From: a virus
DNA: 47,462 nt
Strand: one strand, 5' to 3'
Virus genome (UHGV): UHGV-0128156
In this document: one piece after another, positions 1 to 47,462 of the stretch
Layout of the letters: every line of letters starts with the position of its first letter
Numbering within the stretch: the first letter of the stretch is position 1
Notes under the pieces: generated by a model
Databases searched by the model: none
Told to the model about the DNA's origin: nothing
Seen by the model: the letters and a program-made list of their open reading frames with translations, nothing else
Translations under genes and position numbers: made by a program

Positions 1-112
1 AAACAGGCGAGCCCTGATTTGAGGGGCCGCTTTTCGCTCAAAGCGGACTGTCAGAGTTAATTGCATTCTGCATGCACAAATTGTCAGTTGGGATCTGGGC
101 ATGTAAACATGA

Positions 113-1255
113 TTACTGGATTTCAAATGCAGATAATTTCTCCTCCAGTTCGTCTACTCGCTTAATCAGTACCTTTACCGCCGCGAGCGTATCCATCATG
201 ATCACGTTGTTGTCCAGTTGAAGAAATTCAGTTTCGATCTTTTCCCCGTCCTTCATGTACACCATTTTGCTGTTCTTGACGTACTGCGGATCAACGTCCT
301 GCGCCTGCTGCGCGATAATCCCCCGGCGCGTCCTTTCATGCTCATCGTCGTTATAGACGAACGTGACAAGCTCAAGCGCCCGGATGCGTTCGACTGACAG
401 TTGTCCGTCGGTCGGTTCAATGTTGTGCTTAAGGCGAGCGTCGGATGTTCCCTGAAACTGGACGAACCCTTTCGTGCTGTTCTGAATCCTTCCGTCTGGA
501 AGGAATGCAGTATATTGTACCGGAGCATTAAACCCGCGAACCTGAATCACTAACTTATGCGCTACGCCAACATGCTCCTCATACCAGATTGAGCACGCCC
601 CTGAATCACCATTATTGTCAGCACCTCGGTTATTGAACCGCCATGTCATAGCCGGGGATGCAATTATATCCCCCGTCGAGGCATTGGGCGGATCATTCTG
701 CAACATTGCGACATACGACTGGGCATAGCTGCCGTGATAGTTTGTGATAGTTCCTGCGTACACACCCAGGCCGCCATTCCTGATCCTCAGTCCGGGAGAG
801 ATAGTCAGCGCTCCGTCTTCAGTGATGATCCTGTGTGTAAAATCGGCCTCACTATTCCCATGATGAAAATCAATGTAAGGAGTATCAAAAAACAGCTCAA
901 GGCCATTTCTGATTGTCGCCTTCCCTCCGATATTCACCTGCTTCTCGAATGTGACAAGCTCTCTAAATGTGTTCACGGCGTTGAAGGTTTGCGACTTCGT
1001 CCACGTATTGGTGGCGGTATATTTGGCCTGATCCTTGTTGGCCGCCGTCAGCGCCGTGTCGATATTCTGCTGTCGTGTGACGTATTCGCTCAGGAACTGC
1101 GCCCACGACTTGACGGTGGCCGTCGTTCCGTCCGGCTTAGTGATTGTCACATTGCCTGCCCCGAACAAATATTGCTGTTGGTTCGCTAAATCAACATAAG
1201 TGCGGTCGAAGCACTTCTGAATGCTGGCCGCCAATTCGTCACTAATGTTAGCCAT
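113..1255 (-). CDS. Side tail fibre protein with C-terminal intramolecular chaperone (peptidase S74-like) domain
   Basis: The C-terminal motif ...SDARLKHNIEP... followed by a coiled C-terminus is the hallmark of the self-cleaving chaperone domain of phage tail fibres and endosialidases. The N-terminus DLANQQQYLFGAG is fibre-like. Confidence 0.75.
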   Translation of the reverse strand: MANISDELAASIQKCFDRTYVDLANQQQYLFGAGNVTITKPDGTTATVKSWAQFLSEYVTRQQNIDTALTAANKDQAKYTATNTWTKSQTFNAVNTFRELVTFEKQVNIGGKATIRNGLELFFDTPYIDFHHGNSEADFTHRIITEDGALTISPGLRIRNGGLGVYAGTITNYHGSYAQSYVAMLQNDPPNASTGDIIASPAMTWRFNNRGADNNGDSGACSIWYEEHVGVAHKLVIQVRGFNAPVQYTAFLPDGRIQNSTKGFVQFQGTSDARLKHNIEPTDGQLSVERIRALELVTFVYNDDEHERTRRGIIAQQAQDVDPQYVKNSKMVYMKDGEKIETEFLQLDNNVIMMDTLAAVKVLIKRVDELEEKLSAFEIQ

Positions 1256-1263
1256 AGTGCCCC

Positions 1264-1872
1264 TCAGTCATATTTACTGGAAAAAATGAACAGCGCCGTG
1301 GTCTGGTAAACAAAACCAGCTGGACCAGCGGATTGACCGGCAGGAATTGCGTTATTCGACAAGAAATTCCCATAGGCTCCAGTGAAACTTCTGAATATTG
1401 TCCACAGCTGTCCGGTTCGCTGAGAAATAAGCGAAGAGGCGCATGGCGAAACCGCAATAGGTTGACCCATATCGCGCGGTTTCATATTTCCACTAATCGC
1501 TGTGGTTTGTACTTCTAACGGTTTCATCCCCGCGTGATAAACCATCCGGCCTGACGCATCAAAAATAAAACCGCCATACCTGGGAACATCTATAACCATA
1601 TTTCCAAAGGCGTAGACCGTGATATTCCCTGTTCCTGTCGTTCGGATTATCTGAAGGCATTTAAACCCGTTTTGTGAAAATTCACGCGTGATACATACCG
1701 CGTCATTGTCAAAGCGAATGAAAAACATGCATTGCATGTTGTCGGGTATACGCGATTGAAAAACATATCCGTTATTACCAGGAATAACGACCCGGTCAAT
1801 AAGATTCATCGGCGTAAAGTCAGGACTCATCCACATGGCGCCGTTTTCATCGACAATTTGCATTCCATACAT
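1264..1872 (-). CDS. Hypothetical tail-associated protein (start uncertain; alternative ATG at 1863)
   Basis: Long ORF lying between the J/lipoprotein genes and the tail fibre gene, co-oriented with them. I do not recognise any domain. Confidence 0.4.
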   Translation of the reverse strand: MYGMQIVDENGAMWMSPDFTPMNLIDRVVIPGNNGYVFQSRIPDNMQCMFFIRFDNDAVCITREFSQNGFKCLQIIRTTGTGNITVYAFGNMVIDVPRYGGFIFDASGRMVYHAGMKPLEVQTTAISGNMKPRDMGQPIAVSPCASSLISQRTGQLWTIFRSFTGAYGNFLSNNAIPAGQSAGPAGFVYQTTALFIFSSKYD

Positions 1873-2149
1873 AATTAAGGACCGAAGAAAAAAACAATTC
1901 GTGACATGCTGGGGTCCACGCCGTTCCACGACGCGGCCCCTCCAGAAATGGATACTGAAGGTGAACTGCCTGGCGTTCCTTTCCAGTCCGCTGTACCCAC
2001 CACGTAATACCGTAGTGCTTTACCCGGTGGTGGATTTCCATAATTGACATAACCCGAAGCCTGCGTGTAAGAACCGAGAAAAAAAACCGGGGTGAATACC
2101 CCGGTTATATCCCTACCACTGGCGTCGTACATTCGAGCGCCGTAGCCCA

Positions 2150-2437
2150 TTATTTACAGTCCTTATTAGTAAATCCGGTCGCCAGCCAGTGCCCTACGGG
2201 ACGAACTGTCTGGCCAGGTGCAACACGCACCTGCATGCGACCAAAGCGGTCATACCTGACCGCATTGATTTTTAGCTGGTACTGCCCGTTTACCGGATAG
2301 GTGTTGATTTTGTATGTCACAGTGCATTCAGTTGGCTTGTAACGCTGGTCTGCACAACCACTAACCAGGATGCTAATACCGCCCACCAACAAAACGCAGG
2401 ACACCGTTTTGATCAAAAACTTTAAGCCCTGATTCAT
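2150..2437 (-). CDS. Small lipoprotein encoded immediately downstream of, and overlapping, the 3' end of J (possible Cor/Lom-position superinfection-exclusion or outer-membrane protein)
   Basis: MNQGLKFLIKTVSCVLLVGGISILVSGC gives a signal peptide with lipobox LVSGC. Its start lies 64 nt inside the J coding region in another frame. Confidence 0.5.
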   Translation of the reverse strand: MNQGLKFLIKTVSCVLLVGGISILVSGCADQRYKPTECTVTYKINTYPVNGQYQLKINAVRYDRFGRMQVRVAPGQTVRPVGHWLATGFTNKDCK

Positions 2438-5400
2438 CCAATTGAATCCTCCCTTGACCAGGTACATTGCTATTCATTTCGAAAGCCCCATTTTTTGGCA
2501 AACGCCAGCCGGTGGAGCCAGGTTGATAGTTTGTTGACTGCAGGCTGTCAGAAATCTGACCAAAGTTAATCGTCAGGTTACGGGCCATCGCCTGCTGAAA
2601 ATAAGCGCCGTTCCCGTCGATACCGAAGACCATATTTTTTTGATCGCCGTTAGGCACATAAACGCCAAACGTATCAGCCTGGACCAGGAACTGTGACTGG
2701 CCGCTGCCGTCAATCCCCAGCTGGATACCCGCCACGTAGTTATTCCCACCGGAAGACGTATTGACCTTAACGCCCCACTGCGCTCCCAATTTCCCGTTTA
2801 AATCCGCCACGGTGGATGCCGTCTGCTGAACGGTCGCAGACATATCCCCGACCTGCGAGGTCAGCGTGGTGATTTGCTCAGTGGTTGATTTTTCCAGGTC
2901 GGCAACGGTTTTGTTCGTCGTGGTGATTGCCGCGCTGTTGTCGCCAATCATGCTGCGCATCTGGTTAAAGCCGGTCGCCATTGCCAGGCCGTTAGATGCG
3001 ATGGTTTCGTCCTGCTTCGTGATGCGCGATTCTGCATCATCCACACGCGAGCCGAGGCTGGTGATTTGCCCTGCCTGCGCGGTGATATCCTTCCCTTGCT
3101 GGGTCACGGTCGCAGTCAGCTGGGTAACGGCGTTCGCGGCGCCAGTGGCGGTATCCTGCGCCTCCTGTGCGTCGGTCACATCGACAATGCTGATATCGTC
3201 CAGATGCAGCGAATAACCGGCTCCACCGTTCGCCCCCCTGGTGGAGATCCACATCTGCGCAATGCTCCGGTCGGCACCAACGGTCGCTACCCCCGTCAGG
3301 AGAACCCATTTACCGCGCGAGATGTTTGTCTCGGAGATACGGACGGCTTCCGGCCACTGGTTTGCGCCGCCATTCTCTCCGCGAGCAAAGAGGCCGACAG
3401 ACACGCTCCAGCCGTTCGGTGTCGACATATCGCTGGCCATGTAAGCCCAGAGAGAAAACCGATACTTACCGCCACCACGAACAGCAAGCCAGTTCCCGAT
3501 CATCTTGTCGCTGTTGCCGCTCTCGCCGTTGTTACGCGTGATTTTGAGCGACTTCTGGCCATTGCGGTAAACATCGGTCGAGACGCGCGCCAGCGAGCTG
3601 CTGCCCAGCTGCTGGTTTGCGGTGTACGACTCAAATGAGCCATCACACCAGGGGTTTAATCCCTGGCTCTGCAGCGCACCGATTGAGGCGTTGACCGACG
3701 TGATCGCGCTGGCATTAGAGGCAATATCTTTTCCCTGCTGTGTCACGGTCGACTGCAGGTTAGATACAGCGCCAGCCGTGGCATCGAGATCGACCCGGTC
3801 AGTAATATCGATAACGTACACATCGTCGATATAAATTTCGCCTGCATTCAAAAACGCGTTGATGCTGACCGACATGGTGCCGTCTTTAGTGGCGGTCCAT
3901 GTGTTGCTGTACTCCTGCCATACGCTGCCAGTCAGCATTGTGGCCGGGTCGAAGCGCGCCTCAACGATTACAGAGCTGTCGAGGTACGCAAATCGAACCT
4001 TGTTATTCGGCTGCGTGTTCGGCTGCATAGTCGACCCGGCCTTAGCCCGCAACCACGCGCCAAACTTGTACGTCCTGCCCTTAACAACAGTAATAACAGT
4101 GTCACTCGACAAAAGAGTCGCGGATGTAGCGGCGACATATTTCACGATTTTTTTGCCGCTATGGGGACTGGATGCCGCCATAATCGTCGTTGGTGCTGGC
4201 GCGGTCCAGTTGGTGAAGTCGCGCTCGAATCCTCCGTTTAAAATCAGGTTGCCCGTGATTTTGTTATCCACGTCAGCCATTGCTGCATTCAGGCTTGCAG
4301 AAACGGCGGTCGTGGCGCTGGCATTCGCAGCAATATCCTTGCCCTGCTGCGTGACCGTCTGCTGCAGCTGCGTGACCGCAGACGTATTTGCATCGATGGC
4401 CACCGCATCGGTGATGTCGTAAATGGCGATGTAGTCAATTTGAATGACCGATGCGTTCGGGTAGCAGTAGAGCGCAAAAACAGAGCCATCCACTGTCGCC
4501 GACGATGGCGCGCTAAACTCAGCGGCATACGTCGCCCAGGTATCCGTGGCGGAGAACTGCCGGTTTTCATAAGTCCCGGCCACATTCCCCAGGTAGTTAA
4601 ACCGGCGAACCATGAAATTCATCGCGCCGGATACTCCCTTCGCCTTAACGATGACCTGGTAGCGACGTGGGGTATTGTGTGGCAGCGGCGCTTTCTGGTT
4701 AGCAAAGAGGCCGGTATACAACGTGCTGTCGAGTTGCGTCATCTGGACGCCGGGTTTACCGTCGCCAAAGTCGCCAAACTCCACCTTGTTACGCGTATTC
4801 CCCTGGACACCCCACAGCGCCGATCCACTCATAAAATTAAAATCGTTTGCCAGGTTCTCGCCGCGATTGAGCATCGCATTCACCGCGCCGGTGACGGAGG
4901 TGATCGCCTGGCTGTTCGTTTCAATTTTCCCTTCCGCTGCCGTGGTTCGTTGCGTCAGGGACTGAATTGCGCTGCTGTTCGCGCTCTGCCCGGATTCAAG
5001 GTTCGACACTCGACCTGTAATGGCTGTAATAGCCTGGCCCTGGCTGGTGATAGTGTTGCCCTGCTGCGTCACTTTCGCATCCAGCTGGGTGACAGCACCG
5101 GCGGCAGCGTCGGCGGCAGTCTGTGCGCCCTGCGCGGCGGTGATCTCCCGGCAGTGGAAATCAGTTGCATACCAGACGGAGCCAAACGGCGCGTTCTGGT
5201 TCACCTGCAGGAATGGGCGCATATATCCGCGCGGGAAGTTAGCCGGGACCGTCCAGCGGTATTTTTTCTCCGTCCAGGTCTGAGTGGGCGCAACGCTACC
5301 CGGTAAAGCAGCATAAGCCACGGCACCCGTATTCGGTCCCGTAGCCGAGCCGATGTACATGTTAAATGCGGCGTTGGAACCTGCCTTTGCCGCTACCCAG

Positions 5401-8400
5401 ACCGAAATCTCGAATACCTGTCCCGCTTTTACCGGCCACGGTGGCGTATTGAGCTGGTGATCGCGTGAGGCCAGTCGCGCTACATAGCGACGCGGAGCGC
5501 CTGCCGGGATGTCAGCATCATACGGAATACCATCATCGTCGTTGCTGTCTACCGTATCCCGACGGGTAAAACCCATCGATGGATATGCGGGGTCAAATGT
5601 CGGGTTCAGGATGTAGTCGCCACCCGCTGCCGTCTGCGAATTCAGAGCAACATTAATCCCGGTGATCGCCGTTCCCTGCGATTCAATTTTACCCTCAGCA
5701 CTGGTGACGCGCGTATCAAGCTTGCTCACGGCATCGGCGGTGGCCGCTTTGGCCAGCCCTTCCTCAACCGTCGCTACGCGTCCTTTCAGGCTGGTTATGG
5801 CCTGGTTCGCCGCCGTAATATCCTTGCCCTGCTTGGTAACGGTGGCGCTGAGGTCCTGTACTGTCGAGCTATCGGCCTTCTGGTCGATTCGTTTCCCCAG
5901 GTCTGTGTTAACGGTATCGATTCTGCCGGTCAGTTGCGTTAGCGATTTACCCTGACTGGTAATCGTATCGCCCTGCTGGGAGACGGTTGTCTGCAGGTTG
6001 GTCAACGCTGTCGCGTTCGCATTAATATTTTCCTGGTCGGTAATATCAATGACGAACATGTCATCGATATAGAGCTCCCCGGAGGCAAGGCGAGCCATAA
6101 CGCTCATCTGCATAACGCCCGATTTATTCGCCTTCCACTTAGCAAATACTTCTGTCCAGACGGAACCAGTCTGCAGTTTTGTTGGGTCAATACGGGCTTC
6201 CTGAATCTGCGAATTGTCATTAAACGCAAACCGGAATTTGTTGCTTTGTTCGGAGCCAGTAACGATAGCCGTCCCGTCTTTCGCTCGTGCGAATCCTCCA
6301 AACCTATAAGTCCGACCAGCAACGACCGTCACGGTCGTGGTATTGCGTACCTCATCCAGCTGGTCGTTATGAGCTTTGAAGTAAAGAATTTTTTTACCTG
6401 AGCTGGGTTGTTGGGCCGTATCCACACGAACATCGGTCGTTGAACCTGTAACCCAATTATCAAAGCCACGCTCAAACCCACCATTCGGGATTAGGTTTCC
6501 GGCCAGCTTGTTGTCTGCGTCATGCTTCATCGCAGAAAGATCTGCTGACAGGCTCGTCGTCGCAGCAACGTTCGCAGCAATATCCTTACCCTGCTGCGTG
6601 ACGGTGGACTTCAGGCTATCCAGCGCGGCGGTGGTGGCTTTCTTCGCCACCTCGGCATTGGTGGTATCAATACACCCACTCAGGCTGGTGATCGCGCTGG
6701 CGTTGGTGGCAATGTCGTCACCGTTCTTCGTGACCTGCGACTGCAGGTCCTGCACCGCTGATGCATCGGCTTTACCAGCGATACCGTTTGAGGCGGTCAG
6801 CATGAAGCCCTGCAGGTAAACACGAGCGGTCGACGGCGTCCATCCTCCGCAGGCCATGCGCAGGTAACACCACCTCCCTTTGAAGTCATTCGGGATCGTG
6901 AACGTCAGCGTGCGGGTCTGGTAGCCGGTGGTGATGCCTGCAAACCAGTTGTTGTCCTGAGTAAGCCATGCGGTCGGGTTCCCCCAATTCTCAATCAGGC
7001 CCATCGTAAAATTCTGGGTCCCGATACTGATCGTCGCGTCGTCCGTCTTGAATCCGAAGGTGAGCGTCAGTACCTGACCGGCTTCGACCGGGATTTTTGT
7101 TCCGTTGGCGATTCGCATCGCCGGCTCGGTCGTGGTGAGACCTTTCATCACCGCGTCATAGACCGGAGCACCCGCGCCGGTGCCGGACAGCTGCCAGTTA
7201 TCCGCTTTATTAATCAGGTCGCCATTCAGCAGGAGGTTGCCGGTCGTAATCTGTGACTTGAGCGCCGTCGTCTGCTGCGCCGTGGTGGCCAGCGTATTCT
7301 CGGCAGTCGTGACGCGGGTCGTCAGTTGCTGGACAGCATCCGAGCTGGCGCTGTCTGCCGGTGCCTGGCTCCAGTCGCTCACAATATTGCCGGATTCAAA
7401 CATCGGAGAGCTGATCCACGCTTCGCGCGCTGCAGCTGCGCCGTCGAGTCTGGCCACAACGAGATACGCCGTCCCGGACAAGCCAGGTTTGCGTTTGTAT
7501 TTAACCCAATAGCGGCTCCAGGACGTGGAGAGCGTCACGGTCACATCGCCGTTATACCCGGCTGGACGCTCCACAATAACGCCCTGGCTGGTTTCAGCGC
7601 GGATAGTGGCATCCGGCGTATTCAGGAAACAACGAACCGGCGTCTTGTCCGTCTTCGCTTTCGCATAGAACGACAGAACATACTCGGTACCGTCAACCGG
7701 CGCGGCCAGCGTGTAGTCGAGGACGGCAAAATCAGTCGCTCCGGCGGCACGCGTCAGGATGCGAACCGCGTTACCCCGGTAACGTTCGGTTGTAGATGGC
7801 GATTTGCCGGTCAGTTCCCCGGAGTTGGGTATCAGGTTTACGCCGCCGATTCGGATGTTATCGACCTTCGATTCCACCCCGGCAATCTGGCTGGCGTTGG
7901 CCTGAACTTTGCCGTCGATAGTCTGGACGTCACCCTCGATTTTCTGGATGGCCAGCGTATGGCCAGCAATGACGCCGTTCGCTGAAACAAGGTCCGCTGC
8001 AACCTGATCCGTTTTCGAGGCAGTCGACTGCAGGTCGCTCGCCAGCGTATCCATGCGCTGGGTCGCCGCTGCAGTGGATTTATCATAATCGACGCGCAAC
8101 GTATCAACGCGGGAGCCGATGGCCTTCTCCGCCGTCACGCGGATTTTCCGCTCTTCGAAAAGCAGGCCAGAAACCAGTTTATTCGGGTCTGTCCCTTCCT
8201 CGTTGCCGCGCAGCTGCACCGCCAGTTGGTTACGCTCCATCGCCTCAGCTGAGTCGGCAGCAGTCATCGCCGTTTTCAGGTCCTGAATCTGCGCCTGCGA
8301 TGCGCCAGGAGTCGGGCGCCCAACGGCCAGCCAGTCAACGGCATAATAGTTATCGGCGTCAGCCGCTCCACCCTGTGAGAAGTCGAGACGCAGGCGGCGG

Positions 8401-11400
8401 ATGGTGCCGGAGGCCTGCCACGGGATATCCGGGATCGCGATAGTGCTGATGCCGGTGGCCGGGTCAAAATCCGGTGCTGGCAGCACCAGGCGGCGTCCAT
8501 CGGTCCAGCCGGTTTCATCAGCGCCAATCCAGTACAGCCGACCGCCCCAGGCCGGGTTGCCGACTTTCTTGATGCGCAGGCGGAGGTACTTATAGGCGCT
8601 GCCGTCAATCAGCGTGCCAGCGCCCGACGGGCTGCGCATGGTCGAAATGGAATCCGCAGGAAGGACCCACCCGTCGTCGTTCGTCGGGAGCGGTTTCGTG
8701 CCGCCGTCGTCAGAACTCCACCCCTCGTTGTCCTTGTCGAAATACCAGATTTTGAGACTGTCGAACTGCTCCCCGGTACCGGCTGAAATCGACGCCATCT
8801 GCTGCGCCAGGCTGTCAAAGCCATCCTGCATGGTGACGTTCGTCGTCTCAATCGCCGCTTCAACTTCGCGTTTGGCACTCAGCAGGTTATCGGCGGCCTG
8901 CTTCGCCAGGGCGGCATCGTCCGTTTCGGCTTTCGCCACCGCCGCCGCAGTATCGCTGGCCGCTTTCTGCGCCGTGGCGGCATCACCTGCAGCGCGGTCT
9001 TTCACTTCCTGCGCCAGCTTGTTGGTCGTGTCGTTAGTTTTGGCGATGTTGGTGGCCAGGTCCTTGCCCTGCTGCGTGACAATGGCCCCCTGTGCGGCGA
9101 CATCCTTCGCCGCCTGGTCAGCGGTTCCCTGGGCGGCGTCCGCAGCCTGTTGCGCGGCGTCGGCAGCAGCGCTGTTGTCCTGGATGCCTTTGTTCAGTTC
9201 CTCGTATGTATCCGAGCCTTTAAGCGCGTCGTCGAGCTGCTGGTAATAATCAGAAACGTTATCGCTGGACATTCCATGCACCCAGCTGGTCCACGGCGAG
9301 GCATTGCCCAGGCGGTCAACCAGGCGCGCGCGGTACCAGAACTGCGTGGCAATCTGCAGGCCCATCTGTTGATACTGTTTGCCCGGATACGCTAAATCGG
9401 TCAGCGGCATCGCACCGTTTCCACTCTGGTCCGGGCTGTACTGCAGTTCAGTTCGCTGGCTATCCTCTGCGCCTGCAGGGAATTCCCAGCGAATTTCGAT
9501 ACCTGCGGTCAGTGAAACGGTCGTCAGCGCCAGCGGCGGCAGCGGCTCGCCGACTTTCCCGGTCAGGGTCTTCTCTTCCGAGTACGCCCAGCCACTGGAA
9601 ATTTCCGCCGCGTTGATCGCACGGACTCGCACCAGATAGCGACCGGCATAAATGCCGCTGACCTCAAATGACGTGGTCGAGCTGCGCGGCACGTTAATCC
9701 AGTTGCCGTCATTGCGGCGCCACTGAGCCTCATAGGCGATAGCGTTTTGTACCGCGTCCCAATTGACCTGCAGGGTTTCGACGCTGATCCCCTGATTCAC
9801 CACGGAGAAGGACGTCAGGAGGATGCCATCTGGCGGAGCCTGGTTGCCAGGCGGGATAACACTAATCGGGCGCTGGTCGATGATTGCGCCGGTATCGATA
9901 CGAGCAAATTTATCCGGGTCGTGAGCCACGCCGGTAATGGTAAGCGTGCCGTTATTGTTGTCCTTTACACCGATAACGCGATACTGCTGCGGCACCAGGT
10001 CGGTATATTCGACGATCCAGACGCACTCCGCCTCTGGTGTCTCACTGTATCCCGTCGTGACCGTTACCTGCCGGCGGCCATTCACCGACAGGATGGCCCT
10101 AGCCTGCGAGATACCCGACGGCAGATTCAGATGCAGGCGGTCGCCTTCTTTTGCATCGATATCACGGTCGAGCGTGATGACGCGTCCATTCACCGCGCTG
10201 ATACGACCACCATTAACTCGCCCGGCCAGCCGTTCATCGCCCAGGCCAATGATGTAACCAGGCTGTGGGATCCTGCCGTCCAGACCAACATCAATTTCGA
10301 CCATACGGTCCTTGTTGTTGGTCAGAATGGCCCATAACCCTTTACGATGGGCTTCACTCTGCCGCGTACATCCAATGGCCGTGACTTCCACCTGATTAAA
10401 GCTGTAACGGGAAACCAGTTCCGGGATAAATGCGGGCTCCATCGCATCGGCATAGGCGTTATCCGGGTCAGACCATGAAACTAGCGCATTGGTGTACCGC
10501 GCCTTACTGGTGCTGCTGGAATAGCGCGGGCTACCGATAATATTTGCGCGCGTATAGTTGAAATCGACATCACGCGGCATATCGGCCTGCACGATAATCT
10601 GCTCACCACTCCAGCAGGTCATACCCCGGAAAATAGCAGCGAAATCGCGTAGTACGGTGTAGGCGTCGTTGCGTTCCTGGACATAAACGTTACAGGTATG
10701 GCGAGGCTCCATACCATCACCGCCCCTGCCATCGGGTATCAGCTGATCGCAATACTGCGCAATCGGGTAAAGCGCCCATTTGGAGATATTCGCGCTGGTC
10801 AGACGATCGCCAAGACCGAAACGATCAGAGACAATAATGTCGTAATAAATCCATGCCGGGTTATCAGTCCATGCCCATTTGAAGCCCCCTGTCCATGTGC
10901 CGGTATATTCGCGCGTTTCCGGGTTGTAGTTATCCGGGACACGGATAACACGCCCGCGCGGCTCGCAGGAGATTTGCGGGATAGAACCATTGAACTGGCT
11001 GGAGTCGAATTCGATGTACAGCAGAGCGGTATGTGGGTAACGCAGTTTCGCGTCAATAACCTCGGTGTAGCTCTGTAGCGTCATGACATCGCCGATTTTG
11101 ACGCTGTTCGCGTCCGGCGATACCTTGCGAAGACGCAGCGTCCAGGTGCTGCCTGCCTGCGGTAAATCTATACGGTGGCTACGTTCATACCCGGAAGTCG
11201 TTTTGCCGGAGGCTGCGGTTTCCAGTACGGTCTGCCAGGCTTCGCCATCCGTCTGTAAATCGATGGCGTATTTAACGGTATTCCCCACCACATCGCCGTC
11301 GTCTTCCTGTTTCATCAGGGATGGCCATTTCAGGCGGACGCGAACGGCAGAAAGCTGGGTATTGGTGAATGTGTGGGTCCAGGCGGTCTCGCTGGAAACT

Positions 11401-11699
11401 TCCGTCCCTACGCTAATTTCATTTTCAGTGCCGGGAATACCCTGAATATAATTTTGTGCCTGCGTACCCGGCCTGAATTCCCACGCTACGCCGCTAAAGC
11501 TTTGCGAACCGTCGGCATTCTCCAGAGGGGTGCCATCGAGATAAATATCTTTCCCGGTTAAACCACCCGCAAATTCACCCTCACCTAATGCGATAAGAAT
11601 TTTGGCTTTTGCTACAGACTGTAAATCGTCCGGCTGTTCCGTGGGCGTACGCTGTTTAGAGCTGCCACCTTTACGCCCTTTAATGATGTTATTTGCCAT
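2373..11699 (-). CDS. J: Giant host-specificity / central tail fibre protein (lambda J-like N-terminal region with a very long repeat-rich C-terminal extension), 3108 aa
   Basis: The N-terminal ~1000 aa follow the lambda gpJ pattern and the gene sits directly downstream of gpI. The C-terminal two thirds contain at least 8 diverged modules built from the motif V(T/S)QQGKDI...ITSL plus CBM-like NL(I/L)PNGGFE(R)(G/D)F(D/T)NW segments. Confidence 0.85.
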   Translation of the reverse strand: MANNIIKGRKGGSSKQRTPTEQPDDLQSVAKAKILIALGEGEFAGGLTGKDIYLDGTPLENADGSQSFSGVAWEFRPGTQAQNYIQGIPGTENEISVGTEVSSETAWTHTFTNTQLSAVRVRLKWPSLMKQEDDGDVVGNTVKYAIDLQTDGEAWQTVLETAASGKTTSGYERSHRIDLPQAGSTWTLRLRKVSPDANSVKIGDVMTLQSYTEVIDAKLRYPHTALLYIEFDSSQFNGSIPQISCEPRGRVIRVPDNYNPETREYTGTWTGGFKWAWTDNPAWIYYDIIVSDRFGLGDRLTSANISKWALYPIAQYCDQLIPDGRGGDGMEPRHTCNVYVQERNDAYTVLRDFAAIFRGMTCWSGEQIIVQADMPRDVDFNYTRANIIGSPRYSSSTSKARYTNALVSWSDPDNAYADAMEPAFIPELVSRYSFNQVEVTAIGCTRQSEAHRKGLWAILTNNKDRMVEIDVGLDGRIPQPGYIIGLGDERLAGRVNGGRISAVNGRVITLDRDIDAKEGDRLHLNLPSGISQARAILSVNGRRQVTVTTGYSETPEAECVWIVEYTDLVPQQYRVIGVKDNNNGTLTITGVAHDPDKFARIDTGAIIDQRPISVIPPGNQAPPDGILLTSFSVVNQGISVETLQVNWDAVQNAIAYEAQWRRNDGNWINVPRSSTTSFEVSGIYAGRYLVRVRAINAAEISSGWAYSEEKTLTGKVGEPLPPLALTTVSLTAGIEIRWEFPAGAEDSQRTELQYSPDQSGNGAMPLTDLAYPGKQYQQMGLQIATQFWYRARLVDRLGNASPWTSWVHGMSSDNVSDYYQQLDDALKGSDTYEELNKGIQDNSAAADAAQQAADAAQGTADQAAKDVAAQGAIVTQQGKDLATNIAKTNDTTNKLAQEVKDRAAGDAATAQKAASDTAAAVAKAETDDAALAKQAADNLLSAKREVEAAIETTNVTMQDGFDSLAQQMASISAGTGEQFDSLKIWYFDKDNEGWSSDDGGTKPLPTNDDGWVLPADSISTMRSPSGAGTLIDGSAYKYLRLRIKKVGNPAWGGRLYWIGADETGWTDGRRLVLPAPDFDPATGISTIAIPDIPWQASGTIRRLRLDFSQGGAADADNYYAVDWLAVGRPTPGASQAQIQDLKTAMTAADSAEAMERNQLAVQLRGNEEGTDPNKLVSGLLFEERKIRVTAEKAIGSRVDTLRVDYDKSTAAATQRMDTLASDLQSTASKTDQVAADLVSANGVIAGHTLAIQKIEGDVQTIDGKVQANASQIAGVESKVDNIRIGGVNLIPNSGELTGKSPSTTERYRGNAVRILTRAAGATDFAVLDYTLAAPVDGTEYVLSFYAKAKTDKTPVRCFLNTPDATIRAETSQGVIVERPAGYNGDVTVTLSTSWSRYWVKYKRKPGLSGTAYLVVARLDGAAAAREAWISSPMFESGNIVSDWSQAPADSASSDAVQQLTTRVTTAENTLATTAQQTTALKSQITTGNLLLNGDLINKADNWQLSGTGAGAPVYDAVMKGLTTTEPAMRIANGTKIPVEAGQVLTLTFGFKTDDATISIGTQNFTMGLIENWGNPTAWLTQDNNWFAGITTGYQTRTLTFTIPNDFKGRWCYLRMACGGWTPSTARVYLQGFMLTASNGIAGKADASAVQDLQSQVTKNGDDIATNASAITSLSGCIDTTNAEVAKKATTAALDSLKSTVTQQGKDIAANVAATTSLSADLSAMKHDADNKLAGNLIPNGGFERGFDNWVTGSTTDVRVDTAQQPSSGKKILYFKAHNDQLDEVRNTTTVTVVAGRTYRFGGFARAKDGTAIVTGSEQSNKFRFAFNDNSQIQEARIDPTKLQTGSVWTEVFAKWKANKSGVMQMSVMARLASGELYIDDMFVIDITDQENINANATALTNLQTTVSQQGDTITSQGKSLTQLTGRIDTVNTDLGKRIDQKADSSTVQDLSATVTKQGKDITAANQAITSLKGRVATVEEGLAKAATADAVSKLDTRVTSAEGKIESQGTAITGINVALNSQTAAGGDYILNPTFDPAYPSMGFTRRDTVDSNDDDGIPYDADIPAGAPRRYVARLASRDHQLNTPPWPVKAGQVFEISVWVAAKAGSNAAFNMYIGSATGPNTGAVAYAALPGSVAPTQTWTEKKYRWTVPANFPRGYMRPFLQVNQNAPFGSVWYATDFHCREITAAQGAQTAADAAAGAVTQLDAKVTQQGNTITSQGQAITAITGRVSNLESGQSANSSAIQSLTQRTTAAEGKIETNSQAITSVTGAVNAMLNRGENLANDFNFMSGSALWGVQGNTRNKVEFGDFGDGKPGVQMTQLDSTLYTGLFANQKAPLPHNTPRRYQVIVKAKGVSGAMNFMVRRFNYLGNVAGTYENRQFSATDTWATYAAEFSAPSSATVDGSVFALYCYPNASVIQIDYIAIYDITDAVAIDANTSAVTQLQQTVTQQGKDIAANASATTAVSASLNAAMADVDNKITGNLILNGGFERDFTNWTAPAPTTIMAASSPHSGKKIVKYVAATSATLLSSDTVITVVKGRTYKFGAWLRAKAGSTMQPNTQPNNKVRFAYLDSSVIVEARFDPATMLTGSVWQEYSNTWTATKDGTMSVSINAFLNAGEIYIDDVYVIDITDRVDLDATAGAVSNLQSTVTQQGKDIASNASAITSVNASIGALQSQGLNPWCDGSFESYTANQQLGSSSLARVSTDVYRNGQKSLKITRNNGESGNSDKMIGNWLAVRGGGKYRFSLWAYMASDMSTPNGWSVSVGLFARGENGGANQWPEAVRISETNISRGKWVLLTGVATVGADRSIAQMWISTRGANGGAGYSLHLDDISIVDVTDAQEAQDTATGAANAVTQLTATVTQQGKDITAQAGQITSLGSRVDDAESRITKQDETIASNGLAMATGFNQMRSMIGDNSAAITTTNKTVADLEKSTTEQITTLTSQVGDMSATVQQTASTVADLNGKLGAQWGVKVNTSSGGNNYVAGIQLGIDGSGQSQFLVQADTFGVYVPNGDQKNMVFGIDGNGAYFQQAMARNLTINFGQISDSLQSTNYQPGSTGWRLPKNGAFEMNSNVPGQGRIQLDESGLKVFDQNGVLRFVGGRY
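3084..9095. repeat. Dispersed intragenic nucleotide repeat family inside J (about 25-45 bp core aatatccttgccctgctgcgtgac...ctgcag)
   Basis: Copies near 3084, 3724, 4332, 5048, 5817, 5950, 6579, 6711 and 9058. They encode the repeated peptide TQQGKDI on the minus strand. The artefactual plus-strand ORFs carrying ISLPCCVTV are their mirror image. Confidence 0.8.
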
Positions 11700-11708
11700 A
11701 TTACGTCC

Positions 11709-11736
11709 ATAAAAAAAGCCACCGCAAGGTGGCTAC
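11709..11736 (-). terminator. Intrinsic terminator-like hairpin immediately upstream of J on the minus strand
   Basis: Minus strand reads AGCCACCTTGCGGTGGCT followed by TTTTTTTATGG. The stem is almost identical to the terminator after the major tail protein gene. Confidence 0.5.
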
Positions 11737-11809
11737 TGTTTGTATATCAGGATATTCAAAACCCGGTTCCTCGGGTTAAGCTGGCTTCTTTGTATGCAGA
11801 GTTTAAAAA

Positions 11810-12361
11810 ATGGAAAAATCAGAGCGTCATCATTTTGTTAGTTTTCCGTATCGCCCGGCCATCAGAGAAGATGGTGAAATAAACAACGGAGGATTCGATC
11901 TGACCCTCGAACCGGAGCGCATATCAGAAATACACGAAATCAAAGATTATCCGTGGTTCAGGGATTTTCTGATTAGCGTCAATACATACGGTCTCTTATT
12001 TATGACCTTTGGATGCGCCCTTGGGAGTCTGGAAGAATCTTTCTGCGGATATATCGATTTTTCTCTTCGCCCTGACAGTCCGACACATTTGCGGGTAGAT
12101 CTTAGTCAACTTGACGATCTGTTTTACCAATATCTTGCAGGGGCCATGCCGGACGAGGAAACCCGCATTCGGGGTATTGAATATGCCCGAAGCATTCTCC
12201 ATTGGACACTTTCGCCTCTAGAAATTCGTGGTGAATCCTATGCAAAAGTGACTCTGACATTTGATGCTTCTCAACAAGAAGGGGTTGCATGGGTGTTTGA
12301 CCATCTGAGTTATTTTTTAACAATCTCATATCCTTCATTACCTCATGTCATGGCTGGTTGA
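11810..12361 (+). CDS. Hypothetical protein, opposite-strand moron inserted between tail genes I and J
   Basis: 183-aa ORF convergent with gpI (stop codons 5 bp apart). GC content is lower than in the flanking tail genes. No TM segments or recognisable domain. RBS is weak. Confidence 0.5.
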   Translation: MEKSERHHFVSFPYRPAIREDGEINNGGFDLTLEPERISEIHEIKDYPWFRDFLISVNTYGLLFMTFGCALGSLEESFCGYIDFSLRPDSPTHLRVDLSQLDDLFYQYLAGAMPDEETRIRGIEYARSILHWTLSPLEIRGESYAKVTLTFDASQQEGVAWVFDHLSYFLTISYPSLPHVMAG

Positions 12362-12366
12362 CAGTG

Positions 12367-12957
12367 CTACTGCTGGTCTTCGACATAGATACCGGCGGAA
12401 ATAATCGCGCCGCCAATTCGCCGCTTACCATAAAGCAAACCAACAGGATAACCCTGTGAGGCGGTATTGGTTACGCCGCCAAAGGCATAGCTGGCTTTAT
12501 TATCGGGGGATTCTTTACGGGCAAGGCCTGCTGGCTGAGGTGAAAGCATCTGCACAACACCGCCTAGCATCATGGCTCCGCCTGCCATCATCACATTTAC
12601 GCCCCACGCCTGACCGAATCCGAAAGTGGCTATAGCTCCAACCGCAACAATGACCGCACCTAAAATAGTCTGAAGAAAACCGGCTTTTTTGCTACCAATG
12701 ACTACAGGGACAATGCGAATTACCTCTCCAGTTATCGGAAAACCTAAGTCATCTACCCCTATGTTTTTTTCTCCTTTAAATACCGCATAGGTTAATCCGC
12801 GCTCTTTGCTGGTAATCATAAATTTTTCAAAGCCGGGTATCGTTTTCGCCAGCGCTATGCCTGCTTCATGGATGCACGAAATAAGACGGTGATGAGTTTT
12901 TCCAAACTTTTTACCGAGCATCCCACTTAATTCAATACGCGTCATAACTTCTTGCAT
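12367..12957 (-). CDS. I: Tail assembly protein I (lambda gpI-like)
   Basis: Position between K and J. Glycine- and hydrophobic-rich C-terminal half typical of gpI. Start at the ATG of MQEVMTRIEL, preceded by GGGGGAG. Confidence 0.75.
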   Translation of the reverse strand: MQEVMTRIELSGMLGKKFGKTHHRLISCIHEAGIALAKTIPGFEKFMITSKERGLTYAVFKGEKNIGVDDLGFPITGEVIRIVPVVIGSKKAGFLQTILGAVIVAVGAIATFGFGQAWGVNVMMAGGAMMLGGVVQMLSPQPAGLARKESPDNKASYAFGGVTNTASQGYPVGLLYGKRRIGGAIISAGIYVEDQQ

Positions 12958-12968
12958 TTTTTCTCCCC

Positions 12969-12995
12969 CGAAAAAAACCGCCTGACGGCGGTTCT
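12969..12995 (-). terminator. Rho-independent terminator after the lipoprotein moron
   Basis: Minus strand reads AACCGCCGTCAGGCGGTT followed by TTTTTTTCGGGGGAG, then the gpI start. Confidence 0.7.
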
Positions 12996-13010
12996 TCACA
13001 TAAAGATAAA

Positions 13011-13424
13011 TTAAAAAGCCGTGGGGTATATTCCAAAATCACCATTGGTTCCATAACCAATCCGGTACATTAATGTTTTTCCATCAGCAACTGTCCCCGA
13101 CTGCTCACTCATTCCACCACCACACATTCCTTTTGGCCATGCGCTAAATACATGATTCCCTACTTCTGGATAAATCACGGCTTTTTGAGTGGTATCTAAA
13201 TCAGCTATCTCTTTACCATCTAGATATACTCGCGTCATACAAGCGCTACCCATAACACCAGAGTCTCGCTTTATAATAACTTCGCCCGTGCCTTCTTTTT
13301 TAGAAAAAAACGATGAGTCCAATATTTGTTTGAAGGGGATATTTTGTGCCTGTTCATTTGTTACTGGTTTAGTTGCACACCCGCTAATTCCCACAATCAC
13401 TAAAGCTAGTGCAATTTTTTTCAT
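13011..13424 (-). CDS. Lipoprotein of unknown function (AT-rich moron between K and I)
   Basis: MKKIALALVIVGISGC gives a lipobox. GC content is clearly lower than in neighbouring tail genes. It has its own terminator. Confidence 0.7.
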   Translation of the reverse strand: MKKIALALVIVGISGCATKPVTNEQAQNIPFKQILDSSFFSKKEGTGEVIIKRDSGVMGSACMTRVYLDGKEIADLDTTQKAVIYPEVGNHVFSAWPKGMCGGGMSEQSGTVADGKTLMYRIGYGTNGDFGIYPTAF

Positions 13425-13465
13425 CTCGGTGTCCCTTTTGTTTTTAGTTCAAATCTCACAAAAGA

Positions 13466-14176
13466 TTAACACAGAGAATGATATCGAACGATTTTCATCG
13501 TTCTATCTAACCAGTATCCACCATACGGCACACGCTGGCTGAGATGGCCATAAAGGTGGTGCAGTAGCATGTTACCTTCCAGCAGAATCCCGGCATGGTT
13601 CCATTTGTCCGACTGCACCTGCATGATCACCATATCACCCGGCTGCGGTGGACCATCAAATTCACGGAATCCGCATTCATACCAGCAATCGTGGTAGAAA
13701 TTTTCGGGATAGTCGTTTTCCCACCAGGGATAATCAACGCGGTAATCGTGCAGCTCGATGCCGTGGTTCTGCCGGAAATAGCTCATCACTAAACCCCAGC
13801 AATCGTAATGGCCAAGCACGAACGGTCGCTCGAGGAGGGGCAACTCTCCGCGTGGGTGGATGGTACGCAGATCGCCTTCTGGACAGCTGATAATATGCCA
13901 GGGGAGCAGCGTTGCATCGCACTGCGCCTTATCCAGTTCGCTGGGTTGCGTGGTCGCATCAGGATGGCTGTGAACAATGCCGATAATCGTTCCCCAGTCC
14001 TCTACCTCTGCGTAATCTTCTGGTGACAAGACGAAATTATCATTCGACTCGCTGGCCAGGTTCCTGCAGGGAAAATAGCGCTCCACTCTGCCCCGTTGAG
14101 CAATCAATCCGCATGCCTCACGCGGATAATCAGCTGCAGCATGAGCCTGTATCGCCTTAATCGTTTTCTGGCGCAT
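13466..14176 (-). CDS. K: Tail tip assembly protein K (NlpC/P60 plus JAB/MPN domains)
   Basis: HSHP...PS...D JAMM-like motif and DCWGLV cysteine-peptidase motif. Position between L and I. Confidence 0.85.
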   Translation of the reverse strand: MRQKTIKAIQAHAAADYPREACGLIAQRGRVERYFPCRNLASESNDNFVLSPEDYAEVEDWGTIIGIVHSHPDATTQPSELDKAQCDATLLPWHIISCPEGDLRTIHPRGELPLLERPFVLGHYDCWGLVMSYFRQNHGIELHDYRVDYPWWENDYPENFYHDCWYECGFREFDGPPQPGDMVIMQVQSDKWNHAGILLEGNMLLHHLYGHLSQRVPYGGYWLDRTMKIVRYHSLC

Positions 14177-14177
14177 A

Positions 14178-14933
14178 TCAGCTCCTTATCAGCGACGTAC
14201 CAGGGAACCCGCCGAACGGCAGCTCGTTATGCTCGCCAAAACGTAATTTGCAGGCAGTGATTGTTCCGTTGCAGACGTCCTTCGATGGGTCATCAACCGG
14301 TTTGTTATTCTTGTCGAAATACTTTGTCCCGGCATAATCGCAGCCATCGCCACTACGGTATTTGTTGCGAATACACCAGGTGCAAACCGAATGATACTGG
14401 CGGGTTGGGATCAGCTTCCCCTGCACCCCCATCGGGCTATCGAGTGTGAACTCCACCGTTTCATCGGTTTCAAGTTGTTTGGCGTCAATGAAAAATAGCT
14501 GCCGCTTTTCCTGCGTCGGGTCCGCGGTGGCATTACCTTCAGGGAAGTTTCGCGCATCCAGATACTGCTTCTGCGTATCATGGATGGTGACCCGCGCCAT
14601 CGCCAGATCGTCATAATGCAAACACAACGCGGTAATTTTCCCTTCTACGTTACCAACCCTGAGCGTGGGCTGCGCATCGCTGCCAGTAGTGGACGATTCG
14701 ATGCCGTCGATATCGCATGGCCATGCTTTATATTCGGTGCCCTGCCACCAGATACTTTTAGCTGACAATTTCGACTCATCACCACCGGCTGCAATAATTT
14801 CCTCGGCTGAGTGCGGAATATTATAGCCGTGGAAGTATAAGACCTCGTCCATATTGAAAGAACGGCCATCAATTTCAAAAAGCCGGATTGAATCACCCGG
14901 CTCCAGCTTCTGATAATCTGCATTAAGGCTCAT
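14178..14933 (-). CDS. L: Minor tail protein L
   Basis: Lambda gpL-like protein with a C-terminal cysteine cluster (C..C...C, the Fe-S site of gpL). Coupled to M and K. Confidence 0.85.
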   Translation of the reverse strand: MSLNADYQKLEPGDSIRLFEIDGRSFNMDEVLYFHGYNIPHSAEEIIAAGGDESKLSAKSIWWQGTEYKAWPCDIDGIESSTTGSDAQPTLRVGNVEGKITALCLHYDDLAMARVTIHDTQKQYLDARNFPEGNATADPTQEKRQLFFIDAKQLETDETVEFTLDSPMGVQGKLIPTRQYHSVCTWCIRNKYRSGDGCDYAGTKYFDKNNKPVDDPSKDVCNGTITACKLRFGEHNELPFGGFPGTSLIRS

Positions 14934-15268
14934 GGTTTAAATCCCTGAATAAAGGTTGCCGATAGGGAGTAGTTCCCTCCACCCATCGGTACTGGTTTAT
15001 ATTGCTCACAACGGAAAAGCCCAATATCTTCAAGGGGTGGCGTCCACTGGAAAGACTTTGTGCCGCCATGACGATCCAGGAACTGTTTTATCGGTCGGAT
15101 ATAGTCTTCGGTACCGACAAAATTCAGCTCCCATTCCTGTGACCGGGGATTTAATCCATCCCCTGATACCTGCGTATATCCGTCACCGAACTGCGCCTTT
15201 CGAGTACGGAAATTCACGGTTTGCGTTGGGTTTACTCGGGGACTCCAAGTAAATATTTCTATCGCCAT
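14930..15268 (-). CDS. M: Minor tail protein M
   Basis: RKAQFGDGY...W.PP.. pattern as in lambda gpM. ATGA overlap with L. Confidence 0.85.
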   Translation of the reverse strand: MAIEIFTWSPRVNPTQTVNFRTRKAQFGDGYTQVSGDGLNPRSQEWELNFVGTEDYIRPIKQFLDRHGGTKSFQWTPPLEDIGLFRCEQYKPVPMGGGNYSLSATFIQGFKP

Positions 15269-18200
15269 CAGCGTTGTCCTTTTACAGCGTTCCAGATAGC
15301 ACCGCCTGGGCGCATATCTTTCGCCTGCAGCTCACGGTATTTCTTCTCAACGAACGACCCAATTTGCTGGCCAAACTCTTCAAAACCTGACGAGCTCTCG
15401 GTAGACGTCTTATCGCCGGAAATAGTGATCCAGACCTTTGGCCCTTCGGAGGTGCTGGCGTTCTGTCCGCCTCCGACCGCACGTACCCCCAGCGAACCAT
15501 CACCGGCGCGCGTCAGCGGCATAATGGCTTCCGGCCCTGCTTCACCAAATACACCAGCGCCTTTAGCAAAGGCGAAGAACTGCGGGGTATCGTGGACCTG
15601 GTTGCTATAGGCACTTAAGGAAGGTGAATCGTAGACGCCGCCTTTGGCGTTAAACTGGAAGCTACTACCCGCATTCTGGATCGCCGTCCCGGTACTGGCG
15701 CCAACGGCGCCGGAGGCTGCACCACCCGCTATGCTGCTTCCAATTCCAACCACTCCCATGATGGTCTGCATGATGGAACTGGTGACGAGCGCTTGTGCGG
15801 CCATATCAATGAGATTTTTGATGACTGCCTGCGTCAACGAGGAAAACAGGCCAACCATGTTTTCCTTGAAGCTTTGGGTTCGCGTCAGCATGCTCGTTAA
15901 GAAATTCGTGGAGCGCTCATGTGCCGTCTCGAATAGCCCAACGGCCAGGCTCTGGAATTCACCCTGCGATCGATATAGCTCCAGCGAGGTCTGATACTGT
16001 GCATCGGCGGACTCCTTCGTCGCCTTCTGCATCAGCATTTCGTACTGGTCTTTGCTAATCGCGCTGCCCTGATAGTAAGACTGCAGTAGAGCCTGCCGCT
16101 GTGCTAGCTGATTACGAAGCGCTACCAGTGGATCAACTTCACCGGCGATATCCAGTTTAGGAGCCGCGATTTCGTCAGCCTGCGCCTGCAGTAACTCTTT
16201 GGCTGTATCCCTGGCCAGAGTTATTCGGGCAGTCTGGTAATCTTTTTCGGTTAGAAGACGGGCTTTGAAAAGCTCGGCAAGGTCCTGGCTGACTTCCTGT
16301 TCCTTGCGCAGGGTTTCCTGCGCCGGTGAATACTGTGCGGCCAGATCCAGTCGCTGCTTCTGGTAGTTCTCCGCATTCATCAATAGCGCACGCTGAAGGT
16401 CGGCATCGCTGGCGCCATTCTTCTTCGCTGCTTCCTGCAGCTCCCTGTTGCTGTCTTTCTCCTGAAGGTTAATCCGGGCCAGGCTGGATGCATGGGCCTC
16501 TTCAATTTGTTGCCGTAGCGTTTTGAACTGGTCGACCTTAGCCTTATTACCCTTCCCGGAGCCGGTACCACCATCCCCGATCCAGGGGTTCCCGTCGCCA
16601 GTCTCTTTAGGGGGCGAACTCAGCGCGCCTTTCAGGTCGTCTGTAAGGGACGTGATTTTTCCAGACAACCCAAGCTGGGCCAGCGTTTTAGCATCACTGA
16701 CGCGCTTGATATTTTCCTCTGTTTTACGCAATCCCTCGTTAACGCTATCGAGGTCCGCCCGCGCACGCGTCTGGTCTTTTTTCACCCCATCCAACTGGCC
16801 GAAGGGGTCAAAGCCTTTTAGGCTGCCAATACGGCTGTCGGCATCCTGAATCTCTTTAATCAGCTGGTTTCGCTGCACAACCTGGTTTTCATACTGATCC
16901 TCCAGGTCGAATTGCTTTACATTTAGCTGGTTGAGAGAGAGGCGCATCAGCGCTTCGCTGGTTTCAACGACGGCGTCTTTTAAATTAATGGCTGATTGCC
17001 GGGCCTCTTTTGCCCTCTCATGAAAATAAAGAATGGCTGAACCGGCCAGCATAGCGGCACCGAAAGGGCCACCGATTAAGTTAAACGCGCCTTTTGCCAG
17101 TCCTACGGCAACCGATGCCGCACGGGCGGATATCGACATTTGCCGGTTAGCCGCTGCCAGCTTCAATTTCGCCTGGCTGGCCAGATTGGTTTGCTCAGTT
17201 TCCTGTCGGATAAGCCGGGTAAACTCATCCTGGTAACTGATATTCATCCCGTACTGTTTAGCCGTCCGCTCCATCTGCCGGTAGTAACCGAACTCGGCAT
17301 CGTTTTGTTTCAGGATGGCTGCAGTTGAATCCAGCGTTTTACGGGCGATGTCTGCATCGGCAAGTGCTCTCGCTTTCACCGCCGCCTGGCTTTCCCGCCA
17401 GACAGAGATATTTTCCCGAAGCCCTGCGGTTAGTTTTGTGGAAAGAACCGGAATCAGGCTGTAAAGCGCAATACTGGAGACGGTATTAAAGTTATCCGCC
17501 AGGCCGTTAAGCGCCTCCGTAGCGGTCTGAATACCGCTGCGAAGAGGACCGTTACTGCTCTGGCCAATCTTAATGACCATCCCCTCAAACGCACTACTCA
17601 GCCCAAGCAGATCGCCGTTCAGGTTGTTAACCCTGATAGATGCCTGCTCATGCGCCGTTTGAGTACCGGTCAACGAAGCGGTCAATTCATCAAGCTTGGA
17701 ACGGTTCTGTACGAGAATGGAAGCCGCGCTGAGGTTTTCCACGCCAAACAGCTTCACCGCCTGGGCCGTTGAAAGGTTCTTGCCTGCCAGCGTATTGAGC
17801 GCCTGGCTCAAGCCGACAACCGAAGGTTTCAGGGTTTTATCTGTTCCCTTTTCCAGATTCAGGATGACGTTTCGCAGCGCCGTTCCTGCCTCTCCACCTT
17901 TCACTTCACGCTCGGCCAGAACCTGAATGGCCGCATTCAGTTGTTCAAAACCGACGCCAGCCTGTGCAGCTGCGACGCCGCCATTTTTAATGGCTGCTGC
18001 CGTATCCGTAATTTCGGATGAACCATACTTCGCGCCAGCGGCCAGAACGTTGATGTAACGATCCGCTTCCTGCGCACTGGCGCCATACTGGTTCAATGAA
18101 AGCGCGAGCGTTTTTGTTGCATCCGGGAGCGTCGTTCCAGCGGCCTGTGCCAGAATCAGCGCGCTGTTCGTCGCCTGCTGCAGACCATCTGAAGTCTTAA

Positions 18201-18615
18201 GCAGCTCCGGTTTAGCCGATGCCATCAGCTTGAGCGCCTCAGCAGCCTGGCTGGCGCTGTGCTCTGTCGTGCGCCCCATTTCCTGCGCGGCCAGATCCAG
18301 CGCTTTCATTTCATCAGCGGTCGCGCCGGTGATCGCCTGCAGGTCAGATAGTGCCTGGCCATACTGCCTGGACGTTGTGATGATCGTACTAATGGAAAGA
18401 CCGGCGCCTGCCAGCCCCGCCAGCCTGCTGGCCATCCCGGATATCGACAGGCCGACCTTTTTATAGGCGTCTTCCGTCTTTTTCGCGTCCGCCTGGGCAT
18501 TGCGGTTAAACCTTTTGGACTGGTTCTCCGCGTCGCCATACGCTCCCAGAAGCTGGGATTTAAAGTTGGCTGCGTTAAGGTGCAGCCCGACCGCTAAAGA
18601 TGCGACGTCTGCCAT
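15268..18615 (-). CDS. H: Tail tape measure protein
   Basis: About 1115 aa, helical and Ala/Gln-rich. Lies between G-T and M. Start taken at MADVASL, overlapping the T stop as TAATG. Confidence 0.85.
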   Translation of the reverse strand: MADVASLAVGLHLNAANFKSQLLGAYGDAENQSKRFNRNAQADAKKTEDAYKKVGLSISGMASRLAGLAGAGLSISTIITTSRQYGQALSDLQAITGATADEMKALDLAAQEMGRTTEHSASQAAEALKLMASAKPELLKTSDGLQQATNSALILAQAAGTTLPDATKTLALSLNQYGASAQEADRYINVLAAGAKYGSSEITDTAAAIKNGGVAAAQAGVGFEQLNAAIQVLAEREVKGGEAGTALRNVILNLEKGTDKTLKPSVVGLSQALNTLAGKNLSTAQAVKLFGVENLSAASILVQNRSKLDELTASLTGTQTAHEQASIRVNNLNGDLLGLSSAFEGMVIKIGQSSNGPLRSGIQTATEALNGLADNFNTVSSIALYSLIPVLSTKLTAGLRENISVWRESQAAVKARALADADIARKTLDSTAAILKQNDAEFGYYRQMERTAKQYGMNISYQDEFTRLIRQETEQTNLASQAKLKLAAANRQMSISARAASVAVGLAKGAFNLIGGPFGAAMLAGSAILYFHERAKEARQSAINLKDAVVETSEALMRLSLNQLNVKQFDLEDQYENQVVQRNQLIKEIQDADSRIGSLKGFDPFGQLDGVKKDQTRARADLDSVNEGLRKTEENIKRVSDAKTLAQLGLSGKITSLTDDLKGALSSPPKETGDGNPWIGDGGTGSGKGNKAKVDQFKTLRQQIEEAHASSLARINLQEKDSNRELQEAAKKNGASDADLQRALLMNAENYQKQRLDLAAQYSPAQETLRKEQEVSQDLAELFKARLLTEKDYQTARITLARDTAKELLQAQADEIAAPKLDIAGEVDPLVALRNQLAQRQALLQSYYQGSAISKDQYEMLMQKATKESADAQYQTSLELYRSQGEFQSLAVGLFETAHERSTNFLTSMLTRTQSFKENMVGLFSSLTQAVIKNLIDMAAQALVTSSIMQTIMGVVGIGSSIAGGAASGAVGASTGTAIQNAGSSFQFNAKGGVYDSPSLSAYSNQVHDTPQFFAFAKGAGVFGEAGPEAIMPLTRAGDGSLGVRAVGGGQNASTSEGPKVWITISGDKTSTESSSGFEEFGQQIGSFVEKKYRELQAKDMRPGGAIWNAVKGQR

Positions 18616-19222
18616 TACATTAATGCCCTCATGACTGCCGCGCATTCCTCTTCCATCTTCGTCCGGGATGGCGCAGGTGTTGTTTCGGAAGGAGGCGCAT
18701 TTTCATCGCCAGGGCGGCGGAAAATACCTTGTTTCAGGAAGTAAGCGCGCCAGTGATACAGGGTGTTCGCCGGAAGTGCAGCAATTTTGGATGGGTCAGG
18801 CTCGCCCCAGCGGTCGGCCAGCCAGAAAATCAGCTCCAGCCAGGGCGAGTCATTTAGTTTTTTTCCGCTTCCTCCAGCGTCCCGATGGAGTGGCGTTTCA
18901 CCTTCTCCACGGCTTCCAGCAGCTCTGGGTTTTCATGGGCCTTCAGCAGCTCTGCAGCCGTTGGCTTTAATTCATCGGGAATAGCCGTTCCGTCTGGCTG
19001 AACCAGCGCATCGATAATGATCTGGACTAAATGCTCGGATGCCTCGCGCGGTACCCCAGCTTTTGTTGATTCCACCATTTTTTCTTCGTAGCTAATCAGT
19101 TCATCCCCGGTCAGGCGGCGGATATAAACTTTTGCGCCGAATATTTCGGTTTTAACTACCGTCGGGACTGATTTAAGAAGCGCGGATTTAAGCGCGGACA
19201 GGTCAAAATCTTTATCTTTCAC
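18615..19222 (-). CDS. Tail assembly chaperone G-T fusion produced by programmed -1 frameshift near the 3' end of G
   Basis: The -1 frame stays open from the slippery site to a TAA that overlaps the tape measure ATG. There is no in-frame start for the T segment. Confidence 0.6.
18854..19222 (-). CDS. G: Tail assembly chaperone G (GTG start)
   Basis: 122-aa acidic protein between the major tail protein and the tape measure gene. AAGGA RBS. Confidence 0.75.
   Translation of the reverse strand: MKDKDFDLSALKSALLKSVPTVVKTEIFGAKVYIRRLTGDELISYEEKMVESTKAGVPREASEHLVQIIIDALVQPDGTAIPDELKPTAAELLKAHENPELLEAVEKVKRHSIGTLEEAEKN
18857..18863 (-). promoter_or_regulatory. Putative -1 ribosomal frameshift slippery heptamer A_AAA_AAC
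   Basis: Minus strand reads GCG GAA AAA AAC TAA, the last sense codons of G. X XXY YYZ slippery pattern. Confidence 0.55.
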
Positions 19223-19232
19223 AGGGCGTCCT

Positions 19233-19262
19233 TAAAAATAAAAAGCCACCCGGAGGTGGCTA
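19233..19262 (-). terminator. Intrinsic terminator downstream of the major tail protein gene
   Basis: Minus strand reads AGCCACCTCCGGGTGGCT followed by TTTTTATTTTTAAGGA. Confidence 0.7.
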
Positions 19263-19285
19263 TCTGTTATTGGTAAAAATGCTGA

Positions 19286-19753
19286 TTATTCGCCGCCAGC
19301 ATCGGCACCGGCAGTACCCCACTTAATGCTGTTTTGCTTGCCTTGCACGGTGATCTGAATGACTTCACTCGCTGGCGCGGTGATTTCATTCATCTGCCAG
19401 CCAGACAACGCCAGCAGCATTGTTGCGGTACGTTTGTTCGGCAGCTCAACATAAAGCTGAATGGTCTCGCGGGCCTCTGCTGCATTAAGTAACGCCGTAA
19501 AGCTCGCATTCGCAGGATCGTCAATGAACCCCAGCGACTTTTCCGGGCCATCCGGCAGATCACTGATTGACTGCTTTTGCTTATCCTTCAGCGTGGTGCA
19601 GTCAACGAACCCACCTGTCTGGCCCATCGCGCCCAACGCTTTACAGTTATCAAGCGGCTTCAACGCCGCTAGCGCGTCGCCGGGTTTCCCCCATTTGGTT
19701 AGCGTGCCTGCAGGCAGCATTGCATACTCAGGCGATGTCTGATTCTCAGCCAT
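19286..19753 (-). CDS. Major tail (tube) protein
   Basis: 155-aa protein immediately upstream of G/G-T, followed by an attenuator-type terminator. Position is equivalent to lambda V. Confidence 0.65.
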   Translation of the reverse strand: MAENQTSPEYAMLPAGTLTKWGKPGDALAALKPLDNCKALGAMGQTGGFVDCTTLKDKQKQSISDLPDGPEKSLGFIDDPANASFTALLNAAEARETIQLYVELPNKRTATMLLALSGWQMNEITAPASEVIQITVQGKQNSIKWGTAGADAGGE

Positions 19754-19787
19754 GATTATTCTCTCTTATATGAATCGGTAGCGGTCG

Positions 19788-20189
19788 CTACCTGTTTTGA
19801 ATACCGTTTCGAATTTCCACGGTCAGGACGCGCAAAACAGTCTGGACGTTGTAATCCAGGGCGGGTCGAATAAAGGGGTCTGCAACCTGCTTAACCGTGC
19901 CGAACTCCTGCGCCAGCGCCTTCATATGGTGCTGCTTGCTGGGGCCAACACGGAGCGTTACAACCGCATTCCCTTGCGCCTTTCGGGTAGAAGAGCGGAT
20001 TTTGATTGAATCCCGCATGTGCTGCCCGGTCGACGTTTCGTCGAAGCCGGCATGCTGCTTCATATCCTCCTCGACTACCTTTAATGCCTCGCGACCGGCA
20101 TCCCGTAACACCTTCGTCGCGACCTTTTCTCCCAGGGCGGTTAACTGCCGTTCCAGCTCATCCAGCCCTTTAACTTCCATCCGAATCAC
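19788..20189 (-). CDS. HK97 gp10-like tail component protein
   Basis: MEVKGLDELERQL...DSIK...EFGT pattern typical of the HK97-gp10 family. Confidence 0.6.
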   Translation of the reverse strand: MIRMEVKGLDELERQLTALGEKVATKVLRDAGREALKVVEEDMKQHAGFDETSTGQHMRDSIKIRSSTRKAQGNAVVTLRVGPSKQHHMKALAQEFGTVKQVADPFIRPALDYNVQTVLRVLTVEIRNGIQNR

Positions 20190-20575
20190 GATGTATCCTC
20201 CACATAGTGAATGATGAAGTCGCGAATCAGGCGGTACTGGATGCTGCGGTTCGTCAGCGTCGTTTTATCCTGTTGAATGCCACCACGCTCAACATACTGG
20301 ACCGGGACGCCATCCAGCTGGCCATGAACGATTGACTTCCATTCCGACCAGATTTTTTTATCCAGCTGCAGCAGTGAGGTGTAATCATCAACACGATACA
20401 GATTCACCTGGATACGGGCCGATACGATCCCCGTCCGCAATGTTCCCGAGTACATTTCCGGGTCAGAAATACGCTGAAAGGTCACCCCTTCCTGGACCGT
20501 ATCCGGCAGTAAAAGCGGGTACGCATTCATGCCGGTGATGCGCTCCAGCTCATTTTTAATCGCCAGTTCTATCAT
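20186..20575 (-). CDS. Putative head-tail joining / tail completion protein (start uncertain)
   Basis: Lies between the adaptor and the gp10-like gene. Start chosen at MIELAIKNELERI. The long N-terminal extension given in the ORF track looks non-coding. Confidence 0.45.
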   Translation of the reverse strand: MIELAIKNELERITGMNAYPLLLPDTVQEGVTFQRISDPEMYSGTLRTGIVSARIQVNLYRVDDYTSLLQLDKKIWSEWKSIVHGQLDGVPVQYVERGGIQQDKTTLTNRSIQYRLIRDFIIHYVEDTS

Positions 20576-20894
20576 GCCGCCCGTCTGCCTCCCCGGTAAT
20601 GATGATCTGGTCCGTTTTTCGGTCGATATTGCGGACGGTATAAACCAGGTCTTTTGTCGTGATTTTCCAGTCGATATCGACCACCACGCCCGGATAGACG
20701 GTAAACAAGCAGGTTTCCATAACCTGCTGCTGGTCCATCGTGCGGACTTTTCTACCTGATACCAGCTCCCGCTTTGCCCAGGCCTTTCCCGATTCAACTA
20801 ACTTTTCCGGCAGCGGTTCGCCCAACGGCCCACGACCGGACTGAAGATAGCTAATCGTAATGCGGCAGTTCATCTCTCCCGGTTTCAGGCTCAT
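20556..20894 (-). CDS. Head-tail adaptor / head closure protein
   Basis: About 112 aa. ATGA-coupled to the upstream connector gene. Start at MSLKPGEMN. Confidence 0.5.
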   Translation of the reverse strand: MSLKPGEMNCRITISYLQSGRGPLGEPLPEKLVESGKAWAKRELVSGRKVRTMDQQQVMETCLFTVYPGVVVDIDWKITTKDLVYTVRNIDRKTDQIIITGEADGRHDRTGD

Positions 20895-21208
20895 ACGGTG
20901 TGCTCCTGAATAGGGAAAAGGAGATACTTCACTGCTGCGGTTTCCAGCCATTGCCCGGTGTGGCCATTCAGGTATGCATCACTGACCAGATACTGGATGG
21001 CCAGCTTGATATCTTCGTCCGCGATGAATCCGCGTTCCGTCTCCGGGAGCGCCTGCAGCTCTTCATCATTGCTGACCAACTTGCAGTAATAATCACGCTC
21101 GATACTCCGCTGCGCGGCGTTAACCATCTGCGTGAGCATGGCGTCATGCTCCGTGAAATCCAGCTCCAGGCGAAGCTGGGTTTTCACCTCAGCCAATGTC
21201 AGTATCAA
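20891..21208 (-). CDS. gp6-like head-tail connector protein
   Basis: N-terminus MILTLAEVKTQLRLELDFTEHDAMLTQMVNAA matches the conserved start of Phage_connect_1 / gp6 proteins. Confidence 0.65.
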   Translation of the reverse strand: MILTLAEVKTQLRLELDFTEHDAMLTQMVNAAQRSIERDYYCKLVSNDEELQALPETERGFIADEDIKLAIQYLVSDAYLNGHTGQWLETAAVKYLLFPIQEHTV

Positions 21209-21647
21209 AGTCGCTGTCTCCCGGTTTGGGCGTCATCGCGCGCTTAGCGTCTTTCGGCCATACCGCAATACCGCGAGAAACCAGCTCTTCCGCGTACTTA
21301 CTGTCAAAACATGCGATATCACCGCGTGAATAACGATGGTGTGGGCCGAGGAATGTAACGGCTTTACGTTCTGACATCTTTACCTCCGCAGGGGCCTGCT
21401 TCCCACTTTGACTATTATCTGAGCCGGTATTGTCCTGCTCACCCACGGACGCGTCGGGATCGGTGTCGCTACCTGATGTATTTTCCCCACCTTCAGCATC
21501 ACCACCACCGTCGGAGCCACCTGTGGCGTCACCGGTATTACTGCTGGCCGCATCAACGACAGTATCACTCGCGCTGGAAGCATCCAGGGACGCATCAGTA
21601 GTCGTCTCATCTTTGCTCGCCGCTGTTTTCGTTGTTTTTCCTGCCAT
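21189..21647 (-). CDS. Hypothetical head-module protein with a long Ser/Thr/Asp/Gly-rich disordered N-terminus
   Basis: ATG start with AGGAGA RBS. Low-complexity N-terminal 90 aa and a small globular C-terminal domain. Sits between the capsid and connector genes. Confidence 0.5.
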   Translation of the reverse strand: MAGKTTKTAASKDETTTDASLDASSASDTVVDAASSNTGDATGGSDGGGDAEGGENTSGSDTDPDASVGEQDNTGSDNSQSGKQAPAEVKMSERKAVTFLGPHHRYSRGDIACFDSKYAEELVSRGIAVWPKDAKRAMTPKPGDSDFDTDIG

Positions 21648-21663
21648 TTGCTATCTCCTGTCT

Positions 21664-21695
21664 TTGAAACAGAAAAGCCCGCGTGAGCGGGCCTT
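21664..21695 (-). terminator. Intrinsic terminator after the major capsid gene
   Basis: Minus strand reads GCCCGCTCACGCGGGC followed by TTTTCTGTTT. Confidence 0.65.
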
Positions 21696-21713
21696 GTTGG
21701 TGTATACGATAAG

Positions 21714-23000
21714 TTAGAACAGAACACCGGTACCCAGCACCAGACCTTCCGGGTGACGGAAACCGATATCGTGTTCAGTTACAACGCGGATCAGCGACTG
21801 GTTACGGGAGAACGCGGAAACCAGCTTGCCATCGGTATCGATGTAGGAGGCCTCTTTGGAGAAATCGACCTTCATGTTGCCGTCTTCCCCGATGACTACA
21901 TCGTTAAAGTCAGCGAAGTAAATTTCTGACTCTTTCCCGCCCTCTCCGAGGTTCGCCGGAATCGCGCTGGTACGCTGAATTGGATAACCCTTCAGCATCC
22001 CTTGCGCCATTTCCGGGTAGACTTTGTTACCGTTACCGTCGCGCAAGCCAAACAGCGTCATATAGGTACGGTTAGACATACCCCAGCCGCTGCTGATCAT
22101 GTTGCTGTTACCATCCATCGACATCAGGATGATGGAATCCAGATACTTATCAATCGTATCCAGATTAACTGCCGCGTCTGCCGCCCAAGGCTTCAAGCGG
22201 TTCCACTGAGTTGCACGCGCTTTCATACCAATTGGGGTATCGCCGGTGCCATCATCACGCATAAAGGCTTTATCTTCACGAACGGAGATGGCCGTCAGAA
22301 TATCCTGCAGGACCAGCTGCTCGACGTTAAACCCAGCGCGACCAATCAGTGCGTTAGAGATCGGGACCATAGCAATCATGGTTTTCGCCGTCAGTTTCAC
22401 ATCATCAAAACGTGCCTCAGAAACTTTGGCATCCTGGTTTTCACCGGTATAACTTGCCGTTGCACCACCGGCCAGGCGCGGTAACGACATGTTGCCGTTT
22501 GGCAACGGAATTGAACGAGCACCTAACTTACGAACGATGGTGCGATCACGCAGCAACTCGATCACTTCGCTGTGAATATTCTGGGGGATAAGTACCCCGC
22601 CGGAACCAGCGGCAGTTGAAATGGCCATCGAGACGGACTGGTCATTCAGTTCGTCGCTGGCAAACTTCGCTGCATCCTGCAAATTACCCTGCGCAGCGGC
22701 AATAGACATCACCATGCGCGTCATGCCAGCGCCGGTGTATTGCTTCGGCTCCGCTTTGACAATGACTGCCGGGCCGTGTTGGGTAGCTTTGACTGGCTTC
22801 GCGACCACTGCAGCGGCGCGTTCCGCCGCCTCCATACGATCCATTTTGGCGCTGATATCAGTGAACTGCTGCTGCAGGTTAGCAAACTCTGTCAACTGCT
22901 CTGCTGTCAGCGTACCGCCGTTCGCTTCAATGGTTGCCAGGGCCTGAACTTGTTCGTTGATACCCGCACGCTGACGACGCAATTCTTCAATCTGTGGCAT
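21714..23000 (-). CDS. Major capsid protein, HK97 fold, with N-terminal scaffold-like delta domain
   Basis: 428 aa with a coiled N-terminal ~100 aa, then HK97-type capsid sequence features. Follows the prohead protease. Confidence 0.85.
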   Translation of the reverse strand: MPQIEELRRQRAGINEQVQALATIEANGGTLTAEQLTEFANLQQQFTDISAKMDRMEAAERAAAVVAKPVKATQHGPAVIVKAEPKQYTGAGMTRMVMSIAAAQGNLQDAAKFASDELNDQSVSMAISTAAGSGGVLIPQNIHSEVIELLRDRTIVRKLGARSIPLPNGNMSLPRLAGGATASYTGENQDAKVSEARFDDVKLTAKTMIAMVPISNALIGRAGFNVEQLVLQDILTAISVREDKAFMRDDGTGDTPIGMKARATQWNRLKPWAADAAVNLDTIDKYLDSIILMSMDGNSNMISSGWGMSNRTYMTLFGLRDGNGNKVYPEMAQGMLKGYPIQRTSAIPANLGEGGKESEIYFADFNDVVIGEDGNMKVDFSKEASYIDTDGKLVSAFSRNQSLIRVVTEHDIGFRHPEGLVLGTGVLF

Positions 23001-23021
23001 TTTATTTCTCTCTTTTTTAGG

Positions 23022-23052
23022 TATAAAAAAAGCAGCCCGAAGGCTGCTTTCT
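23022..23052 (-). terminator. Terminator-like hairpin between the protease and capsid genes
   Basis: Minus strand reads AAAGCAGCCTTCGGGCTGCTTT followed by TTTTTATACC. Confidence 0.5.
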
Positions 23053-23075
23053 GGTAGTGACGCGTTTGCGTCGGG

Positions 23076-23996
23076 TTACATTTTGGTTTGCAGGTCCATC
23101 GCGGCTGCCTGCATCTGAATGGAGGTTTTTTGACGGGGTTGCTTATACTTCGCGGCGATCGCATTAATCGCCGACTGTGGGTCTGAGATTTCATCAGCAA
23201 GGCCAGCTGAAACAGCGCCTGGACCGAAATACAGCCCAGCTTGCGTATCAACGATGACCTGACGGTCGAGGCCGCGATATTCCGCTACTGACCCGGTAAA
23301 CGTCTCGTACATTTCGTCAATCATCCCCTGGAACATGGCCTGTGCTTCTTCGCTCAGTGGCTCATGTTGGGTACCGTTATTTTTGTTATCACCCCGGAAG
23401 ATCGTGGTAAACGTCAGCCCCATTTTCTCTTCCAGCTTTGATGTGTCCAGGTGCTCCATAATCACACCGATGGAACCTACACCACTGGTCTGGCTTACGA
23501 TGATTTTGCTGCAGGCCGATGCGATGAAATACGCGGCTGAAAAAGCGTTGTAATTCACAATTGCCGTGATGGGCTTCGTCTCGCGAGACTGATAAATGTA
23601 ATCAGCCAGCTCTTTACAGCCCACTGCCGCACCGCCGCCGGAGTTAATATCCAGAACGATTTCGCTGATTGATGGATCGTTTAATGCCGCGTTCAGCTGG
23701 CTGCGGATTCGCTCATAGCTCGTCAGCTCCGTGCAGGCCTGCGTGATTTGTCCGCGACGCGCTACCAGCAATCCGTGAACAGGAATAACAGCCACACCAC
23801 CGGCTGGCTGTACCTGCTCCGATGCCGGTGCTTTCTCCGGGTCCAGCGCTAACTGGATGCCGCTATTCTCTACCGTTCCCTGGATGCGGGGGATTAGTAC
23901 CGCCTTTACTGAGTCCATCGTTTGTCGTGATACGTAATGCGGCACGCCAAAGACCATCTCCGCAAGGTGCGGAAGGTTAATTAATTTCGTTGTCAT
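23076..23996 (-). CDS. Prohead protease, peptidase S49 (ClpP/SppA-like)
   Basis: S49-like motifs and a head-maturation position between portal and capsid. Confidence 0.8.
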   Translation of the reverse strand: MTTKLINLPHLAEMVFGVPHYVSRQTMDSVKAVLIPRIQGTVENSGIQLALDPEKAPASEQVQPAGGVAVIPVHGLLVARRGQITQACTELTSYERIRSQLNAALNDPSISEIVLDINSGGGAAVGCKELADYIYQSRETKPITAIVNYNAFSAAYFIASACSKIIVSQTSGVGSIGVIMEHLDTSKLEEKMGLTFTTIFRGDNKNNGTQHEPLSEEAQAMFQGMIDEMYETFTGSVAEYRGLDRQVIVDTQAGLYFGPGAVSAGLADEISDPQSAINAIAAKYKQPRQKTSIQMQAAAMDLQTKM

Positions 23997-24033
23997 GGTT
24001 TTTTACCGGGTAAGCCCGCACTGCGGGTAGTAT

Positions 24034-25299
24034 TCAGGATCGGGACAGGATGGTGTTGATTTCCGCCATCTGCTGCGCGGTCGGCTTCTTATCGCCAGGG
24101 ATGATTTGTGCGCTGTCGACCATATTCAGCGGCGTCAGATATTTTTCACCTCCGGCTATCGGCGGCAGGTTCTCCATACGCCGGATATCGTTAACCGACA
24201 ACCAGCCCCACTGGCGGCCAAGCGCATAGGACTCATAACGCGATTTCTGATCGCCACGCAGTAAGCCGGAAACGTTGAATTCGATATACAAGTCACGGCG
24301 TTCGCTGGGCAACAACAAATCACGCTGCAGCGCGCCTTCATGGCGCTTCAACCACGCCAGCAGCGTATACATCACGAACTGCAGGCCCTGGTGCTCGATG
24401 TTGTTGTTGGTCGCTTTCGCCAGCATTTGCACCATATGTGGCGGGATTTTGTAGAGGCGGCAAACCTCTTCCACGCCCCACTGACGCGACTGCAGCAGCT
24501 GCGCTTTCTCGTTATCCTGCGAGAGCGATTTGTAACTCATCCCCTCCTGCAGCAGCGCCACGGAGAACATGTTGTGTATCCCGGAATAGCGGTCGGTCCA
24601 TTTCGCCAGCAGGCGGTCAATCGCGTCCTGACTTTTAATTGCTCCCGCTTCTTTTGGCCGTTCAATCACGCCGCTCATTGTAGTGCCACGACGGAACACG
24701 GCTGATGCATGCTCTTCAACTGCCAGATTCAGGCCAAGAACGTCGGCGTTCGTCTGAATGGGAGAGGTCCCGATATAGCCATCCAGCGAAAATACTTTCA
24801 CATGGTGCATCATGCGCATTGGTAGGGTTTCGCCGATTTCGGGGATTTCGTAATACGGCATCCCATCTGGCCCCTTCAGGACAATCACCTTTTTCGGGTT
24901 AATTGGGATCAGCTCTTTCGGGTAGCCTTTTCCATCGCGGTCGATGATCGAGTAGCAATTTCCCTCCAGCCCCAGCAATCCCTGCTGTTGCTCAAAGTAC
25001 TCGAATGAGGTGTCTTTTTTGTTTGGCTGGGAGTGAATCAGGTCATAAATCGGGTGGTCTGTCGCGCGTTGCCGCCCTCCATTTTTATCTCGTCGATAAA
25101 GTTCGACAGGCAGCTGCGCGACGGACTCCGCCAGGAGGGTTACGCACGCTCGAACAGCGGAAAGTGCAAGCGCCGTTTCCGGCGTAATCATGATGCCGGC
25201 TTTACTCTGGCTTGAACTGACGCCGCCCAGCATCGCCTCCCAAAAACCGCCCCCTGAGACGGACCGTTTTTGTCCACGAAACATTTGGGGAATAAACAT
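24034..25299 (-). CDS. Portal protein (HK97 family)
   Basis: 421 aa directly downstream of terL. Portal-like composition. Coupled by TAATG to the upstream small ORF. Confidence 0.8.
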   Translation of the reverse strand: MFIPQMFRGQKRSVSGGGFWEAMLGGVSSSQSKAGIMITPETALALSAVRACVTLLAESVAQLPVELYRRDKNGGRQRATDHPIYDLIHSQPNKKDTSFEYFEQQQGLLGLEGNCYSIIDRDGKGYPKELIPINPKKVIVLKGPDGMPYYEIPEIGETLPMRMMHHVKVFSLDGYIGTSPIQTNADVLGLNLAVEEHASAVFRRGTTMSGVIERPKEAGAIKSQDAIDRLLAKWTDRYSGIHNMFSVALLQEGMSYKSLSQDNEKAQLLQSRQWGVEEVCRLYKIPPHMVQMLAKATNNNIEHQGLQFVMYTLLAWLKRHEGALQRDLLLPSERRDLYIEFNVSGLLRGDQKSRYESYALGRQWGWLSVNDIRRMENLPPIAGGEKYLTPLNMVDSAQIIPGDKKPTAQQMAEINTILSRS

Positions 25300-25478
25300 T
25301 ATTTCTCCCCGTTATTTTTAACGCTGGCAGATGCCGAGCGCGCGATTAAAAAAGACCAGAGCAGGCAGATGATCCCGCCGGTGATAAACCCCGCTGCAGG
25401 TAATACAAGCCAGGCTCCAGCAGAAACCAATAAAGCCCCGGCAAGGCCAATAATGAAACTCAGAATTGTGATTAACAC
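25299..25478 (-). CDS. Putative 59-aa two-TM membrane protein between terminase and portal (GTG start)
   Basis: GTG LITILSFIIGLAGALLVSAGAWLVLPAAGFITGGIICLLWSFLIARSASASVKNNGEK. The start overlaps the terL stop and the stop overlaps the portal ATG as TAATG. Below the ORF-track length cutoff. Confidence 0.35.
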   Translation of the reverse strand: MLITILSFIIGLAGALLVSAGAWLVLPAAGFITGGIICLLWSFLIARSASASVKNNGEK

Positions 25479-27181
25479 GCTACATCTTCCTCATCATATA
25501 CCGATGTACCGCCACTGCTTTCATTCAGCATTGCGCGAGTCATAGCGTTAAATAACGCCGTGGCCCCATCGATTTTGCTTTGATTGTCTCCCTTTGTAGG
25601 GCGAACGAGATCGTCGCTACCAGGGATAAATTTCCCGATAACGTTGCTGATACACCAGGTAAGAATGGGATTGCCATCATGGTGGAATCGGCCACCGGCC
25701 AGAGCCGCTTCCAGCTCCTTCATTGCCGGTGACATATTGGTATAGTCCTGCCGGATATCGACCACGGTAAACCCGTTATCTTCCAACTGGTGGCGAAGCG
25801 CTGTTGCTCCTGCAGGGTCGATATCAATCTCGTCAATGCGGGTTTCACCCTGCATGTCGAGAATGCTGGCCAGAATCTCCCGATAATCAGCCTCAGCGCC
25901 ATCTGTAGCCTCCAGAACCCTCATTTCATAGAATTTCTGGTATCGGTCTGCCGTCTTCAGCAGCTTTGGATCGGTTGTATTGATTGTGTCTTCTGGCACC
26001 CAAAATTTAGGCTTGATGCAGTAGTAATGCCGCTTACCTTCAATTTCCCGCGTAAACAACCGTATCCCGGCGTTCATATCCAGCTTTTTCGCAAGGTCGA
26101 GACCAATGTTGCAGCTGTCGTTGGCAAAATCTGCCAGCTCAAGACTAGGGTCTTCAGCCGCTTTCCACTGCTCCATGTTGTAGAACGCGGATTTACCGGA
26201 TACCCAGATATTGAGACGTTTGGTCTTAAAGGCATTAACCTTGCGGGGAACCTGTTTTGCTACTTCCAGAAGCTCAACCAGGTCGCTGTACTTAACCGAA
26301 ACATCCAGATTTGGGTTAGCTTTAATTAAGTTTTTCGGGTCGGTCCAGTCATCGCCAGCATCCAGTTCGTAAATCATGCCAAACAGGCGATCATTACGGG
26401 TAATGCCTTCGATAACCTCTTTAACTTCCTTATCCTTGTCATAGCAAGGGGACTCAAGTGACGAACCGGCTGTCGTGATGATGAGCGTTAATGGCTGCGA
26501 ACGGGCGCCCATACCCATCGTCATCGCTTCATACATATGATCCGTATCATGCTCATGATACTCGTCAATGATCGCGCAATGCGGGCTATCGCCATCGCCG
26601 GGTTTCCCCGCCATAGGCGCAAAAACAGAACCATCCGGGCGGGTCAGGCTGTCGGTCCATACCGAAATATCAAATCTGGCGCGTAGTGCTGGCAGGCGGC
26701 TGGCCATCTGCCTGGCTGGGGTGAAAACCTTTTTCGCCTGCGCCATTGTTGTCGCACCGCAATACACTTCTGCGCTATTTTCACCATCAGCGCAGAACAT
26801 GTAGGTGCCAATCCCGGCAGCAAAAAACGATTTCCCGTTTTTCCTTGCTACCCGGATATACGCTTCGCGAAATCGGCGTTTTTTATCCTTTTTCGTGACC
26901 CAGCCAAAAATCGAACTGAATATAAAAGTTTGCCACGGTTCCAGCTTTAATTTCTGTCCGGCTAAATCGCCGCTGGAGTGAGGTAATAGCTGAACGAACC
27001 GGCAGGCTCTTTCTGCTAAATCCCGGTCGAATCGGTAAGGGTAATTGCTATCGAGTGATTTCTTTAAGTCGTCAAAATGGCGCTGGCATGCCAGCCGGAT
27101 AGCTCTGCAGGCGACTATTTTTCCGTCTACAATATCCCGCGCATATTTGTTCGCCACATTGACGTTTGGATATGCGGCCAT
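25472..27181 (-). CDS. Terminase large subunit
   Basis: Walker A-like VARKNGKS. Terminase_1-type nuclease C-terminal half. 569 aa. Confidence 0.9.
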   Translation of the reverse strand: MAAYPNVNVANKYARDIVDGKIVACRAIRLACQRHFDDLKKSLDSNYPYRFDRDLAERACRFVQLLPHSSGDLAGQKLKLEPWQTFIFSSIFGWVTKKDKKRRFREAYIRVARKNGKSFFAAGIGTYMFCADGENSAEVYCGATTMAQAKKVFTPARQMASRLPALRARFDISVWTDSLTRPDGSVFAPMAGKPGDGDSPHCAIIDEYHEHDTDHMYEAMTMGMGARSQPLTLIITTAGSSLESPCYDKDKEVKEVIEGITRNDRLFGMIYELDAGDDWTDPKNLIKANPNLDVSVKYSDLVELLEVAKQVPRKVNAFKTKRLNIWVSGKSAFYNMEQWKAAEDPSLELADFANDSCNIGLDLAKKLDMNAGIRLFTREIEGKRHYYCIKPKFWVPEDTINTTDPKLLKTADRYQKFYEMRVLEATDGAEADYREILASILDMQGETRIDEIDIDPAGATALRHQLEDNGFTVVDIRQDYTNMSPAMKELEAALAGGRFHHDGNPILTWCISNVIGKFIPGSDDLVRPTKGDNQSKIDGATALFNAMTRAMLNESSGGTSVYDEEDVAC

Positions 27182-27215
27182 GCTCCGTCCTTAAGTCATT
27201 AGGGCCGCACCACAA

Positions 27216-27650
27216 TTAAAAATCGTCGAACTCACCGCTGGAATTATTATTATCTCCGGGCTGTTTCTTCAGGATGCGGCTATTGGGGTCCAGCTTTAAT
27301 ACAACGGAGAGTCGAATTAATTCGCTGATATAACGGCTGCGTGCTTTTACTGCTGCGCCAAGTTTCTGGCCACCGGCTGCGGTATCATCACCAAGGCCAT
27401 CGCTTTTAATTTCCTGATTGGCGTCGTACAGCAGCTGCACGGTATTGCAGTACTCCATCAGCAAATAACAATCCTCCATCTGGAACGTGCCACGGCTAAT
27501 CAAAATTTTGCACGTCCGTCTCCAGGCATCGATGGCCATCTCACCCAGCAGTTCATCTGGCGGAGTTACCGCTCTGGTAACAGGACTAACCTGGGTTCCT
27601 GTGTTGTTCGATTTTCTTCCAGCACCAGGTGATCGCATCCCTGTAGTCAT
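27216..27650 (-). CDS. Terminase small subunit (P27 family)
   Basis: N-terminal GMRSPGAGRKSN motif. Position upstream of terL. Confidence 0.7.
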   Translation of the reverse strand: MTTGMRSPGAGRKSNNTGTQVSPVTRAVTPPDELLGEMAIDAWRRTCKILISRGTFQMEDCYLLMEYCNTVQLLYDANQEIKSDGLGDDTAAGGQKLGAAVKARSRYISELIRLSVVLKLDPNSRILKKQPGDNNNSSGEFDDF

Positions 27651-27840
27651 TAAAAAGCACCCCAAAACGTCCCAAAAAAAATTCTTATTTCTCACGCGCA
27701 AAAATCTACCTGAAGCGGCAGTCCCGAAGCGCGAAAGGGGTTAGGGATTTGAACCCCCTTCCCCCTGGCGGCAGTTGCCTCAGTCGAGGTGGAAGTCGCC
27801 ATTCGGGCCGCGGCCTGACCGCTTTAATACTTCATCGTTT

Positions 27841-28269
27841 TTATTCCTCTAACTCAGGAGCGGTTCCGCCATCAGCCTGCAGCACACTTTCAGGGATACG
27901 GCTTTCCAACGGCTGCATCTCAAAGATTTTGAGTCCATCGAAACCAAGGAAGGTTGTGTTGGTATTGATATTGCCGGTGATGAAGTCGCTAACATCCATC
28001 AATAAAGCGTTAACGATGCTTTCTGTGTCCTGCCGCCAGTAGTTCTCGATGGCCGTCAGTAACGGATCAGAACCATTGCTAACTGACTGCTCGCCAACCT
28101 GGTAGGTTTTCTTGTTGTCTTTCCCGGTGACACATACCAGCTTGCTGGTCTGCATGGATACCTGATCCGAGTTGTTCACCTTAACGGTGATCGTAGCGAC
28201 CTTATTGCCTTCATCGTTCGTGCTGGAGGCATAGAACATGGCTAGGGTTAGCTCATTACGGTTATACAT
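27841..28269 (-). CDS. Hypothetical protein
   Basis: 142-aa ORF between the HNH cluster and terS. Shares a short TITVKV motif with the two KIEYV paralogues. Confidence 0.5.
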   Translation of the reverse strand: MYNRNELTLAMFYASSTNDEGNKVATITVKVNNSDQVSMQTSKLVCVTGKDNKKTYQVGEQSVSNGSDPLLTAIENYWRQDTESIVNALLMDVSDFITGNINTNTTFLGFDGLKIFEMQPLESRIPESVLQADGGTAPELEE

Positions 28270-28583
28270 TATTGGCTCCGTTGACGGTTACGGCGGCGGC
28301 GGCCACGCGGTTGCGGTTGTTGGGCTGGTGGAAGGAGCTCTCCTTCCTTCGGCGGTTCTGCACTAACTGGAACCGTTGGTTCGGCTTGCACCTGCTGGGG
28401 CGGTGGCGCAGGCATCTCTTCTACCGGACCTCCGCCCATTTCAACCTTCAGCAAGGGCTTTTCCTCGAGCGTATGGCTGAAGTAAAGCGCTGTTACTCCG
28501 GCACCGAGGAATGACGTTCCGTTTTTCTCCAGGGCAACCAACTGCCCATCAACGTATTCAATTTTAAGATTCGTGGCGGTCAT
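28269..28583 (-). CDS. Small protein, KIEYV-family paralogue 1 (Pro/Gln-rich middle, Arg-rich C-terminal tail)
   Basis: Start MTATNLKIEYVDGQLVA is ATGA-coupled to the HNH stop. Paralogous N-terminus to the gene at 28942..29226. Confidence 0.55.
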   Translation of the reverse strand: MTATNLKIEYVDGQLVALEKNGTSFLGAGVTALYFSHTLEEKPLLKVEMGGGPVEEMPAPPPQQVQAEPTVPVSAEPPKEGELLPPAQQPQPRGRRRRNRQRSQ

Positions 28584-28942
28584 CGCGTTCTCTCTGTTGC
28601 TGTTTTCTTTCTGTGACATGGCCAGCACAACGACTCCAGGTTGGAGTCGTCATCAGTACCGCCGTGGGCTTTAGGGATGATGTGGTCGACGCTGGTAGCT
28701 TTTGTGGCTATGCCGTGGCGTCGGCAGTTCTGACAAAGATATTTGTCGTGCTGGAGAACTCTGGCGCGGCGAATTTCCCACGGTCGGCCATAACCCCTTT
28801 CATGCCGACTTTTCCCAGCCTGATAATTGCGCCAACCATCGCCAGCATGTTGCAGTCGGTGGGCGTCACAATATCCGCTGGCATCATTGGTTATTGCCGC
28901 GCACCCCCGGTGGCGGCATGGGCGTTTAGAGCGGGCTGGCAT
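28580..28942 (-). CDS. HNH endonuclease (terminase-associated)
   Basis: CxxC...H..H...N...CxxCH motifs. Typical position upstream of terS in HK97-like phages. Confidence 0.85.
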   Translation of the reverse strand: MPARSKRPCRHRGCAAITNDASGYCDAHRLQHAGDGWRNYQAGKSRHERGYGRPWEIRRARVLQHDKYLCQNCRRHGIATKATSVDHIIPKAHGGTDDDSNLESLCWPCHRKKTATERTR

Positions 28943-29226
28943 TAGCGGTTATTCTTAATCGCAGACCAGGCTTTACTACCCGGTCTAAACGCAATATTTA
29001 AAGCGGTATCAATCCGCTTAGATATGTCGTTACCGACATCATCTATCGTCTTCAGGGCTGCGCTAGCATCCATATCAACTTTTATCGTAATGGTTGAAGT
29101 CTGTTTTTCCTTACAATCGGCGCCTGGCTTGATGCTCAATGCGGGGATTGTTGTACCGAATATTGAGCCAGAAACTAAATGGCCAGCAATGACGCCATTA
29201 ACGTATTCAATCTTGATATTTTGCAT
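28942..29226 (-). CDS. Small protein, KIEYV-family paralogue 2
   Basis: MQNIKIEYVNGVIAG... AAGG RBS. Preceded by an intrinsic terminator. Confidence 0.55.
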   Translation of the reverse strand: MQNIKIEYVNGVIAGHLVSGSIFGTTIPALSIKPGADCKEKQTSTITIKVDMDASAALKTIDDVGNDISKRIDTALNIAFRPGSKAWSAIKNNR

Positions 29227-29241
29227 CATGGACCTTTATGA

Positions 29242-29270
29242 ATAAAAAAGCCTCGCATCTGCGAGGCTAC
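29242..29270 (-). terminator. Intrinsic terminator between the AT-rich island / lysis region and the packaging genes
   Basis: Minus strand reads AGCCTCGCAGATGCGAGGCT followed by TTTTTTATTC. Confidence 0.7.
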
Positions 29271-29445
29271 TGGTTAAACATCATGGTGTTGCTGGGCGGC
29301 ATTGAGAAAACTCTATTCAAAGGCTATTTGGCAAAAGAAACATCCGGATTTAGAACTTGATGTATCCAGTGCATTGAAATATCCGAAAAATGTGATAACG
29401 TCAGTTTGGACCAAAACGATAACTGTTTTTATTCATATTACATCT

Positions 29446-29480
29446 CGCCCTGTTCCCCCATAAAACAGGGCGTTTTTTTA
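29446..29480 (+). terminator. Orphan plus-strand intrinsic terminator in the AT-rich intergenic island
   Basis: CGCCCTGTTcccccataaAACAGGGCG followed by TTTTTTTATTC. There is no plus-strand gene upstream. Confidence 0.6.
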
Positions 29481-29588
29481 TTCGCCCACCAGAAAAATCA
29501 ACACAAAACGTATGGGCTAGATACATTAATACCCATAAAAAAGGCCGCATCAGCGACCGTAGGAAATAAGGAAAATATATTTCCACAA

Positions 29589-29768
29589 TCAGGCATACAT
29601 CCAACCTAACACACTAATAATTATTGCTAGTACGATTAAAGTTATGGCCGTCTTGCGCATGAATACACCATAAAACGCCAATGCCATTCCAATACAAACG
29701 ACTATCAATACAGGCCACATGTTAAGCAAAAGTAATAAGTAAGCTTCCAAATCGCTGTGAATCGTCAC
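29589..29768 (-). CDS. Putative 59-aa two-TM small membrane protein (GTG start with GGAG RBS)
   Basis: VTIHSDLEAYLLLLLNMWPVLIVVCIGMALAFYGVFMRKTAITLIVLAIIISVLGWMYA. Lies in the low-GC island downstream of the spanin genes. Below the ORF-track cutoff. Confidence 0.3.
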   Translation of the reverse strand: MTIHSDLEAYLLLLLNMWPVLIVVCIGMALAFYGVFMRKTAITLIVLAIIISVLGWMYA

Positions 29769-30107
29769 AATTACTCCGAATTCATTAAGTCAGCCATTCC
29801 ATAGTTCAAAACTTCGTCACACGATATCATGTGATTGCCCCTTACAAGACCAGATCCTATCACAAAATTTTAACAAGAGAGTGCTGTTTGTGAGCAGTAT
29901 CGGGAGATTTACCCACTACCCTTAGATGAGATAGACATTCTCATCGATTTGTTATTTGCCAGGATATCGCACCTGAACTGCTCTGAAAATATTTTCGAGT
30001 TATTTACCGCTTACGCTTGTTGTTTCTGAGCTGGCTTCTAGGCTAAAAGAGCCATTACATAAAAGACCTTGCGTTTACTTACCCGTGGACCTCAAGGATG
30101 AGGCCAT

Positions 30108-30341
30108 TTATTTCACTCGCTGAGAGGAGTTAATGCTCTGGCAGTTAGCTAGCACCAATTTATTGTGCGCCAGAATGTCGCGCTTGGTCTGCTTATCCAG
30201 CACGTCGATATCGTGGTCGGTCAGGTAGATAATTCGTACCCAGCTGCAGGCCGTATCAACCACCACCGGGGCGGGTAAAGTTTTCGCGCAGCTCCCGATC
30301 AACATCGTCATCAGGCATATGGCTAACAGTCTGCTGAACAT
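30108..30341 (-). CDS. o-spanin (Rz1-like outer-membrane lipoprotein), overlapping the 3' part of the i-spanin gene in another frame
   Basis: MFSRLLAICLMTMLIGSC gives a lipobox. AGAGAGG RBS inside the i-spanin gene. Extends beyond the i-spanin stop. Confidence 0.6.
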   Translation of the reverse strand: MFSRLLAICLMTMLIGSCAKTLPAPVVVDTACSWVRIIYLTDHDIDVLDKQTKRDILAHNKLVLANCQSINSSQRVK

Positions 30342-30519
30342 TGCTGGCCTCTCTGGTGGCTTCCTCTTTCCGTTCAGCCGCGGCGACGCTAGCAGCGGCT
30401 TTCTCTTCAGTACGCTTTTGTGCTGCTTTGGCTTCTGCCTTACTGGTCCCGCGGCCGAACGCACCAGCGATAGCACCCAGGATGAGGACCACCAGCCCAG
30501 CAATAATTTCAAAGCTCAT
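30256..30519 (-). CDS. i-spanin (Rz-like)
   Basis: N-terminal TM helix MSFEIIAGLVVLILGAIAGAF followed by a charged helical periplasmic region. ATGA-coupled to the upstream gene. Confidence 0.55.
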   Translation of the reverse strand: MSFEIIAGLVVLILGAIAGAFGRGTSKAEAKAAQKRTEEKAAASVAAAERKEEATREASNVQQTVSHMPDDDVDRELRENFTRPGGG

Positions 30520-30863
30520 TGTTGCGGCTCCTTCTGTTCGTCGGCCTTATCTTTCAATGCTGGCTGGCGTACGTATTGTGAGAGCACCGCCAGCACTACC
30601 AGGGCGGGACTAATCATCGCAACGATGTTTGGCGGCAAGATGTTTTTGATGTCCGGTGGCAGCATCGCCCAGGCATGAAGTGCTGCATGCGGGAATGACT
30701 GCGCCCATACACCAACCAGTGCACCAGCTGTCCCCAGACGAACAGACCAAGTTCTAAGTAACAGGCGAGCATGTCCCACAAACTCAAGACGGGTATACTT
30801 TCTTAACAGCAACAACGTTAAAACAGCCACCAGTGCAAGCAGGAAGAAAATAATAAGCTTCAT
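30516..30863 (-). CDS. Lysis-cassette membrane protein (about 3 predicted TM helices)
   Basis: MKLIIFFLLALVAVLTLLLL plus two further hydrophobic segments. ATGA-coupled on both sides, between the endolysin and i-spanin genes. Confidence 0.55.
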   Translation of the reverse strand: MKLIIFFLLALVAVLTLLLLRKYTRLEFVGHARLLLRTWSVRLGTAGALVGVWAQSFPHAALHAWAMLPPDIKNILPPNIVAMISPALVVLAVLSQYVRQPALKDKADEQKEPQQ

Positions 30864-31402
30864 AGGTTTACTCTCTCCTTCACCCACCCGAAGAGAAATT
30901 CTTCATTGGCTTCCCGCGCTTCCGCCAGTTCGAGATACCGTGCGCCCTGACTGCAGTTCAACCCTTTCAGTATCACCGTGCCCCCGGCACTACCCCGTAA
31001 GGCGAGGTAACTGCGCAGCGCGGCGATCGTGATGTTCCCGATGACGCCATCTGGTTTCAGGTCGGGATACAGTTTGCCGCGTTGGTTCAGTGCCGTCAGC
31101 CAACGCTGCAGGAAAGTTGTGGAAACACGCGGCCCCATGTTGACGCCGGTATCGCATAACTCTTCTGCGATTGATGGTGACAGTTCGGCGATCTTGTCAA
31201 ATTTGGGCTCCAACCAATACTGCTGCATATAGATTTCTTTCGCAGTATCCCTAGGGAGCTCTTTCATATCGCCTTTGTAACCGTATGCACGGGCTGTGTT
31301 CTGGGTGATACCCCAACGAGTAGGACCACCTTTATCATTCGGGTTATTAACGTAACCCCCTTCTTTGCCGAGGATGGCTTCAATGATCTGGTCTGCTGTC
31401 AT
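30860..31402 (-). CDS. Endolysin, glycoside hydrolase family 108 N-terminal domain plus PG_binding_3-type C-terminal domain
   Basis: EGGYVNNPNDKGGPTRWGIT signature of GH108. ATGA overlap with holin. Confidence 0.8.
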   Translation of the reverse strand: MTADQIIEAILGKEGGYVNNPNDKGGPTRWGITQNTARAYGYKGDMKELPRDTAKEIYMQQYWLEPKFDKIAELSPSIAEELCDTGVNMGPRVSTTFLQRWLTALNQRGKLYPDLKPDGVIGNITIAALRSYLALRGSAGGTVILKGLNCSQGARYLELAEAREANEEFLFGWVKERVNL

Positions 31403-31710
31403 TGTGCTTTCACTCCGGTAATGCGTTCCCAAAAGTACGTAAGCGCCACAGAGCCCATCGCACCGCTAATGCCTGAAGTTACCAAGATCATGTAAAGGCT
31501 AAGTCCGCTTTCCACGCTAACCAACCCGCCGATAAGCCCTGTAAACCCGGATACCGCAATTTGAGCGAGAGCGTTAATCCAGCTCCAGGTGGCTTTGTTT
31601 TGCTTAACGTCAATCAGGTATCGGACAAGGCCGCCCCAGCATGACAGAGCAAGGACAATCAGCCATGAAACTCCGGCAATGCTTTCTTTATCTTGCATAC
31701 GTTTAGCCAT
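31399..31710 (-). CDS. Holin
   Basis: 103 aa with 2-3 TM helices and a charged C-terminus. First gene of the lysis cassette, with a GGAGGTGAT RBS. Confidence 0.75.
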   Translation of the reverse strand: MAKRMQDKESIAGVSWLIVLALSCWGGLVRYLIDVKQNKATWSWINALAQIAVSGFTGLIGGLVSVESGLSLYMILVTSGISGAMGSVALTYFWERITGVKAQ

Positions 31711-32236
31711 ATCACCTCCGGGTTAACGGGGTGCTGTGTGAGTTTGAAAGGATCAGGCCCATCGGGCTGATTTAACAACGAGCCGTATCGATGATGAATC
31801 CCGTGAGCCTGAAATGAAAAAGGCCACGCAAATGCGCAGCCTGTAATTGTCGTGGGTAATATTTTTAATTGTCGCCAGAGGATCACTGACGCTGGAAATC
31901 ACCACAAGCGGTTGAAATCTGATCCACCAGATAGCAAAAAGCGCCGCAAGGTAGCGAGGTCATCAAGTGATTGTCTGGTGGCCGGTGCAGATCTCCGGCT
32001 TGAACCTATTCTGGTACTCCCGCGATTTACTAAAGCGACCTGGAGCGCATTAGCGGTCTTCGCTGATTTTCATCGCGTCGGCTTCACGCATCAGCCTGCG
32101 CATTCACCACAACGATAATGGCGCTCAGTGCATTTAAGCCAGGTCCCATAAGGGAAAGTGCCATTATCTGTTGCGCGCTCCGTTTCGTGGAGCAACGTCG
32201 TTTTGCGAAGGCGGAATTGACATGGAGTATTCAGGT

Positions 32237-32267
32237 AAAAAATGCCAGCCTCTGGAGGGGCTGGCAA
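32237..32267 (-). terminator. Late-leader terminator 3
   Basis: Minus strand reads GCCAGCCCCTCCAGAGGCTGGC followed by ATTTTTTACC. Confidence 0.5.
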
Positions 32268-32336
32268 AGGGATGTGACTTCGATTTTGTATTGGGCGTGA
32301 TACACGGGTATCGGTATCACAACTACATTATAGACA

Positions 32337-32366
32337 ATAAAAAAGCCCTGTATCTCTACAGGGCCC
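32337..32366 (-). terminator. Late-leader terminator 2
   Basis: Minus strand reads GGGCCCTGTAGAGATACAGGGC followed by TTTTTTATTGTC. Confidence 0.65.
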
Positions 32367-32639
32367 TGAAATCAGGACAGAAAGAATCGAACACCTAAGG
32401 TGTGTGGTGCCGGGTGCTTCCCGGAGAATCGGCCAGCGAACCGATCCGTGTGCTTACGATAAAAGATAGGAACCGCTGTACACTCCACCGCGTTGGGGAT
32501 TCACCACGCAGGAAAAGTAACAAAAATCTTCACCCACCACACTCAAGATTTTGTCTAAATCTGGAAAATACAACTCGACGATATGACAGGGGTACTGATG
32601 CTCAGCATCTCGCGAATACCCCTGTCGTATCGCCGGAAA

Positions 32640-32664
32640 GCAAAAACCCCGCACTGGCGGGGCT
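32640..32664 (-). terminator. Late-leader terminator 1 (tR'-like)
   Basis: Minus strand reads GCCCCGCCAGTGCGGGG followed by TTTTTGCTTTCC, about 60-85 nt downstream of the predicted late promoter. Confidence 0.65.
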
Positions 32665-32724
32665 CTCGTTATAATCAAATTGTCGCTTTTTGTCGCTGCC
32701 GAGTGGCGCAGCTCTGCCAAGCAT

Positions 32725-32760
32725 GAATGGATTATCTGATTTTTTGGCCCATTTTCAACA
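32725..32760 (-). promoter_or_regulatory. Putative late promoter (pR'-like) downstream of the Q-position gene
   Basis: Minus strand reads TTGAAA, then 16 nt, then GATAAT. A short transcript would end at terminator 1, which is the lambda 6S-RNA arrangement. Confidence 0.5.
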
Positions 32761-32786
32761 TCAAAAGGGATTTATAGCACTTTTTG

Positions 32787-33392
32787 TTAATCAGCCTGAA
32801 TTCCCTTTCGTACCGACAGAAATGTTTTTGCTCTGAATATTTCCAGGCACCATCGCACGCGCTTGCGGGCTTCACCATCTGTTAGCCACGGAGCCACCAG
32901 CTGTAATTCCCGGGTTATGTCAGAGATTTTTTTACGTGTGGTGTAATAACTAACTCCTACCAGATAAACCGGATCCGCCGTTTCAAATGCGCCGAGAACA
33001 CAGCGCTCTACGAATTCGGCATCATCATCATGAATAGCGGAATCTATCAGGCCGATGACAGGCTGAGGCCATAAAATCGCATGTGCTCGGTTTAAGGCTT
33101 GCTGGCCTCGATATCCCTCCTCCCTCGCCTGTTCTATCGCGGCAGTAAATCGTTCCAGCGCTTTATCTGACCAGCGGTCCCCTTTCAAACCTCGCCAGCA
33201 GGAGTGGCCTGTGGGCTTTCGGGGAGCTGTTCCCCCACGCATGCTCTCTCCCCATATTGTAAGTAGCGATTTAATCCAGGCAGACTGAATGCCATTCAGG
33301 GGCGTAAACCGGCCTAACCAGCTTTTGCGAGGCGCGGCGGCCACTGTTTCTAATCCTGCGCGCTGCAGCCGGCGTTGACGTGGTGTCATCAT
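32787..33392 (-). CDS. Putative late-gene regulator at the Q position (antiterminator candidate; no recognisable Q zinc finger)
   Basis: About 200 aa, last gene before the late promoter and terminators. The assignment is positional only. Confidence 0.35.
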   Translation of the reverse strand: MMTPRQRRLQRAGLETVAAAPRKSWLGRFTPLNGIQSAWIKSLLTIWGESMRGGTAPRKPTGHSCWRGLKGDRWSDKALERFTAAIEQAREEGYRGQQALNRAHAILWPQPVIGLIDSAIHDDDAEFVERCVLGAFETADPVYLVGVSYYTTRKKISDITRELQLVAPWLTDGEARKRVRWCLEIFRAKTFLSVRKGIQAD

Positions 33393-33402
33393 GCTCTTCT
33401 CC

Positions 33403-34434
33403 TTACGCCAGAACGCCGAGCGCATAGGCCCGGTCCAGCAATTTAATAATTAATTCCGGCTGACTGCCGTACTCACTCTCGAAAGCAACTGGATCGTGAT
33501 GAAGCGTCCGGTGATGCTTACGGCAAAGAGGGATCGTAAAAATATCGTGTGCCTTGGTACCAACGCCGCCCTGCCCCCATCCGATAAGGTGATGCGCATC
33601 GTCGGCAGACTGACCGCAGCACATACATGGCTGAGTTTTTACCCAGGAAATAAAACCATCTGACACCCAGCGGATCCGCTTAGGTCTGGTGAATAAAGTG
33701 GCTGGTGCCACGGGATCAACAACCACTGGCACCTCTGGTTTTACCGGGGCTGGTGGTCCAGGATGCCTGGCAACCTTAGCAACAAGCGGGGAAAGAATGC
33801 TGGTGGCCGGCACCGATGGGACGATTTCGCTTTCTTTGTAGACTGACTGGAAAACCTCTTCTTTAAGCCGGAGGGAACGGCGCGCCATCTCTTCTGTGAT
33901 TTCGTCCCCTATCCCAACGCTGACAGCCCACCAGCACAATTCAGCAAGTGACAGGGAGCGTTCAGGGTCAAATCCCAGTGCGATACGGGCAGCATCGATT
34001 ATCAGATCTGCGTTATTGATACCTACCAGCCTATCAAGGGTTTGATCGGTCTGGTACTTCAGCTCGTTATCACAATGCCAGCATGCGACGATTGCCCCAG
34101 TTGAATGCCGGAACGTTACCAGCTCTGAATGGTGATAATCAGAATGTGGCCACTGGCAATGCTTAACCCTCTTAAGCAACCAGGATTCGAGACTATTCAC
34201 ACCACCAGCAGCCCTCACTACCCGCTCTTTCATAAAGAATGGTCGAATATCAGGATCATCTCGTAAAGGTTGCCCGACGTCAGGAATGCGCCCGCTTGGT
34301 AGAGCCTTCATTTTTTCTGGCAGAGTCTCCACCAGCACGCGCCCACCGCTGAATAAAGGCATCAACTCTTTCCCGGGTTTAAGCAACACAATTCCCAGGT
34401 GCCGGGCAACATCAACATTTAGTAATGCGCGCAT
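33403..34434 (-). CDS. DUF968-like phage protein with C-terminal HNH-type motif
   Basis: C-terminus CMCCGQSADDAHHLIGWGQGG...CRKHHRTLHHD. Size and position resemble the YdfU/DUF968 proteins of lambdoid prophages. Confidence 0.5.
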   Translation of the reverse strand: MRALLNVDVARHLGIVLLKPGKELMPLFSGGRVLVETLPEKMKALPSGRIPDVGQPLRDDPDIRPFFMKERVVRAAGGVNSLESWLLKRVKHCQWPHSDYHHSELVTFRHSTGAIVACWHCDNELKYQTDQTLDRLVGINNADLIIDAARIALGFDPERSLSLAELCWWAVSVGIGDEITEEMARRSLRLKEEVFQSVYKESEIVPSVPATSILSPLVAKVARHPGPPAPVKPEVPVVVDPVAPATLFTRPKRIRWVSDGFISWVKTQPCMCCGQSADDAHHLIGWGQGGVGTKAHDIFTIPLCRKHHRTLHHDPVAFESEYGSQPELIIKLLDRAYALGVLA

Positions 34435-34637
34435 CAGTCCCTCCACATTTTTTGTGTGTAGGTTCTGTTAATGCGCGGTGGCTTGCTGGATTCCGGCAAC
34501 AGCACACGGAGTTCCCATGAGATAAAGTCGCTCGACAGGCTTTTCTCAACCGGACAATTCTTTTTCCGGTAGCGTTCCGCCAGTTCCAGAGCTTGAGACT
34601 CTGAAAGTTGTTCATGGAGAAACCAGCTTTTCTTCAT
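34434..34637 (-). CDS. Hypothetical 67-aa protein
   Basis: Translationally coupled on both sides (ATGA upstream, TGATG downstream). Confidence 0.45.
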   Translation of the reverse strand: MKKSWFLHEQLSESQALELAERYRKKNCPVEKSLSSDFISWELRVLLPESSKPPRINRTYTQKMWRD

Positions 34638-35026
34638 GGGCGGGCCTCGTACACTCGCAGGAACTCCAGCGCCCGATCACGCGCCCCAGGTTCGTCAGCG
34701 ATCATTTCCTGCAGCAGCTGCACGGCAAGTAATGGTTCCTTTCTTCCGACGACAGAAATCCCACGGGAAACACCGCGAGATAGTTTTATGAAGTTTTTTT
34801 TATGTAACGCACGAAGGTGCAAAGCGACAGCATTCGGTGAGCTAACGCCGAGAAGCCCGGCCAGTTCCTGAACGGTCGGCGGGTAGCCATGCTGATTGAT
34901 ATATGCCACCAGCAGATCAAAAACTTCCTGCTGTCGTGGTGTCAGGTTGTGGAATGAAGAAAGACCGGCACCATCAACATGATCGCCAGCCTGTTCCGCA
35001 TCAGATATTAATTTTGTTTGCGCCAT
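34634..35026 (-). CDS. LexA N-terminal DNA-binding-domain homologue lacking the S24 autocleavage domain
   Basis: [65 protein letters not shown] aligns with the LexA winged-helix DNA-binding domain ([67 protein letters not shown]). Only about 45 further residues and no Ser/Lys peptidase motifs. GGAGAG RBS. Confidence 0.7.
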   Translation of the reverse strand: [130 protein letters not shown]

Positions 35027-35066
35027 GGTTTCTCTCCGTGACGCAGCAGGTATAGGTTGTTCAGGC

Positions 35067-35357
35067 CTATGACGGGAGTGTAACAGAGCCCGGAGGAATC
35101 TGGTAACCCCCTCCGGTCTTTGCTCTTTCAATCATCTGCGAAAACAGCGAGAGAGTCCCCACGATCTCATCGGGCTGCAGAGGCATAAACGAAACAGTAT
35201 CACCGCGACGGTACATTAAAGCGCGCTCACATACGGGAAAAGAGGTGAGACGGGCAACAATTAAACCGTCATCGCATCTGATTACTACATAGCCGGTGTT
35301 CGGCATTTGTTGTTTTTTAGCCACAGCAAAATCCTCAAAATAAACCAGGTCAGCCAC
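35067..35357 (-). CDS. Hypothetical protein immediately downstream of dinI (candidate antirepressor; GTG start, alternative TTG at 35372)
   Basis: Second gene of the LexA-box operon. No recognisable domain. Confidence 0.4.
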   Translation of the reverse strand: MADLVYFEDFAVAKKQQMPNTGYVVIRCDDGLIVARLTSFPVCERALMYRRGDTVSFMPLQPDEIVGTLSLFSQMIERAKTGGGYQIPPGSVTLPS

Positions 35358-35368
35358 TGGACCTCTAC

Positions 35369-35602
35369 TCAATAGAACCAGTCGTCAGCACTTTCCCAGG
35401 TATCCTGAAGGATTTGCTCCACCCGCTTTTTGTCCCCATCCATCCCACCAAGCACACTCAGACCATCAGTACCGGTTCGGCGAATGATAAAACTGCGGTT
35501 GTTAAAGTTTTGGTCATGTCGCCGCAGCAACTCTTTCTCTAATGCCGGGACAGCGCCATCTGGTAGCTTTTTGCGACGATCAATTGTGATTTCCACTTTC
35601 AT
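35369..35602 (-). CDS. dinI: DinI-family protein (DNA-damage-inducible protein I homologue)
   Basis: C-terminus ...KKRVEQILQDTWESADDWFY matches DinI ...KQRISEILQETWESADDWF. AAGGGG RBS. Confidence 0.8.
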   Translation of the reverse strand: MKVEITIDRRKKLPDGAVPALEKELLRRHDQNFNNRSFIIRRTGTDGLSVLGGMDGDKKRVEQILQDTWESADDWFY

Positions 35603-35621
35603 AATTAGCCCCTTATGCAAA

Positions 35622-35664
35622 TACTGTATAAATAAACAGTATACCTGAAGAATGAAATGGTCAA
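35622..35664 (-). promoter_or_regulatory. SOS promoter with a consensus LexA box overlapping the -10
   Basis: TACTGTATAAATAAACAGTA (CTGT-N8-ACAG) at 35622-35641. Minus-strand -10 TATACT at 35638-35643 and -35 TTGACC at 35659-35664. Confidence 0.75.
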
Positions 35665-35723
35665 GACATTAAAGGCACTTCTTGCCAACTCCATGCCTAT
35701 GTTTAGATTGATCTTTTGCTGAA

Positions 35724-35754
35724 AACCAAAAAACCCGCCGAAGCGGGTTTTTAC
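35724..35754. terminator. Bidirectional intrinsic terminator insulating the SOS operon from the upstream early-right operon
   Basis: AAAAAACCCGCCGAAGCGGGTTTTT, with A-runs and T-runs on both sides. Confidence 0.7.
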
Positions 35755-35938
35755 ATGCAACCATACCATTTTGCTCTGTCATTTTTTGCAAAATTGAACA
35801 GTAGAAGGTTCTGTAGCTTTAGAGTCAGAGCGTTTAGATGAGACGACTACCCATGGCTATGTTGCATTGATGCCATACTACGTAGTGAGCTAACCCGTAA
35901 GGCATTAACTAACCACTTATTATGGCTACATCGATTAC

Positions 35939-36382
35939 TTATTTCAGAAATTTGTTATACACGAAGAACTCTCTATCTCGCACAAATCCATTACGCTCAT
36001 ACAACGCCTGTGCAGGGATATTATCTGTAGCGGTACTAAGCATGATAAAAGCCGAATCGCTCTCCTTCGCCAGTTGCTCAGCACGGGATATTAGTTTCTG
36101 TGCAACACCATGCTTCCTAGCTGACTCATCAACGAAAAGGTCATAAAGCAACCAGATACGTTTCATCTCGAGAGAGCAAAACAAAGGATAGAGTTGCGCA
36201 AAGCCGACCGCTTTCCCATCAACATCGGCGTAAAAAATCACGGACTCATTAAGCTGAAGGCGCTTGAGAATAAAATCTCTGGCCTGGGACGCGTTTTCCT
36301 CGACCTTGTAGAAACGACGGTAACCGAGATACAAAGGAAGGATAGTTTCCACATCATGTGGTTGAGCTTGATAAATTTTCAT
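35939..36382 (-). CDS. GNAT family N-acetyltransferase (AT-rich moron)
   Basis: Acetyl-CoA binding motif region ...VDESARKHGVAQKLISRAEQLAKESDSAFIMLST...ALYERNGF. Low GC. Confidence 0.8.
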   Translation of the reverse strand: MKIYQAQPHDVETILPLYLGYRRFYKVEENASQARDFILKRLQLNESVIFYADVDGKAVGFAQLYPLFCSLEMKRIWLLYDLFVDESARKHGVAQKLISRAEQLAKESDSAFIMLSTATDNIPAQALYERNGFVRDREFFVYNKFLK

Positions 36383-36785
36383 ACAAAAAACCCTATTACA
36401 ACTGAGCTTATAATTGTATTACAAATAATTTGCTTGGTTTATCCTTTTGTGGGTTTATGACCATTTTTACTCCCCCATACACATGTTTGGATTATTTTCC
36501 TCCATAAAAAGACCAACTCACCGAAGCGGGCCTTACCATGCCACAATGTCCATTGTCGGCAGATTAGTCCCCATTAACGCCTCAGCGAACGGCGGCGGCA
36601 CATCGTTACCGCAGCACGATACTTCAGCTAAGAGTCCATTACTTCAACTCCTGCGCGTCTATTACCCTGTGCCGCTTCAATTCACATAATGCGCTTAGTA
36701 CCTGGGCAAACTCTTCGACTTCCTGTTTCGAGCCTAATTCATTCATCACTATCAGTTGCCTATTCACTAGTTATGGTTGATTTGG

Positions 36786-37079
36786 TCATGGTTGACTCCA
36801 GTTATCTTCAATCTCCACGCCTAAGCGGTGCAACCAGTCGGCAAGCTTCAGCATCGACTCGCGATCGCTAAGCACTTCCGGAAAATCTTTCAGTTCGATA
36901 GCCGAATTAAAGCGCCCAAAACTATCGCGCTCTATCGTCAGGAATTGCTCCAGAACAGTTTGCTGGGAGCGGCTGCTATGCCGCACCGAGTAAACTGATT
37001 TGGAGTCTTTGGCTTTAGGATCGTAGCGATACTCAATTAGTATCATCTGGCTTCTGCTGCGGTCAGTTCCTCGCCACAT
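36786..37079 (-). CDS. Hypothetical protein
   Basis: 97-aa ORF with a GAGG RBS. No recognised domain. Confidence 0.4.
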   Translation of the reverse strand: MWRGTDRSRSQMILIEYRYDPKAKDSKSVYSVRHSSRSQQTVLEQFLTIERDSFGRFNSAIELKDFPEVLSDRESMLKLADWLHRLGVEIEDNWSQP

Positions 37080-37198
37080 CACTCAGCCTCGACCTTGATG
37101 CCGATGGCAGCTGTGCACACATAAACGATCACGCCATCCTCTGGGCGCTTGCGCGGCAAAAAGATGCCAGTTCGCGGCCACAACGCAATAAAGCGAGA

Positions 37199-37564
37199 TT
37201 AACTGTTTTCAAGACGGCGAAATGCTTTCTCGCTCATCACACCGACCGGGCGAAGATGCCGATGTTCACGCTCCAGCTCGGCAACGCGCTTTTCTGCTGC
37301 TTTGCGCTTACGATACTGAGCTTTGCGGCTGGCCTTGAAGTGATGCATAGCCAGTTCAGCCATGTAGAGTTGGTGGTCTGCGTTAGCTAGCCGTTGACGA
37401 ACCTCATCATTCTCCAGTTCATCATTCCGCTGCTGCGCCATATCCAGCGCCTCTACCAGCGCATCAAGGTCTACTAGCTTTACAAACGTAATATCGTCGC
37501 CAAACTCTTTTACATGGGCTGAGCGGCGTTTGAGACTGGCTAAAAGTCGGGTGATATCAGTCAT
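37199..37564 (-). CDS. Hypothetical coiled-coil protein
   Basis: 121 aa, charged and helical. ATGA-coupled to the upstream HTH gene. Confidence 0.5.
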   Translation of the reverse strand: MTDITRLLASLKRRSAHVKEFGDDITFVKLVDLDALVEALDMAQQRNDELENDEVRQRLANADHQLYMAELAMHHFKASRKAQYRKRKAAEKRVAELEREHRHLRPVGVMSEKAFRRLENS

Positions 37565-37866
37565 GCTGCGAACTCCCCACCTTTCGAACGTTGTGCCTGC
37601 AGCAATTGTTCGAACCTCATTCTGATCGGGTTACCGCAGCCAAACGGCATATCGTTTACTCTCCACATTGGGGAACCGTTTTTAGTGCCCGTCTGGACAA
37701 TCCGTCCGGTACCCGCCAGTTGCCTAACCTGCCCACTGACAGAGCTGCCACTACGCCCCATTGCTCTAGCTATTTCGCCGGACGTCATATCCGGATTAGC
37801 CCTGAGGAACTCAAAAGCGGTTATTTCATTGCGATATTTGGATTTGATTTTTTTGGTCATGGTCAA
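37561..37866 (-). CDS. Small winged-helix / HTH DNA-binding protein
   Basis: TSGEIARAMGRSGSSVSGQVRQLAGTGRIV is a helix-turn-helix. Confidence 0.55.
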   Translation of the reverse strand: MTMTKKIKSKYRNEITAFEFLRANPDMTSGEIARAMGRSGSSVSGQVRQLAGTGRIVQTGTKNGSPMWRVNDMPFGCGNPIRMRFEQLLQAQRSKGGEFAA

Positions 37867-37873
37867 AACTCGT

Positions 37874-38545
37874 TTACCTGGTTAAACCTGCCGCTTTGCG
37901 GCGTTTGTACTCTTCCATCAGAAGCTGTGCTGGTGTTGGCCCTGCCGGATGTCGCGGCGCTTCAAGCTGTCGGCGAATCGGTGGGATCGAGAATCCATTA
38001 GCCAGATGCTTCGTCCACTTCGTGAGTAATTTTTCTGCCAGTTTTTTTAGTTCCCCCTCTGTGAGGTTTCGCTCAACTCCAGTTCTGCGCATCTCAACGC
38101 AGATGTGATACAGCACGTCCTGTTTCCAGGGGTATCTGTCGCTACCCGAATAGCGATAAGACTCATTGCGCCAGCGCTTGTATTCAGCCATCACAGCTTC
38201 GGATGTCAGGTTGAATGGGTTGGCTCCACTCGCCGAAACCAGCGCTACGAATTCAGCCAGATCCGGTGGCCATGTGTTACCCGCGGCGCAGCGCTCCATG
38301 CACTGACGGCAGACCAGGGTAATCTGGGCATCACTCATCGATCCAATCTGGGCAATCCACATATCCGATGGCGCCGCCCCGTTCTTCTGGGTCCACCGGT
38401 TCGAGAATATCTCTCCCATGACCGTCCATAGCCGCCATGCCGTATCCGCCGCCAGCAAGTCCGCGTTGCTTCTCCCAGAGCTCTCTGGCTTCCTGAATTT
38501 GCTGGACTGCCCGGGATGCGGTGTTAACTGATTGAATTCTTGCAT
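37874..38545 (-). CDS. Replication protein P-like (helicase loader); start uncertain (GGAGGT RBS before M at 38545; ORF is open back to 38593)
   Basis: Central and C-terminal region resembles lambda P (...FVA...YPWK...L...ELKKLAE... versus lambda GQFVAWCR...SYPWKSNAHYW...ELRRKAADEL). Confidence 0.6.
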   Translation of the reverse strand: MQEFNQLTPHPGQSSKFRKPESSGRSNADLLAADTAWRLWTVMGEIFSNRWTQKNGAAPSDMWIAQIGSMSDAQITLVCRQCMERCAAGNTWPPDLAEFVALVSASGANPFNLTSEAVMAEYKRWRNESYRYSGSDRYPWKQDVLYHICVEMRRTGVERNLTEGELKKLAEKLLTKWTKHLANGFSIPPIRRQLEAPRHPAGPTPAQLLMEEYKRRKAAGLTR

Positions 38546-39314
38546 TGCCGTTACCTCCGGTTGCTGGGTGTGGTTTGGATTTGGCTCTGGCATTTATCAC
38601 GCTGCGGGCAAATTTCTGCTCCCACTGAACCTGAGTGAACACTTTCCCCTCGGATTTCCAGTACGCGGTGAACTCTGCCAGCTCTGTCGGCAGGTATGCC
38701 GGTTCGGGAAGCGCTATTCCCCAGGTAGCAGCCAGTCTCGGCCAGTCCTGTGATGGCAGCCAAAGGTCGTGCATAGTGAATTTCCCGATCGGAATATCCA
38801 GACCTTGCAAATACTGAGGTTCCTGAAAAACATTTCCCTTGTGCGCGTAGAGAGTGGGGTTTGATCCTTTTCCCTTCCCTTCCATTCCTTTTCCGTCAGT
38901 GAGTCCTCCATGAGGATTCACTGAGTCCTCATGGAGGACTCCTTGATTAGGTGCTCTCTTTTCTTCCTTTCCAGCCTTAGCCTCAGTGAATTCTGGCGGA
39001 AGAGGTATTTTTGAGGCCGAAGGCCTGTTTATTTTTTGATGCTTAAGGAAACCTTTAATCTGCAAATAGCAGACATCATTCACTGAATACTCAGTGAGTA
39101 ATCCATGAGTAATCAGTTCCTGTATTAGTGGTTCGCAATCGAGCGCATCCGCAGGGAAGATTTGCATCTTCAACCGTTTTGGCGAACGCTCAAGGCATCC
39201 CATGTCGTTGGCGAAGTTGAACAACCCGATAAACAGGAGACGCGCTGGAATTGAACATTCCACCACCTTCTCATCTGTCCAGAATTCAGGTTTAACTGTT
39301 CTGATGCGGGCCAT
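38331..39314 (-). CDS. Replication initiation / replisome organiser protein (O-position); C-terminal 70 aa overlap the P-like gene in another frame
   Basis: 327-aa ORF with an AAGAGG RBS. N-terminus MARIRTVKPEFWTDEKV. Positioned between the cII-position gene and the P-like gene. Confidence 0.5.
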   Translation of the reverse strand: MARIRTVKPEFWTDEKVVECSIPARLLFIGLFNFANDMGCLERSPKRLKMQIFPADALDCEPLIQELITHGLLTEYSVNDVCYLQIKGFLKHQKINRPSASKIPLPPEFTEAKAGKEEKRAPNQGVLHEDSVNPHGGLTDGKGMEGKGKGSNPTLYAHKGNVFQEPQYLQGLDIPIGKFTMHDLWLPSQDWPRLAATWGIALPEPAYLPTELAEFTAYWKSEGKVFTQVQWEQKFARSVINARAKSKPHPATGGNGNARIQSVNTASRAVQQIQEARELWEKQRGLAGGGYGMAAMDGHGRDILEPVDPEERGGAIGYVDCPDWIDE

Positions 39315-39365
39315 CTGAAACCTCTTATTAACCAGCTGGTGCTGGTGGTCATTGTCAAAACTCGA

Positions 39366-39926
39366 TTAGAAAAACTGCGGCGCTACGGCGCTGATACTCG
39401 CCAGTAGTGGTCCCGCCGCATCTGCAGGGAGCATGTTAAAAAGTGCAATTGCAGCTTCCCGTATTTCACGCTCTAGCTTCTGCAGAGGTGCGCCAAGTAA
39501 CTTGGCCTGGTGCGCTTCGCTGCATTCTTTGATTGCATTGGCCACCAGCTCGGTTTCAGTTAAGCCACGTTTTAGGCCATGTTTGCGCGCGATCTCTATC
39601 GGCATTGCATCAGCGATCGCCGCCGAAAGCTGGATGACATAACTGGTGTACTTCTCTGAACCGCCCTCGTTTTTAAGGTAGCGATACAGATTTTGTTTAT
39701 TGACGCTGATACCGCGCCCGTTTTGTTTCTCCCACTGTTCGGCCACCAGCTGCGCGACGTGGTCTTGCGCACGCCCAGGTAATGAGGACTCCCATTCCTG
39801 AACGGCGGCCAAAATGGCTCGGCATTTCTTGCCGTCACGCCGACGGGGCAAATACTGATTTTCCGTTTTCAGTTGCATACTCATCACCGGAGTATGATTT
39901 TCAAAAGAGATGGTTTGCATGGTCAC
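39366..39926 (-). CDS. Hypothetical early protein at the cII position (possible CII/CP76-like regulator)
   Basis: ATGA-coupled to cro. 186 aa. The assignment is positional. Confidence 0.3.
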   Translation of the reverse strand: MTMQTISFENHTPVMSMQLKTENQYLPRRRDGKKCRAILAAVQEWESSLPGRAQDHVAQLVAEQWEKQNGRGISVNKQNLYRYLKNEGGSEKYTSYVIQLSAAIADAMPIEIARKHGLKRGLTETELVANAIKECSEAHQAKLLGAPLQKLEREIREAAIALFNMLPADAAGPLLASISAVAPQFF

Positions 39927-40138
39927 TCCTTAGGTATTCCATCCGTTGGATTCGGATATAGATCAGGACGTAATTCATGAGGCGTAACGCCCGTTGCATT
40001 AAAAACCTGTAAAACTCGCGATGAAGGCACAATACCTTTTGTTTTCCACTGACTTACTGCCATGCCGCTTACTCCAAGCGTTGATGCTAATTTATTGGCT
40101 GAGCCAGCTACTCGAATTGCGTTATCAAGGGCTGTCAT
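39923..40138 (-). CDS. cro: Cro-like HTH transcriptional regulator
   Basis: GSANKLASTLGVSGMAVSQW...GVTPHELRPDLYP matches Cro/YdaS-type HTH proteins. Divergent from the repressor gene, with a GAGGAG RBS. Confidence 0.75.
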   Translation of the reverse strand: MTALDNAIRVAGSANKLASTLGVSGMAVSQWKTKGIVPSSRVLQVFNATGVTPHELRPDLYPNPTDGIPKE

Positions 40139-40159
40139 ATCTATCTCCTCGTTAAGTTA

Positions 40160-40236
40160 GGCATAATAAAGCATAGGTTTATATTCAATGCAAATTTTTA
40201 ATTTATTGTGGCTATAAACTAAACCTTTACAATGGG
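40160..40236. promoter_or_regulatory. Immunity-region operator/promoter block (oR with pR toward cro and a pRM-like leaderless promoter toward the repressor)
   Basis: 17-bp operator-like sites ATAAAGCATAGGTTTAT (40166-40182) and ATAAACTAAACCTTTAC (40214-40230). pR has -35 TTGCAT and -10 TTTATT on the minus strand. The plus strand has TTGTGG, 17 nt, then TACAAT ending 6 nt before the cI-like ATG. Confidence 0.55.
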
Positions 40237-40239
40237 CTT

Positions 40240-40629
40240 ATGAAAAACACTGAAGAACTCAACAACCAACTGATTGCTCGTTTGGAAGAAATTACTCAAA
40301 GAGGGATCAGCAAGGCGGATATGGCTCGCATTGCTGGAGTTACACCTCAAGCGGTGAATGGGTGGTTTAAGAAAGGAGTAATCAGTAAAAAGTCCGCAAT
40401 TGCCCTCGCGGAAGCTGCCAATGTGTCTGTAACTTGGTTGCTTGGAGAGAAGGTATCTGAAGATTCAGGCCTCAAGCCAAATGAGAGCAAAATGTTACGC
40501 CTGTTTAGGCAGTTACCTGAGGCAGAACAAGAGAGAATGATCGATACTTTTGAAGTCCGCCTAAAAGAAATCGATGATTATGTTGAGAAATATCTTCGTG
40601 GTCGATTTAAGGCTAGAGACACTAACTAA
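40240..40629 (+). CDS. CI-like prophage repressor, HTH only, without an S24 autocleavage domain
   Basis: HTH ISKADMARIAGVTPQAVNGWFKKGVISKKSAIALAEAANV. 129 aa with no Ser-Lys peptidase domain. Divergent from cro. Confidence 0.7.
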   Translation: MKNTEELNNQLIARLEEITQRGISKADMARIAGVTPQAVNGWFKKGVISKKSAIALAEAANVSVTWLLGEKVSEDSGLKPNESKMLRLFRQLPEAEQERMIDTFEVRLKEIDDYVEKYLRGRFKARDTN

Positions 40630-40649
40630 CATCTCTGATCTCACCCCAT

Positions 40650-40678
40650 GAAACCGGCAAATGCCGGTTTTTTTTTGC
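40650..40678 (+). terminator. Strong intrinsic terminator after the repressor gene
   Basis: AACCGGCAAATGCCGGTT followed by T9. Confidence 0.8.
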
Positions 40679-40744
40679 CTGCCGCACAGCCTCAATCAAT
40701 CCAACAGCTCCCCTGTCTCGATTAAAGCAAAAGTTTGCATCAGT

Positions 40745-40790
40745 ATAAATCCAATGTTGACATCAAACATAAACCAATGCTTTAATCATT
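40745..40790 (+). promoter_or_regulatory. pL-like early-left promoter with oL operator sites
   Basis: TTGACA, 18 nt, then TTTAAT. The overlapping 17-mer ATAAACCAATGCTTTAA and the flanking TTTGCATCAGTATAAAT resemble the oR sites ATAAACCTATGCTTTAT and TTTGCATTGAATATAAA. Confidence 0.55.
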
Positions 40791-40976
40791 CCATCGCAGC
40801 AAGTCATCGAGGCAGGAAGCCCACGTAGTAGCTGCCGGCGGCATACGAAACACCGGATGAGATGACGACCAAAAGAATTCGCAGCAGGTTTTAACGTTCC
40901 GCTGGCCCGCGTTACAGGCATGACACAGGACATCGCTATGAGAATAGAAGTATGCAGGAGAGGGAAGATTTACTTT

Positions 40977-41291
40977 TTACTCGTCTCCCAAATCAAACTC
41001 TCCGTCGCGCGAGATTTGGAGGCCCGATTCGGCGACCGCGTAATCAATGCAGCTTTTGGTACTGACATCTCGTGCCTCGATTTCGCACCAGGAGATGAAC
41101 TCGTAAGTGCTGGCTACCACCTTAACAACCTGGATACCGCTGTTTTCGTAGCGCTCCACCATGCTATCTGCGCGGATACGCCAGTCGTAATAGTCAAAGG
41201 GTAGGACGTAAGCATCTGAAAGGATTTTTTGGAATTCTTCGTAGTGAACGGGATCTTCGTACCAGAAGACAGGTATAGGGCTACGGGACAT
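40977..41291 (-). CDS. Hypothetical acidic protein encoded antisense to the pL transcript
   Basis: 104 aa with enterobacterial codon usage (TAC/TTC/GAA). GAGAG RBS. Confidence 0.5.
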   Translation of the reverse strand: MSRSPIPVFWYEDPVHYEEFQKILSDAYVLPFDYYDWRIRADSMVERYENSGIQVVKVVASTYEFISWCEIEARDVSTKSCIDYAVAESGLQISRDGEFDLGDE

Positions 41292-41428
41292 TTTGCTCTC
41301 TTTTCTTGGATGTGTGAGAACTCCAAGAATACCACCGAGCCTGAAGTGGTGAAAAGACAGGCAAATCAATAAACAGGCTTTGCAACACAGTGAATGCGGC
41401 TAAGCGCACGCGACACAGTTAAAAGGTA

Positions 41429-41449
41429 AACATGGGCGGTTTCCATGTT
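41429..41449. promoter_or_regulatory. Perfect 7-bp inverted repeat AACATGG-N7-CCATGTT (candidate regulator binding site)
   Basis: Sits in the intergenic region between the minus-strand gene start and the small plus-strand genes. Confidence 0.35.
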
Positions 41450-41558
41450 GCGGGAAAAAACAGGTCGGCAGCAGTTGTTAACTGGCTGCAGCCACCGGGA
41501 GGCACCCGGCGCCGTGCTGCAAAGCCCCCTACCCATCAATAAACGGGAGATGAATATG

Positions 41559-41678
41559 ACAGATTTTGCCCGAGTACCGACTGGCCACCAGGCAACACGA
41601 CTGAACTGGTTTGAAGCAAGGCTACGTCAGCTTTGCTACCTGTTAGCCCAGAAAGGGAACCCTGAGGCTAAAGCATGA
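41559..41678 (+). CDS. Small 39-aa protein
   Basis: GGGAG RBS. ATGA-coupled to the next small gene. Confidence 0.35.
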   Translation, partial: TDFARVPTGHQATRLNWFEARLRQLCYLLAQKGNPEAKA

Positions 41679-41869
41679 ATACGCTGTTTGCCCTTGTCAT
41701 CAGCGTGTGCGCCCTGACCAGCGAGTGCTCTGATGTCCTGATAGGCGTGTATCCATCTGAGACCAGTTGTAACAGCGATGCTGAGGCCCAGAAGGTAAAA
41801 GGCACATGCCAGCCATACAAAAAGGCATTGAAGACGGCTGACGACCAACAGCCTGCAGTAAGTTTCTGA
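41675..41869 (+). CDS. Small secreted Cys-containing protein (signal peptide)
   Basis: MNTLFALVISVCALTSECSD... has a hydrophobic N-terminus. 64 aa. Confidence 0.4.
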   Translation: MNTLFALVISVCALTSECSDVLIGVYPSETSCNSDAEAQKVKGTCQPYKKALKTADDQQPAVSF

Positions 41870-42013
41870 TTCGGGTTTTGAGAATGACTACTGAACACCA
41901 CCAGCCTGAAAAAGGCCCATAAAGCACAAAACCCGCGCAAGGCGGGTTAAGTACCCCGGTTAGCCGACCAAAGCTTTCCGGATTCGAGTTTTGACAATGA
42001 CCACTACCCAGAG
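41868..42013. repeat. Two imperfect 28-32-bp direct repeats (GATTCG(G/A)GTTTTGA(G/C)AATGAC(T/C)ACT) flanking a GC-rich hairpin upstream of the exonuclease gene
   Basis: Copies at 41868-41899 and 41981-42013, with the hairpin AACCCGCgcaagGCGGGTT at 41930-41948. Confidence 0.5.
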
Positions 42014-42063
42014 GGAGCTTTCACAGTCCCGGGTATCTTACAGCCTTAAGGAACCCAAACGCA

Positions 42064-44178
42064 ATGAACAACTACGCGTATCTCATTAAAGCAAAGGCAA
42101 AAGCCACCGAAGCTAAAAACCTCTTCTGCTGGTTCTCTGCTAAATCCGATTCCCGCGCCGAACGCCGTATCCTGGACATTCTGGAAGACGCTGAGATTAA
42201 TGTTGGCCGCGGCGCCAACCACCAGCTGCCTATCCGCACCAACTGGTTTATCGTTGATGACCTACCGGAAGAAGGTGTACTGGATGACACCTGGTGTGAC
42301 CGCTACGAACTTGGCGAGGATGGACTGAGCTGGCAAAAAATTGCTGCTCCAGTCCCTGCTGAGCCAGAAGTAAGCAATGAACCGGTAGCTAACCCCCCTG
42401 TCAGCAAGAATGATGAAGAGGACTATTCGGCCAATGAAGATGCCCTGTTCAACCTGGCTGAAATGCCTTTCCGCACGCAGCTGCTTGCCCAGTACATGGC
42501 CGACGATCGCCATGTTTATCACATTAGCATTCCGCACCGTGACCGCCTTTCTGTGATGGAAATGGATACGGAGAATCACGCTGTACAGAATCTGATTCTG
42601 GCTGCTGAAAATGTTCCGGAAATTAAGAAATACGATATGCCTGGTCTGTGGAAATTCACCAGTGCCTTCAAAACCGTTTTCCCAGAAGGAAAGCGCTATG
42701 AGCTTGGTAAGCAGGTTCAGTTTACCAAATTGTGGTTTGAAACGGCACACATTGACCGTGGGGTCCTAAGCAAAGAATGGGCTGCTGGTAATTACATATC
42801 ATCAATAAGTCGTACACCTTCAGGCGCCAATGCTGGCGGCGGCAATAAGACCGACCGTAACCCTGAGCTTAGCCATGATTTTGATAGCCTGGACCTAGAA
42901 ATTGCCTTAGCAACTCTGCCGATGGATTTTAACATCTATGATATTCCGGGCGGCGTTTACCGTCGTGCGAAAGAAATCGTTCAGAAAAAAGAAAGTCCAT
43001 TCAAAGAATGGTCCTCATCACTTCGTGCCACACCTGGGATCCTCGATTACTCGCGCGCAGCAATTTTCGCTCTGATCCGCGAAGCGTCTTCTGGATTAAC
43101 TCCATTCCCAGATAGGCTTCGTGGCTATATCAGCGCGAGCCTTACAGAAAGCGAGCATTCAAAGCCCTCAGAAGAAACACTAAAAGCAGCACGTCATACC
43201 CCAAACAAAAGCTGGGAAAGCGAAATTAGCCGCCAGCTTGCCGCAGACCGCGGGGAGTTTGTTGAAGGGATAAGTGACCCAACAGATCCAAAGTGGGTAA
43301 CAGAACATCTGACAGAAACTAAGCAACCAGGAGTTGCCAACCTCGGCGGCGGCGTGTTCTCCATTGATGGCCTCATGTCATCAGAAACCACAGCCCAGGA
43401 AAAAGAGACCACCAGCGATGTGCAGATGGAAGAGAATTTCGGGAATGAAACCGAAACTGATAATGAAATTTCTGAGAGCGAAACAGCAACTGAGACAGGT
43501 GCAGGTAATGCTGACATTGGTAGCGAAACAACTACCGTAAATATTGAATCCGGACATCATAATGATGTTGAAGATTTACCAGCAGATAATATTCACGTCA
43601 TGGTTGACCTTGAAACCATGGGGAATAAACAAGACGCTCCTATCGTCGCTATCGGCGCAGTTGTGTTTGATCCGGCAACAGGCTCAATCGGAGAAAGTTT
43701 CTACAAAGTCGTAAGCCTGGAATCCTCAGTGAATTGGGGCGCCAAAATGGATCCATCAACCGTCATCTGGTGGCTTAAGCAGTCCTCTGAAGCGCGCTCG
43801 GCAATCGTGAATGATGATGCTATCCCGCTACATGATGCCCTGCTCCAGTTCGGTGAATTCATTTTTGAAAATATCCCGGGCGGTCGCAAAAAAGCACAGG
43901 TCTGGGGAAATGGCGCATCTTTCGATAATTGTATTCTGCGTTCTTCATTTGATTTCATCGCTGAAGAATACCCATGGGAATACTGGAATGATCGCGATGT
44001 TCGAACAATTGTAGAGCTCGGTAAAGCAATTGGAATCGACCCAAAGAAAACCATCCCATTTGAGGGAGAACGGCACAACGCCCTTGCCGATGCTATACAC
44101 CAGGCCCGGTATGTTTCTGCAATCTGGCAGCGTCTCATTGAGGGTAATAGAGTGCTGCGAAAACTGACTCAAAACTGA
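42064..44178 (+). CDS. Large early protein with a C-terminal DEDDh (DnaQ-like) 3'-5' exonuclease domain and a long N-terminal region of unknown function with an acidic linker
   Basis: The C-terminal ~190 aa carry VMVDLETMG (Exo I), ...WGNGASFD... (Exo II) and HNALADA (Exo III, H-x4-D). The N-terminal 500 aa are unassigned, followed by an ETETDNEISESETATETG acidic tract. Confidence 0.65.
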   Translation: MNNYAYLIKAKAKATEAKNLFCWFSAKSDSRAERRILDILEDAEINVGRGANHQLPIRTNWFIVDDLPEEGVLDDTWCDRYELGEDGLSWQKIAAPVPAEPEVSNEPVANPPVSKNDEEDYSANEDALFNLAEMPFRTQLLAQYMADDRHVYHISIPHRDRLSVMEMDTENHAVQNLILAAENVPEIKKYDMPGLWKFTSAFKTVFPEGKRYELGKQVQFTKLWFETAHIDRGVLSKEWAAGNYISSISRTPSGANAGGGNKTDRNPELSHDFDSLDLEIALATLPMDFNIYDIPGGVYRRAKEIVQKKESPFKEWSSSLRATPGILDYSRAAIFALIREASSGLTPFPDRLRGYISASLTESEHSKPSEETLKAARHTPNKSWESEISRQLAADRGEFVEGISDPTDPKWVTEHLTETKQPGVANLGGGVFSIDGLMSSETTAQEKETTSDVQMEENFGNETETDNEISESETATETGAGNADIGSETTTVNIESGHHNDVEDLPADNIHVMVDLETMGNKQDAPIVAIGAVVFDPATGSIGESFYKVVSLESSVNWGAKMDPSTVIWWLKQSSEARSAIVNDDAIPLHDALLQFGEFIFENIPGGRKKAQVWGNGASFDNCILRSSFDFIAEEYPWEYWNDRDVRTIVELGKAIGIDPKKTIPFEGERHNALADAIHQARYVSAIWQRLIEGNRVLRKLTQN

Positions 44179-44247
44179 TTTTTTATTTTCAGAATTACGC
44201 CCACCAGCCAGTTATCTTTTACTGGCTGGCTATCTGAGGTGATAGCT

Positions 44248-44481
44248 ATGTACGAACTCACACTGTCACCAGTGGAAATTGCTGAAATTACTGGATACAG
44301 ACGGTACACAGAACAGCAGCGTCAACTTCGATGTCACGGCATTCCGTTTACTACGGATCGAAGAAATCGCCCAATTGTCCTGCGTAGAAGTCTGGCACCT
44401 AATATTACTGAATTGCCAAAGGTTGACGAGTATGTTGCAACAGAACCCAACTTTGACGCCATCTATGGGAAGACCACGTAA
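44248..44481 (+). CDS. xis: Excisionase-like protein (DUF4224 family)
   Basis: ELTLSPVEIAEITGYRRYTEQQRQLRCHGIPF...RPIVLRRSL matches the conserved DUF4224 pattern found next to integrases. GAGGTG RBS. Confidence 0.65.
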   Translation: MYELTLSPVEIAEITGYRRYTEQQRQLRCHGIPFTTDRRNRPIVLRRSLAPNITELPKVDEYVATEPNFDAIYGKTT

Positions 44482-45502
44482 AGATCCGAAGGATATACAA
44501 CTTCCGCCTCGGGTCACAAAAAATAAATATAGCTATGTCTGGAAACCAAAAGGTACAAAGAAAAGTATTAGTTTGGGGAAGATACGCGAAACAAGTATGT
44601 CAAAACTCTGGGCCAATTACGAAAAAGCAAAAGCTGAGCGCCATGACGTAATGACATTTGCCAAGCTATGGGGAATGTTCCTCGACAGCCCGACATTCAC
44701 TGAGCTGGCGACTCGTACCCAAAGTGATTATCGCCAACACCAGAAGAAGCTACTGGCAGTATTCGGCAAGATGAAAGCAGACGACATTAAAATTGAGCAG
44801 GTTCGTATTTATATGGATAAGCGCGGCGTTTCCAGTAAGAACCAGGCAAATCAGGAAGTATCCAGCATGTCGCGGGTTTTTGGTTGGGGCTTTGAACGTG
44901 GCTATGTGAAGGGAAATCCATGTCGCGGGATCCGTAAGTTCACTCTCGCAGATCGTGACGTTTATATTCCAGATGAAGATTATCTGGCTGTTTACGAATG
45001 CGCACGAATAGAAGTAAAGGTTGCGATGGAGATATCTTATCTCTGCGCAGCCCGCGAAGGCGACGTTTTTGATTTGATAATTACCGAGCTAATGGAAGAT
45101 GGGATTTTTATTGAGCAAAACAAGACGGGTAAAAAACAGATCAAGAAATGGACACCACGTCTACGGGCAGCGATTGATCTGGCTAAAAAACATCTTATCG
45201 GAAAATCAGCAGCCGGTTATGTAATCCCTTCACCATCAGGTGGACGGATGAATAAAAAAACATTCAATACATGGTGGAATAACGCGAAAAAGCAAGCCGC
45301 GGTGAAACTGGGTCGACCTGTTCCGGGTACGTTCCACGATATTAAAGCCAAGGCAATTTCAGACTATGATGGTAGTAGCAGAGATAAGCAACTTTTTTCA
45401 GGGCATAAAACTGAAAGTCAAGTGTCAAGTTATGACCGAAAAATAAAAGTAACACCAACCCTTAACCTTGAACCTCTTCTCAACGAAAAAAAAGCCCGCT
45501 AA
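44465..45502 (+). CDS. int: Lambda-family tyrosine integrase
   Basis: N-terminus MGRPRKDPKDIQLPPRVTKNKYSYVWKPKGT parallels lambda Int MGRRRSHERRDLPPNLYIRNNGYY. C-terminal H..K...GH......Y catalytic region. Confidence 0.85.
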   Translation: MGRPRKDPKDIQLPPRVTKNKYSYVWKPKGTKKSISLGKIRETSMSKLWANYEKAKAERHDVMTFAKLWGMFLDSPTFTELATRTQSDYRQHQKKLLAVFGKMKADDIKIEQVRIYMDKRGVSSKNQANQEVSSMSRVFGWGFERGYVKGNPCRGIRKFTLADRDVYIPDEDYLAVYECARIEVKVAMEISYLCAAREGDVFDLIITELMEDGIFIEQNKTGKKQIKKWTPRLRAAIDLAKKHLIGKSAAGYVIPSPSGGRMNKKTFNTWWNNAKKQAAVKLGRPVPGTFHDIKAKAISDYDGSSRDKQLFSGHKTESQVSSYDRKIKVTPTLNLEPLLNEKKAR

Positions 45503-45512
45503 TGCGGGCTTG
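45484..45512 (-). terminator. Intrinsic terminator for the zinc-ribbon gene, overlapping the int stop codon
   Basis: Minus strand reads AAGCCCGCATTAGCGGGCTT followed by TTTTTTTCG. Confidence 0.65.
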
Positions 45513-45523
45513 ATAAAGAGATT

Positions 45524-45733
45524 TTATGCTGCTTTTTTCTCAGAGCAGTTGCAAAGTGGAATAGGAAAAGGTTTTCCTTTCTTTGCGTGACGCACTACAC
45601 CATCTACACATACGGTATAGCGAAAAATAATCTCGCAAGTATTACCACATTTGCGACAGGTTCCAGTAGCCATAAGCTTCCTTCCCTGCATACCTGTAAA
45701 TTCATACAGATTGCACTTTGTTGGGAGAACCAC
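45524..45733 (-). CDS. Small Cys-rich zinc-ribbon protein
   Basis: CRKCGNTC...C.....CNC motifs. 55-69 aa depending on start. Confidence 0.4.
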   Translation of the reverse strand: MVLPTKCNLYEFTGMQGRKLMATGTCRKCGNTCEIIFRYTVCVDGVVRHAKKGKPFPIPLCNCSEKKAA

Positions 45734-45845
45734 TACACTGCGCTTGTCAAAGAAGAGTGTTGCGGTTGAATTACCTCCATACTCTGCGGAATGTGTTAGA
45801 GCACTTTCCGCCCCTCTAAAGCCCTGTTAGAGCAGGGCTTTAATT

Positions 45846-46286
45846 TTATTCTTCCGTTGCAATCGAAGGAATGTGCCAAGGCAAATCGATACTTTGCATA
45901 GGTGTATTCTGCATCGTTGACTCAAGAGCCAACTTCATGGATATCGAATAAAAATTTTCAAAAAACCAAGCATTTTCTTTACAAAATTCATCTGTAATAG
46001 GCTGTTTATCTTCAACATCAAAGTAAACTAAAATTTTAGAGTTTACCTCGAAGGCGAGACCGTCCTCATTTGGATTTTCAGGATCTTCAAGAGCCTGTTC
46101 GTCAAAACCTTTGATTGATGATTCGACAATGATCTGAATATTCCCCTTCTCTTCAGACTCATTATAATCGTATCCAAACTGGCATTTATCCACGGATAGC
46201 TTAAATCGACCGCCTTCGCTGTCCTTATGCTGCACAAACTGTGAAGATGAAATCTCGAATCCGCCGTATTTAATTTTCTCTAGCAT
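45846..46286 (-). CDS. Hypothetical acidic protein, translationally coupled downstream of hicB
   Basis: Start MLEKIKYGG overlaps the hicB stop. AT-rich. No recognisable domain. Confidence 0.5.
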   Translation of the reverse strand: MLEKIKYGGFEISSSQFVQHKDSEGGRFKLSVDKCQFGYDYNESEEKGNIQIIVESSIKGFDEQALEDPENPNEDGLAFEVNSKILVYFDVEDKQPITDEFCKENAWFFENFYSISMKLALESTMQNTPMQSIDLPWHIPSIATEE

Positions 46287-46744
46287 CAGTGATGAGTCCC
46301 TTTGCTGATGGCACCAACCCATTTAGTCTCACGAAATGAACTGGCATTGTATTCATGAGCGAATACTTCAGTTTTCTCGCGCTTTTCAATGTGGAAGTGG
46401 TATTCCGTTTTACCGACGACTTTCTCTTCGATTGCTGACTTAACATAATCATTGAGACTTTTACCCTCAGCACACGCTGACAGATACGCTTTCTTATGCA
46501 AATCAGGTCCGATACGAACGTTAAACGTACCACTCATAGGCTTCTCTGGGTCTTTATTGAGAGCCATACAGGTTTCAAGATAATCATCGACAGCTTCTTC
46601 GAAGGCAGACTGTAAACCATCAAGTGTTTCCGCCTCGTACGTAACAAGATCATTTACGCATTGAATCTTCCCATGGAGAACTTTGTCCTCTAAAGAAAAT
46701 TCAACACTTCCAAAATAACCTTTAAATTTCAGCATATTACTCAT
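46286..46744 (-). CDS. hicB: HicB-family antitoxin (HicB fold plus RHH-like C-terminal region, with a C-terminal extension)
   Basis: KFKGYFGSVEFSLEDKVLHGKI...GTFNVRI...GKSLNDYVKSAIEEKV follows the HicB pattern. Downstream of hicA and overlapping it. Confidence 0.7.
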   Translation of the reverse strand: MSNMLKFKGYFGSVEFSLEDKVLHGKIQCVNDLVTYEAETLDGLQSAFEEAVDDYLETCMALNKDPEKPMSGTFNVRIGPDLHKKAYLSACAEGKSLNDYVKSAIEEKVVGKTEYHFHIEKREKTEVFAHEYNASSFRETKWVGAISKGTHH

Positions 46745-46985
46745 AATTATCTAGCTCATCTAAGAGAGCCCTAACATCCTTCAGCACGTACTCTTTTACG
46801 ATATTGCCTGGGTGAGGGCAGTGATATGAGACCAAACGACCATTTTGATTAACAAACTTTCGCCTAGAACCAGTGCCATTGAGGACATTAAAGCCATATT
46901 GACCCAGCAAAGTAACGAGCTCATCCCAGGTAAAATCTTTCGGAAGCGATCCAAGTCGCTCGCGTAGTTTCTTACTTTTACTCAT
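46737..46985 (-). CDS. hicA: HicA-family toxin (YcfA-like mRNA interferase)
   Basis: MSKSKKLRERLGSLPKDFTWDELVTLLGQYGFNVLNGTGSRRKF...HCPHPGNIVKEYVLKDV matches the HicA_toxin pattern. Sits upstream of hicB. Confidence 0.7.
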   Translation of the reverse strand: MSKSKKLRERLGSLPKDFTWDELVTLLGQYGFNVLNGTGSRRKFVNQNGRLVSYHCPHPGNIVKEYVLKDVRALLDELDNYE

Positions 46986-47331
46986 TCCAGTATATCCATC
47001 AAGGGCCTGATTGCAACTAAAATCCAGTTGCAGACATTGTAACGGAAAAGTCACCGAAGTCACATAAGAAGCATCATGAATATAAGTGTTTCTTACTAAC
47101 TTGTGCCTGTTGAAGATAAATCAAAAAAAATAAAACTTTTAAAACATATAGTTATGGTAATTTCAGTAAAGACATAACGGTCAATAAGCAAGCAAAATGG
47201 AGGTTGGAACGCCCAAAATGTTGCAAAACTGCTTAGTTCTTTACAAAGTAAGGTTATTGTATCAAGAAAATTCTGAAAGAGGTGAATGCGAGATGTAAAA
47301 GAAATGTATATGAAGAAAGTTAGTTAGAGAA

Positions 47332-47363
47332 TATACCAAGCGAGTATACCAACACTATACCAA
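47332..47363. repeat. Three direct repeats of TATACCAA (possible integrase arm-type sites near the att junction)
   Basis: Copies at 47332, 47345 and 47356, just upstream of the tRNA-Ser 3' end. Confidence 0.4.
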
Positions 47364-47376
47364 CAACCAAAAGCAA

Positions 47377-47410
47377 CAAGGGGTTACCTTTCGGTAACCC
47401 CTTGTTTTAT
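47377..47410. terminator. Strong hairpin terminator adjacent to the tRNA-Ser 3' end
   Basis: CAAGGGGTTACCtttcGGTAACCCCTTG followed by TTTTATTT. Confidence 0.6.
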
Positions 47411-47411
47411 T

Positions 47412-47462
47412 TGGCGGAAGCGTAGAGATTCGAACTCTAGAACCCTTTCGGGTCGCCGGTTT
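47412..47462 (-). tRNA. serT: tRNA-Ser (serT-like, UGA anticodon type), 3' portion only; the 5' part lies beyond the window end
   Basis: Minus strand reads ...AAACCGGCGACCCGAAAGGGTTCTAGAGTTCGAATCTCTACGCTTCCGCCA, with a long variable arm, T-loop and CCA end. Near-identical to the E. coli serT 3' half. Confidence 0.8.

Follow-up and report, generated by a model that had tools for sequence, protein, structure and literature searches.

A giant central tail fibre gene at the end of a tail tip cluster

The window, the whole stretch of 47,462 nucleotides that we analysed, carries on its minus strand an open reading frame at 2373..11699 with an ATG start, 0 internal stops and a product of 3108 aa. 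The coordinates and length reported in the earlier note are exact, and its estimate of about three times the length of lambda J comes to 2.75 times when the 1132-aa chain 8iyk_J is taken as the measure. The product matches PHROG 31 'central tail fiber J' (E = 0) and PHROG 2589 (E = 0, 3134 bits, 8 stretches). It is 94.8% identical to a K. aerogenes protein of 3106 aa, WP_049061881.1, and RefSeq names close relatives 'carbohydrate binding domain-containing protein' or 'phage tail tip fiber protein'.

The fibre gene is the last of an M-L-K-I-J tail tip cluster and lies downstream of the tape measure gene. The genes preceding it on the same strand occupy 15268-18645 (1125 aa), 14930-15268, 14178-14933, 13466-14176 and 12367-12999, the last encoding a phrog_32 tail assembly protein, and this order agrees with M-L-K-I-J of phage phiKO2 and with the annotation of a K. 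aerogenes plasmid. Immediately downstream, 113-1255 encodes a separate side tail fibre of 380 aa. The gene supplies the central tail fibre of a Klebsiella siphophage that is integrated and phiKO2-like, with its closest affinity to K. aerogenes. The protein is a member of the giant gp21-type family (PHROG 2589). This family, known ever since phiKO2, is annotated as a matter of routine, a fact of which the earlier note was unaware. Since the family had already been noticed in phiKO2, the protein is real and well built, yet not new.

All residues could be assigned to the J core, helical linkers, eight beta-sandwich domains of ~160 aa or the tip domain. The layout is that of the PHROG 2589 giants, J core - module A - (coil + CBM)n - tip domain, with the modules in the order A-B-C-D-E-F-G-H-TIP:

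2373..11699, minus strand: whole gene, giant central tail fibre, 3108 aa; gpJ/TipJ homologue of the phiKO2 gp21 type
9090..11699, minus strand: J core, aa 1-870, which builds the tail tip complex; PF24801, lambda_TipJ
8763..9089, minus strand: first linker, Ala-rich and helical, aa 871-979; first motif, VTQQGKDL, at aa 874
8265..8762, minus strand: module A, aa 980-1145, beta-sandwich, homologue of an R4C megatron domain
7854..8264, minus strand: helical linker, aa 1146-1282
7335..7853, minus strand: module B, aa 1283-1455, probable divergent jelly-roll CBM-like domain
7248..7334, minus strand: short helical linker, aa 1456-1484
6765..7247, minus strand: module C, aa 1485-1645, CBM_4_9-like, found by profile comparison only
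6504..6764, minus strand: helical linker, aa 1646-1732; motif copies at aa 1656 and 1700
6024..6503, minus strand: module D, aa 1733-1892, CBM_4_9 with exact NGGFE; a present/absent cassette
5625..6023, minus strand: helical linker, aa 1893-2025; two motif copies and a Pfam SlyX match
5115..5624, minus strand: module E, aa 2026-2195, CBM_4_9-like
4863..5114, minus strand: helical linker, aa 2196-2279; motif copy at aa 2210
4395..4862, minus strand: module F, aa 2280-2435, CBM_4_9-like
4257..4394, minus strand: helical linker, aa 2436-2481; motif copy at aa 2449
3786..4256, minus strand: module G, aa 2482-2638, CBM_4_9 with exact NGGFE; the most variable cassette between close alleles
3663..3785, minus strand: helical G-H linker, aa 2639-2679; motif copy at aa 2652; conserved between alleles that diverge in G and H
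3147..3662, minus strand: module H, aa 2680-2851, CBM_4_9-like; the second variable cassette
2835..3146, minus strand: terminal coiled segment, aa 2852-2955, homologue of pre-tip coils; motif copy at aa 2865
2376..2834, minus strand: C-terminal tail tip domain, aa 2956-3108, PF09327; presumed terminal receptor-binding domain

The fibre thus carries an insertion of ~2000 aa between the J core and the terminal coil and tip, in which helical rods alternate with the eight beta-sandwich domains. One of these is megatron-type and seven are CBM_4_9-like, six of them certainly and one probably. The reiteration described earlier for the distal two thirds spans the distal 72% (aa 871-3108).

J core, terminal coil and tip domain

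The J core contains PF24801 FNIII-A_GpJ (aa 91-217, E 4e-46), and NCBIfam lambda_TipJ matches aa 12-973 at E 5.6e-141, with 471 bits, far under its exception-level cut-off of 1950. At the DNA level, conservation in other Klebsiella phages is confined to this core (~80-89% identity). At the other end, phmmer matches the terminal coil to 23gd_D (5e-23), 9l9p_S (2e-19) and residues 969-1199 of the F2-pyocin fibre 25vf_A (7e-15). The following domain is PF09327 Phage_Tail_Tip (DUF1983; aa 2956-3078, E 1.5e-29), which also matches residues 840-934 of lambda J, 8iyk_J, at 4e-5. The last ~250 aa can be recognised from these matches as the canonical coil and tip domain of lambda J, J-like gp24 and F-pyocin fibres. 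The J-like character of the protein is accordingly well founded: FNIII-A_GpJ, the two PHROG matches, the C-terminal Phage_Tail_Tip domain and phiKO2 synteny all agree with it.

Helical linkers and their repeated motif

The linkers comprise ~790 aa in total, with a hydrophobic periodicity peak at 3.55 residues, and contain 0.1% Pro and 0.8% aromatics versus 4.6% and 10.6% in the modules. Linker aa 1893-2025 matches the trimeric coiled coil of the P22 tail needle gp26 (4lin_A, E 2.3e-5), and the Pfam SlyX match within it covers aa 1945-1987. The composition and periodicity characterise the linkers as predicted helical rods, heptad-periodic and virtually proline-free. The coil core V(T/S)QQGKDI seen earlier, written as V[TS][QK][QN]G[KDN][DT][IL], occurs in 9 copies (aa 874, 1656, 1700, 1906, 1954, 2210, 2449, 2652 and 2865) compared to 0 occurrences in 2000 shuffles of the sequence. 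At the DNA level 7-8 copies of 43-61 nt can be found, with 60-79% identity.

Homology and fold of the modules

Pfam CBM_4_9 (PF02018) matches the whole protein with 111.5 bits in 5 stretches. When the modules were searched in isolation against the gathering cut-off of 25.9 bits, D (2.6e-8, 34.8 bits) and G (1.6e-11, 45.2 bits) scored above it and E (3.8e-5, 24.5 bits), F (3.9e-4, 21.2 bits) and H (2.4e-5, 25.2 bits) just under it, while isolated modules A and C had no CBM_4_9 match, and C matched no Pfam family at all. Modules D and G are 48% identical (E 4e-49), H is 28% identical to D over 168 aa, and F was picked up by an iterated D/G/H profile (2.9e-8). In profile-profile comparison with hhalign, C and E join D, F, G and H at probabilities of 95-97%, the alignments covering 140-154 columns (C-D 96.1%, 3.3e-9, 140 columns; C-G 96.4%; E-D 96.6%; E-H 96.9%). 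These alignments identify the six modules C-H as mutually homologous, predicted CBM_4_9-like jelly rolls.

Module B is probably a seventh homologue. Its hhalign probability is 37-58% to D, F and G over 131-133 columns and 24% to the pooled module alignment A3 over 129 columns. Pfam returned DUF4627 at 0.0012 and CBM_4_9 at 0.094 (13.5 bits); further matches are NCBIfam GTA_spike_fiber, a GTA head-spike fibre domain (1.8e-8, 35.1 bits against a cut-off of 36), and PDB 3see, a 'hypothetical sugar binding protein' (0.0022).

Module A stands apart, with an hhalign probability of at most 1.2% to every other module. Its profile aligns to residues 489-618 of 8gtc_M (E 5e-14), within the roseophage R4C megatron domain defined as residues 482-629 and termed 'carbohydrate-binding' (PMC10276861), and its AF2 model (pLDDT 78) gives weak matches to jelly-roll/CBM6-type folds. 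Module A is unrelated to the CBM_4_9-like modules and homologous to this megatron domain, which is carried by 1335 cluster representatives, nearly all of 1000-4800 aa. The earlier note had counted at least eight diverged modules. Eight globular modules are indeed present; the claim that all are homologous, once aligned, turned out to be overstated, as it holds for C-H, probably for B, and not for A.

The NGGFE motif, which the same note had placed in several units, occurs exactly in modules D and G only. It aligns with the first positions of the Pfam CBM_4_9 profile and is therefore a hallmark of the fold, not evidence for a ligand site. The resemblance to carbohydrate-binding modules is supported by sequence (Pfam and profiles, with module profile matches to CBM16, CBM4, CBM22 and the hyaluronan-binding CBM70 at 1e-14 to 1e-8) and, for module G, by fold. 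The AF2 model of G is all-beta with a pLDDT of 95.3, and Foldseek matches it to CBM16 2zey (E 4e-8, TM 0.71-0.77), to CBM4-2 and CBM61 (TM likewise ~0.7), to CBM22, and to CBM-like domains of the Klebsiella phage K2-2 tailspike, Kp7 gp52 and the central fibre of mycobacteriophage Douge. The residues conserved across modules (NLxxN..FE, GRxYR, W113 and Y.DD..V.D.TD) look like fold-core positions, with no obvious aromatic binding platform. The CBM_4_9 fold is also known in non-binding structural roles.

Cassette exchange among relatives and alleles

We surveyed 80 relatives of this particular J core, one genome per species. Giants were found at 5/5 Klebsiella, 2/2 Pluralibacter and 2/3 Superficieibacter loci, the third Superficieibacter locus being truncated at the edge of its contig. 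In Enterobacter, Kluyvera, Xenorhabdus, Erwinia and others, more than 60 loci encode proteins of 1050-1400 aa with the tip domain alone. Fourteen giants among the genome loci have the architecture described above, as do representatives of up to 4797 aa; the number of modules per relative ranges from 0 to 10 and their order varies. The close relatives reside in hosts isolated from gut and clinical sources.

Among K. aerogenes alleles, identity is 96-100% in modules A, B, E and F and, with the exception of P0003 (81.8%), in C. Module G alleles are 100, 90, 86 and 62% identical and module H alleles 99, 98 and 81%. Module D, whose GC3 is 0.50 compared to 0.62-0.75 in the other modules, is missing from P0002 and P0003, with the junction immediately after VTQQGKDI. 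Measured against the K. aerogenes plasmid copy, nucleotide identity drops from 96-99% to 51-63% within module G; it is back at 97-98% in the G-H linker and down to 69-76% across module H. The tip is 94% identical to that copy over aa 2901-3000 and 100% identical from aa 3001 to the end. This pattern shows gain, loss and replacement of modules in the form of cassettes, whose breakpoints lie in the conserved VTQQGKDI-containing linkers. The comparison of homologues thus bears out the suggestion of a modular, recombination-prone region, in the variable number and order of modules, the presence or absence of D and the replacement of G and H between conserved linkers.

Comparison with known fibres

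The nearest described protein is phiKO2 gp21 (YP_006601.1, 3433 aa, 'tail protein similar to lambda J'). Like our fibre it is encoded after M-L-K-I and consists of a J core, module A, repeated coil-plus-CBM units and a tip domain, and the two are 60% identical over aa 1-1492. The distal part is only 25-37% identical and its order is shuffled, A-B-DGH-DGH-E-B-DGH-TIP in phiKO2. In addition, gp21 has ~130 residues beyond the tip domain, where the 3108-aa fibre has 0. PhiKO2 carries protelomerase and partition genes, whereas the prophage described here has an integrase in their place. Homologues of gp21 of ~4200 aa occur in K. pneumoniae prophages (PMC7784688).

Lambda gpJ (1132 aa, 8iyk) shares the FNIII-A_GpJ core, the Phage_Tail_Tip domain and the position in the tail cluster, but lacks the ~2000 aa of coil-plus-domain units between core and tip. 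The likeness to the F2-pyocin fibre (25vf) is limited to the terminal segment, the last ~230 aa. The F7 pyocin fibre has a long trimeric coiled coil before its tip domain (PMC12874032); pyocin fibres contain a single coil and lack a CBM array, and the internal linkers here match P22 gp26 (4lin) instead. Linker aa 1893-2025 has the ITa..aIt.L..RVt..E pattern of gp26, which is, however, a short podophage needle with no CBM domains. The R4C/RcGTA megatron (8gtc_M) is, like our fibre, a J-class host-specificity protein, but its counterpart of module A is inserted within the baseplate core without a coiled-coil array, whereas here it is a bead on a long fibre. Lactococcal 936-group siphophages are reported to carry CBMs on tail/tip proteins as auxiliary adhesion devices (PMC6669499). 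The concept of appending CBMs to siphophage tail/tip proteins is the same, while the hosts are Gram-positive, the CBM families and carriers differ, and each protein bears one or two modules, compared to seven or eight on coiled-coil rods here.

Proposed function

The most likely role of the fibre is multivalent binding of capsule or O-antigen glycans, which we regard as plausible. On balance we favour a reading in which this phiKO2-like giant fibre is a trimeric beaded rod that binds capsule or O-antigen multivalently before its tip engages a receptor. Judging from the solved lambda and F-pyocin structures, the fibre would be a homotrimer, as is lambda J, so that each linker would form a trimeric coiled coil and each node would hold three jelly-roll domains, giving 21 CBM-like and 3 A-type domains per virion. 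With lambda J and P22 gp26 as guides, the beaded fibre would measure ~140-150 nm, made up of ~117 nm of coil and eight nodes. The CBM-like domains would hold capsule or O-antigen polysaccharide reversibly and multivalently, with G and H, the most distal and most variable modules, as possible serotype discriminators. Module binding would keep the virion held and oriented in the thick Klebsiella capsule, and the invariant tip domain would then engage a conserved outer-membrane receptor and lead to ejection. Induced Klebsiella prophages infect in a capsule-type-specific manner without recognisable depolymerases, and two of them carry the ~4200-aa gp21 homologues (PMC7784688). Primary specificity could instead reside in the downstream 380-aa side tail fibre (113-1255).

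An unlikely alternative is that the units act only as a spacer or ruler, lengthening and stiffening the fibre so that the tip reaches the outer membrane across the thick capsule, while the jelly rolls are ligand-free, inert or fold-stabilising nodes. The length predicted from 790 linker residues, the module number of 0-10, as expected if selection acts on length, and the structural look of the conserved residues are consistent with this. However, a spacer does not need seven independently diverging CBM folds, nor would allelic replacement be expected to concentrate in two distal domains between linkers that are 97-98% identical, and solved members of the module families bind glycans.

A bolder extension of glycan binding, to which we give little credence, is that each VTQQGKDI-type linker is a metastable fold-switch element, the fibre being a multi-stage spring that collapses sequentially from coil to prism when triggered by the CBMs. 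The analogy is with the F-pyocin fibre segment homologous to the terminal coil, in which a trimeric coiled coil converts into a compact beta-prism, a coil-to-prism switch shown for F7 only (PMC12874032). Collapse upon CBM binding in the capsule would pull the tail tip in to the outer membrane across >100 nm of capsule, and would also store energy for ejection. The SxSxxMxxLxS pattern, which is repeated in the coiled coil of F7-type fold-switching fibres, occurs 26 times in the forward orientation in the 790 linker residues against 8.5 +/- 2.7 in shuffles, an excess that any Ala/Thr-rich heptad coil might yield; in reverse it occurs 11 times against 8.4, and copies lie 21 aa apart.

It is more doubtful still that the target of the CBM-like domains is a non-host glycan, for example intestinal mucin, with enrichment of virions near Klebsiella in the manner of Ig-like/Hoc-type capsid decorations. 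Several solved relatives do bind plant or animal polysaccharides (hyaluronan, xylan, mannan), and the gut and clinical origin of the close relatives' hosts fits. Yet the domains lie between the tail tip and the receptor-binding tip domain, where first contact with the host surface is made; among the J-core relatives surveyed, it is in heavily capsulated genera that the giants cluster; and allelic variation within one host species fits host surface diversity better than a constant mucin. Finally, an enzymatic fibre, a depolymerase or esterase acting on capsule with accessory CBMs as in glycoside hydrolases, is highly improbable: CBM_4_9 modules are usually appended to enzymes and the fold matches CBM-like parts of Klebsiella phage tailspike depolymerases, but Pfam, PHROGs and NCBIfam detected no catalytic domain across the 3108 aa, every residue of which is already assigned to the J core, linkers, eight beta-sandwiches and tip.

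Our analysis contributes a detailed anatomy of a member of this family together with a hypothesis; it does not reveal a system of a new kind. Temperate Klebsiella phages show capsule-type-specific infection, most of them without recognisable depolymerases (PMC7784688), and a 2026 genome-wide association study left about one third of the analysed K-loci without a predictor (PMC13123978). A giant fibre with up to ten swappable lectin-like cassettes is a candidate for the missing determinant of capsule specificity, and the cassette boundaries in the VTQQGKDI linkers around G and H may offer ready splice points for host-range engineering.

Architecture of the fibre

The gene is an uninterrupted ORF with an ATG start at 2373..11699 on the minus strand, and its product of 3108 aa is J-like, as the earlier note had proposed. 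In whole-protein Pfam searches we find FNIII-A_GpJ at aa 91-217 (E 4e-46), CBM_4_9 in five stretches and Phage_Tail_Tip, the lambda-J C-terminal domain, at aa 2956-3078 (E 1.5e-29), as well as a coiled coil of SlyX type spanning aa 1945-1987. The protein also matches two PHROGs at E = 0: phrog_31, labelled "central tail fiber J", and the "tail protein" profile phrog_2589, which spans 3686 positions. The last 275 aa align with the J-like gp24 (23gd, 5e-23), with 9l9p_S, with residues 969-1199 of the F2-pyocin fibre 25vf (7e-15) and with lambda J residues 840-934. Searches of Pfam, PHROGs and NCBIfam reveal no catalytic domain in the 3108 aa, and on that ground we reject a depolymerase.

Behind the J core (aa 1-870), an aromatic-residue map combined with a motif search delimits eight globular modules, all encoded on the minus strand.

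Modules of the fibre
aa 980-1145, minus strand: module A
aa 1283-1455, nt 7335-7853, minus strand: module B
aa 1485-1645, minus strand: module C
aa 1733-1892, nt 6024-6503, minus strand: module D
aa 2026-2195, minus strand: module E
aa 2280-2435, minus strand: module F
aa 2482-2638, minus strand: module G
aa 2680-2851, minus strand: module H

The linkers between them total 790 aa, show hydrophobic periodicity with a maximum at 3.55 residues, contain 0.1% Pro and 0.8% aromatics, and in one case align with the trimeric coiled coil of the P22 needle gp26 (E 2.3e-5). The coil motif V[TS][QK][QN]G[KDN][DT][IL] occurs nine times in the fibre and never in 2000 shuffles. This domain order, with helical rods alternating with jelly-roll domains, is established.

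Relationship and folds of the modules

Self-BLAST with 200-aa fragments, run to expose off-diagonal alignments, pairs aa 1704-1900 with 2453-2646 (49.5% identity, E 2e-56) and aa 1701-1897 with 2653-2852 (30% identity), and yields numerous mutual matches among low-complexity segments. Between modules, pairwise BLAST is significant only for D-G (48%, 4e-49), D-H (28%, 2e-4) and F-G (4e-4). When isolated modules are searched against CBM_4_9 in Pfam, D and G exceed the gathering score and E, F and H come in slightly under it; B gives 0.094, and A and C have no match. The NGGFE motif ascribed to the modules is exact in D and G and has no exact copy elsewhere.

Per-module profiles, built from 112 homologues and gp21 of phage phiKO2, reach further. 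Compared with one another, these profiles link C with D and with G at 96% probability (E about 1e-9 over 140 columns) and E with D and with H at 97%; F is picked up at 2.9e-8 by iterating a D/G/H profile. Module B aligns end to end with the other modules at only 24-58% probability and has weak matches to DUF4627 and to the "hypothetical sugar binding protein" structure 3see; it is probably homologous to the C-H group. Its aa 1288-1440 also match NF048003 'GTA_spike_fiber', a phage head spike fibre domain in NCBIfam (E 1.8e-8; 35.1 bits, cut-off 36), and may be linked to gene transfer agent head spikes. Module A reaches a probability of 1.2% or less with any other module and, as judged by its profile, is unrelated to them. 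The repeats are therefore real and statistically solid, with a correction to the proposed homology of at least eight modules: six CBM-like modules (C-H) are homologous, a seventh probably so, and one is unrelated.

Recent tandem duplication of the modules is ruled out: the DNA repeats, 7-8 copies of 43-61 nt with the coil motif as their core, are 60-79% identical and cover the linker motif only, and the closest pair, D/G, is non-adjacent and just 48% identical.

The CBM-like character of the modules is supported by profile and, for module G, by the predicted fold. The module profile matches solved CBM16, CBM4-2, CBM22 and CBM4 domains and the hyaluronan-binding module of pneumococcal hyaluronate lyase (1e-14 to 1e-8), as well as the central fibre of mycobacteriophage Douge. 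The AF2 model of module G is an all-beta sandwich (pLDDT 95.3) that Foldseek groups with CBM16 (TM 0.71/0.77), CBM4-2, CBM61 and the CBM-like domains of the Klebsiella phage K2-2 tailspike and Kp7 gp52. For module A, the profile match (E 5e-14) is to the megatron protein of roseophage R4C at residues 489-618, within the region 482-629 named a carbohydrate-binding domain by its authors (PMC10276861). Its assignment rests on this match, since the AF2 model (pLDDT 78) finds only weak, generic jelly-rolls in Foldseek (TM 0.35-0.47).

Allelic variation

At the DNA level only two K. aerogenes plasmids match the gene over its whole length (95%); its first ~2450 nt also match phages and plasmids of the phiKO2-like Klebsiella group, at 80-89% identity. 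The protein of the K. aerogenes plasmid copy, WP_049061881.1 (3106 aa), bears the name "carbohydrate binding domain-containing protein". In 100-residue windows, protein identity to it is 59 to 90% across aa 2401-2900 and 94-100% on either side (to aa 2400, and from aa 2901 onwards); the tip domain is 100% identical from aa 3001. At the nucleotide level this interval resolves as follows.

Nucleotide identity to the K. aerogenes plasmid copy
aa about 2470-2630, module G: 51-63%
aa 2631-2690, G-H linker: 97-98%
aa 2691-2840, module H: 69-76%
from aa 2841, after module H: 90-99%

Among other K. aerogenes alleles, G is 100, 90, 86 or 62% identical and H 99, 98 or 81%. Modules A, B, E and F are 96-100% identical across alleles, as is C except in the allele P0003 (81.8%). 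P0003 and a further allele, P0002, do not have module D, and the P0002 junction lies directly behind VTQQGKDI. The low GC3 of D (0.50 vs 0.62-0.75 in other modules), its absence from these two alleles and its non-adjacent nearest paralogue, module G (48%), point to recent insertion or loss of a D cassette.

Because G and H have diverged around a conserved linker and D is present or absent, the modules behave as cassettes swapped via conserved linkers. The putative receptor-binding region is thus modular and recombination-prone, as had been suspected from the sequence.

Relatives and genomic setting

A J-core scan with one genome per species yielded 80 loci. The majority of homologues have 1050-1400 aa, with the tip domain as sole extra. 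Giants occur at each of the five Klebsiella loci, with sizes from 3264 to at least 4205 aa, and in two Pluralibacter, two Superficieibacter, one uncultured enterobacterium and one Limoniibacter-labelled contig. Every giant runs from J core through module A and repeated coil-plus-CBM units to the tip domain. The units number 1 to 8 and differ in order and subtype, so that module content does vary among J homologues. Library-wide, the module A profile recovers 1335 cluster representatives (266 with E 1e-30 or better), almost all 1000-4800 aa long, and the largest (4797 aa) carries ten CBM modules. A collection of 5.8 billion proteins returned nothing longer than ~2066 aa and shows giants only as 'partial' entries, so surveys drawn from it under-count these fibres.

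The phiKO2 counterpart, gp21 (3433 aa), is annotated "similar to lambda J" and lies after the homologues of M, L, K and I. Its tip domain ends at aa 3305/3433, whereas the fibre studied here has no such C-terminal extension; ~130-180 residues lie beyond the tip domain at the loci L001 (phiKO2 gp21), L018, L006, L003 and L047. The Limoniibacter endophyticus-labelled locus (L063, NZ_BMZO01000013.1, a 52-kb contig) encodes a giant of at least 4205 aa, with a J core 84% identical to ours and the module order of K. pneumoniae ATCC 13883 (L004). Given the odd host label, this contig may stem from contamination with a Klebsiella phage or phage-plasmid.

Other features of the window
113-1255, minus strand: 380-aa Peptidase_S74 tail fibre, downstream of J
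1264-1929, minus strand: 221-aa membrane-associated protein (phrog_425, moron category), downstream of J
11810-12361, plus strand: 183-aa ORF (phrog_18578, E 1e-12), between I and J, on the opposite strand
13011-13424, minus strand: 137-aa lipoprotein (phrog_890), between the K and I homologues; phiKO2 has the gp19 moron here
42064-45502, plus strand: 704-aa RecE-like exonuclease (Exonuc_VIII and Rv2179c-like domain) and 407-aa tyrosine integrase

Because of the integrase and RecE-like exonuclease, the prophage looks integrated, with a phiKO2-type tail module. Since the window has these two genes instead, we reject its reading as a linear plasmid prophage; an incidental look met no protelomerase or partition genes there. 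The tail module is closest to that of the linear-plasmid phage phiKO2 although the prophage looks integrated.

Discussion

We propose that the protein would form a homotrimeric beaded fibre of ~140-150 nm (790 linker residues x 0.148 nm = ~117 nm, plus eight nodes), presenting 21 CBM-like domains that would bind capsule or O-antigen multivalently. In this model, serotype preference would depend on G and H, the variable distal modules, and binding to a conserved outer-membrane receptor would fall to the tip domain, which is invariant. The separate 380-aa side fibre, whose Peptidase_S74 is an intramolecular chaperone domain, could likewise set host range. In F7 pyocins, side fibres attach to the central-fibre coiled coil.

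The predicted multivalent glycan binding is plausible because the modules belong to glycan-binding families, because of their position on the fibre, because giants are confined to heavily capsulated genera, because allelic variation is concentrated distally, and because Klebsiella prophages without depolymerase infect in a capsule-type-specific manner (PMC7784688). Alternatively, the units may possibly act as pure spacer, or the modules may mediate mucus adherence.

A multi-stage fold-switching fibre appears unlikely: the F7 pyocin central-fibre coiled coil switches to a beta-prism upon receptor binding and its study reports a conserved SxSxxMxxLxS pattern (2026 preprint, PMC12874032), the terminal coil of our fibre is homologous to the F2 pyocin region corresponding to the F7 coil, and the pattern is enriched ~3x across all linkers (26 vs 8.5 +/- 2.7 in shuffles), but an Ala/Thr-rich heptad coil may suffice for this, and the internal linkers resemble P22 gp26, not pyocin fibres.

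The protein is a member of a family annotated since phiKO2 and widespread in public data, and gp21 homologues of ~4200 aa in Klebsiella prophages were noted earlier (PMC7784688). A literature search outside the phiKO2 genome paper found no dissection of gp21-type fibres. Its interest lies in the detailed module map, which locates the cassette boundaries, and in a testable connection with the capsule specificity of temperate Klebsiella phages.

Follow-up and report, generated by a model that had tools for sequence, protein, structure and literature searches.

Introduction

Small RNAs encoded by prophages are a known but thinly sampled route by which temperate phages reprogram their hosts and, to our knowledge, E. 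coli and Salmonella account for nearly all examples. In the lambdoid prophages of EHEC, convergent Hfq-bound sRNAs of 51-60 nt have been found at moron sites (Tree et al. 2014, PMC4104026), and the sRNAs AgvB and AsxR combine conserved 3' parts with variable 5' ends (PMC4104026). Morons in the sense of Juhala et al. 2000, e.g., lambda bor and HK97 gp15, have been reviewed (PMC3594210).

Here, we analyse an AT-rich island in the virus genome UHGV-0128156, of which the whole stretch of 47,462 nt is called the window. With moderate confidence, we read this island as a horizontally acquired moron cassette that carries a gene for a 59-aa membrane protein and a new prophage sRNA, as two independent convergent units. 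The RNA is previously undescribed and is in no RNA database; it introduces no new principle. If this reading is true, the locus provides a comparatively well-supported sRNA candidate in Klebsiella aerogenes prophages, with defined boundaries, a variable 5' end resembling a seed region and a membrane-protein gene linked to it.

In anatomy and placement, the closest described analogue of the RNA appears to be AgvB/AsxR. Like these sRNAs, it is located at a lambdoid moron site, convergent with a moron coding sequence and antisense to the late transcript; it is also short, ends in a Rho-independent terminator and combines a variable 5' part with a 3' part that is conserved. On the other hand, it lies after the lysis genes, while AgvB and AsxR lie directly downstream of PR', its predicted length is ~75 nt instead of 51-60 nt, and no opposite-strand partner sRNA was recognised. 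The locus occurs in two sequence types, type A, to which the window belongs, together with the divergent locus L019, and type B, which comprises the loci L001-L004 and L009-L012. The AgvB family model (RF02702) scored 17.8 bits in a full-length alignment at 29417-29478, in type A only, compared with a gathering score of 56, and its search of the type B loci gave no match. Judged by sequence and structure, the RNA is outside the AgvB family. No Rfam family reached its gathering score for the RNA, and the matches at permissive E-values were driven by the terminator. The prophage sRNA svsR, which lies at the cI 3' end, was also considered as a relative and is unrelated.

The cassette as a whole resembles described morons in that it lies between conserved phage modules, has an atypical base composition and a patchy presence among close relatives, and contains an independent unit in which a predicted promoter and a terminator flank a gene for a small membrane protein, which is typical moron cargo. 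It differs from them by its additional non-coding unit.

Results and discussion

A low-GC cassette between the lysis and packaging genes

With its genes on the minus strand, the window corresponds to a lambdoid prophage of the HK97 type, and the host type is K. aerogenes. A late-leader RNA of the STnc100 type (32333-32538), which is the sole Rfam match in the window at gathering thresholds, is followed, as far as position 30108, by genes for a holin, a GH108 endolysin, a holin-like protein (DUF7940) and both spanins (i and o). On the other side of the island are a 95-aa ORF and genes for an HNH endonuclease, for two PHROG families without known function and for the small and large terminase subunits. 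The island is thus placed between the spanins and the HNH/terminase genes, and its AT-richness, pointed out earlier from the letters of the sequence, was borne out, with a GC content of 0.37-0.40 in 200-nt windows over 29200-29999 as against 0.49-0.60 in the two flanks (28200-28999 and 30100-30599).

The island was not found in the phage, plasmid and E. coli collections, the exception being its last 110 bp, i.e., the spanin 3' flank. Its nearest relatives are in K. aerogenes genomes and IMG/VR contigs, and in the loci L005-L008 the entire island is present at 88% identity, with homology that stops near 29952. The 3' flank of the resident o-spanin gene (30001-30107, minus strand) is 93-98% identical to a K. 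pneumoniae phage, two E. coli genomes and L001-L012, and is phage backbone outside the cassette. The right edge of the imported cassette is marked by 30 nt (29920-29949, minus strand) left over from the 3' end of an Rz-type spanin gene; these match the end of the Rz gene of L019 at 90%. Towards the packaging genes we detected T1, a phage-sense intrinsic terminator on the minus strand (29239-29268; AGCCTCGC-agat-GCGAGGCT plus TTTTTATTCA; called by the scanner at 29268-29249), which ends 15 nt ahead of the 95-aa ORF and is kept in L005-L008. On inspection, no convincing or conserved phage-sense promoter was seen between T1 and T3, the terminator of the 59-aa gene described below; both of these minus-strand terminators were missing from the sequence-only reading. 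Other morons occupy the lysis-packaging junction in relatives. A 12-nt inverted repeat (29237-29248 and 29426-29437) was evaluated as a pair of MITE-like ends and rejected, its spacing being different in L009 and the repeat being missing from L019.

A conserved gene for a 59-aa membrane protein and its predicted transcription unit

The sequence-only reading had proposed a hidden minus-strand ORF for a 59-aa peptide with two transmembrane segments and a GGAG ribosome-binding site. We recovered this ORF at 29589-29768, with a GTG start, a Shine-Dalgarno (SD) sequence GGAG at 29774-29777, five nt upstream of the GTG, and a product with two hydrophobic segments separated by MRK. Public K. aerogenes genomes already annotate the ORF as a hypothetical protein. 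The protein is matched over its full length by phrog_36556 (E 8.4e-22; residues 3-59 on profile positions 5-61 of 62), and no relatives were detected in Pfam, NCBIfam, PADLOC or PDB, where the best Pfam entry, DUF3149, reached only E 0.1.

Relatives of the protein are encoded in 131 IMG/VR stretches. Homologues share 46-100% identity overall, with values of 76-98% in K. aerogenes, ~75% in Raoultella and ~46% in K. pneumoniae phages, and the motifs MWPVL and KTAI are invariant in the alignment. The dN/dS ratio is 0.11-0.20, at a dS of ~1 between the main clades. The earlier proposal had been made to depend on the ORF being conserved, which it is, and these values indicate that it is a genuine, conserved gene under strong purifying selection. 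It is constantly found between lysis and packaging genes, yet in ~19 differing downstream contexts, and a scan of genome contigs returned two Raoultella loci only. By analogy with other morons, the protein may have a role at the inner membrane in the lysogen, e.g., in superinfection exclusion.

The predicted promoter of the gene has an extended -10 element at 29854-29864 on the minus strand (TGTGATAGGAT; TGTGATAA(T/G/A)GT in other clades), a motif that, as TGTGATAA(n)GT, is common to most clades of the gene and is kept in 16 leader variants. The scanner called an alternative promoter (29894-29867), the -10 of which is not maintained in L005. The mRNA leader would be ~85 nt long; types A and B share 75% identity in it (z = 25), and it contains a hairpin at 29817-29834 on the minus strand (UCACAUG-AUAU-CGUGUGA), in which two of the seven pairs show compensatory changes among the 16 leader variants, together with several wobble variants. 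The leader does not clearly occlude the SD sequence (z = -1.1). The unit ends in T3 (29533-29558, minus strand; GGTCGC-tgat-GCGGCC plus TTTTTTATGG; called by the scanner at 29558-29543), which lies 30 nt past the stop codon, and a T3 hairpin AAGGTCGC-tgat-GCGGCCTT trails the homologues in many unrelated contexts, Raoultella included.

A predicted non-coding RNA on the opposite strand

Upstream of the plus-strand terminator, a promoter-like site is located at 29374-29401, consisting of TTGAAA (29374-29379), a 16-nt spacer and an extended -10 element TGTGATAACGT (29391-29401), which includes the hexamer TAACGT at 29396-29401 preceded by TG at the extended -10 position. Both hexamers had been named in the sequence-only reading and are present, although their location had to be moved from about 29360-29390 and the spacer shortened from 17 nt. 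In type B, the site reads TCGAC(T/C)-16-TGTGATACTTT, in the same register as the TTGAAA-16-TGTGATAACGT of type A. The consensus scores, 8/12 for type A and 7/12 for type B, are both below the threshold of the scanner. In the whole 47-kb window, the motif TGTGATAAnGT is found a single time, at this site, against an expectation of 0.04, and it also precedes the 59-aa genes of other clades.

Based on the fold and on conservation, a non-coding RNA of ~73-80 nt, and not of 85 nt as suggested before, is predicted at 29408-29487 on the plus strand, with a 5' end set by this sub-threshold promoter. Its first 38 nt (29408-29445) are AU-rich and without conserved structure, and include the invariant blocks UUUAUUCAU and AUUNCAUCNCGC; they are followed by an intrinsic terminator, T2, and the fold of the 80-nt RNA has a z of -3.0. 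T2 (29446-29479, plus strand; CGCCCTGTT-cccccataa-AACAGGGCG plus TTTTTTT) coincides with the strong plus-strand terminator claimed earlier at 29446-29480. It consists of a 9-bp stem with six G-C pairs, a 9-nt C-rich loop and a run of seven T, and is present in both the MFE and the centroid folds. The consensus scanner missed T2 because its loop of 9 nt exceeds the scanner limit of 8. As no T-run follows the hairpin on the reverse strand, T2 is expected to work in one direction only. Among relatives, the T-tract ranges from T6 to T9. A U-tailed Rho-independent terminator (U7; U6-U9 in relatives) that follows a single-stranded region is the anatomy of Hfq-type sRNAs, and in this respect the RNA looks like a base-pairing sRNA of that type, which would depend on Hfq and have a target.

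Other structures in the region fared less well. The alternative hairpin GGGCG-T7ATT-CGCCC, noticed earlier, does exist at 29468-29487; it is not kept in L005 or L019 and is therefore probably incidental. A 5' stem-loop in the RNA, which overlaps the predicted start, is broken in L019 and L004. A structured RNA of ~250 nt on either strand was rejected as well, the z values being -3.2 (plus) and -2.8 (minus) in the window and -1.3 in L009, with no common structure.

No conserved reading frame was found in the RNA unit on either strand in the homologue alignments, in which the frames are broken by 1-nt indels at ~29304 and ~29426, by many indels between types A and B and by the T6-T9 tract. PHROG and Pfam gave no match for the plus-strand ORFs of 40, 53 and 67 aa, which are broken by 1-nt indels in homologues, in agreement with the earlier remark that the terminator has no plus-strand gene to serve. 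Small proteins on either strand of 29270-29480 were likewise discarded as candidates, without a PHROG or Pfam match and with every frame broken. Genes of 58-64 aa that are publicly annotated in 29270-29480 cross the terminators, and their frames disagree.

The RNA unit is more conserved than its surroundings. Compared with L019, the 38 nt at 29408-29445 are identical at all positions (38/38), the core is 94% identical, and the spacer and coding sequence 77%. Between types A and B, at a dS of ~1 and with synonymous sites saturated, the core from the -35 to the T-run aligns with 68% identity (z = 10.8), whereas the 80 nt upstream of the core and the downstream spacer up to the stop of the 59-aa gene cannot be aligned (z < 0). 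By these comparisons, the promoter-to-terminator unit is the conservation peak of the module and appears to be under selection. Across relatives, the 5' half of the RNA is variable and the 3' half invariant. The RNAalifold consensus is the terminator alone, with all eight pairs kept in 10 variants. Covariation in relatives, a check put forward with the original observation, was seen at a single compensatory pair of the T2 hairpin, which occurs as U-A, U.G and C-G. The independent evolutionary events behind these patterns are few, since the family consists of two sequence types, from hosts that are closely related, and many of the contigs are near-identical.

Linkage of the RNA to the 59-aa gene

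Searches with DNA patterns taken from the RNA only retrieved 20 IMG/VR and 10 metagenome contigs, and a convergent 59-aa gene was present in all 30, at 119-148 nt from the hairpin. These RNA-bearing loci span three packaging backgrounds, i.e., HNH/HK97-like, Nu1/gpA and Terminase_2/6N. In the opposite direction, the RNA was missing (nhmmer) from 62 of the 82 loci found via the 59-aa protein, and a covariance model of the RNA unit gave nothing below E = 0.5 on these RNA-less loci and no divergent copy. They include those of Raoultella and of K. pneumoniae phages, in which a terminator, another cassette or a convergent gene for a 41-aa lipoprotein is found instead.

The predicted 3' ends of the two transcripts are ~55 nt apart, each set by its own terminator (T2 and T3). 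The best duplex between the single-stranded part of the RNA and the leader and start region of the 59-aa gene was at the mean of shuffled sequences in type A (-14.0 versus -14.2) and worse than that mean in type B. No complementarity sites for the RNA were found elsewhere in the window.

Proposed organization and alternative explanations

We propose that the island consists of two convergent units, both of which would be expressed in the lysogen. In the phage-sense unit, the extended -10 promoter would give rise to the ~85-nt leader with its hairpin, followed by the gene for the 59-aa inner-membrane protein and T3. On the opposite strand, a promoter of the TGTGATAA type would drive a non-coding RNA of ~75 nt, with an AU-rich 5' part and a U7-tailed terminator. 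In the lysogen, T1 probably shields the packaging genes against transcription from the cassette, and lambdoid biology leads us to assume that a Q-modified late transcription complex would read through T3 and T1. By geometry, the RNA is unavoidably a perfect antisense to such a late transcript. It may act in trans on RNAs of the host or of competitor phages via its 5' and central single-stranded region.

The main rival explanation is that a plus-strand moron gene was lost and left behind its 3' UTR and terminator, in the form of T2 and the sequence that precedes it, T2 being retained only for blocking antisense transcription into the 59-aa and lysis genes. In L019, a plus-strand ORF of 75 aa (8096-8323) is located ~60 nt upstream of the start of homology with no terminator before T2, so T2 may primarily terminate that gene; K. 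pneumoniae phages have, in the equivalent place, the convergent 41-aa lipoprotein gene with a terminator of its own, and the promoter match of the RNA is sub-threshold. Such an origin, however, leaves unexplained that identity is 100% over the 38 nt before the hairpin against 77% in the flanks, that the TGTGATA motif and also the UUUAUUCAU block have persisted at a dS of ~1 where the flanks are unalignable, and that the -10 is of the cassette-promoter type and unique in the window. Besides, an upstream plus-strand gene is missing in the window and in most loci, and we consider an orphan terminator rather unlikely. Another alternative is a role in cis, in which the RNA pairs with the read-through late mRNA in the stretch between lysis and packaging genes and tunes the expression or timing of the packaging genes by cleavage or interference, without any host target. 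In its favour, the flanking phage genes are all on the minus strand, which makes the RNA perfectly complementary to any late transcript, and an antisense relation to the late transcript, that of stx2, is also known for AsxR (PMC4104026). The variable 5' half and invariant 3' half of the RNA suggest targets in trans instead, and its occurrence with three packaging modules and absence from most relatives argue against a core late-gene role; regulation in cis is in our view quite improbable.

The sequence-only reading had left the choice between a regulatory sRNA, which gained comparative support, and a type I toxin/antisense pair, which failed in each of the tests run. As a type I toxin-antitoxin system, the 59-aa peptide would be a membrane toxin and the plus-strand RNA its antisense antitoxin. 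Convergent type I systems with overlapping 3' ends are known in Gram-positive prophages, and the present locus resembles txpA/RatA, bsrG/SR4 and fst/RNAII in having a small hydrophobic ORF, here with two transmembrane segments, opposite a small RNA gene in a prophage. At 59 aa, the ORF is within the size range of type I hydrophobic peptides (below about 60 aa), and each RNA-bearing contig also has it. In those systems, however, the transcripts overlap at their 3' ends, whereas here each has its own terminator, with ~55 nt between the ends and no overlap in cis; complementarity to the translation-initiation region is no better than that of shuffled sequences, the SD sequence is not clearly masked by the leader (z = -1.1), and the ORF mostly occurs without the RNA, in 62 of 82 loci with no divergent copy recognised by the covariance model. 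The separate terminators, the chance-level complementarity and the RNA-less loci leave a type I system, acting in cis or in trans, unsupported, and the purifying selection and conserved motifs fit a functional membrane protein better than a generic pore-forming peptide. We regard this explanation as highly improbable. It is also doubtful, and to us distinctly unlikely, that the RNA and the 59-aa protein form one functional two-part module and are not mere neighbours. In that case, the one-way linkage, i.e., an RNA that was never seen without the ORF in 30 of 30 contigs and across three packaging backgrounds, would reflect function and not adjacency. One conceivable version is a prophage sRNA or sponge that, together with the membrane protein, would rewire host mRNAs for the envelope or for transport and so serve superinfection exclusion; a toxin/RNA system without overlap, of an undescribed kind, is another.

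Promoter motifs of cassettes at the lysis-packaging junction

Going back to the reading that we favour, two independent units within one moron cassette, the motif TGTGATAA(n)GT would provide a handle to find more morons and sRNAs in these phages. The cassettes at the lysis-packaging junction share this one promoter motif. In K. pneumoniae-type loci, a hairpin-plus-TGTGATAATG motif is present on both sides of the cassette.

Edges of the cassette

The two-TM 59-aa gene and the predicted plus-strand RNA lie in a cassette between the lysis and packaging genes. About 110 nt past the o-spanin stop codon (window 30001-30149) are kept at 93-98% identity in the K. pneumoniae phage ST13-OXA48phi12.4, two E. 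coli chromosomes and loci L001-L012, and past this stretch the DNA is different in each of them. The stretch is a conserved junction. In the loci carrying the whole island (L005-L008) and in the divergent type A locus L019, an Rz-type spanin gene directly precedes the cassette, and 30 nt of the window (29920-29949) match the last codons of the L019 Rz-type gene at 90%. This match resembles a recombination scar left by the import of the cassette.

A hairpin followed by TGTGATAATG was detected 5' of 59-aa genes (L014, L015, L037, L048, L059-L061, L082-L092 and others), and the window has sites of this motif at 29391-29401 and 29854-29864. The putative promoter of the plus-strand RNA in the window contains the same motif, TGTGATAAnGT. 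Many K. pneumoniae-type loci carry a second hairpin-TGTGATAATG copy just downstream, so that a direct repeat flanks the cassette. The hairpin with TGTGATAATG is a reusable motif, a putative cassette boundary or promoter.

Leader hairpin and inverted repeat

The alignment of the 59-aa mRNA leaders (16 variants) contains a conserved 7-bp hairpin near the predicted 5' end of the mRNA (29817-29834, minus strand), which may serve in mRNA stability or regulation. Within the K. pneumoniae clade, two of the pairs are altered on both sides, and several G.U variants occur as well. Conservation in the leader extends to the blocks AAGGGGCA and CUAUGGAA.

A perfect 12-nt inverted repeat, TATGAATAAAAA at 29237-29248 and TTTTTATTCATA at 29426-29437, encloses the region from the minus-strand terminator T1 through the invariant block of the plus-strand RNA. 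The type B locus L009 has a weaker, 22-nt form with a different spacing, and L019 has no such repeat. Both arms are similar to terminator tails, and the repeat may be due to chance.

Accessory genes and other features

Other accessory genes were found at the same lysis-packaging junction in related prophages, at L001-L003 (1999-2283, 2623-2997), L005-L008 (1833-2464) and L009-L012. They comprise an Acb2/Tad1-hairpin protein (a family of anti-defence sponges), a TonB_C protein, DUF2560 and an opposite-strand 94-aa gene. L005-L008 also carry HicAB ahead of the lysis genes. K. pneumoniae phages have a 41-aa lipoprotein-like gene (MKRIMLAVFVICGALSLSGC...; minus strand; L014 3468-3593, L015 3459-3584) in the position convergent to their 59-aa gene, and it carries its own terminator.

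The HNH endonuclease gene of the window is flanked by a 95-aa ORF (28942-29229, minus strand) and a 119-aa ORF (28269-28628, minus strand), which have in common an N-terminal N-x-KIEYV-x-G motif (pairwise comparison, E 5e-4). L019 has one 109-aa homologue at this position and lacks the HNH gene. This suggests an insertion of the HNH gene within a duplicated gene start or beside it.

Just upstream of the holin gene, the minus strand matches Rfam STnc100 (RF02076) at 32333-32538 (59.5 bits against a gathering score of 47). The match presumably corresponds to the prophage's late-promoter-proximal (PR'-type) leader RNA. The tail region holds a single minus-strand ORF of 3108 aa (2373-11699).

Follow-up and report, generated by a model that had tools for sequence, protein, structure and literature searches.

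How does transcription reach the late antiterminator gene Q when an SOS promoter stands between it and the replication genes? This question is raised by the virus genome UHGV-0128156, of which a stretch of 47,462 nucleotides (the window) was analysed. The initial annotation had proposed that Q belongs to the transcription unit driven by a LexA-box promoter, that a bidirectional terminator insulates this unit from the early-right operon and that activation of the late genes could therefore be coupled directly to the SOS response.

A terminator precedes the SOS promoter

The SOS module is located downstream of the replication genes (39314..37874), with a terminator in front of it. It begins with the following features:

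35752..35729, minus strand: intrinsic terminator hairpin (tUP), AAAAACCCGC-TTCG-GCGGGTTTTT, then TGGTTTT
35664..35622, minus strand: P_SOS promoter as read from the sequence, -35 TTGACC (35664..35659), -10 TATACT/TACTGT (35643..35636)
35622..35641, minus strand: LexA box TACTGTATAAATAAACAGTA, 18 of 20 positions as in the consensus, overlapping the -10 of P_SOS (sigma-70)
35369..35602, minus strand: dinI homologue, 77 aa from the ATG at 35602 (PF06183, 1e-21; NF007893)

Read along the minus strand, as early-right transcription runs, the tUP hairpin comprises 10 pairs with a dG of -14.5 kcal/mol (z -2.9 against shuffled sequences). The element is of the type ACCCGC-N4-GCGGGT with runs of A and T on its flanks, and its GC stem, UUCG loop and U6GGU4 tail make it a canonical and strong terminator. 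Because a fold of equal quality forms on the plus strand (dG -14.1, z -3.9; shorter U run, UUUUUAC), tUP is bidirectional in shape; no convergent plus-strand gene with a use for it was found. The GNAT gene (36382..35939) ends 187 nt before tUP, and the LexA box follows about 90 nt beyond it. In this phage tUP is thus placed, and by its sequence predicted, to stop early-right and GNAT transcription before the SOS promoter, lowering or blocking read-through from pR and GNAT. Gifsy-2 has a homologous hairpin at the corresponding position, as do 16 of 59 distinct upstream sequences from relatives. Approximately 70% of the related modules lack an upstream terminator, and insulation is therefore not a conserved design feature.

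The LexA box is the sole match with at most three mismatches to the consensus in the 47 kb, where 0 are expected, and was found in 73 of 77 relatives. Its end is separated from the dinI ATG by 19 nt, a distance that is identical at the Gifsy dinI homologues. Homology to Gifsy covers the P_SOS region, which corresponds to the dinI promoter there, and the DinI protein, which is 60% identical to Gifsy-2 DinI. Nalidixic acid induces the Gifsy dinI homologues 4.6- to 23-fold. Accordingly, the strong terminator, its bidirectional shape and the LexA-box promoter ahead of dinI all stand as initially annotated; the insulation ascribed to the terminator would apply to the window, where the element is real, and does not carry over to the relatives that lack it.

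The ORF behind dinI is a candidate antirepressor

Induction of a prophage through this module would require a link between the SOS promoter and the prophage repressor. The features concerned are:

35067..35324, minus strand: 85-aa ORF ('p101') with a probable GTG start, PHROG 1813, candidate antirepressor
40240..40629, plus strand: prophage repressor, 129 aa, DicA-like helix-turn-helix, on which the antirepressor made under SOS would presumably act

The GTG start of the 85-aa ORF is preceded by GAGGA 8 nt upstream, and the ORF fills the slot that the antirepressor genes gftA/gfoA occupy in Gifsy. Homologues of 81-85 aa are always found directly 3' of dinI, including those of the phages SPN3UB and mEp237. 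The protein had no Pfam match and no similarity to GftA by BLASTP, and its structure model was unusable (pLDDT 53.6). Alleles of the ORF do not co-vary with repressor alleles, a test that is negative or uninformative: near-identical copies are paired with repressors that are 99%, 44%, 39%, 32% and 29% identical to that of the window. Position, size and type of start codon, which form the whole basis of the assignment, make an antirepressor the most likely identity. The prophage repressor is short and consists of the helix-turn-helix alone, without an S24 autocleavage domain, and its operators (TAAAGCAnnnGTTT) occur at OR/OL only. An antirepressor route fits such a repressor, since it is short, non-cleavable and DicA-like.

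The Q operon and the late leader

Four genes follow, ending in Q, and behind Q lies a long non-coding leader:

34634..35026, minus strand: LexA N-terminal-domain (LexA-NTD) protein, 130 aa (PF01726, 3e-21; LexA_DNA_bind)
34434..34637, minus strand: 67-aa ORF, PHROG 1212, 40% identity to Gifsy-2 STM1021.1n
33403..34434, minus strand: DUF968/HNH nuclease-like gene in the nin-region nuclease slot (PF06147, 7e-68; PHROG 96)
32787..33392, minus strand: Q-type late antiterminator, 201 aa from the ATG at 33392 (PHROG 753 'Q-like', 4e-57)
32758..32731, minus strand: pR'-like late promoter TTGAAA-16-GATAAT, 10/12, directly after Q
32665..31819, minus strand: non-coding late leader with four canonical terminators and STnc100, before the holin gene (31710)
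32665..32643, 32367..32342, 32266..32241 and 31842..31819, minus strand: the canonical terminators of the late leader
32538..32333, minus strand: STnc100 sRNA match within the late leader

The LexA-NTD protein aligns to residues 4-92 of E. coli LexA and has no peptidase domain. Its stop codon is overlapped by 4 nt (ATGA) by the start of the 67-aa ORF, whose stop in turn overlaps the DUF968 start by 1 nt (TGATG); the ATG of Q lies 10 nt past the DUF968 stop. The initial annotation had named the genes correctly (DinI, LexA_DNA_bind protein, DUF968/HNH and a PHROG 'Q-like' protein). Q, whose homologues measure about 200 aa, gave no match in Pfam or NCBIfam and no sequence match in the PDB. We therefore turned to its AF2 model (pLDDT 75.8, pTM 0.65). 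In a Foldseek search against the PDB the top 8 matches were all Q21 chains (probability 0.96-1.00; TM 0.61-0.67, normalised on the target), with unrelated matches at probabilities below 0.12. On the strength of this model, Q is predicted to be an antiterminator of the Q21 fold. The pR'-like site behind it is the best promoter-like site in 28000..40000.

A conserved promoter and leader at the head of the Q operon

Three further elements are found between the end of the 85-aa ORF and the early codons of the LexA-NTD gene:

35106..35077, minus strand: P_int, sigma-70 promoter, -35 TTACCA (35106..35101), 18-nt spacer, -10 TACACT (35082..35077)
35019..35045, minus strand: conserved 7-bp start-codon stem (UGCGUCA...UGGCGCA) with the Shine-Dalgarno sequence in its loop
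34992..34950, minus strand: 13-bp RNA hairpin with a moderately U-rich tail (dG -16.7, z -2.9), possible attenuator

P_int overlaps the final codons of the 85-aa ORF and has its predicted start at about 35070. In the window its -35 is weak (4/6) and its -10 also scores 4/6; it is rescued by the TG motif alone, which lies in the spacer at 35085..35084 (TTACCA-18-TGtTACACT) and makes it a promoter of the extended -10 type. This extended -10 with its fixed geometry recurs in 84-85 of 85 related loci and is kept even when the upstream ORF is of another family. In Gifsy a CATAAT stands in register with the -10 of P_int, with a -35 at equal 18-nt spacing, and the Gifsy-2 homologue, TTGACT-18-CATAAT, is the top promoter match of the region. 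The start predicted for this homologue is 1,604 nt ahead of Q and matches the published one of the antQ operon, which was mapped to '1,600 bases upstream of antQ' (PMC4825925, citing Kroger et al. 2013). By analogy, P_int is presumed to be active in this phage as well.

It counts against an active P_int that a toxic Q behind a constitutive promoter calls for damping, which is putative here.

In the 7-bp stem, the U and the G of the AUG that opens the Q operon's first gene are paired. Across 85 loci one pair alternates between U-A, U.G and C-G without any mismatch, and Gifsy-2 and Kluyvera have the stem too. The 13-bp hairpin sits in the 5' end of the LexA-NTD gene, at about 78-120 nt past the P_int start, and was found in 72 of 75 loci. 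These fall into three sequence classes with different inner stems, all of which fold (z -2.2 to -4.8), and the G.U pairs of the element favour an RNA hairpin over a DNA palindrome. In the window and in the Klebsiella classes, only 3-5 of the first 8 nt of the tail are U. The Kluyvera analogue is followed by a long U tract, UUUCUUUUUGUCUUUUUU, and preceded by a 30-codon mini-ORF; Gifsy irsA lacks the hairpin. To judge from these sequences, start-codon stem and terminator-like hairpin together probably damp read-through, and we infer that they hold Q low in the lysogen. By sequence comparison the cassette of promoter and leader at the head of the Q operon is conserved, and it is common to phages with differing first genes (irsA, the LexA-NTD gene or a mini-ORF).

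Two tandem units as the favoured route to Q

Taking these observations together, we lean towards two tandem units rather than one operon. In unit 1, a Gifsy-type SOS induction module, the LexA-repressed promoter would drive dinI and the 85-aa candidate antirepressor. DNA damage would lead to LexA cleavage, to production of the antirepressor, to inactivation of the repressor and thus to the lytic programme. In unit 2, P_int would drive the LexA-NTD protein, the 67-aa protein, the DUF968 nuclease and Q, all of them translationally coupled. Acting at the pR'-like promoter, Q would then allow RNA polymerase to pass the four terminators and to transcribe the lysis and structural genes. The literature on relatives is the source for control by LexA, for the action of the antirepressor and its being sufficient, and for the start site as mapped. 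In Gifsy, PBAD-driven expression of the antirepressor alone, with LexA intact and without SOS, yielded lysis and high phage titres (PMC3121763), and as the antirepressor alone suffices, late activation in Gifsy can do without the LexA promoter. Units 1 and 2 are not separated by a terminator, so transcripts from the SOS promoter probably run on into unit 2 and would add to Q synthesis as an auxiliary input, not as a required route. Such read-through is plausible as an extra input, and a direct link from SOS to Q is possible without being necessary. Should read-through be substantial, lysis and any late-operon cargo would be switched on by SOS-triggering antibiotics faster than the classical cascade predicts.

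These considerations have to be weighed against a single SOS operon that runs from the LexA promoter through Q, in which tUP blocks pR, N is lacking and Q, and with it the late genes, is triggered mainly by LexA cleavage. Canonical terminators are indeed absent between 35620 and 32787, the genes overlap or closely abut, tUP provides a strong terminator upstream, neither an N-like protein nor a boxA was found, and Gifsy-1 antQ mRNA rises 4-fold within 9 min of H2O2 (PMC4825925), which is quick enough for direct SOS control. However, the conserved internal promoter agrees with the mapped Gifsy start site, a conserved hairpin with a U-rich tail intervenes between the SOS promoter and Q, and the upstream terminator is missing in about 70% of the relatives. 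Moreover, lysis and high titres are obtained in Gifsy from the PBAD-driven antirepressor without LexA cleavage, and the free phages SPN3UB and mEp237, which share the module, must express Q while infecting uninduced cells. We consider a single operon of this kind improbable. What persists of the initial annotation is that neither a canonical terminator nor a sizeable gap separates Q from the SOS promoter, with the first canonical terminator only after Q. It had missed the terminator-like hairpin at 34992..34950 and the conserved promoter at 35106..35077, the latter of which speaks against one common unit. Its direct coupling of late genes to SOS survives as a physically plausible added input and is weakened by the Gifsy antirepressor being sufficient on its own.

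Lambda has terminators in the nin region upstream of Q. By this paradigm, Q would be expressed mainly by pR read-through across the nin region, with tUP being leaky or overcome by unrecognised antitermination like tR2-tR4, and the SOS promoter would serve dinI and the antirepressor only. The lambda arrangement is established; the roughly 70% of relatives without a terminator before the SOS promoter would let pR transcription flow from dinI to Q; and derepression by the antirepressor alone suffices for the Gifsy lytic cycle. Yet the terminator of the window is canonical and strong, and the check for an N-like antitermination system that the initial annotation had advised came back empty, short of proof that none exists: no N-like family was found among the ORFs of 40629..42064, boxA had no match in the early regions (a lone match to GCTCTTTA at 23609 is at chance level) and no Rfam antitermination RNA matched in the window. 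The lambda paradigm also leaves the promoter geometry at 35106..35077 and the Gifsy start site unexplained, and we regard it as unlikely here.

The hairpin itself could alternatively be an efficient terminator (34992..34962) of both SOS and P_int transcripts, in which case Q would be insulated from SOS and need a dedicated anti-attenuation signal. Its retention in 72 of 75 loci despite differing inner stems, its constant position 70-110 nt after the predicted start and the Kluyvera analogue with its UUUCUUUUUGUCUUUUUU tract and mini-ORF are in line with such a role. Against it, the tails of the window and Klebsiella classes hold only 3-5 U in their first 8 nt, the stem lies inside a translated ORF where ribosomes would melt it, Gifsy irsA does without the hairpin, and no candidate anti-attenuator was identified. 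Efficient termination at this site is therefore very unlikely in our view. We also considered that the tandem promoters, LexA-gated P_SOS and constitutive P_int, feed a translation-dependent attenuator composed of the start-codon stem and the coding hairpin. In members with an upstream terminator and without N, where pR would never reach Q, ribosome-loaded SOS transcripts would open the leader and reach Q far better than P_int transcripts, and LexA cleavage would license the late genes directly and early, unlike in the lambda cascade. This scenario is speculative and, as it stands, improbable too.

Comparison with known systems

The architecture of terminator, LexA box, dinI and antirepressor is already published for Gifsy, and the window is a further example. 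Gifsy-1/2/3 carry a terminator-like palindrome, a LexA box, dinI, an antirepressor gene and irsA, together with short uncleaved repressors (Lemire, Figueroa-Bossi and Bossi 2011, PMC3121763). The window shares with Gifsy-1/-2/-3 the order of palindrome, LexA box, dinI, small non-AUG ORF, nin genes and Q, the placement of the module after the replication genes and a short repressor without a cleavage domain, as well as a homologous promoter, dinI (60%), the 67-aa ORF (40%) and the 5' leader of the next gene. In contrast, its small ORF shows no sequence relationship to GftA, its next gene encodes a LexA-NTD protein without similarity to IrsA (NinB-like), its nuclease is DUF968/HNH instead of NinG, and its Q is of another family that lacks a Pfam match. 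Host and DNA differ as well, the best phage match of the window being Klebsiella phages at 77% identity. The gene order of the module is common to Gifsy-1/2, SPN3UB, mEp237 and Klebsiella phages. On the present reading, the Gifsy-type induction logic of host LexA, antirepressor and non-cleavable repressor extends to many prophages of Klebsiella, Enterobacter and Kluyvera type with different cargo genes.

For Gifsy-1, Hershko-Shalev et al. 2016 (PMC4825925, citing the start-site map of Kroger et al. 2013) describe an 'antQ operon' that comprises four genes, Q being the last, and is transcribed from a site in the gap behind the antirepressor gene. A homologous leader with -10 and -35 in the same register is present in the window. 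Unlike the Gifsy-1 promoter, the one predicted in the window has an extended -10 with a weaker -35, and instead of IsrK/AnrP, which were not found downstream of Q in the window, there is an STnc100 match.

Like lambda, the window has a terminator between the replication genes and Q, and a constitutive-looking promoter with terminators after Q, ahead of the lysis genes. In the delayed-early cascade of lambda, N antitermination across the nin terminators tR2-tR4 reaches Q. The window differs in that an N-like protein and nut/boxA went undetected and in that SOS and internal promoters lie between the terminator and Q.

As in coliphage 186 (Tum) and N15 (AntC), a LexA box controls a small, here candidate, antirepressor, and the association with DinI is shared with 186, where Tum carries a DinI-like half. 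Phage type and gene order differ, sequence similarity to Tum or AntC is lacking, and the antirepressor genes of 186 and N15 are not directly upstream of a Q operon. In GIL01 of Bacillus thuringiensis, host LexA is the prophage repressor and gp6, a LexA homologue, activates the late promoter (PMC6182141). Although GIL01, unlike the window, is a tectivirus without a Q antiterminator and without an antirepressor, it sets a precedent for a direct link between SOS and late expression as well as for a phage-encoded LexA-like DNA-binding protein.

Layout of the prophage

The window represents a lambdoid prophage, with its early-right and late genes on the minus strand.

Features of the prophage flanking the dinI-Q region (32787-35754, minus strand)
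40771..40784 and 40723..40736: candidate operators of the DicA-like repressor (TAAAGCA-N3-GTTT), OL, two inverted copies
40240..40629, plus strand: divergent repressor gene, 129-aa DicA-like helix-turn-helix protein
40167..40180: candidate operator of the same type, OR, one copy
40138..39923, minus strand: Cro/DicC-like gene
39926..39366, minus strand: CII-like gene
39314..37874, minus strand: replication genes, then a MarR-like gene and two small ORFs
36382..35939, minus strand: GNAT acetyltransferase gene
between the dinI-Q region and the holin, minus strand: 1.07-kb non-coding leader
31710, minus strand: holin gene, then lysis, head and tail genes

No S24 autocleavage domain was found in the 129-aa repressor. 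OR and OL share a 40-nt stretch that is 75% complementary. Searches for near-identical DNA among phage and E. coli sequences yielded no close record; the best matches were Klebsiella phages (77% identity over 60% of the query), which share the gene order of the window. Among 87 relatives retrieved with a DUF968 query, the GNAT acetyltransferase is present only in the window and in one other locus (L016, 97%). With ~400 nt of non-coding DNA on its upstream side and 187 nt on its downstream side, the gene has the appearance of a moron that was inserted directly before the terminator preceding the SOS promoter.

A LexA-box promoter heads a conserved gene block

The initial annotation placed a LexA-box promoter ahead of dinI (here P_SOS), and this was borne out. 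The box, TACTGTATAAATAAACAGTA (35622..35641), matches the consensus at 18/20 positions and is the sole one in the window, with 0 expected by chance. It lies ~90 nt downstream of the terminator, overlaps the promoter -10 and is accompanied by a TTGACC -35 (35664..35659). The box ends 19 nt before the dinI ATG (35602). The three Gifsy dinI homologues, induced 4.6- to 23-fold by nalidixic acid, have been reported to carry LexA boxes at the same distance. The box is kept in 73/77 relatives. Relatives also share the 50-60 nt upstream of the -35 (35665..35720, minus strand; AAGATCAATCTAAACATRGGCATGG...AAGTGNC), with conservation stopping where the terminator or other DNA takes over; this stretch may contain an UP element or a site for a regulator.

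Genes downstream of P_SOS
35602..35369, minus strand: dinI
35324..35067, minus strand: 85-aa ORF with a GTG start
35026..34634, minus strand: gene for a LexA N-terminal-domain (LexA-NTD) protein
34637..34434, minus strand: 67-aa ORF
34434..33403, minus strand: DUF968/HNH gene
33392..32787, minus strand: Q-position gene

Between the LexA-NTD gene and Q, successive neighbours overlap first by 4 nt and then by 1 nt, and the last pair is separated by 10 nt. A scan for hairpins with U-tracts found no canonical terminator between 35620 and 32787 and four after Q, so that the claimed lack of a further terminator from P_SOS through Q holds for canonical ones. We collected 165 related loci, across which the spacing of the block from dinI to DUF968 is identical. 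A Q of the window's family adjoins the block in about two thirds of them. In roughly a third, other content replaces the Q21-fold Q directly after DUF968 (L002-L168, locus 6025..6660); this junction, where the conserved SOS/nin block meets the late regulator, is a sharp mosaic boundary.

The Q-position gene encodes a Q21-like late activator

The Q-position gene had no Pfam, NCBIfam or PDB sequence match but matched PHROG 753 'Q-like' (4e-57). In an AlphaFold model of its product (25 homologues, pLDDT 75.8), the eight best PDB neighbours are phage 21 Q chains (Foldseek probability 0.96-1.00, TM 0.61-0.67 on the target), whereas unrelated matches stay below a probability of 0.12. Directly after Q comes TTGAAA-16-GATAAT (32758..32731), which ranks first among the promoter-like sites of the region; it is followed before the holin by four canonical terminators and a match to the sRNA STnc100. 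The PHROG match, the Q21 fold and this arrangement ahead of the holin make the reading as a late activator sound. The STnc100 match (RF02076; 32333..32538, minus strand; 59.5 bits, E 2e-10) is the sole Rfam match of the window. It is located in the non-coding late leader between the first and second terminators past the pR'-like promoter and ends at the terminator 32367..32342; it may represent a prophage sRNA carved from the Q-controlled leader.

Q has a predicted promoter of its own

Conservation in all loci extends over the final 17 nt of the 85-aa ORF and the leader behind it (TCTGTTACACTCCCGTCATAGGCCTGAACAACC...CACGGAGAGAAACCATG), including loci in which the upstream ORF is replaced or belongs to a different family. 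This stretch contains an extended -10 (TGT-TACAAT in 53 loci, TGT-TACACT in 27, TAAACT in 3 and TATGAT in 1), with a TTACCA-like -35 at a distance of 18 nt upstream.

Predicted internal promoter (P_int) in the window, minus strand
35106..35101: -35
35085..35084: TG of the extended -10
35082..35077: -10
~35070: predicted start

At the aligned positions Gifsy-2 carries TTGACT-18-CATAAT, which a promoter scan ranked as the top promoter-like site in 3.9 kb (10/12). The -10 of Gifsy-2 and that of the window lie the same 9 nt from the shared motif GGCCTGAACAACC. From the Gifsy-2 site, transcription is predicted to start 1,604 nt ahead of the Q ATG. The operon of antQ, the Gifsy counterpart of Q, is described as SL2582-SL2581-SL2580-antQ by Hershko-Shalev et al. 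(2016; PMC4825925, citing Kroger et al., 2013), and the start 1,600 nt upstream of antQ is a second-hand figure in that paper. The agreement of the two distances indicates that, in the best-studied relative, Q has its own mapped promoter just past the antirepressor gene. In the window, P_int is the homologue of this element and a putative promoter. The phage operator TAAAGCAnnnGTTT was not found near P_int or P_SOS and is restricted to OR/OL; one match with a single mismatch inside DUF968 is likely due to chance.

Downstream of P_int, the leader motif GGCCTGAACAACC and a start-codon stem recur together (window 35055..35067 and 35019..35045, minus strand; L089 6722..6778; L005 4319..4365). In the 7-bp stem (35045..35019), the U and G of the first gene's AUG are paired, and the loop contains the Shine-Dalgarno sequence. 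The stem is common to the window, the Klebsiella classes, Kluyvera and Gifsy-2, and one of its pairs is U-A in 67 loci, U.G in 13 and C-G in 5, with zero mismatches. The same leader precedes three unrelated first genes, namely the LexA-NTD gene in the window, irsA/NinB-like genes in Gifsy and a 30-codon mini-ORF in Kluyvera, which makes the promoter-leader cassette a mosaic unit in itself.

A 13-bp hairpin (34992..34962, minus strand), followed by UUCUUCAUUCC, lies within the poorly conserved N-terminal tail of the LexA-NTD gene and is present in 72/75 loci. It occurs in three sequence classes with different inner stems. Because pairing registers are shifted between classes, column-wise covariation was unsuitable and we used per-class folding z-scores (-2.2 to -4.8), by which all three classes fold well. 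Its G.U pairs argue for RNA rather than a DNA palindrome, and the weak U tract (3-5 U in the first 8 nt) for a partial terminator at most. The hairpin is absent from Gifsy irsA (z 0.16). Kluyvera loci without the LexA-NTD gene carry the leader, the mini-ORF, an 8-bp hairpin and UUUCUUUUUGUCUUUUUU ahead of a 67-aa-like gene, an arrangement that looks like a putative attenuator.

Insulation and SOS control of Q

The terminator upstream of P_SOS (35752..35729, minus strand; AAAAACCCGC-UUCG-GCGGGUUUUU, then UGGUUUU) is canonical (dG -14.5, z -2.9). It had been proposed to be bidirectional and to insulate the module from the early-right operon. The plus strand folds too (z -3.9), so that the shape is bidirectional, but its U run is shorter and no convergent plus-strand gene was found. 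We rejected a plus-strand role served by a promoter-like site at 35682..35709, whose spacing varies among relatives and whose transcript would be only ~40 nt. As for insulation, pR transcripts of the window would have to leak through a strong terminator to reach Q. An ACCCGC-N4-GCGGGT terminator ~110 nt upstream of the LexA box is, however, found in only 16/59 distinct upstream sequences of relatives, and the main Klebsiella class has no hairpin at this position; insulation thus does not belong to the conserved traits of the module, and most relatives have no such barrier between pR and Q. An N-like antitermination system found no support: the early-left ORFs include no N-like protein, the early regions contain no boxA (a lone GCTCTTTA match at 23609 is at chance level), and no antitermination RNA was found in the window.

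While its description of the region is largely confirmed, the proposal of the initial annotation that Q belongs to the SOS-driven unit is only partly supported. Read-through from P_SOS into Q is plausible, and the 4-fold rise of Gifsy-1 antQ mRNA within 9 min of H2O2 (PMC4825925) would be compatible with it. On the other hand, expression of a Gifsy antirepressor from PBAD at the ara locus led, with arabinose, to lysis and high phage titres (PMC3121763). LexA was intact in this experiment, so Q expression in the productive cycle of Gifsy needs no derepression of the LexA promoter. The free phages SPN3UB and mEp237 also carry the module and have to express Q in hosts that are not induced. The conserved, independently mapped Q promoter, the dispensability of SOS transcription for late functions in relatives and the unconserved upstream terminator thus weaken the idea of an SOS unit that includes Q.

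Candidate regulators and relation to Gifsy

The LexA-NTD protein (34634..35026, minus strand) can be aligned with residues 4-92 of E. coli LexA. It retains S-P-N-A in the recognition helix, has V-A-L in place of A43-E44-E45 and extends across the linker as far as 'IADEP', the counterpart of the LexA cleavage site 'AAGEP'. With D at the G85 position and no peptidase domain, it looks like a LexA N-terminal fragment that cannot be cleaved. The nin regions of SfV, mEp460 and Stx2 phages commonly encode homologues. The protein could act back on SOS promoters or control phage genes; GIL01 gp6 is a precedent for a phage LexA-like regulator (PMC6182141).

The slot, size and GTG start of the 85-aa ORF, together with the non-cleavable repressor, make it a candidate antirepressor; GftA also starts at GUG (PMC3121763). 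It had no Pfam, NCBIfam or PDB match and no similarity to GftA, and its AlphaFold model (pLDDT 53.6) was too poor for a structure search. Its alleles do not co-vary with those of the repressor: near-identical ORF alleles (L091-L168) are paired with at least five repressor alleles, which are 99%, 44%, 39%, 32% and 29% identical to that of the window. As an antirepressor, the ORF product would have to be broadly cross-reactive or aimed at a conserved feature; Gifsy antirepressors are known to cross-act (PMC3121763).

The architecture has already been published for Gifsy. The Gifsy-1, -2 and -3 repressors remain uncleaved, induction needs LexA cleavage, and the region is conserved in Escherichia, Citrobacter, Klebsiella and Enterobacter prophages (Lemire et al., 2011; PMC3121763). 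In Gifsy-1/2 the order is terminator hairpins, LexA box, dinI, gftA, irsA, small ORF, NinG, small ORF and Q; no canonical terminator precedes Q there, which is also the case in the window. The promoter regions are homologous, DinI is 60% and the 67-aa ORF 40% identical to its Gifsy counterpart, whereas GftA and IrsA are unrelated to the 85-aa and LexA-NTD proteins. In SPN3UB and mEp237, homologues of the 85-aa ORF directly follow dinI and precede the nin genes and Q. The module described here is a further member of the Gifsy-type SOS/antirepressor system.

Follow-up and report, generated by a model that had tools for sequence, protein, structure and literature searches.

The window, i.e., the whole stretch of 47,462 nucleotides of the UHGV virus genome UHGV-0128156 that was analysed, carries an SOS-controlled operon and a separate short repressor gene which together would make up an induction module of the GfoR/GfoA type, known from Gifsy-1 and Gifsy-3, in a lambda-like prophage, a reading to which sequence comparisons lend a probability of roughly 0.8. 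The module is a further copy of a known induction switch (Lemire et al., 2011), with one understudied extra gene, which codes for a truncated LexA. The SOS promoter is predicted to drive tightly packed minus-strand genes in the order dinI, 96-aa gene, LexA-domain gene (130 aa), 67-aa gene, DUF968 nuclease gene and Q-like antiterminator gene. The features of this region are the following:

32787..33425, minus strand: Q-like antiterminator, downstream and in the same orientation (phrog_753, 4.3e-57)
33403..34446, minus strand: DUF968/HNH nuclease (PF06147, 7.3e-68; phrog_96)
34434..34637, minus strand: 67-aa gene (phrog_1212, 1.2e-23), homologue of Gifsy-2 STM1021.1n
34634..35026, minus strand: 130-aa LexA-domain-only protein (PF01726, 3.6e-21; no S24 domain)
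35067..35357, minus strand: 96-aa candidate antirepressor of the GfoA family (GTG start; Shine-Dalgarno AGAGG at 35362-35366)
35369..35602, minus strand: 77-aa dinI homologue, with which the operon begins (Pfam DinI, 8.1e-22; phrog_189)
35622..35641, no strand assigned: LexA (SOS) box TACTGTATAAATAAACAGTA, 18/20 consensus positions
35659..35664, minus strand: -35 hexamer TTGACC of the SOS promoter, read from the sequence
35729..35752, minus strand: strong intrinsic terminator (10-bp stem, then a run of T) close upstream of the SOS promoter

The dinI homologue behind the box and the 96-aa gene directly after it, as second gene of the operon, both lie where the original prediction, made from the letters of the DNA, had put them. 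The dinI gene has its own Shine-Dalgarno sequence (AAGGGG at 35609-35614). Further downstream, the ATG of the 67-aa gene overlaps the stop codon of the LexA-domain gene (ATGA, read from the sequence), and the nuclease gene, starting either with the GTG at 34446 or with the ATG at 34434, overlaps the end of the 67-aa gene. The terminator upstream of the promoter is the end of the transcript of a GNAT gene.

The LexA box overlaps the -10 element and the likely transcription start of the minus-strand promoter, as originally claimed; it lies at 35622-35641 and not where the quoted interval begins, since the operon is on the minus strand. It is the sole CTG-N10-CAG site of the window within 2 mismatches of the 20-nt consensus, the runner-up having 7 mismatches (13/20 positions vs. 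18/20), and the window holds no second match to it at up to 3 mismatches, with 0 found in 100 shuffles. Depending on the spacing, the -10 element reads TACTGT (35636-35641; 17 nt from the -35 hexamer) or TATACT (35638-35643; 15 nt). This promoter was missed by a generic sigma-70 promoter scan; it was read by hand and is supported by conservation, the spacing between a TTGAnn hexamer and the LexA box being the same in 22 related loci as well as in Gifsy-1 and Gifsy-2. Its layout is that of the Gifsy-2 promoter, and control of the operon promoters in Gifsy-1 and Gifsy-2 by LexA has been demonstrated experimentally (PMC3121763). By homology to the tested proteins, the operon of the window is presumably under LexA control as well.

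The 96-aa protein, an identical product of which was obtained with an independent gene caller, aligns to GfoA, the tested antirepressor of Gifsy-1, with 36% identity by BLASTP (E-value of 2e-11) and with a probability of 98.3% by hhalign (E-value of 1.5e-14), the GfoA sequence used in the comparison having been rebuilt from primer pp866 of PMC3121763. It matches phrog_1813 (1.4e-38) and phrog_340 (1.3e-5), GfoA reciprocally matches phrog_340 and phrog_1813, and intermediate sequences bridge the two clades. The family has a conserved core across 110 clusters and is under clear purifying selection; relative to the GfoA clade, the N-terminus of the 96-aa protein is longer and poorly conserved. 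The original prediction, in which this open reading frame was a candidate for a Gifsy-type antirepressor, is thereby supported. That claim had been made from position alone, and homology gives it more direct support. Of the profile searches that had been suggested along with it, the hhalign comparison with GfoA was positive, whereas those against Pfam, and likewise NCBIfam, returned no match to the 96-aa protein. Neither Pfam nor NCBIfam offers a model for the antirepressor family as a whole; its PHROGs carry the label “unknown function”, and the clade of the 96-aa protein is called hypothetical in every database.

Kinship of the 96-aa protein with GftA, the antirepressor of Gifsy-2, was considered and rejected for want of sequence similarity, so that GfoA is what its family membership is anchored to. 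Direct similarity to E. coli Rem was likewise rejected, the sole link being phrog_340. The AlphaFold2 (AF2) model has six strands and a C-terminal helix and is of moderate confidence (pLDDT of 76); a Foldseek search with it against the PDB reached a best E-value of 1.0 (VapB-like chains), which is not significant, and a sequence search against solved structures gave no match. Given this moderate confidence and the lack of a match to a solved structure, the model lends no independent support to a mechanism and offers no functional clue.

The repressor lies at 40240, 4.9 kb from the dinI and antirepressor genes, and the SOS operon is located outside the immunity region. The repressor gene and its neighbours are the following:

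39366..39926, minus strand: CII-like/YdaT protein of the early rightward operon (PF06254, 2.7e-7; phrog_163, 3.4e-39)
39923..40138, minus strand: Cro/DicC-like (YdaS) regulator, divergent from the repressor (PF15943, 1.9e-13; P22_Cro, 1.5e-7)
40139..40239, no strand assigned: AT-rich repressor/cro intergenic region with presumed operators and divergent promoters, assigned from position
40240..40629, plus strand: 129-aa prophage repressor of the GfoR/DicA family (HTH_3 only)

As originally stated, HTH_3 is the only domain of the 129-aa repressor, and a domain search detected no S24 protease domain in it. Over its full length, the protein is 45% identical to GfoR (E-value of 9e-41), the sequence of which was confirmed by both primers le144 and le145, and it bears the C-terminal motif LFRQLPEAEQ...RLKEID...YLRGR. 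A terminator follows the gene at 40650-40671. The search for operators in the repressor/cro intergenic region yielded just one inverted repeat of 7 nt, AGGTTTA/TAAACCT.

With the 96-aa protein as query, 25 related enterobacterial loci were collected in order to assess the conservation of the module. In 24 of the 25, the homologue of the 96-aa gene has a LexA box upstream, and dinI, the co-conservation of which had been proposed as a check, is directly upstream of the homologue in 20 of the 25. In three loci devoid of dinI, the LexA box lies 44-97 bp from the 96-aa homologue itself, and in another set of loci (L091-L093) recA stands in the place of dinI behind an identical LexA box. A short repressor of the same family is found upstream in 19 of the 23 loci with enough flanking sequence. 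The 25 repressors extracted beside 96-aa homologues are all 112-144 aa long, which leaves no room for an S24 domain. Near-identical 96-aa proteins adjoin repressors differing in the subtypes of both their HTH and their C-terminal part. A Mantel comparison of antirepressors with repressors gave r = 0.46 with the Salmonella clade and r = -0.04 without it; the former value was rejected as evidence of pairing because it reflects clade structure. In the absence of co-variation within the clade, the pairing of the two proteins rests on co-occurrence, not on co-evolution. The phrog_1813 clade has hosts in Klebsiella, Enterobacter, Citrobacter, Kluyvera, Serratia, and Pectobacterium, and the host of the prophage in the window is probably a member of the Klebsiella oxytoca group. 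Among phage records, those closest to the region are Klebsiella Kp4865-4 and ST846-OXA48phi9.1, which share about 79% identity with it and in which it is unannotated or labelled “hypothetical”, and no close copy was found in the E. coli genomes searched. Apart from remarks in Lemire et al. (2011), the literature search returned no study of the module in Klebsiella.

Taken together, these data suggest the following circuit. In the lysogen, the 129-aa repressor would shut off the early promoters while host LexA, bound to the box over the -10 element of the promoter (about 35620-35665), would silence the operon. As the repressor consists of an HTH domain devoid of a protease domain, RecA cannot make it self-cleave. 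Upon DNA damage, RecA-stimulated self-cleavage of LexA would instead allow transcription of the operon. DinI, made first, probably tunes the activity of RecA, and the second gene, with its weak GTG start, would yield a protein of ~80-96 aa with a predicted beta-rich fold and a C-terminal helix. By homology to the tested proteins, this product is expected to bind and inactivate the repressor, taking it off its operators and thereby opening lytic development. It may dock on the conserved C-terminal half of the repressor, which the comparative data single out as the probable surface for this contact.

The third gene of the operon distinguishes the window from Gifsy-1 and Gifsy-3. Its 130-aa product consists of a disordered N-terminus, a LexA winged-helix DNA-binding domain and a conserved two-helix C-terminal tail, as judged from the family alignment and the AF2 model, in which the winged helix is recovered. 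It closely matches residues 4-87 of enterobacterial LexA (E-value of about 1e-15), its alignment to E. coli LexA covering residues 4-87 or 4-92 depending on the database entry, and its score against TIGR00498 (67) is below the cut-off (111). A remnant of the cleavage-site region is kept without the Ala-Gly bond: in the MAFFT register, LexA positions 84-85, i.e., the Ala-Gly cleavage site, read R-K. Because it ends at residue 130 with neither an S24 domain nor an Ala-Gly site, the protein is not a LexA repressor proper. Its recognition helix differs from that of LexA (E44A, E45L). The gene is present in 5 of the 25 related loci, the box and the 96-aa gene persisting where it is missing, and it was also met in L090, a prophage that lacks an SOS box and whose repressor is of the S24 type. 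It is an optional gene, located between the replication genes and Q and found outside SOS operons as well. A search for palindromes between 31400 and 36000 that could serve as its operators gave nothing convincing.

Three other readings of the module have to be weighed. Should the 96-aa protein no longer act on the repressor, the operon would be SOS-induced cargo, in which DinI and accessory proteins modulate host repair, and the prophage would be induced by another route, for instance by an antirepressor that a second prophage provides in trans or by spontaneous flipping of the switch, as reported for DicA/DicC. The lack of co-variation between the 96-aa protein and the repressor and the association of near-identical 96-aa proteins with different repressor subtypes speak for such uncoupling, as does the precedent of the family: antirepressors of the GfoA family are able to work in trans and against non-cognate repressors, some repressors do not respond to them (PMC3121763), and derepression of the dicB promoter of Qin is possible without Rem. 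In Salmonella, GfoA is inactive on GtgR (PMC3121763), so that membership in the family is no guarantee of a cognate pair, and identity to GfoA is only 36%. Nevertheless, the LexA box is consistently accompanied by the 96-aa gene, also in loci that lack dinI or have another gene in its place, the 96-aa gene is under clear purifying selection, it co-occurs with the repressor family in the large majority of loci (19/23), and both it and the repressor are homologous to a pair that has been tested, GfoA/GfoR, which makes the cargo reading unlikely. Less credit still is given to the possibility that the prophage is defective and the module a domesticated remnant that steers host-beneficial or toxic prophage genes and not virus production, on the model of DicA/Rem in E. 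coli Qin. The order antirepressor, DUF968, Q does resemble that of the cryptic prophage Qin, and frameshifted genes occur in some related loci (split matches, L010 and L015). In the window, however, the genes for integrase, exonuclease, replication, Q, lysis, terminase, portal, protease, capsid, tape measure, and fibres are uninterrupted and those of the SOS module are all intact; the lambda-like prophage is seemingly complete.

The truncated LexA could also be taken for the key SOS-dependent regulator and the 96-aa protein for a secondary factor, the former either activating lytic or late promoters, as gp6 of GIL01 does, or standing in for LexA in a non-cleavable form and resetting SOS promoters. 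Its gene belongs to the same SOS operon and is translationally coupled to the next one, its product represents a conserved family with a specific C-terminal tail, and the truncated LexA homologue that serves GIL01 as an activator (PMC6182141), gp6, matches the profile of this family (hhalign, 96.7%). Against this stand the small share of loci that carry the gene and the persistence of the box and the 96-aa gene in the others, its presence beside an S24-type repressor in L090, and the failure of the palindrome search to reveal a candidate operator. Being rare, and occurring in L090 without an SOS box, the truncated LexA cannot be a general induction trigger, and that it is the key regulator here is very improbable.

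It is rather unlikely that the 130-aa protein will prove to be the first Gram-negative representative of LexA derivatives that are SOS-expressed and non-cleavable and have a regulatory function in their own right. On the one hand, it could conceivably re-occupy SOS boxes once host LexA is lost and so provide a built-in shut-off, which, if true, would also silence the LexA-controlled antirepressors of rival prophages. On the other hand, since its recognition helix has changed, it could conceivably recognise a different site and set the timing of late or Q expression, by analogy with GIL01 gp6. If true, and considering that the first position of the operon varies (dinI, recA, or no gene), the module would be a tunable SOS-timing cassette rather than a simple trigger.

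The preferred reading, induction through a GfoA-type antirepressor, would extend the Gifsy GfoR/GfoA switch to a distinct sister clade of antirepressors (phrog_1813). Recognition of such genes helps predict the induction of prophages by DNA-damaging antibiotics in clinically important Enterobacterales, and also cross-induction between co-resident prophages. For annotation, the rule that follows is a LexA box, an optional dinI or recA, and then a small homologue of the 96-aa gene, where the repressor of the prophage is short and DicA-like.

Among known systems, the closest are Gifsy-1 GfoR/GfoA and Gifsy-3 GfhR/GfhA of Salmonella Typhimurium ATCC14028 (Lemire, Figueroa-Bossi, and Bossi, 2011; PMC3121763), to which the antirepressor and the repressor of the window are homologous. 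For Gifsy, that study showed the operon to be under LexA control and GfoR, once bound by GfoA, to come off the DNA uncleaved (PMC3121763). As in the window, the repressors are short and lack S24, the LexA box lies over the -10 element, dinI comes first and the antirepressor gene second, with a start codon other than ATG, the operon sits in the part between replication genes and Q and is several kb away from the immunity region, and the antirepressor gene is upstream of a phrog_1212 gene, a nuclease gene, and Q. The differences concern the nuclease, which is NinG in Gifsy-1 and Gifsy-3 and DUF968 in the window, the clade of the antirepressor, GfoA being assigned to phrog_340 and the 96-aa protein to its sister phrog_1813, the Klebsiella-like host, and the third gene, which is irsA (NinB/DUF1367-like) in the Salmonella prophages and the truncated LexA gene in the window. 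The LexA-domain gene noted in the original prediction is hence present here but is not a component of the Gifsy operon. Neither the window nor L087/L088, which represent the same prophage region, has an irsA-like gene after the antirepressor gene; deletion of irsA had no effect on induction (Lemire et al., PMC3121763), and irsA is consequently not a functionally defining feature.

Gifsy-2 (GtgR/GftA) and Fels-1 (FsoA) resemble the window in circuit logic and operon position. The DinI proteins of Gifsy-2 and of the window are 60% identical, and GtgR is a distant homologue of the 129-aa repressor (29% identity) that shares with it the motif LFxQLPEAE, whereas GftA belongs to PHROG 4847 and has no detectable similarity to the 96-aa protein; FsoA of Fels-1 is controlled by the phage repressor, not by LexA. 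In the E. coli prophage Qin, Rem, which falls into phrog_340, the PHROG of GfoA, is a tested antirepressor of DicA (bioRxiv 10.1101/2023.04.14.536235), and DicA is a homologue of the repressor of the window (29% identity, E-value of 2e-11). The order rem, ydfU, Q parallels that of DUF968 and then Q in the window, ydfU being taken from its size and position as the counterpart of DUF968. Qin differs in that it is cryptic, and its authors did not find the signal inducing rem (bioRxiv 10.1101/2023.04.14.536235). As far as the discussion in PMC3121763 goes, Tum of coliphage 186 and AntC of N15 are LexA-repressed antirepressors directed against a non-cleavable repressor, like the candidate of the window, and Tum differs in the fusion of the antirepressor to a DinI-like half and in its reversed gene order.

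For the 130-aa protein, the point of comparison is gp6 of GIL01, a LexA homologue that is likewise truncated and acts as an activator of the late promoter P3 (Fornelos et al., 2018, PMC6182141). Both proteins are phage-encoded and consist of a LexA winged helix without the catalytic domain; gp6 is expressed after SOS induction, and the position of the 130-aa gene in the SOS operon suggests the same for its product. With its 66 aa and its origin in a tectivirus of Bacillus, gp6 differs from the 130-aa protein, which has in addition a two-helix tail and a disordered N-terminus. The two are independent truncations of LexA, with gp6 as the closest functional precedent for the protein of the window.

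The SOS module of this prophage sits at the junction between the early and late genes of a lambda-like element that takes up the greater part of the window, with transcription chiefly from the minus strand. On one side of the module lie the genes for tail fibres, tape measure, capsid, protease, portal, terminase, lysis and a Q-like antiterminator; its other flank has genes for replication (DnaT-like and P-like), CII/YdaT-like and Cro/YdaS-like genes, a divergent repressor, an exonuclease and the integrase. The module is headed by a LexA box (TACTGTATAAATAAACAGTA, 35622-35641) that departs from the 20-nt consensus TACTG(TA)5CAGTA at 2 positions and is the sole match in the window at ≤3 mismatches (0 in 100 shuffles), the next best CTG-N10-CAG site having 7. 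A -35 hexamer, TTGACC (35664-35659, minus-strand reading), is followed either by 17 nt and TACTGT or by 15 nt and TATACT, and on both readings the box spans the -10, as the original prediction had it, and the likely transcription start. A Shine-Dalgarno sequence, AAGGGG, then precedes the dinI ATG at 35602. The SOS promoter was not called by a generic promoter scan, since neither -10 reading satisfies the rules of the scan, and its assignment therefore rests on conservation: the TTGAnn hexamer, the spacing and the box are identical in layout across 22 related loci, Gifsy-1 and Gifsy-2. In Gifsy, LexA control has been demonstrated through box replacement and the use of lexA(Ind-) strains (PMC3121763). 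The genes of the operon are packed closely, without space for separate promoters:

35369-35602, minus strand: dinI, first gene
35067-35357, minus strand: 96-aa ORF, GTG start, Shine-Dalgarno AGAGG
34634-35026, minus strand: 130-aa ORF, LexA DNA-binding domain only
34434-34637, minus strand: 67-aa ORF, start overlapping the stop of the 130-aa ORF (ATGA)
ends at 33403, minus strand: DUF968/HNH nuclease, start overlapping the stop of the 67-aa ORF
32787-33425, minus strand: Q-like gene, oriented as the rest of the operon

The identity of dinI, predicted to lie directly before the 96-aa ORF, is borne out by a Pfam DinI match (8e-22) and 60% identity to the DinI of Gifsy-2. A strong terminator (35752-35729) closes off the upstream GNAT acetyltransferase gene (35939-36382, minus strand), separating it from the SOS promoter; this gene, located between the replication genes and that promoter, is apparently an accessory (“moron”) gene. 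The terminator scan found no strong terminator between the SOS promoter and Q, and read-through into Q is conceivable. A second, weaker LexA-like box (ACCTGTAAATTCATACAGAT, 45692-45711) keeps CTGT-N8-ACAG with 7/20 mismatches and is separated by about 20 nt from a downstream Cys-rich ORF of 49 aa (45527-45674, minus strand) just past the integrase gene. This ORF has a homologue at 73% identity in Klebsiella phage ST13-OXA48phi12.4, and a LexA motif before a hypothetical gene adjoining int has been described in other phages in a paper on a Serratia phage (PMC7556043).

The published order of the Gifsy operons is LexA box, dinI, antirepressor and irsA (Lemire et al. 2011, PMC3121763). GfoA, Gifsy-1's antirepressor, is absent from the LT2 records and was rebuilt via the annealing part of primer pp866 (PMC3121763), which has matches in 58 viral contigs encoding a near-invariant protein of 82 aa that starts with TTG or GTG. 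The context of the rebuilt gene (LexA box, dinI, gfoA, irsA, a phrog_1212 gene and ninG) is exactly the published Gifsy arrangement. BLASTP pairs the 96-aa protein with GfoA along 81 residues at 36% identity (E 2e-11), and a profile of 25 homologues matches GfoA with 98.3% probability (E 1.5e-14). Both proteins match PHROGs 340 and 1813, in reversed order, and among the only 45 clusters of the 96-aa protein family recovered from 1.84 billion representative proteins, some combine an N-terminal half like that of the 96-aa protein with a C-terminal half like that of GfoA. Alignment, profile, common PHROGs and bridging clusters together place the 96-aa protein within the GfoA family, as part of a sister clade. 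Its nomination as a Gifsy-type antirepressor candidate is thereby upheld, and the profile searches proposed for it succeeded in part, through the PHROGs and GfoA; neither Pfam nor NCBIfam returned a match. Kinship with GftA, whose sequence was taken from the Gifsy-2 record, was rejected, as no similarity was found by BLASTP or profile comparison. E. coli Rem, which relieves DicA repression (bioRxiv 10.1101/2023.04.14.536235), also belongs to PHROG 340 and is too distant to match the 96-aa protein directly. GfoA and Rem are experimentally characterised, yet the family has no Pfam or NCBIfam model, PHROGs 340 and 1813 are labelled “unknown function” and all 110 homologue clusters of the 96-aa protein are “hypothetical protein” or unnamed. 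In an AF2 model of the 96-aa protein (pLDDT 76), a disordered N-terminus is followed by six short strands and then by a helix at the C-terminus; no match was found among solved structures by fold or by sequence, and the family appears to be without any solved structure.

The repressor (40240-40629) was predicted to carry a helix-turn-helix (HTH) and nothing else, and HTH_3 is indeed the sole domain in its 129 residues, with weaker matches to the DicA, RstR and RacR models. GfoR was rebuilt from primers le144 and le145, both exact in locus L033, where they flank a 131-aa ORF. The window repressor aligns with GfoR along its entire length at 45% identity (E 9e-41), and its identity to GtgR and DicA is only 29% each; homologues of GfoA and GfoR having both been found, both partners of the tested pair are represented in the window. 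Among the repressors adjoining GfoA-family genes (in the window and in loci L002-L026 and L031-L048), the HTH halves are of several unrelated types, whereas the C-terminal halves have LFxQLPxxEQ...RLxE(I/L)D...YLxxR in common. Such a pattern suggests that domains for immunity specificity have been shuffled against a shared module for dimerisation or antirepressor docking, and it agrees with the published observation that GfoA inactivates two repressors of differing immunity, as does GfhA. From this breadth and the variable HTH, we infer that the conserved C-terminal half is a docking or dimerisation surface.

The 96-aa family served as bait for 25 loci, with a single genome for each species; the genera covered were Klebsiella, Kluyvera, Raoultella, Enterobacter, Citrobacter, Kosakonia, Leclercia, Atlantibacter, Pluralibacter, Serratia and Pectobacterium. 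A LexA box lies upstream of the homologue in 24/25 loci and dinI, whose co-conservation had been proposed as a check, immediately upstream in 20/25. In three loci without dinI (L006, L024 and L026), it is the 96-aa homologue itself that the box precedes, by 44-97 bp. In three further loci (L091-L093, about 2540-4400; query protein P0154, annotated as from Phytobacter diazotrophicus), a box identical to that of the window is followed by a phage recA homologue (353-361 aa) replacing dinI, and then by a GfoA-family gene, truncated LexA, a 67-aa gene, RusA, DUF968 and Q. Retention of the box with the small gene where dinI is absent or replaced argues that the small gene, not dinI, is its constant partner, the first slot being variable. 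The sole related locus lacking both LexA box and dinI upstream of its GfoA-family gene is L007 from Raoultella planticola (8261-10632), where about 1.9 kb separates the end of the matched homologue from a truncated LexA gene downstream; this suggests a rearranged or interrupted copy.

The third gene was expected to encode a LexA N-terminal domain alone, and the 130-aa protein does match only the DNA-binding domain of E. coli LexA (residues 4-87 or 4-92, by entry; E about 1e-15), with a winged helix close to 58% identical by manual count. In the MAFFT register, EPLLAVQ (residues 93-105 region, 34720-34760) corresponds to LexA EPLLAQQ flanking or just after the cleavage site, and Ala84-Gly85 is replaced by R-K; this putative cleavage-site remnant is tentative because HMMER chose another register. 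The truncated-LexA family numbers about 107 clusters, mostly from Klebsiella, Raoultella and Enterobacter and under the names “LexA family protein” or “DNA-binding protein”. Its members share a conserved tail, KEPxLAVQLL...EPGARERAIEFL, that AF2 models as two helices following the wing. Within the family the recognition helix varies: the window has SPNAVALH and other members have SPNAAAEH or SVNAAADM, where LexA itself has SPNAAEEH, in which Glu45 contacts the CTGT motif. Binding of the truncated LexA to canonical SOS boxes is therefore uncertain, and a palindrome search of 31400-36000 found no candidate operator.

The operon would be held off by host LexA until DNA damage removes it, whereupon DinI and, from a weak GTG start, the antirepressor would be made; the latter would bind the repressor, incapable of self-cleavage, and strip it off DNA, so that early transcription could begin. 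We place the probability of this LexA-controlled antirepressor mechanism at roughly 80%. The remaining weight is shared by three alternatives. The antirepressor and repressor might form a non-cognate or decayed pair. Of the 23 loci with ≥5 kb of flank, 19 have, upstream, a same-family repressor that neighbours Cro and YdaT genes, and all of these repressors are 112-144 aa; a Mantel test of antirepressor against repressor was positive only through the Salmonella-versus-rest split, disappeared within the clade and adds nothing to the case for pairing. If the truncated LexA played the leading part, its presence in only 5/25 related loci would have to be accommodated. In related locus L090 (4001-4321), moreover, a 106-aa family member immediately precedes RusA, DUF968 and Q; its prophage carries an S24-type CI repressor, and neither dinI, a GfoA-like gene nor an SOS box was found near it. 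These settings argue that it is an optional gene of the replication-to-Q region rather than a defining part of the circuit. Domestication of a defective prophage, finally, sits poorly with genes that are all uninterrupted, so that the prophage seems to be complete. Among named homologues, those closest to the module proteins come from Klebsiella oxytoca and relatives, and the region was not found in 5,426 complete E. coli genomes. A HicB-family antitoxin-like gene (46286-46744, minus strand) and a phrog_19522 gene (45846-46322, minus strand) beyond the integrase could be cargo of the prophage end or else adjoining host DNA, and the tail region holds a single ORF of 3108 aa (2373-11699, minus strand), very large for a lambda-like host-specificity protein.

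The antirepressor circuit itself is already known, and what is new is modest: a distinct, unannotated antirepressor clade, evidence for the small gene rather than dinI as the constant partner of the LexA box, an operon variant with recA, and truncated LexA as an optional member of the operon. GIL01 gp6 offers the nearest precedent in function for this last protein, being a truncated LexA homologue of 66 aa and an activator of a late promoter (PMC6182141); gp6 matches the family profile (96.7%), although the two are clearly independent truncations. As in Gifsy, the antirepressor and repressor homologues lie apart, at a distance of 4.9 kb in the window. The GTG start of the 96-aa gene has its counterparts in GfoA (TTG) and GftA (GTG), so that a non-ATG start looks like a family habit, which may guard against accidental induction.

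Follow-up and report, generated by a model that had tools for sequence, protein, structure and literature searches.

A prophage gene for the DNA-binding half of LexA in the SOS-type dinI operon of a Gifsy-like prophage

In Klebsiella, Salmonella and E. coli, the release of toxins and the transfer of genes are driven by prophages that DNA-damaging antibiotics induce. The window analysed here, the whole 47,462-nucleotide stretch of virus genome UHGV-0128156, is a lambdoid, Gifsy-like prophage of the Klebsiella type, and the small gene considered below is thus prophage-borne, as the first-pass annotation had taken it to be. That annotation described the gene product as a LexA DNA-binding domain devoid of the autocleavage domain, and proposed that an uncleavable LexA mimic of this type could re-repress SOS boxes after induction, including the one of its own operon, a function it regarded as undescribed for a prophage gene. 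The locus therefore raises the question of what remains of LexA in this protein, and whether it would read the sites of the host repressor or different ones.

The open reading frame starts with the ATG at 35026, preceded by a GGAGAG ribosome-binding site, and ends with the TGA at 34636-34634 (Table 1). The sole domain match of its product is Pfam LexA_DNA_bind (PF01726; residues 27-89, E=3.6e-21). The model for full LexA, TIGR00498, scores 67.2 bits, below its cut-off of 110.95 bits, and aligns through model positions 3-91 of 203 only. Similarly, BLASTP aligns the protein with residues 4-92 only of E. coli LexA, at 49% identity. No S24 peptidase was found by Pfam or by BLASTP, which returned nothing in the LexA protease domain, and the protein, which ends at residue 130, lacks the Ser119/Lys156 dyad of LexA. 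The description as a LexA N-terminal domain without protease is borne out by these matches. The accompanying statement that an Ala-Gly site is missing holds in part: three Ala-Gly dipeptides exist (A13-G14, A20-G21 and A55-G56), although none of the three lies in the context of the LexA cleavage site, and the Ala84-Gly85 scissile bond of LexA is without a counterpart in the best alignment. The ratio dN/dS, calculated against four orthologues, is 0.13-0.28, which indicates a real gene constrained by purifying selection; the nearest protein, from Klebsiella oxytoca, is 96% identical. The feature is thus the DNA-binding half of LexA, encoded by a real prophage gene. PADLOC assigned none of four genes (LexA-like, ORF96/101, ORF67 and acetyltransferase) to a defence or anti-defence system; two upstream ORFs were weakly matched at E about 0.003-0.004.

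Table 1. Coordinates of the LexA-like gene and its predicted parts, of the surrounding operon and of the immunity repressor gene within the window.
Feature	Position	Strand	Remarks
LexA-like gene	34634-35026	minus	130 aa; PF01726 only; PHROG 362
N-terminal arm, residues 1-26	34949..35026	minus	pLDDT <50 for residues 1-23, predicted disordered
LexA-type winged helix-turn-helix, residues 27-92	34751..34948	minus	SRGI wing conserved
C-terminal two-helix hairpin, residues 96-127	34646..34741	minus	conserved across PHROG 362
SOS (LexA) box TACTGTTTATTTATACAGTA	35622-35641	minus	near-consensus; overlaps -10
Putative sigma-70 promoter	35638..35664	minus	-35 TTGACC 35659-35664, -10 TATACT 35638-35643, by eye
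Rho-independent terminator	35729..35752	minus	just upstream of SOS promoter
dinI homologue	35369..35602	minus	77 aa; ATG 35602; 60% identity to Gifsy-1 DinI
ORF96/101	35067..35357	minus	PHROG 1813; 96 aa from GTG 35357 with GAGG ribosome-binding site
ORF67	34434..34637	minus	PHROG 1212; 38% identity to Gifsy-1 STM2620.1n
DUF968/HNH protein gene	33403..34446	minus	PHROG 96
Q-like antiterminator gene	32787..33425	minus	PHROG 753; followed by PR'-like promoter 32731-32758
Immunity repressor gene	40240..40629	plus	129 aa; HTH_3 only; 29% identity to Gifsy-1 repressor

In an AlphaFold2 model (42 homologues, with three phage-record rows left out; mean pLDDT 74.8), residues 1-23 make up a disordered arm, residues 30-92 a winged helix, and residues 96-109 and 115-127 two further helices. 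Among solved structures LexA itself is the best match, and Foldseek superposes the model on the LexA N-terminal domains of 3jso, 1jhh and 1lea, 66-68 residues aligning with an rmsd of 0.6-1.7 A and 51-54% identity. Taken with the PF01726 and BLASTP matches, the superposition argues that the protein does not belong to an unrelated winged-helix family, the alternative to which the first-pass annotation had itself drawn attention. Compared with cellular LexA (E. coli; 1jhf and 3jso), the winged helix is 49-54% identical and displays the same S39/P40/N41/A42 set and SRGI wing. In contrast, cellular LexA carries the S24 domain, Ser119/Lys156 and Ala84-Gly85 in its cleavage context, none of which is found in the phage protein, and its dimerisation element is a different one. 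Beyond the wing, from about residue 92, the remaining 38 residues form two predicted helices rather than a protease core, with the pattern A..LL..L...AR..A..FL in the PHROG 362 alignment. This two-helix tail is the probable dimerising element, in place of the C-terminal domain of LexA. BLASTP pairs an 11-residue stretch of the tail with LexA VGRVAAGEPLLAQQ, an alignment in which the phage protein lacks VAA-G, as if it had lost the linker together with the scissile site. A vestigial LexA cleavage-site region was considered for this stretch but is not established, as HMMER and BLASTP align it differently and helices are predicted there, not strands; when the tail alone was compared with LexA, the observed score was reached by 314 of 5000 shuffles and is not significant. 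The N-terminal arm is confined to a subfamily of 130-135 aa, in which the Ala/Val-Gly at residues 20-21 is semi-conserved. By analogy, this arm may recall the N-terminal cleavage arm of UmuD.

The contact residues of LexA follow three papers citing the LexA-DNA structure, according to which LexA reads CTGT mainly through S39, N41, A42 and E45, with E44 also listed and R28 placed on the backbone; the E45K substitution of LexA is likewise described as abolishing specific SOS-box binding. The recognition helix is SPNAVALHL in the phage protein and SPNAAEEHL in LexA. S39, P40, N41, A42 and the SRGI wing are retained, and the substitutions are R28V, A43V, E44A and E45L in LexA numbering, so that from the contact set S39/N41/A42/E45 plus R28 only S, N and A remain. 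Among 98 clusters of phage-family homologues, S39, N41 and the wing show little or no variation. Only 35 of the 98 retain E45, which is otherwise mostly Asp or Leu, while R28 persists in a single cluster and the whole LexA recognition helix likewise in one (P0054); the helix classes include AAEH, AADM, VLLH, ATDM, VAEH, IAEH, ALTH and others. Full-length LexA proteins from 26 Pasteurellaceae species served as the cellular control. Their helix SPNAAEEHL is identical to that of E. coli in 25 species, the 26th differing by P40A only, and both R28-A-E and E44-E45 are kept in all 26. Positions that are invariant in cells thus vary in the phage family, which favours an altered or relaxed specificity and disfavours a faithful mimic. 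The SOS-box mimicry originally put forward is not supported as stated, given the three substitutions at E45, E44 and R28 and the low retention of E45 and R28 in the family. Judged from these residues, the reading of an uncleavable LexA mimic on SOS boxes is weakened, and binding of the protein to SOS boxes is possible.

The LexA-like gene is the third of a closely packed or overlapping series formed by dinI, ORF96/101, the LexA-like gene, ORF67, the DUF968 gene and the Q-like gene. The start codon of ORF67 and the stop codon of the LexA-like gene overlap in ATGA, and ORF96/101 has an alternative start, the TTG at 35372, that would yield 101 aa. With the SOS box ahead of dinI and genes this tightly arranged, the proposed placement in one operon with dinI behind an SOS promoter stands. 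The 16-bp core of the box TACTGTTTATTTATACAGTA is identical in the orthologous Klebsiella and Raoultella loci, and its sequence suggests that LexA controls the promoter of the operon. The TTGACC/TATACT promoter itself was not flagged by a consensus promoter scan. Because the box overlaps the -10 element, any protein bound there would repress. Directly upstream of the terminator and the SOS promoter lies a moron-like gene for a GNAT acetyltransferase (35939-36382, minus), in place of which the Klebsiella and Raoultella loci carry other genes. Within the window, palindromes of the form CTGT-N8-ACAG are limited to the box at the dinI promoter and a further one past int. The latter, a second perfect box (CTGTAAATTCATACAG, 45694-45709), is located just past the integrase gene (44279-45502), in the 5' end of an ORF (45524-45733, minus) that is Cys-rich, encodes 69 aa and has no Pfam match. 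It could mark a further gene under SOS control, either at the edge of the prophage or in flanking host DNA.

This layout is closely reminiscent of the Gifsy prophages, in which a terminator and a LexA box precede dinI, followed by an antirepressor gene with a GUG start and by an irsA homologue (Lemire et al. 2011, PMC3121763). In those prophages induction runs through the antirepressor and not through repressor cleavage, and deletion of the genes flanking the antirepressor left induction unaffected (Lemire et al. 2011, PMC3121763). The window displays the same succession of terminator and SOS box before dinI and a small GUG-start ORF after it; the DinI and ORF67 proteins have Gifsy-1 homologues, and the immunity repressor is similarly short, non-cleavable and homologous to that of Gifsy-1 (identities in Table 1). 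No S24 peptidase domain was found in this 129-aa repressor, which implies induction via an antirepressor; the immunity region also codes for a Cro/YdaS-like and a cII/YdaT-like protein. The difference resides in the third gene. In Gifsy-1 this is the irsA homologue STM2620, a DUF1367/NinB-like protein (phrog_319), whereas here it is the LexA fragment, which takes the irsA slot of the known Gifsy SOS operon. The LexA-like gene was considered as a homologue of Gifsy irsA and dismissed, STM2620 being a DUF1367/phrog_319 protein with no similarity to it. ORF96/101 occupies the position of the Gifsy antirepressor gfoA/gftA, with a matching GUG start, and is a positional antirepressor candidate. BLASTP revealed no similarity between ORF96/101 and GftA, which belong to different PHROGs (1813 and 4847), and a faint common pattern is visible in an alignment of six sequences. 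ORF96/101 shares 87% identity with its counterpart in locus L013, a locus whose repressor is 31% identical, and 78% identity with that in L014, whose repressor reaches 91%; its sequence thus does not track the immunity repressor. In locus L021 a PHROG 1813 ORF lies directly behind an SOS box (CTGTACATTCATACAG) without dinI.

The LexA-like protein matches phrog_362, annotated as "transcriptional repressor", with E=4.1e-40, residues 27-125 aligning to positions 3-101 of the 106 in the profile. The search for further prophage ORFs limited to the LexA N-terminal domain, recommended in the first-pass annotation, found many. By tblastn the family is present in 63 phage records, among them SfV (orf42), SfIV, cdtI, mEp390, mEp460 ("LexA DNA binding domain protein"), Stx2c and Klebsiella phages. 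A large protein search gave 107 clusters, named "LexA family protein" or "DNA-binding protein" by NCBI, whose named taxa are genera of the Enterobacteriaceae such as Klebsiella, Raoultella, Enterobacter, Citrobacter and Phytobacter. Intact members in these clusters measure 105-136 aa, longer entries resembling alternative starts, read-throughs or fusions, and none of the 107 clusters carries an S24 protease domain. A structure search of viral models indicated that proteins of 65-150 aa that comprise only LexA's DNA-binding domain are common in phages generally. The family also appears in a Stx-phage pangenome paper as "pham 237, pfam01726, 15 phages", and a functional study of the enterobacterial PHROG 362 family was not found in the literature. 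The gene therefore belongs to an already annotated family (PHROG 362, SfV orf42, mEp460, pham 237), and its kind has a characterised precedent in GIL01 gp6, so that the novelty suggested at first does not hold.

The family occurs in two settings. In the loci examined, the 130-135-aa form, which bears the arm, always follows a PHROG 1813 ORF and precedes ORF67, the PHROG 1813 ORF being found ahead of it in the window and in loci L006, L009, L011 and L021. In Klebsiella and Raoultella it usually lies behind dinI and the same SOS box, the exceptions being L021, with an SOS box and no dinI, and L011, where the roughly 600 bp of contig upstream hold no SOS box. In contrast, the 106-108-aa form occupies ordinary nin regions, where dam or replication genes precede it and rusA follows; the loci of this form that were examined contain no dinI and no SOS box adjoining the gene, and most lack any SOS box within 10 kb. 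Members of the SfV orf42 type, with 106-108 aa, share with the protein of the window the winged helix-turn-helix, the two-helix tail and the slot between the replication genes and DUF968/Q, and differ from it in having no arm, ORF101, dinI or adjoining SOS box and in their recognition helices (AVEH, AAEH and AADM). DUF968 lies downstream of the LexA-like gene in 17 of 17 related loci examined, and the location in the window, in the nin region upstream of the DUF968/HNH and Q antiterminator genes, is that of PHROG 362. As the shorter members are devoid of dinI and of an adjoining SOS box, self-repression of an SOS operon, which the first-pass annotation had envisaged, cannot be the general role of the family.

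The precedent is gp6 of GIL01, a tectivirus of Bacillus thuringiensis, a truncated LexA homologue of 66 aa that is transcribed from the LexA-repressed promoter P1 and has evolved to bind another palindrome, GaCACAnnTGTGaC, through which it turns on the late promoter P3 (Fornelos et al. 2018, PMC6182141). As its promoter is repressed by LexA, gp6 appears after DNA damage. Both gp6 and the protein of the window are phage proteins with PF01726 only, that stem from LexA's DNA-binding domain and lie behind a LexA-repressed promoter, a property that the promoter sequence suggests here. The differences are substantial. The gp6 protein belongs to PHROG 3502, and its match to phrog_362 does not go beyond 2.8e-5; it shares 33% identity with the LexA-like protein over 39 residues, its key residue Lys38 aligns with a conserved Asn of the latter, and it has neither the C-terminal helical tail nor the N-terminal arm. 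Its separate PHROG and the short stretch of 33% identity make gp6 an independent capture and a functional analogue, not a member of the same family. In addition, gp6 was captured in a Gram-positive tectivirus and its function is demonstrated, whereas any function of the protein studied here is a predicted one.

A search for an alternative operator covered the inverted repeats between 31.5 and 41.5 kb, where none was convincing, and all palindromes of the form NTGT-N(4-12)-ACAN, of which, apart from the two canonical SOS boxes, nothing stood out in regulatory regions; the other repeats seen were ori-like and inside the O gene. No palindrome was seen beside the -35 element of PR'. Loci that differ in helix class have almost the same dinI promoter, with an unchanged SOS-box core, and almost the same PR' region, and L014, with an immunity repressor 91% identical, has a different helix class. 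Co-variation of the helix class with these phage sites or with the immunity type was thus not observed. The lack of both an alternative operator and co-variation also fits an invariant, possibly host, target.

The likeliest reading, which is held tentatively, is that the gene product is a regulator derived from LexA, insensitive to RecA, probably dimeric and altered in its operator specificity. Such a regulator would descend from an enterobacterial LexA and possess its winged helix, a phage-specific two-helix tail as the probable dimeriser, and no protease. It would be transcribed together with dinI and the candidate antirepressor from a promoter under LexA control and, as the analogy to lambdoid nin regions suggests, early rightward transcription in lytic growth probably also reads the gene. 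Its operator would most likely be related to the SOS box without being identical to it, the TGT core being read by S, N and A, and the protein may then control the lytic programme or some host promoters with a changed specificity, as gp6 does in GIL01, rather than act as a faithful LexA surrogate. Against altered specificity it can be argued that substitutions at the variable helix positions may merely be tolerated, in which case the protein would still bind SOS boxes. In a rather doubtful alternative, which builds on the mimic of the first-pass annotation, a dimer formed through the tail would occupy canonical SOS boxes after cleavage of host LexA, re-repress its own dinI operon, damp host SOS genes together with DinI, and possibly also hit the LexA-controlled antirepressor operons of rival prophages. 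The roughly 50% identity to the host LexA N-terminal domain is consistent with such activity, as are the intact S39-P40-N41-A42 and SRGI wing, and some relatives keep E45 or, in P0054, the whole LexA helix. The gene is co-transcribed with dinI, itself an SOS modulator, behind a box whose overlap with the -10 would make any binder a repressor, while the fruitless operator search and the lack of co-variation with phage sites suit an invariant host target. What weakens this alternative is the set of E45L, E44A and R28V substitutions, considered beside the loss of specific binding that is described for LexA E45K, and the variability in the phage family of three positions that are invariant in 26 cellular LexAs. 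A different dimerisation module, moreover, need not reproduce the LexA half-site spacing, and the 106-aa relatives examined have no dinI or adjoining SOS box, most lacking any such box within 10 kb. In Gifsy, deletions flanking the antirepressor were harmless to induction (PMC3121763), although the third gene there encodes a different protein.

Two further explanations part from repression of SOS boxes altogether. It is improbable that the protein is an activator of a phage promoter, for instance one of the late or lysis type, acting like gp6 from a site near the -35: the GIL01 precedent and the position of the gene, shortly before the Q-like gene and the late region, point that way, but late control has its own Q-like antiterminator and conserved PR' promoter, no palindrome lies beside the -35, and gp6 is in a different PHROG (3502), with its 39-residue match and its K38 aligned with Asn here. 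A role mainly in protein-protein contacts rather than in sequence-specific DNA binding, as a partner or modulator of ORF96/101 and ORF67 or as a decoy for host factors through the Ala-Gly arm or a vestigial cleavage-site stretch, is very improbable. It would account for the trio of ORF101, the 130-135-aa LexA-like protein and ORF67 being kept even without dinI (L021) or an SOS box (L011), for an arm specific to this subfamily and for the 11-residue resemblance of the tail to LexA VGRVAAGEPLLAQQ; conserved gene order may, though, be mere linkage, and the tail similarity taken alone falls within what shuffled sequences reach. The invariance or near invariance of S, N, A and the wing across the family argues for retained DNA binding.

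A gene that is very common in nin regions codes for a LexA-derived protein that is not open to inactivation by RecA and, in Gifsy-type prophages, this gene appears coupled directly to the SOS signal, beside a likely antirepressor. Should SOS-type boxes be bound, a phage-controlled layer of the SOS response would bear on the timing and termination of induction, on prophage competition and on mutagenesis; should the specificity be new, this would be a second independent case of phages converting the host LexA DNA-binding domain into a regulator of their own. A broader conjecture, which is unlikely as it stands, is that PHROG 362 proteins are dimeric, RecA-proof off-switches or re-programmers of SOS that take over LexA-type boxes once LexA is lost. 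If so, the host SOS regulon would be shut down or reshaped, including the antirepressor operons of rival prophages, colicins and SOS-induced toxins, the diversified recognition helices would pick different subsets of boxes and, in Gifsy-type prophages, co-expression with DinI would form a two-pronged SOS damper.

Some additional features of the prophage were observed. Downstream of the Q-like gene, the PR'-like promoter and a terminator, an Rfam match to the STnc100 sRNA is located at 32333-32538 (minus), with 59.5 bits against a gathering score of 47, and elements of the type 'GGTGAATCCCC...' are repeated around this region in the window as well as in the Klebsiella loci. The structural and tail region includes an ORF of 3108 aa (2373-11699, minus). 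On the early-left side, a 704-aa protein (42064-44178, plus) contains both an Exonuclease VIII N-terminal region and an Rv2179c-like 3'-5' exoribonuclease domain, and the same Pfam domain also adjoins the Raoultella locus L009.
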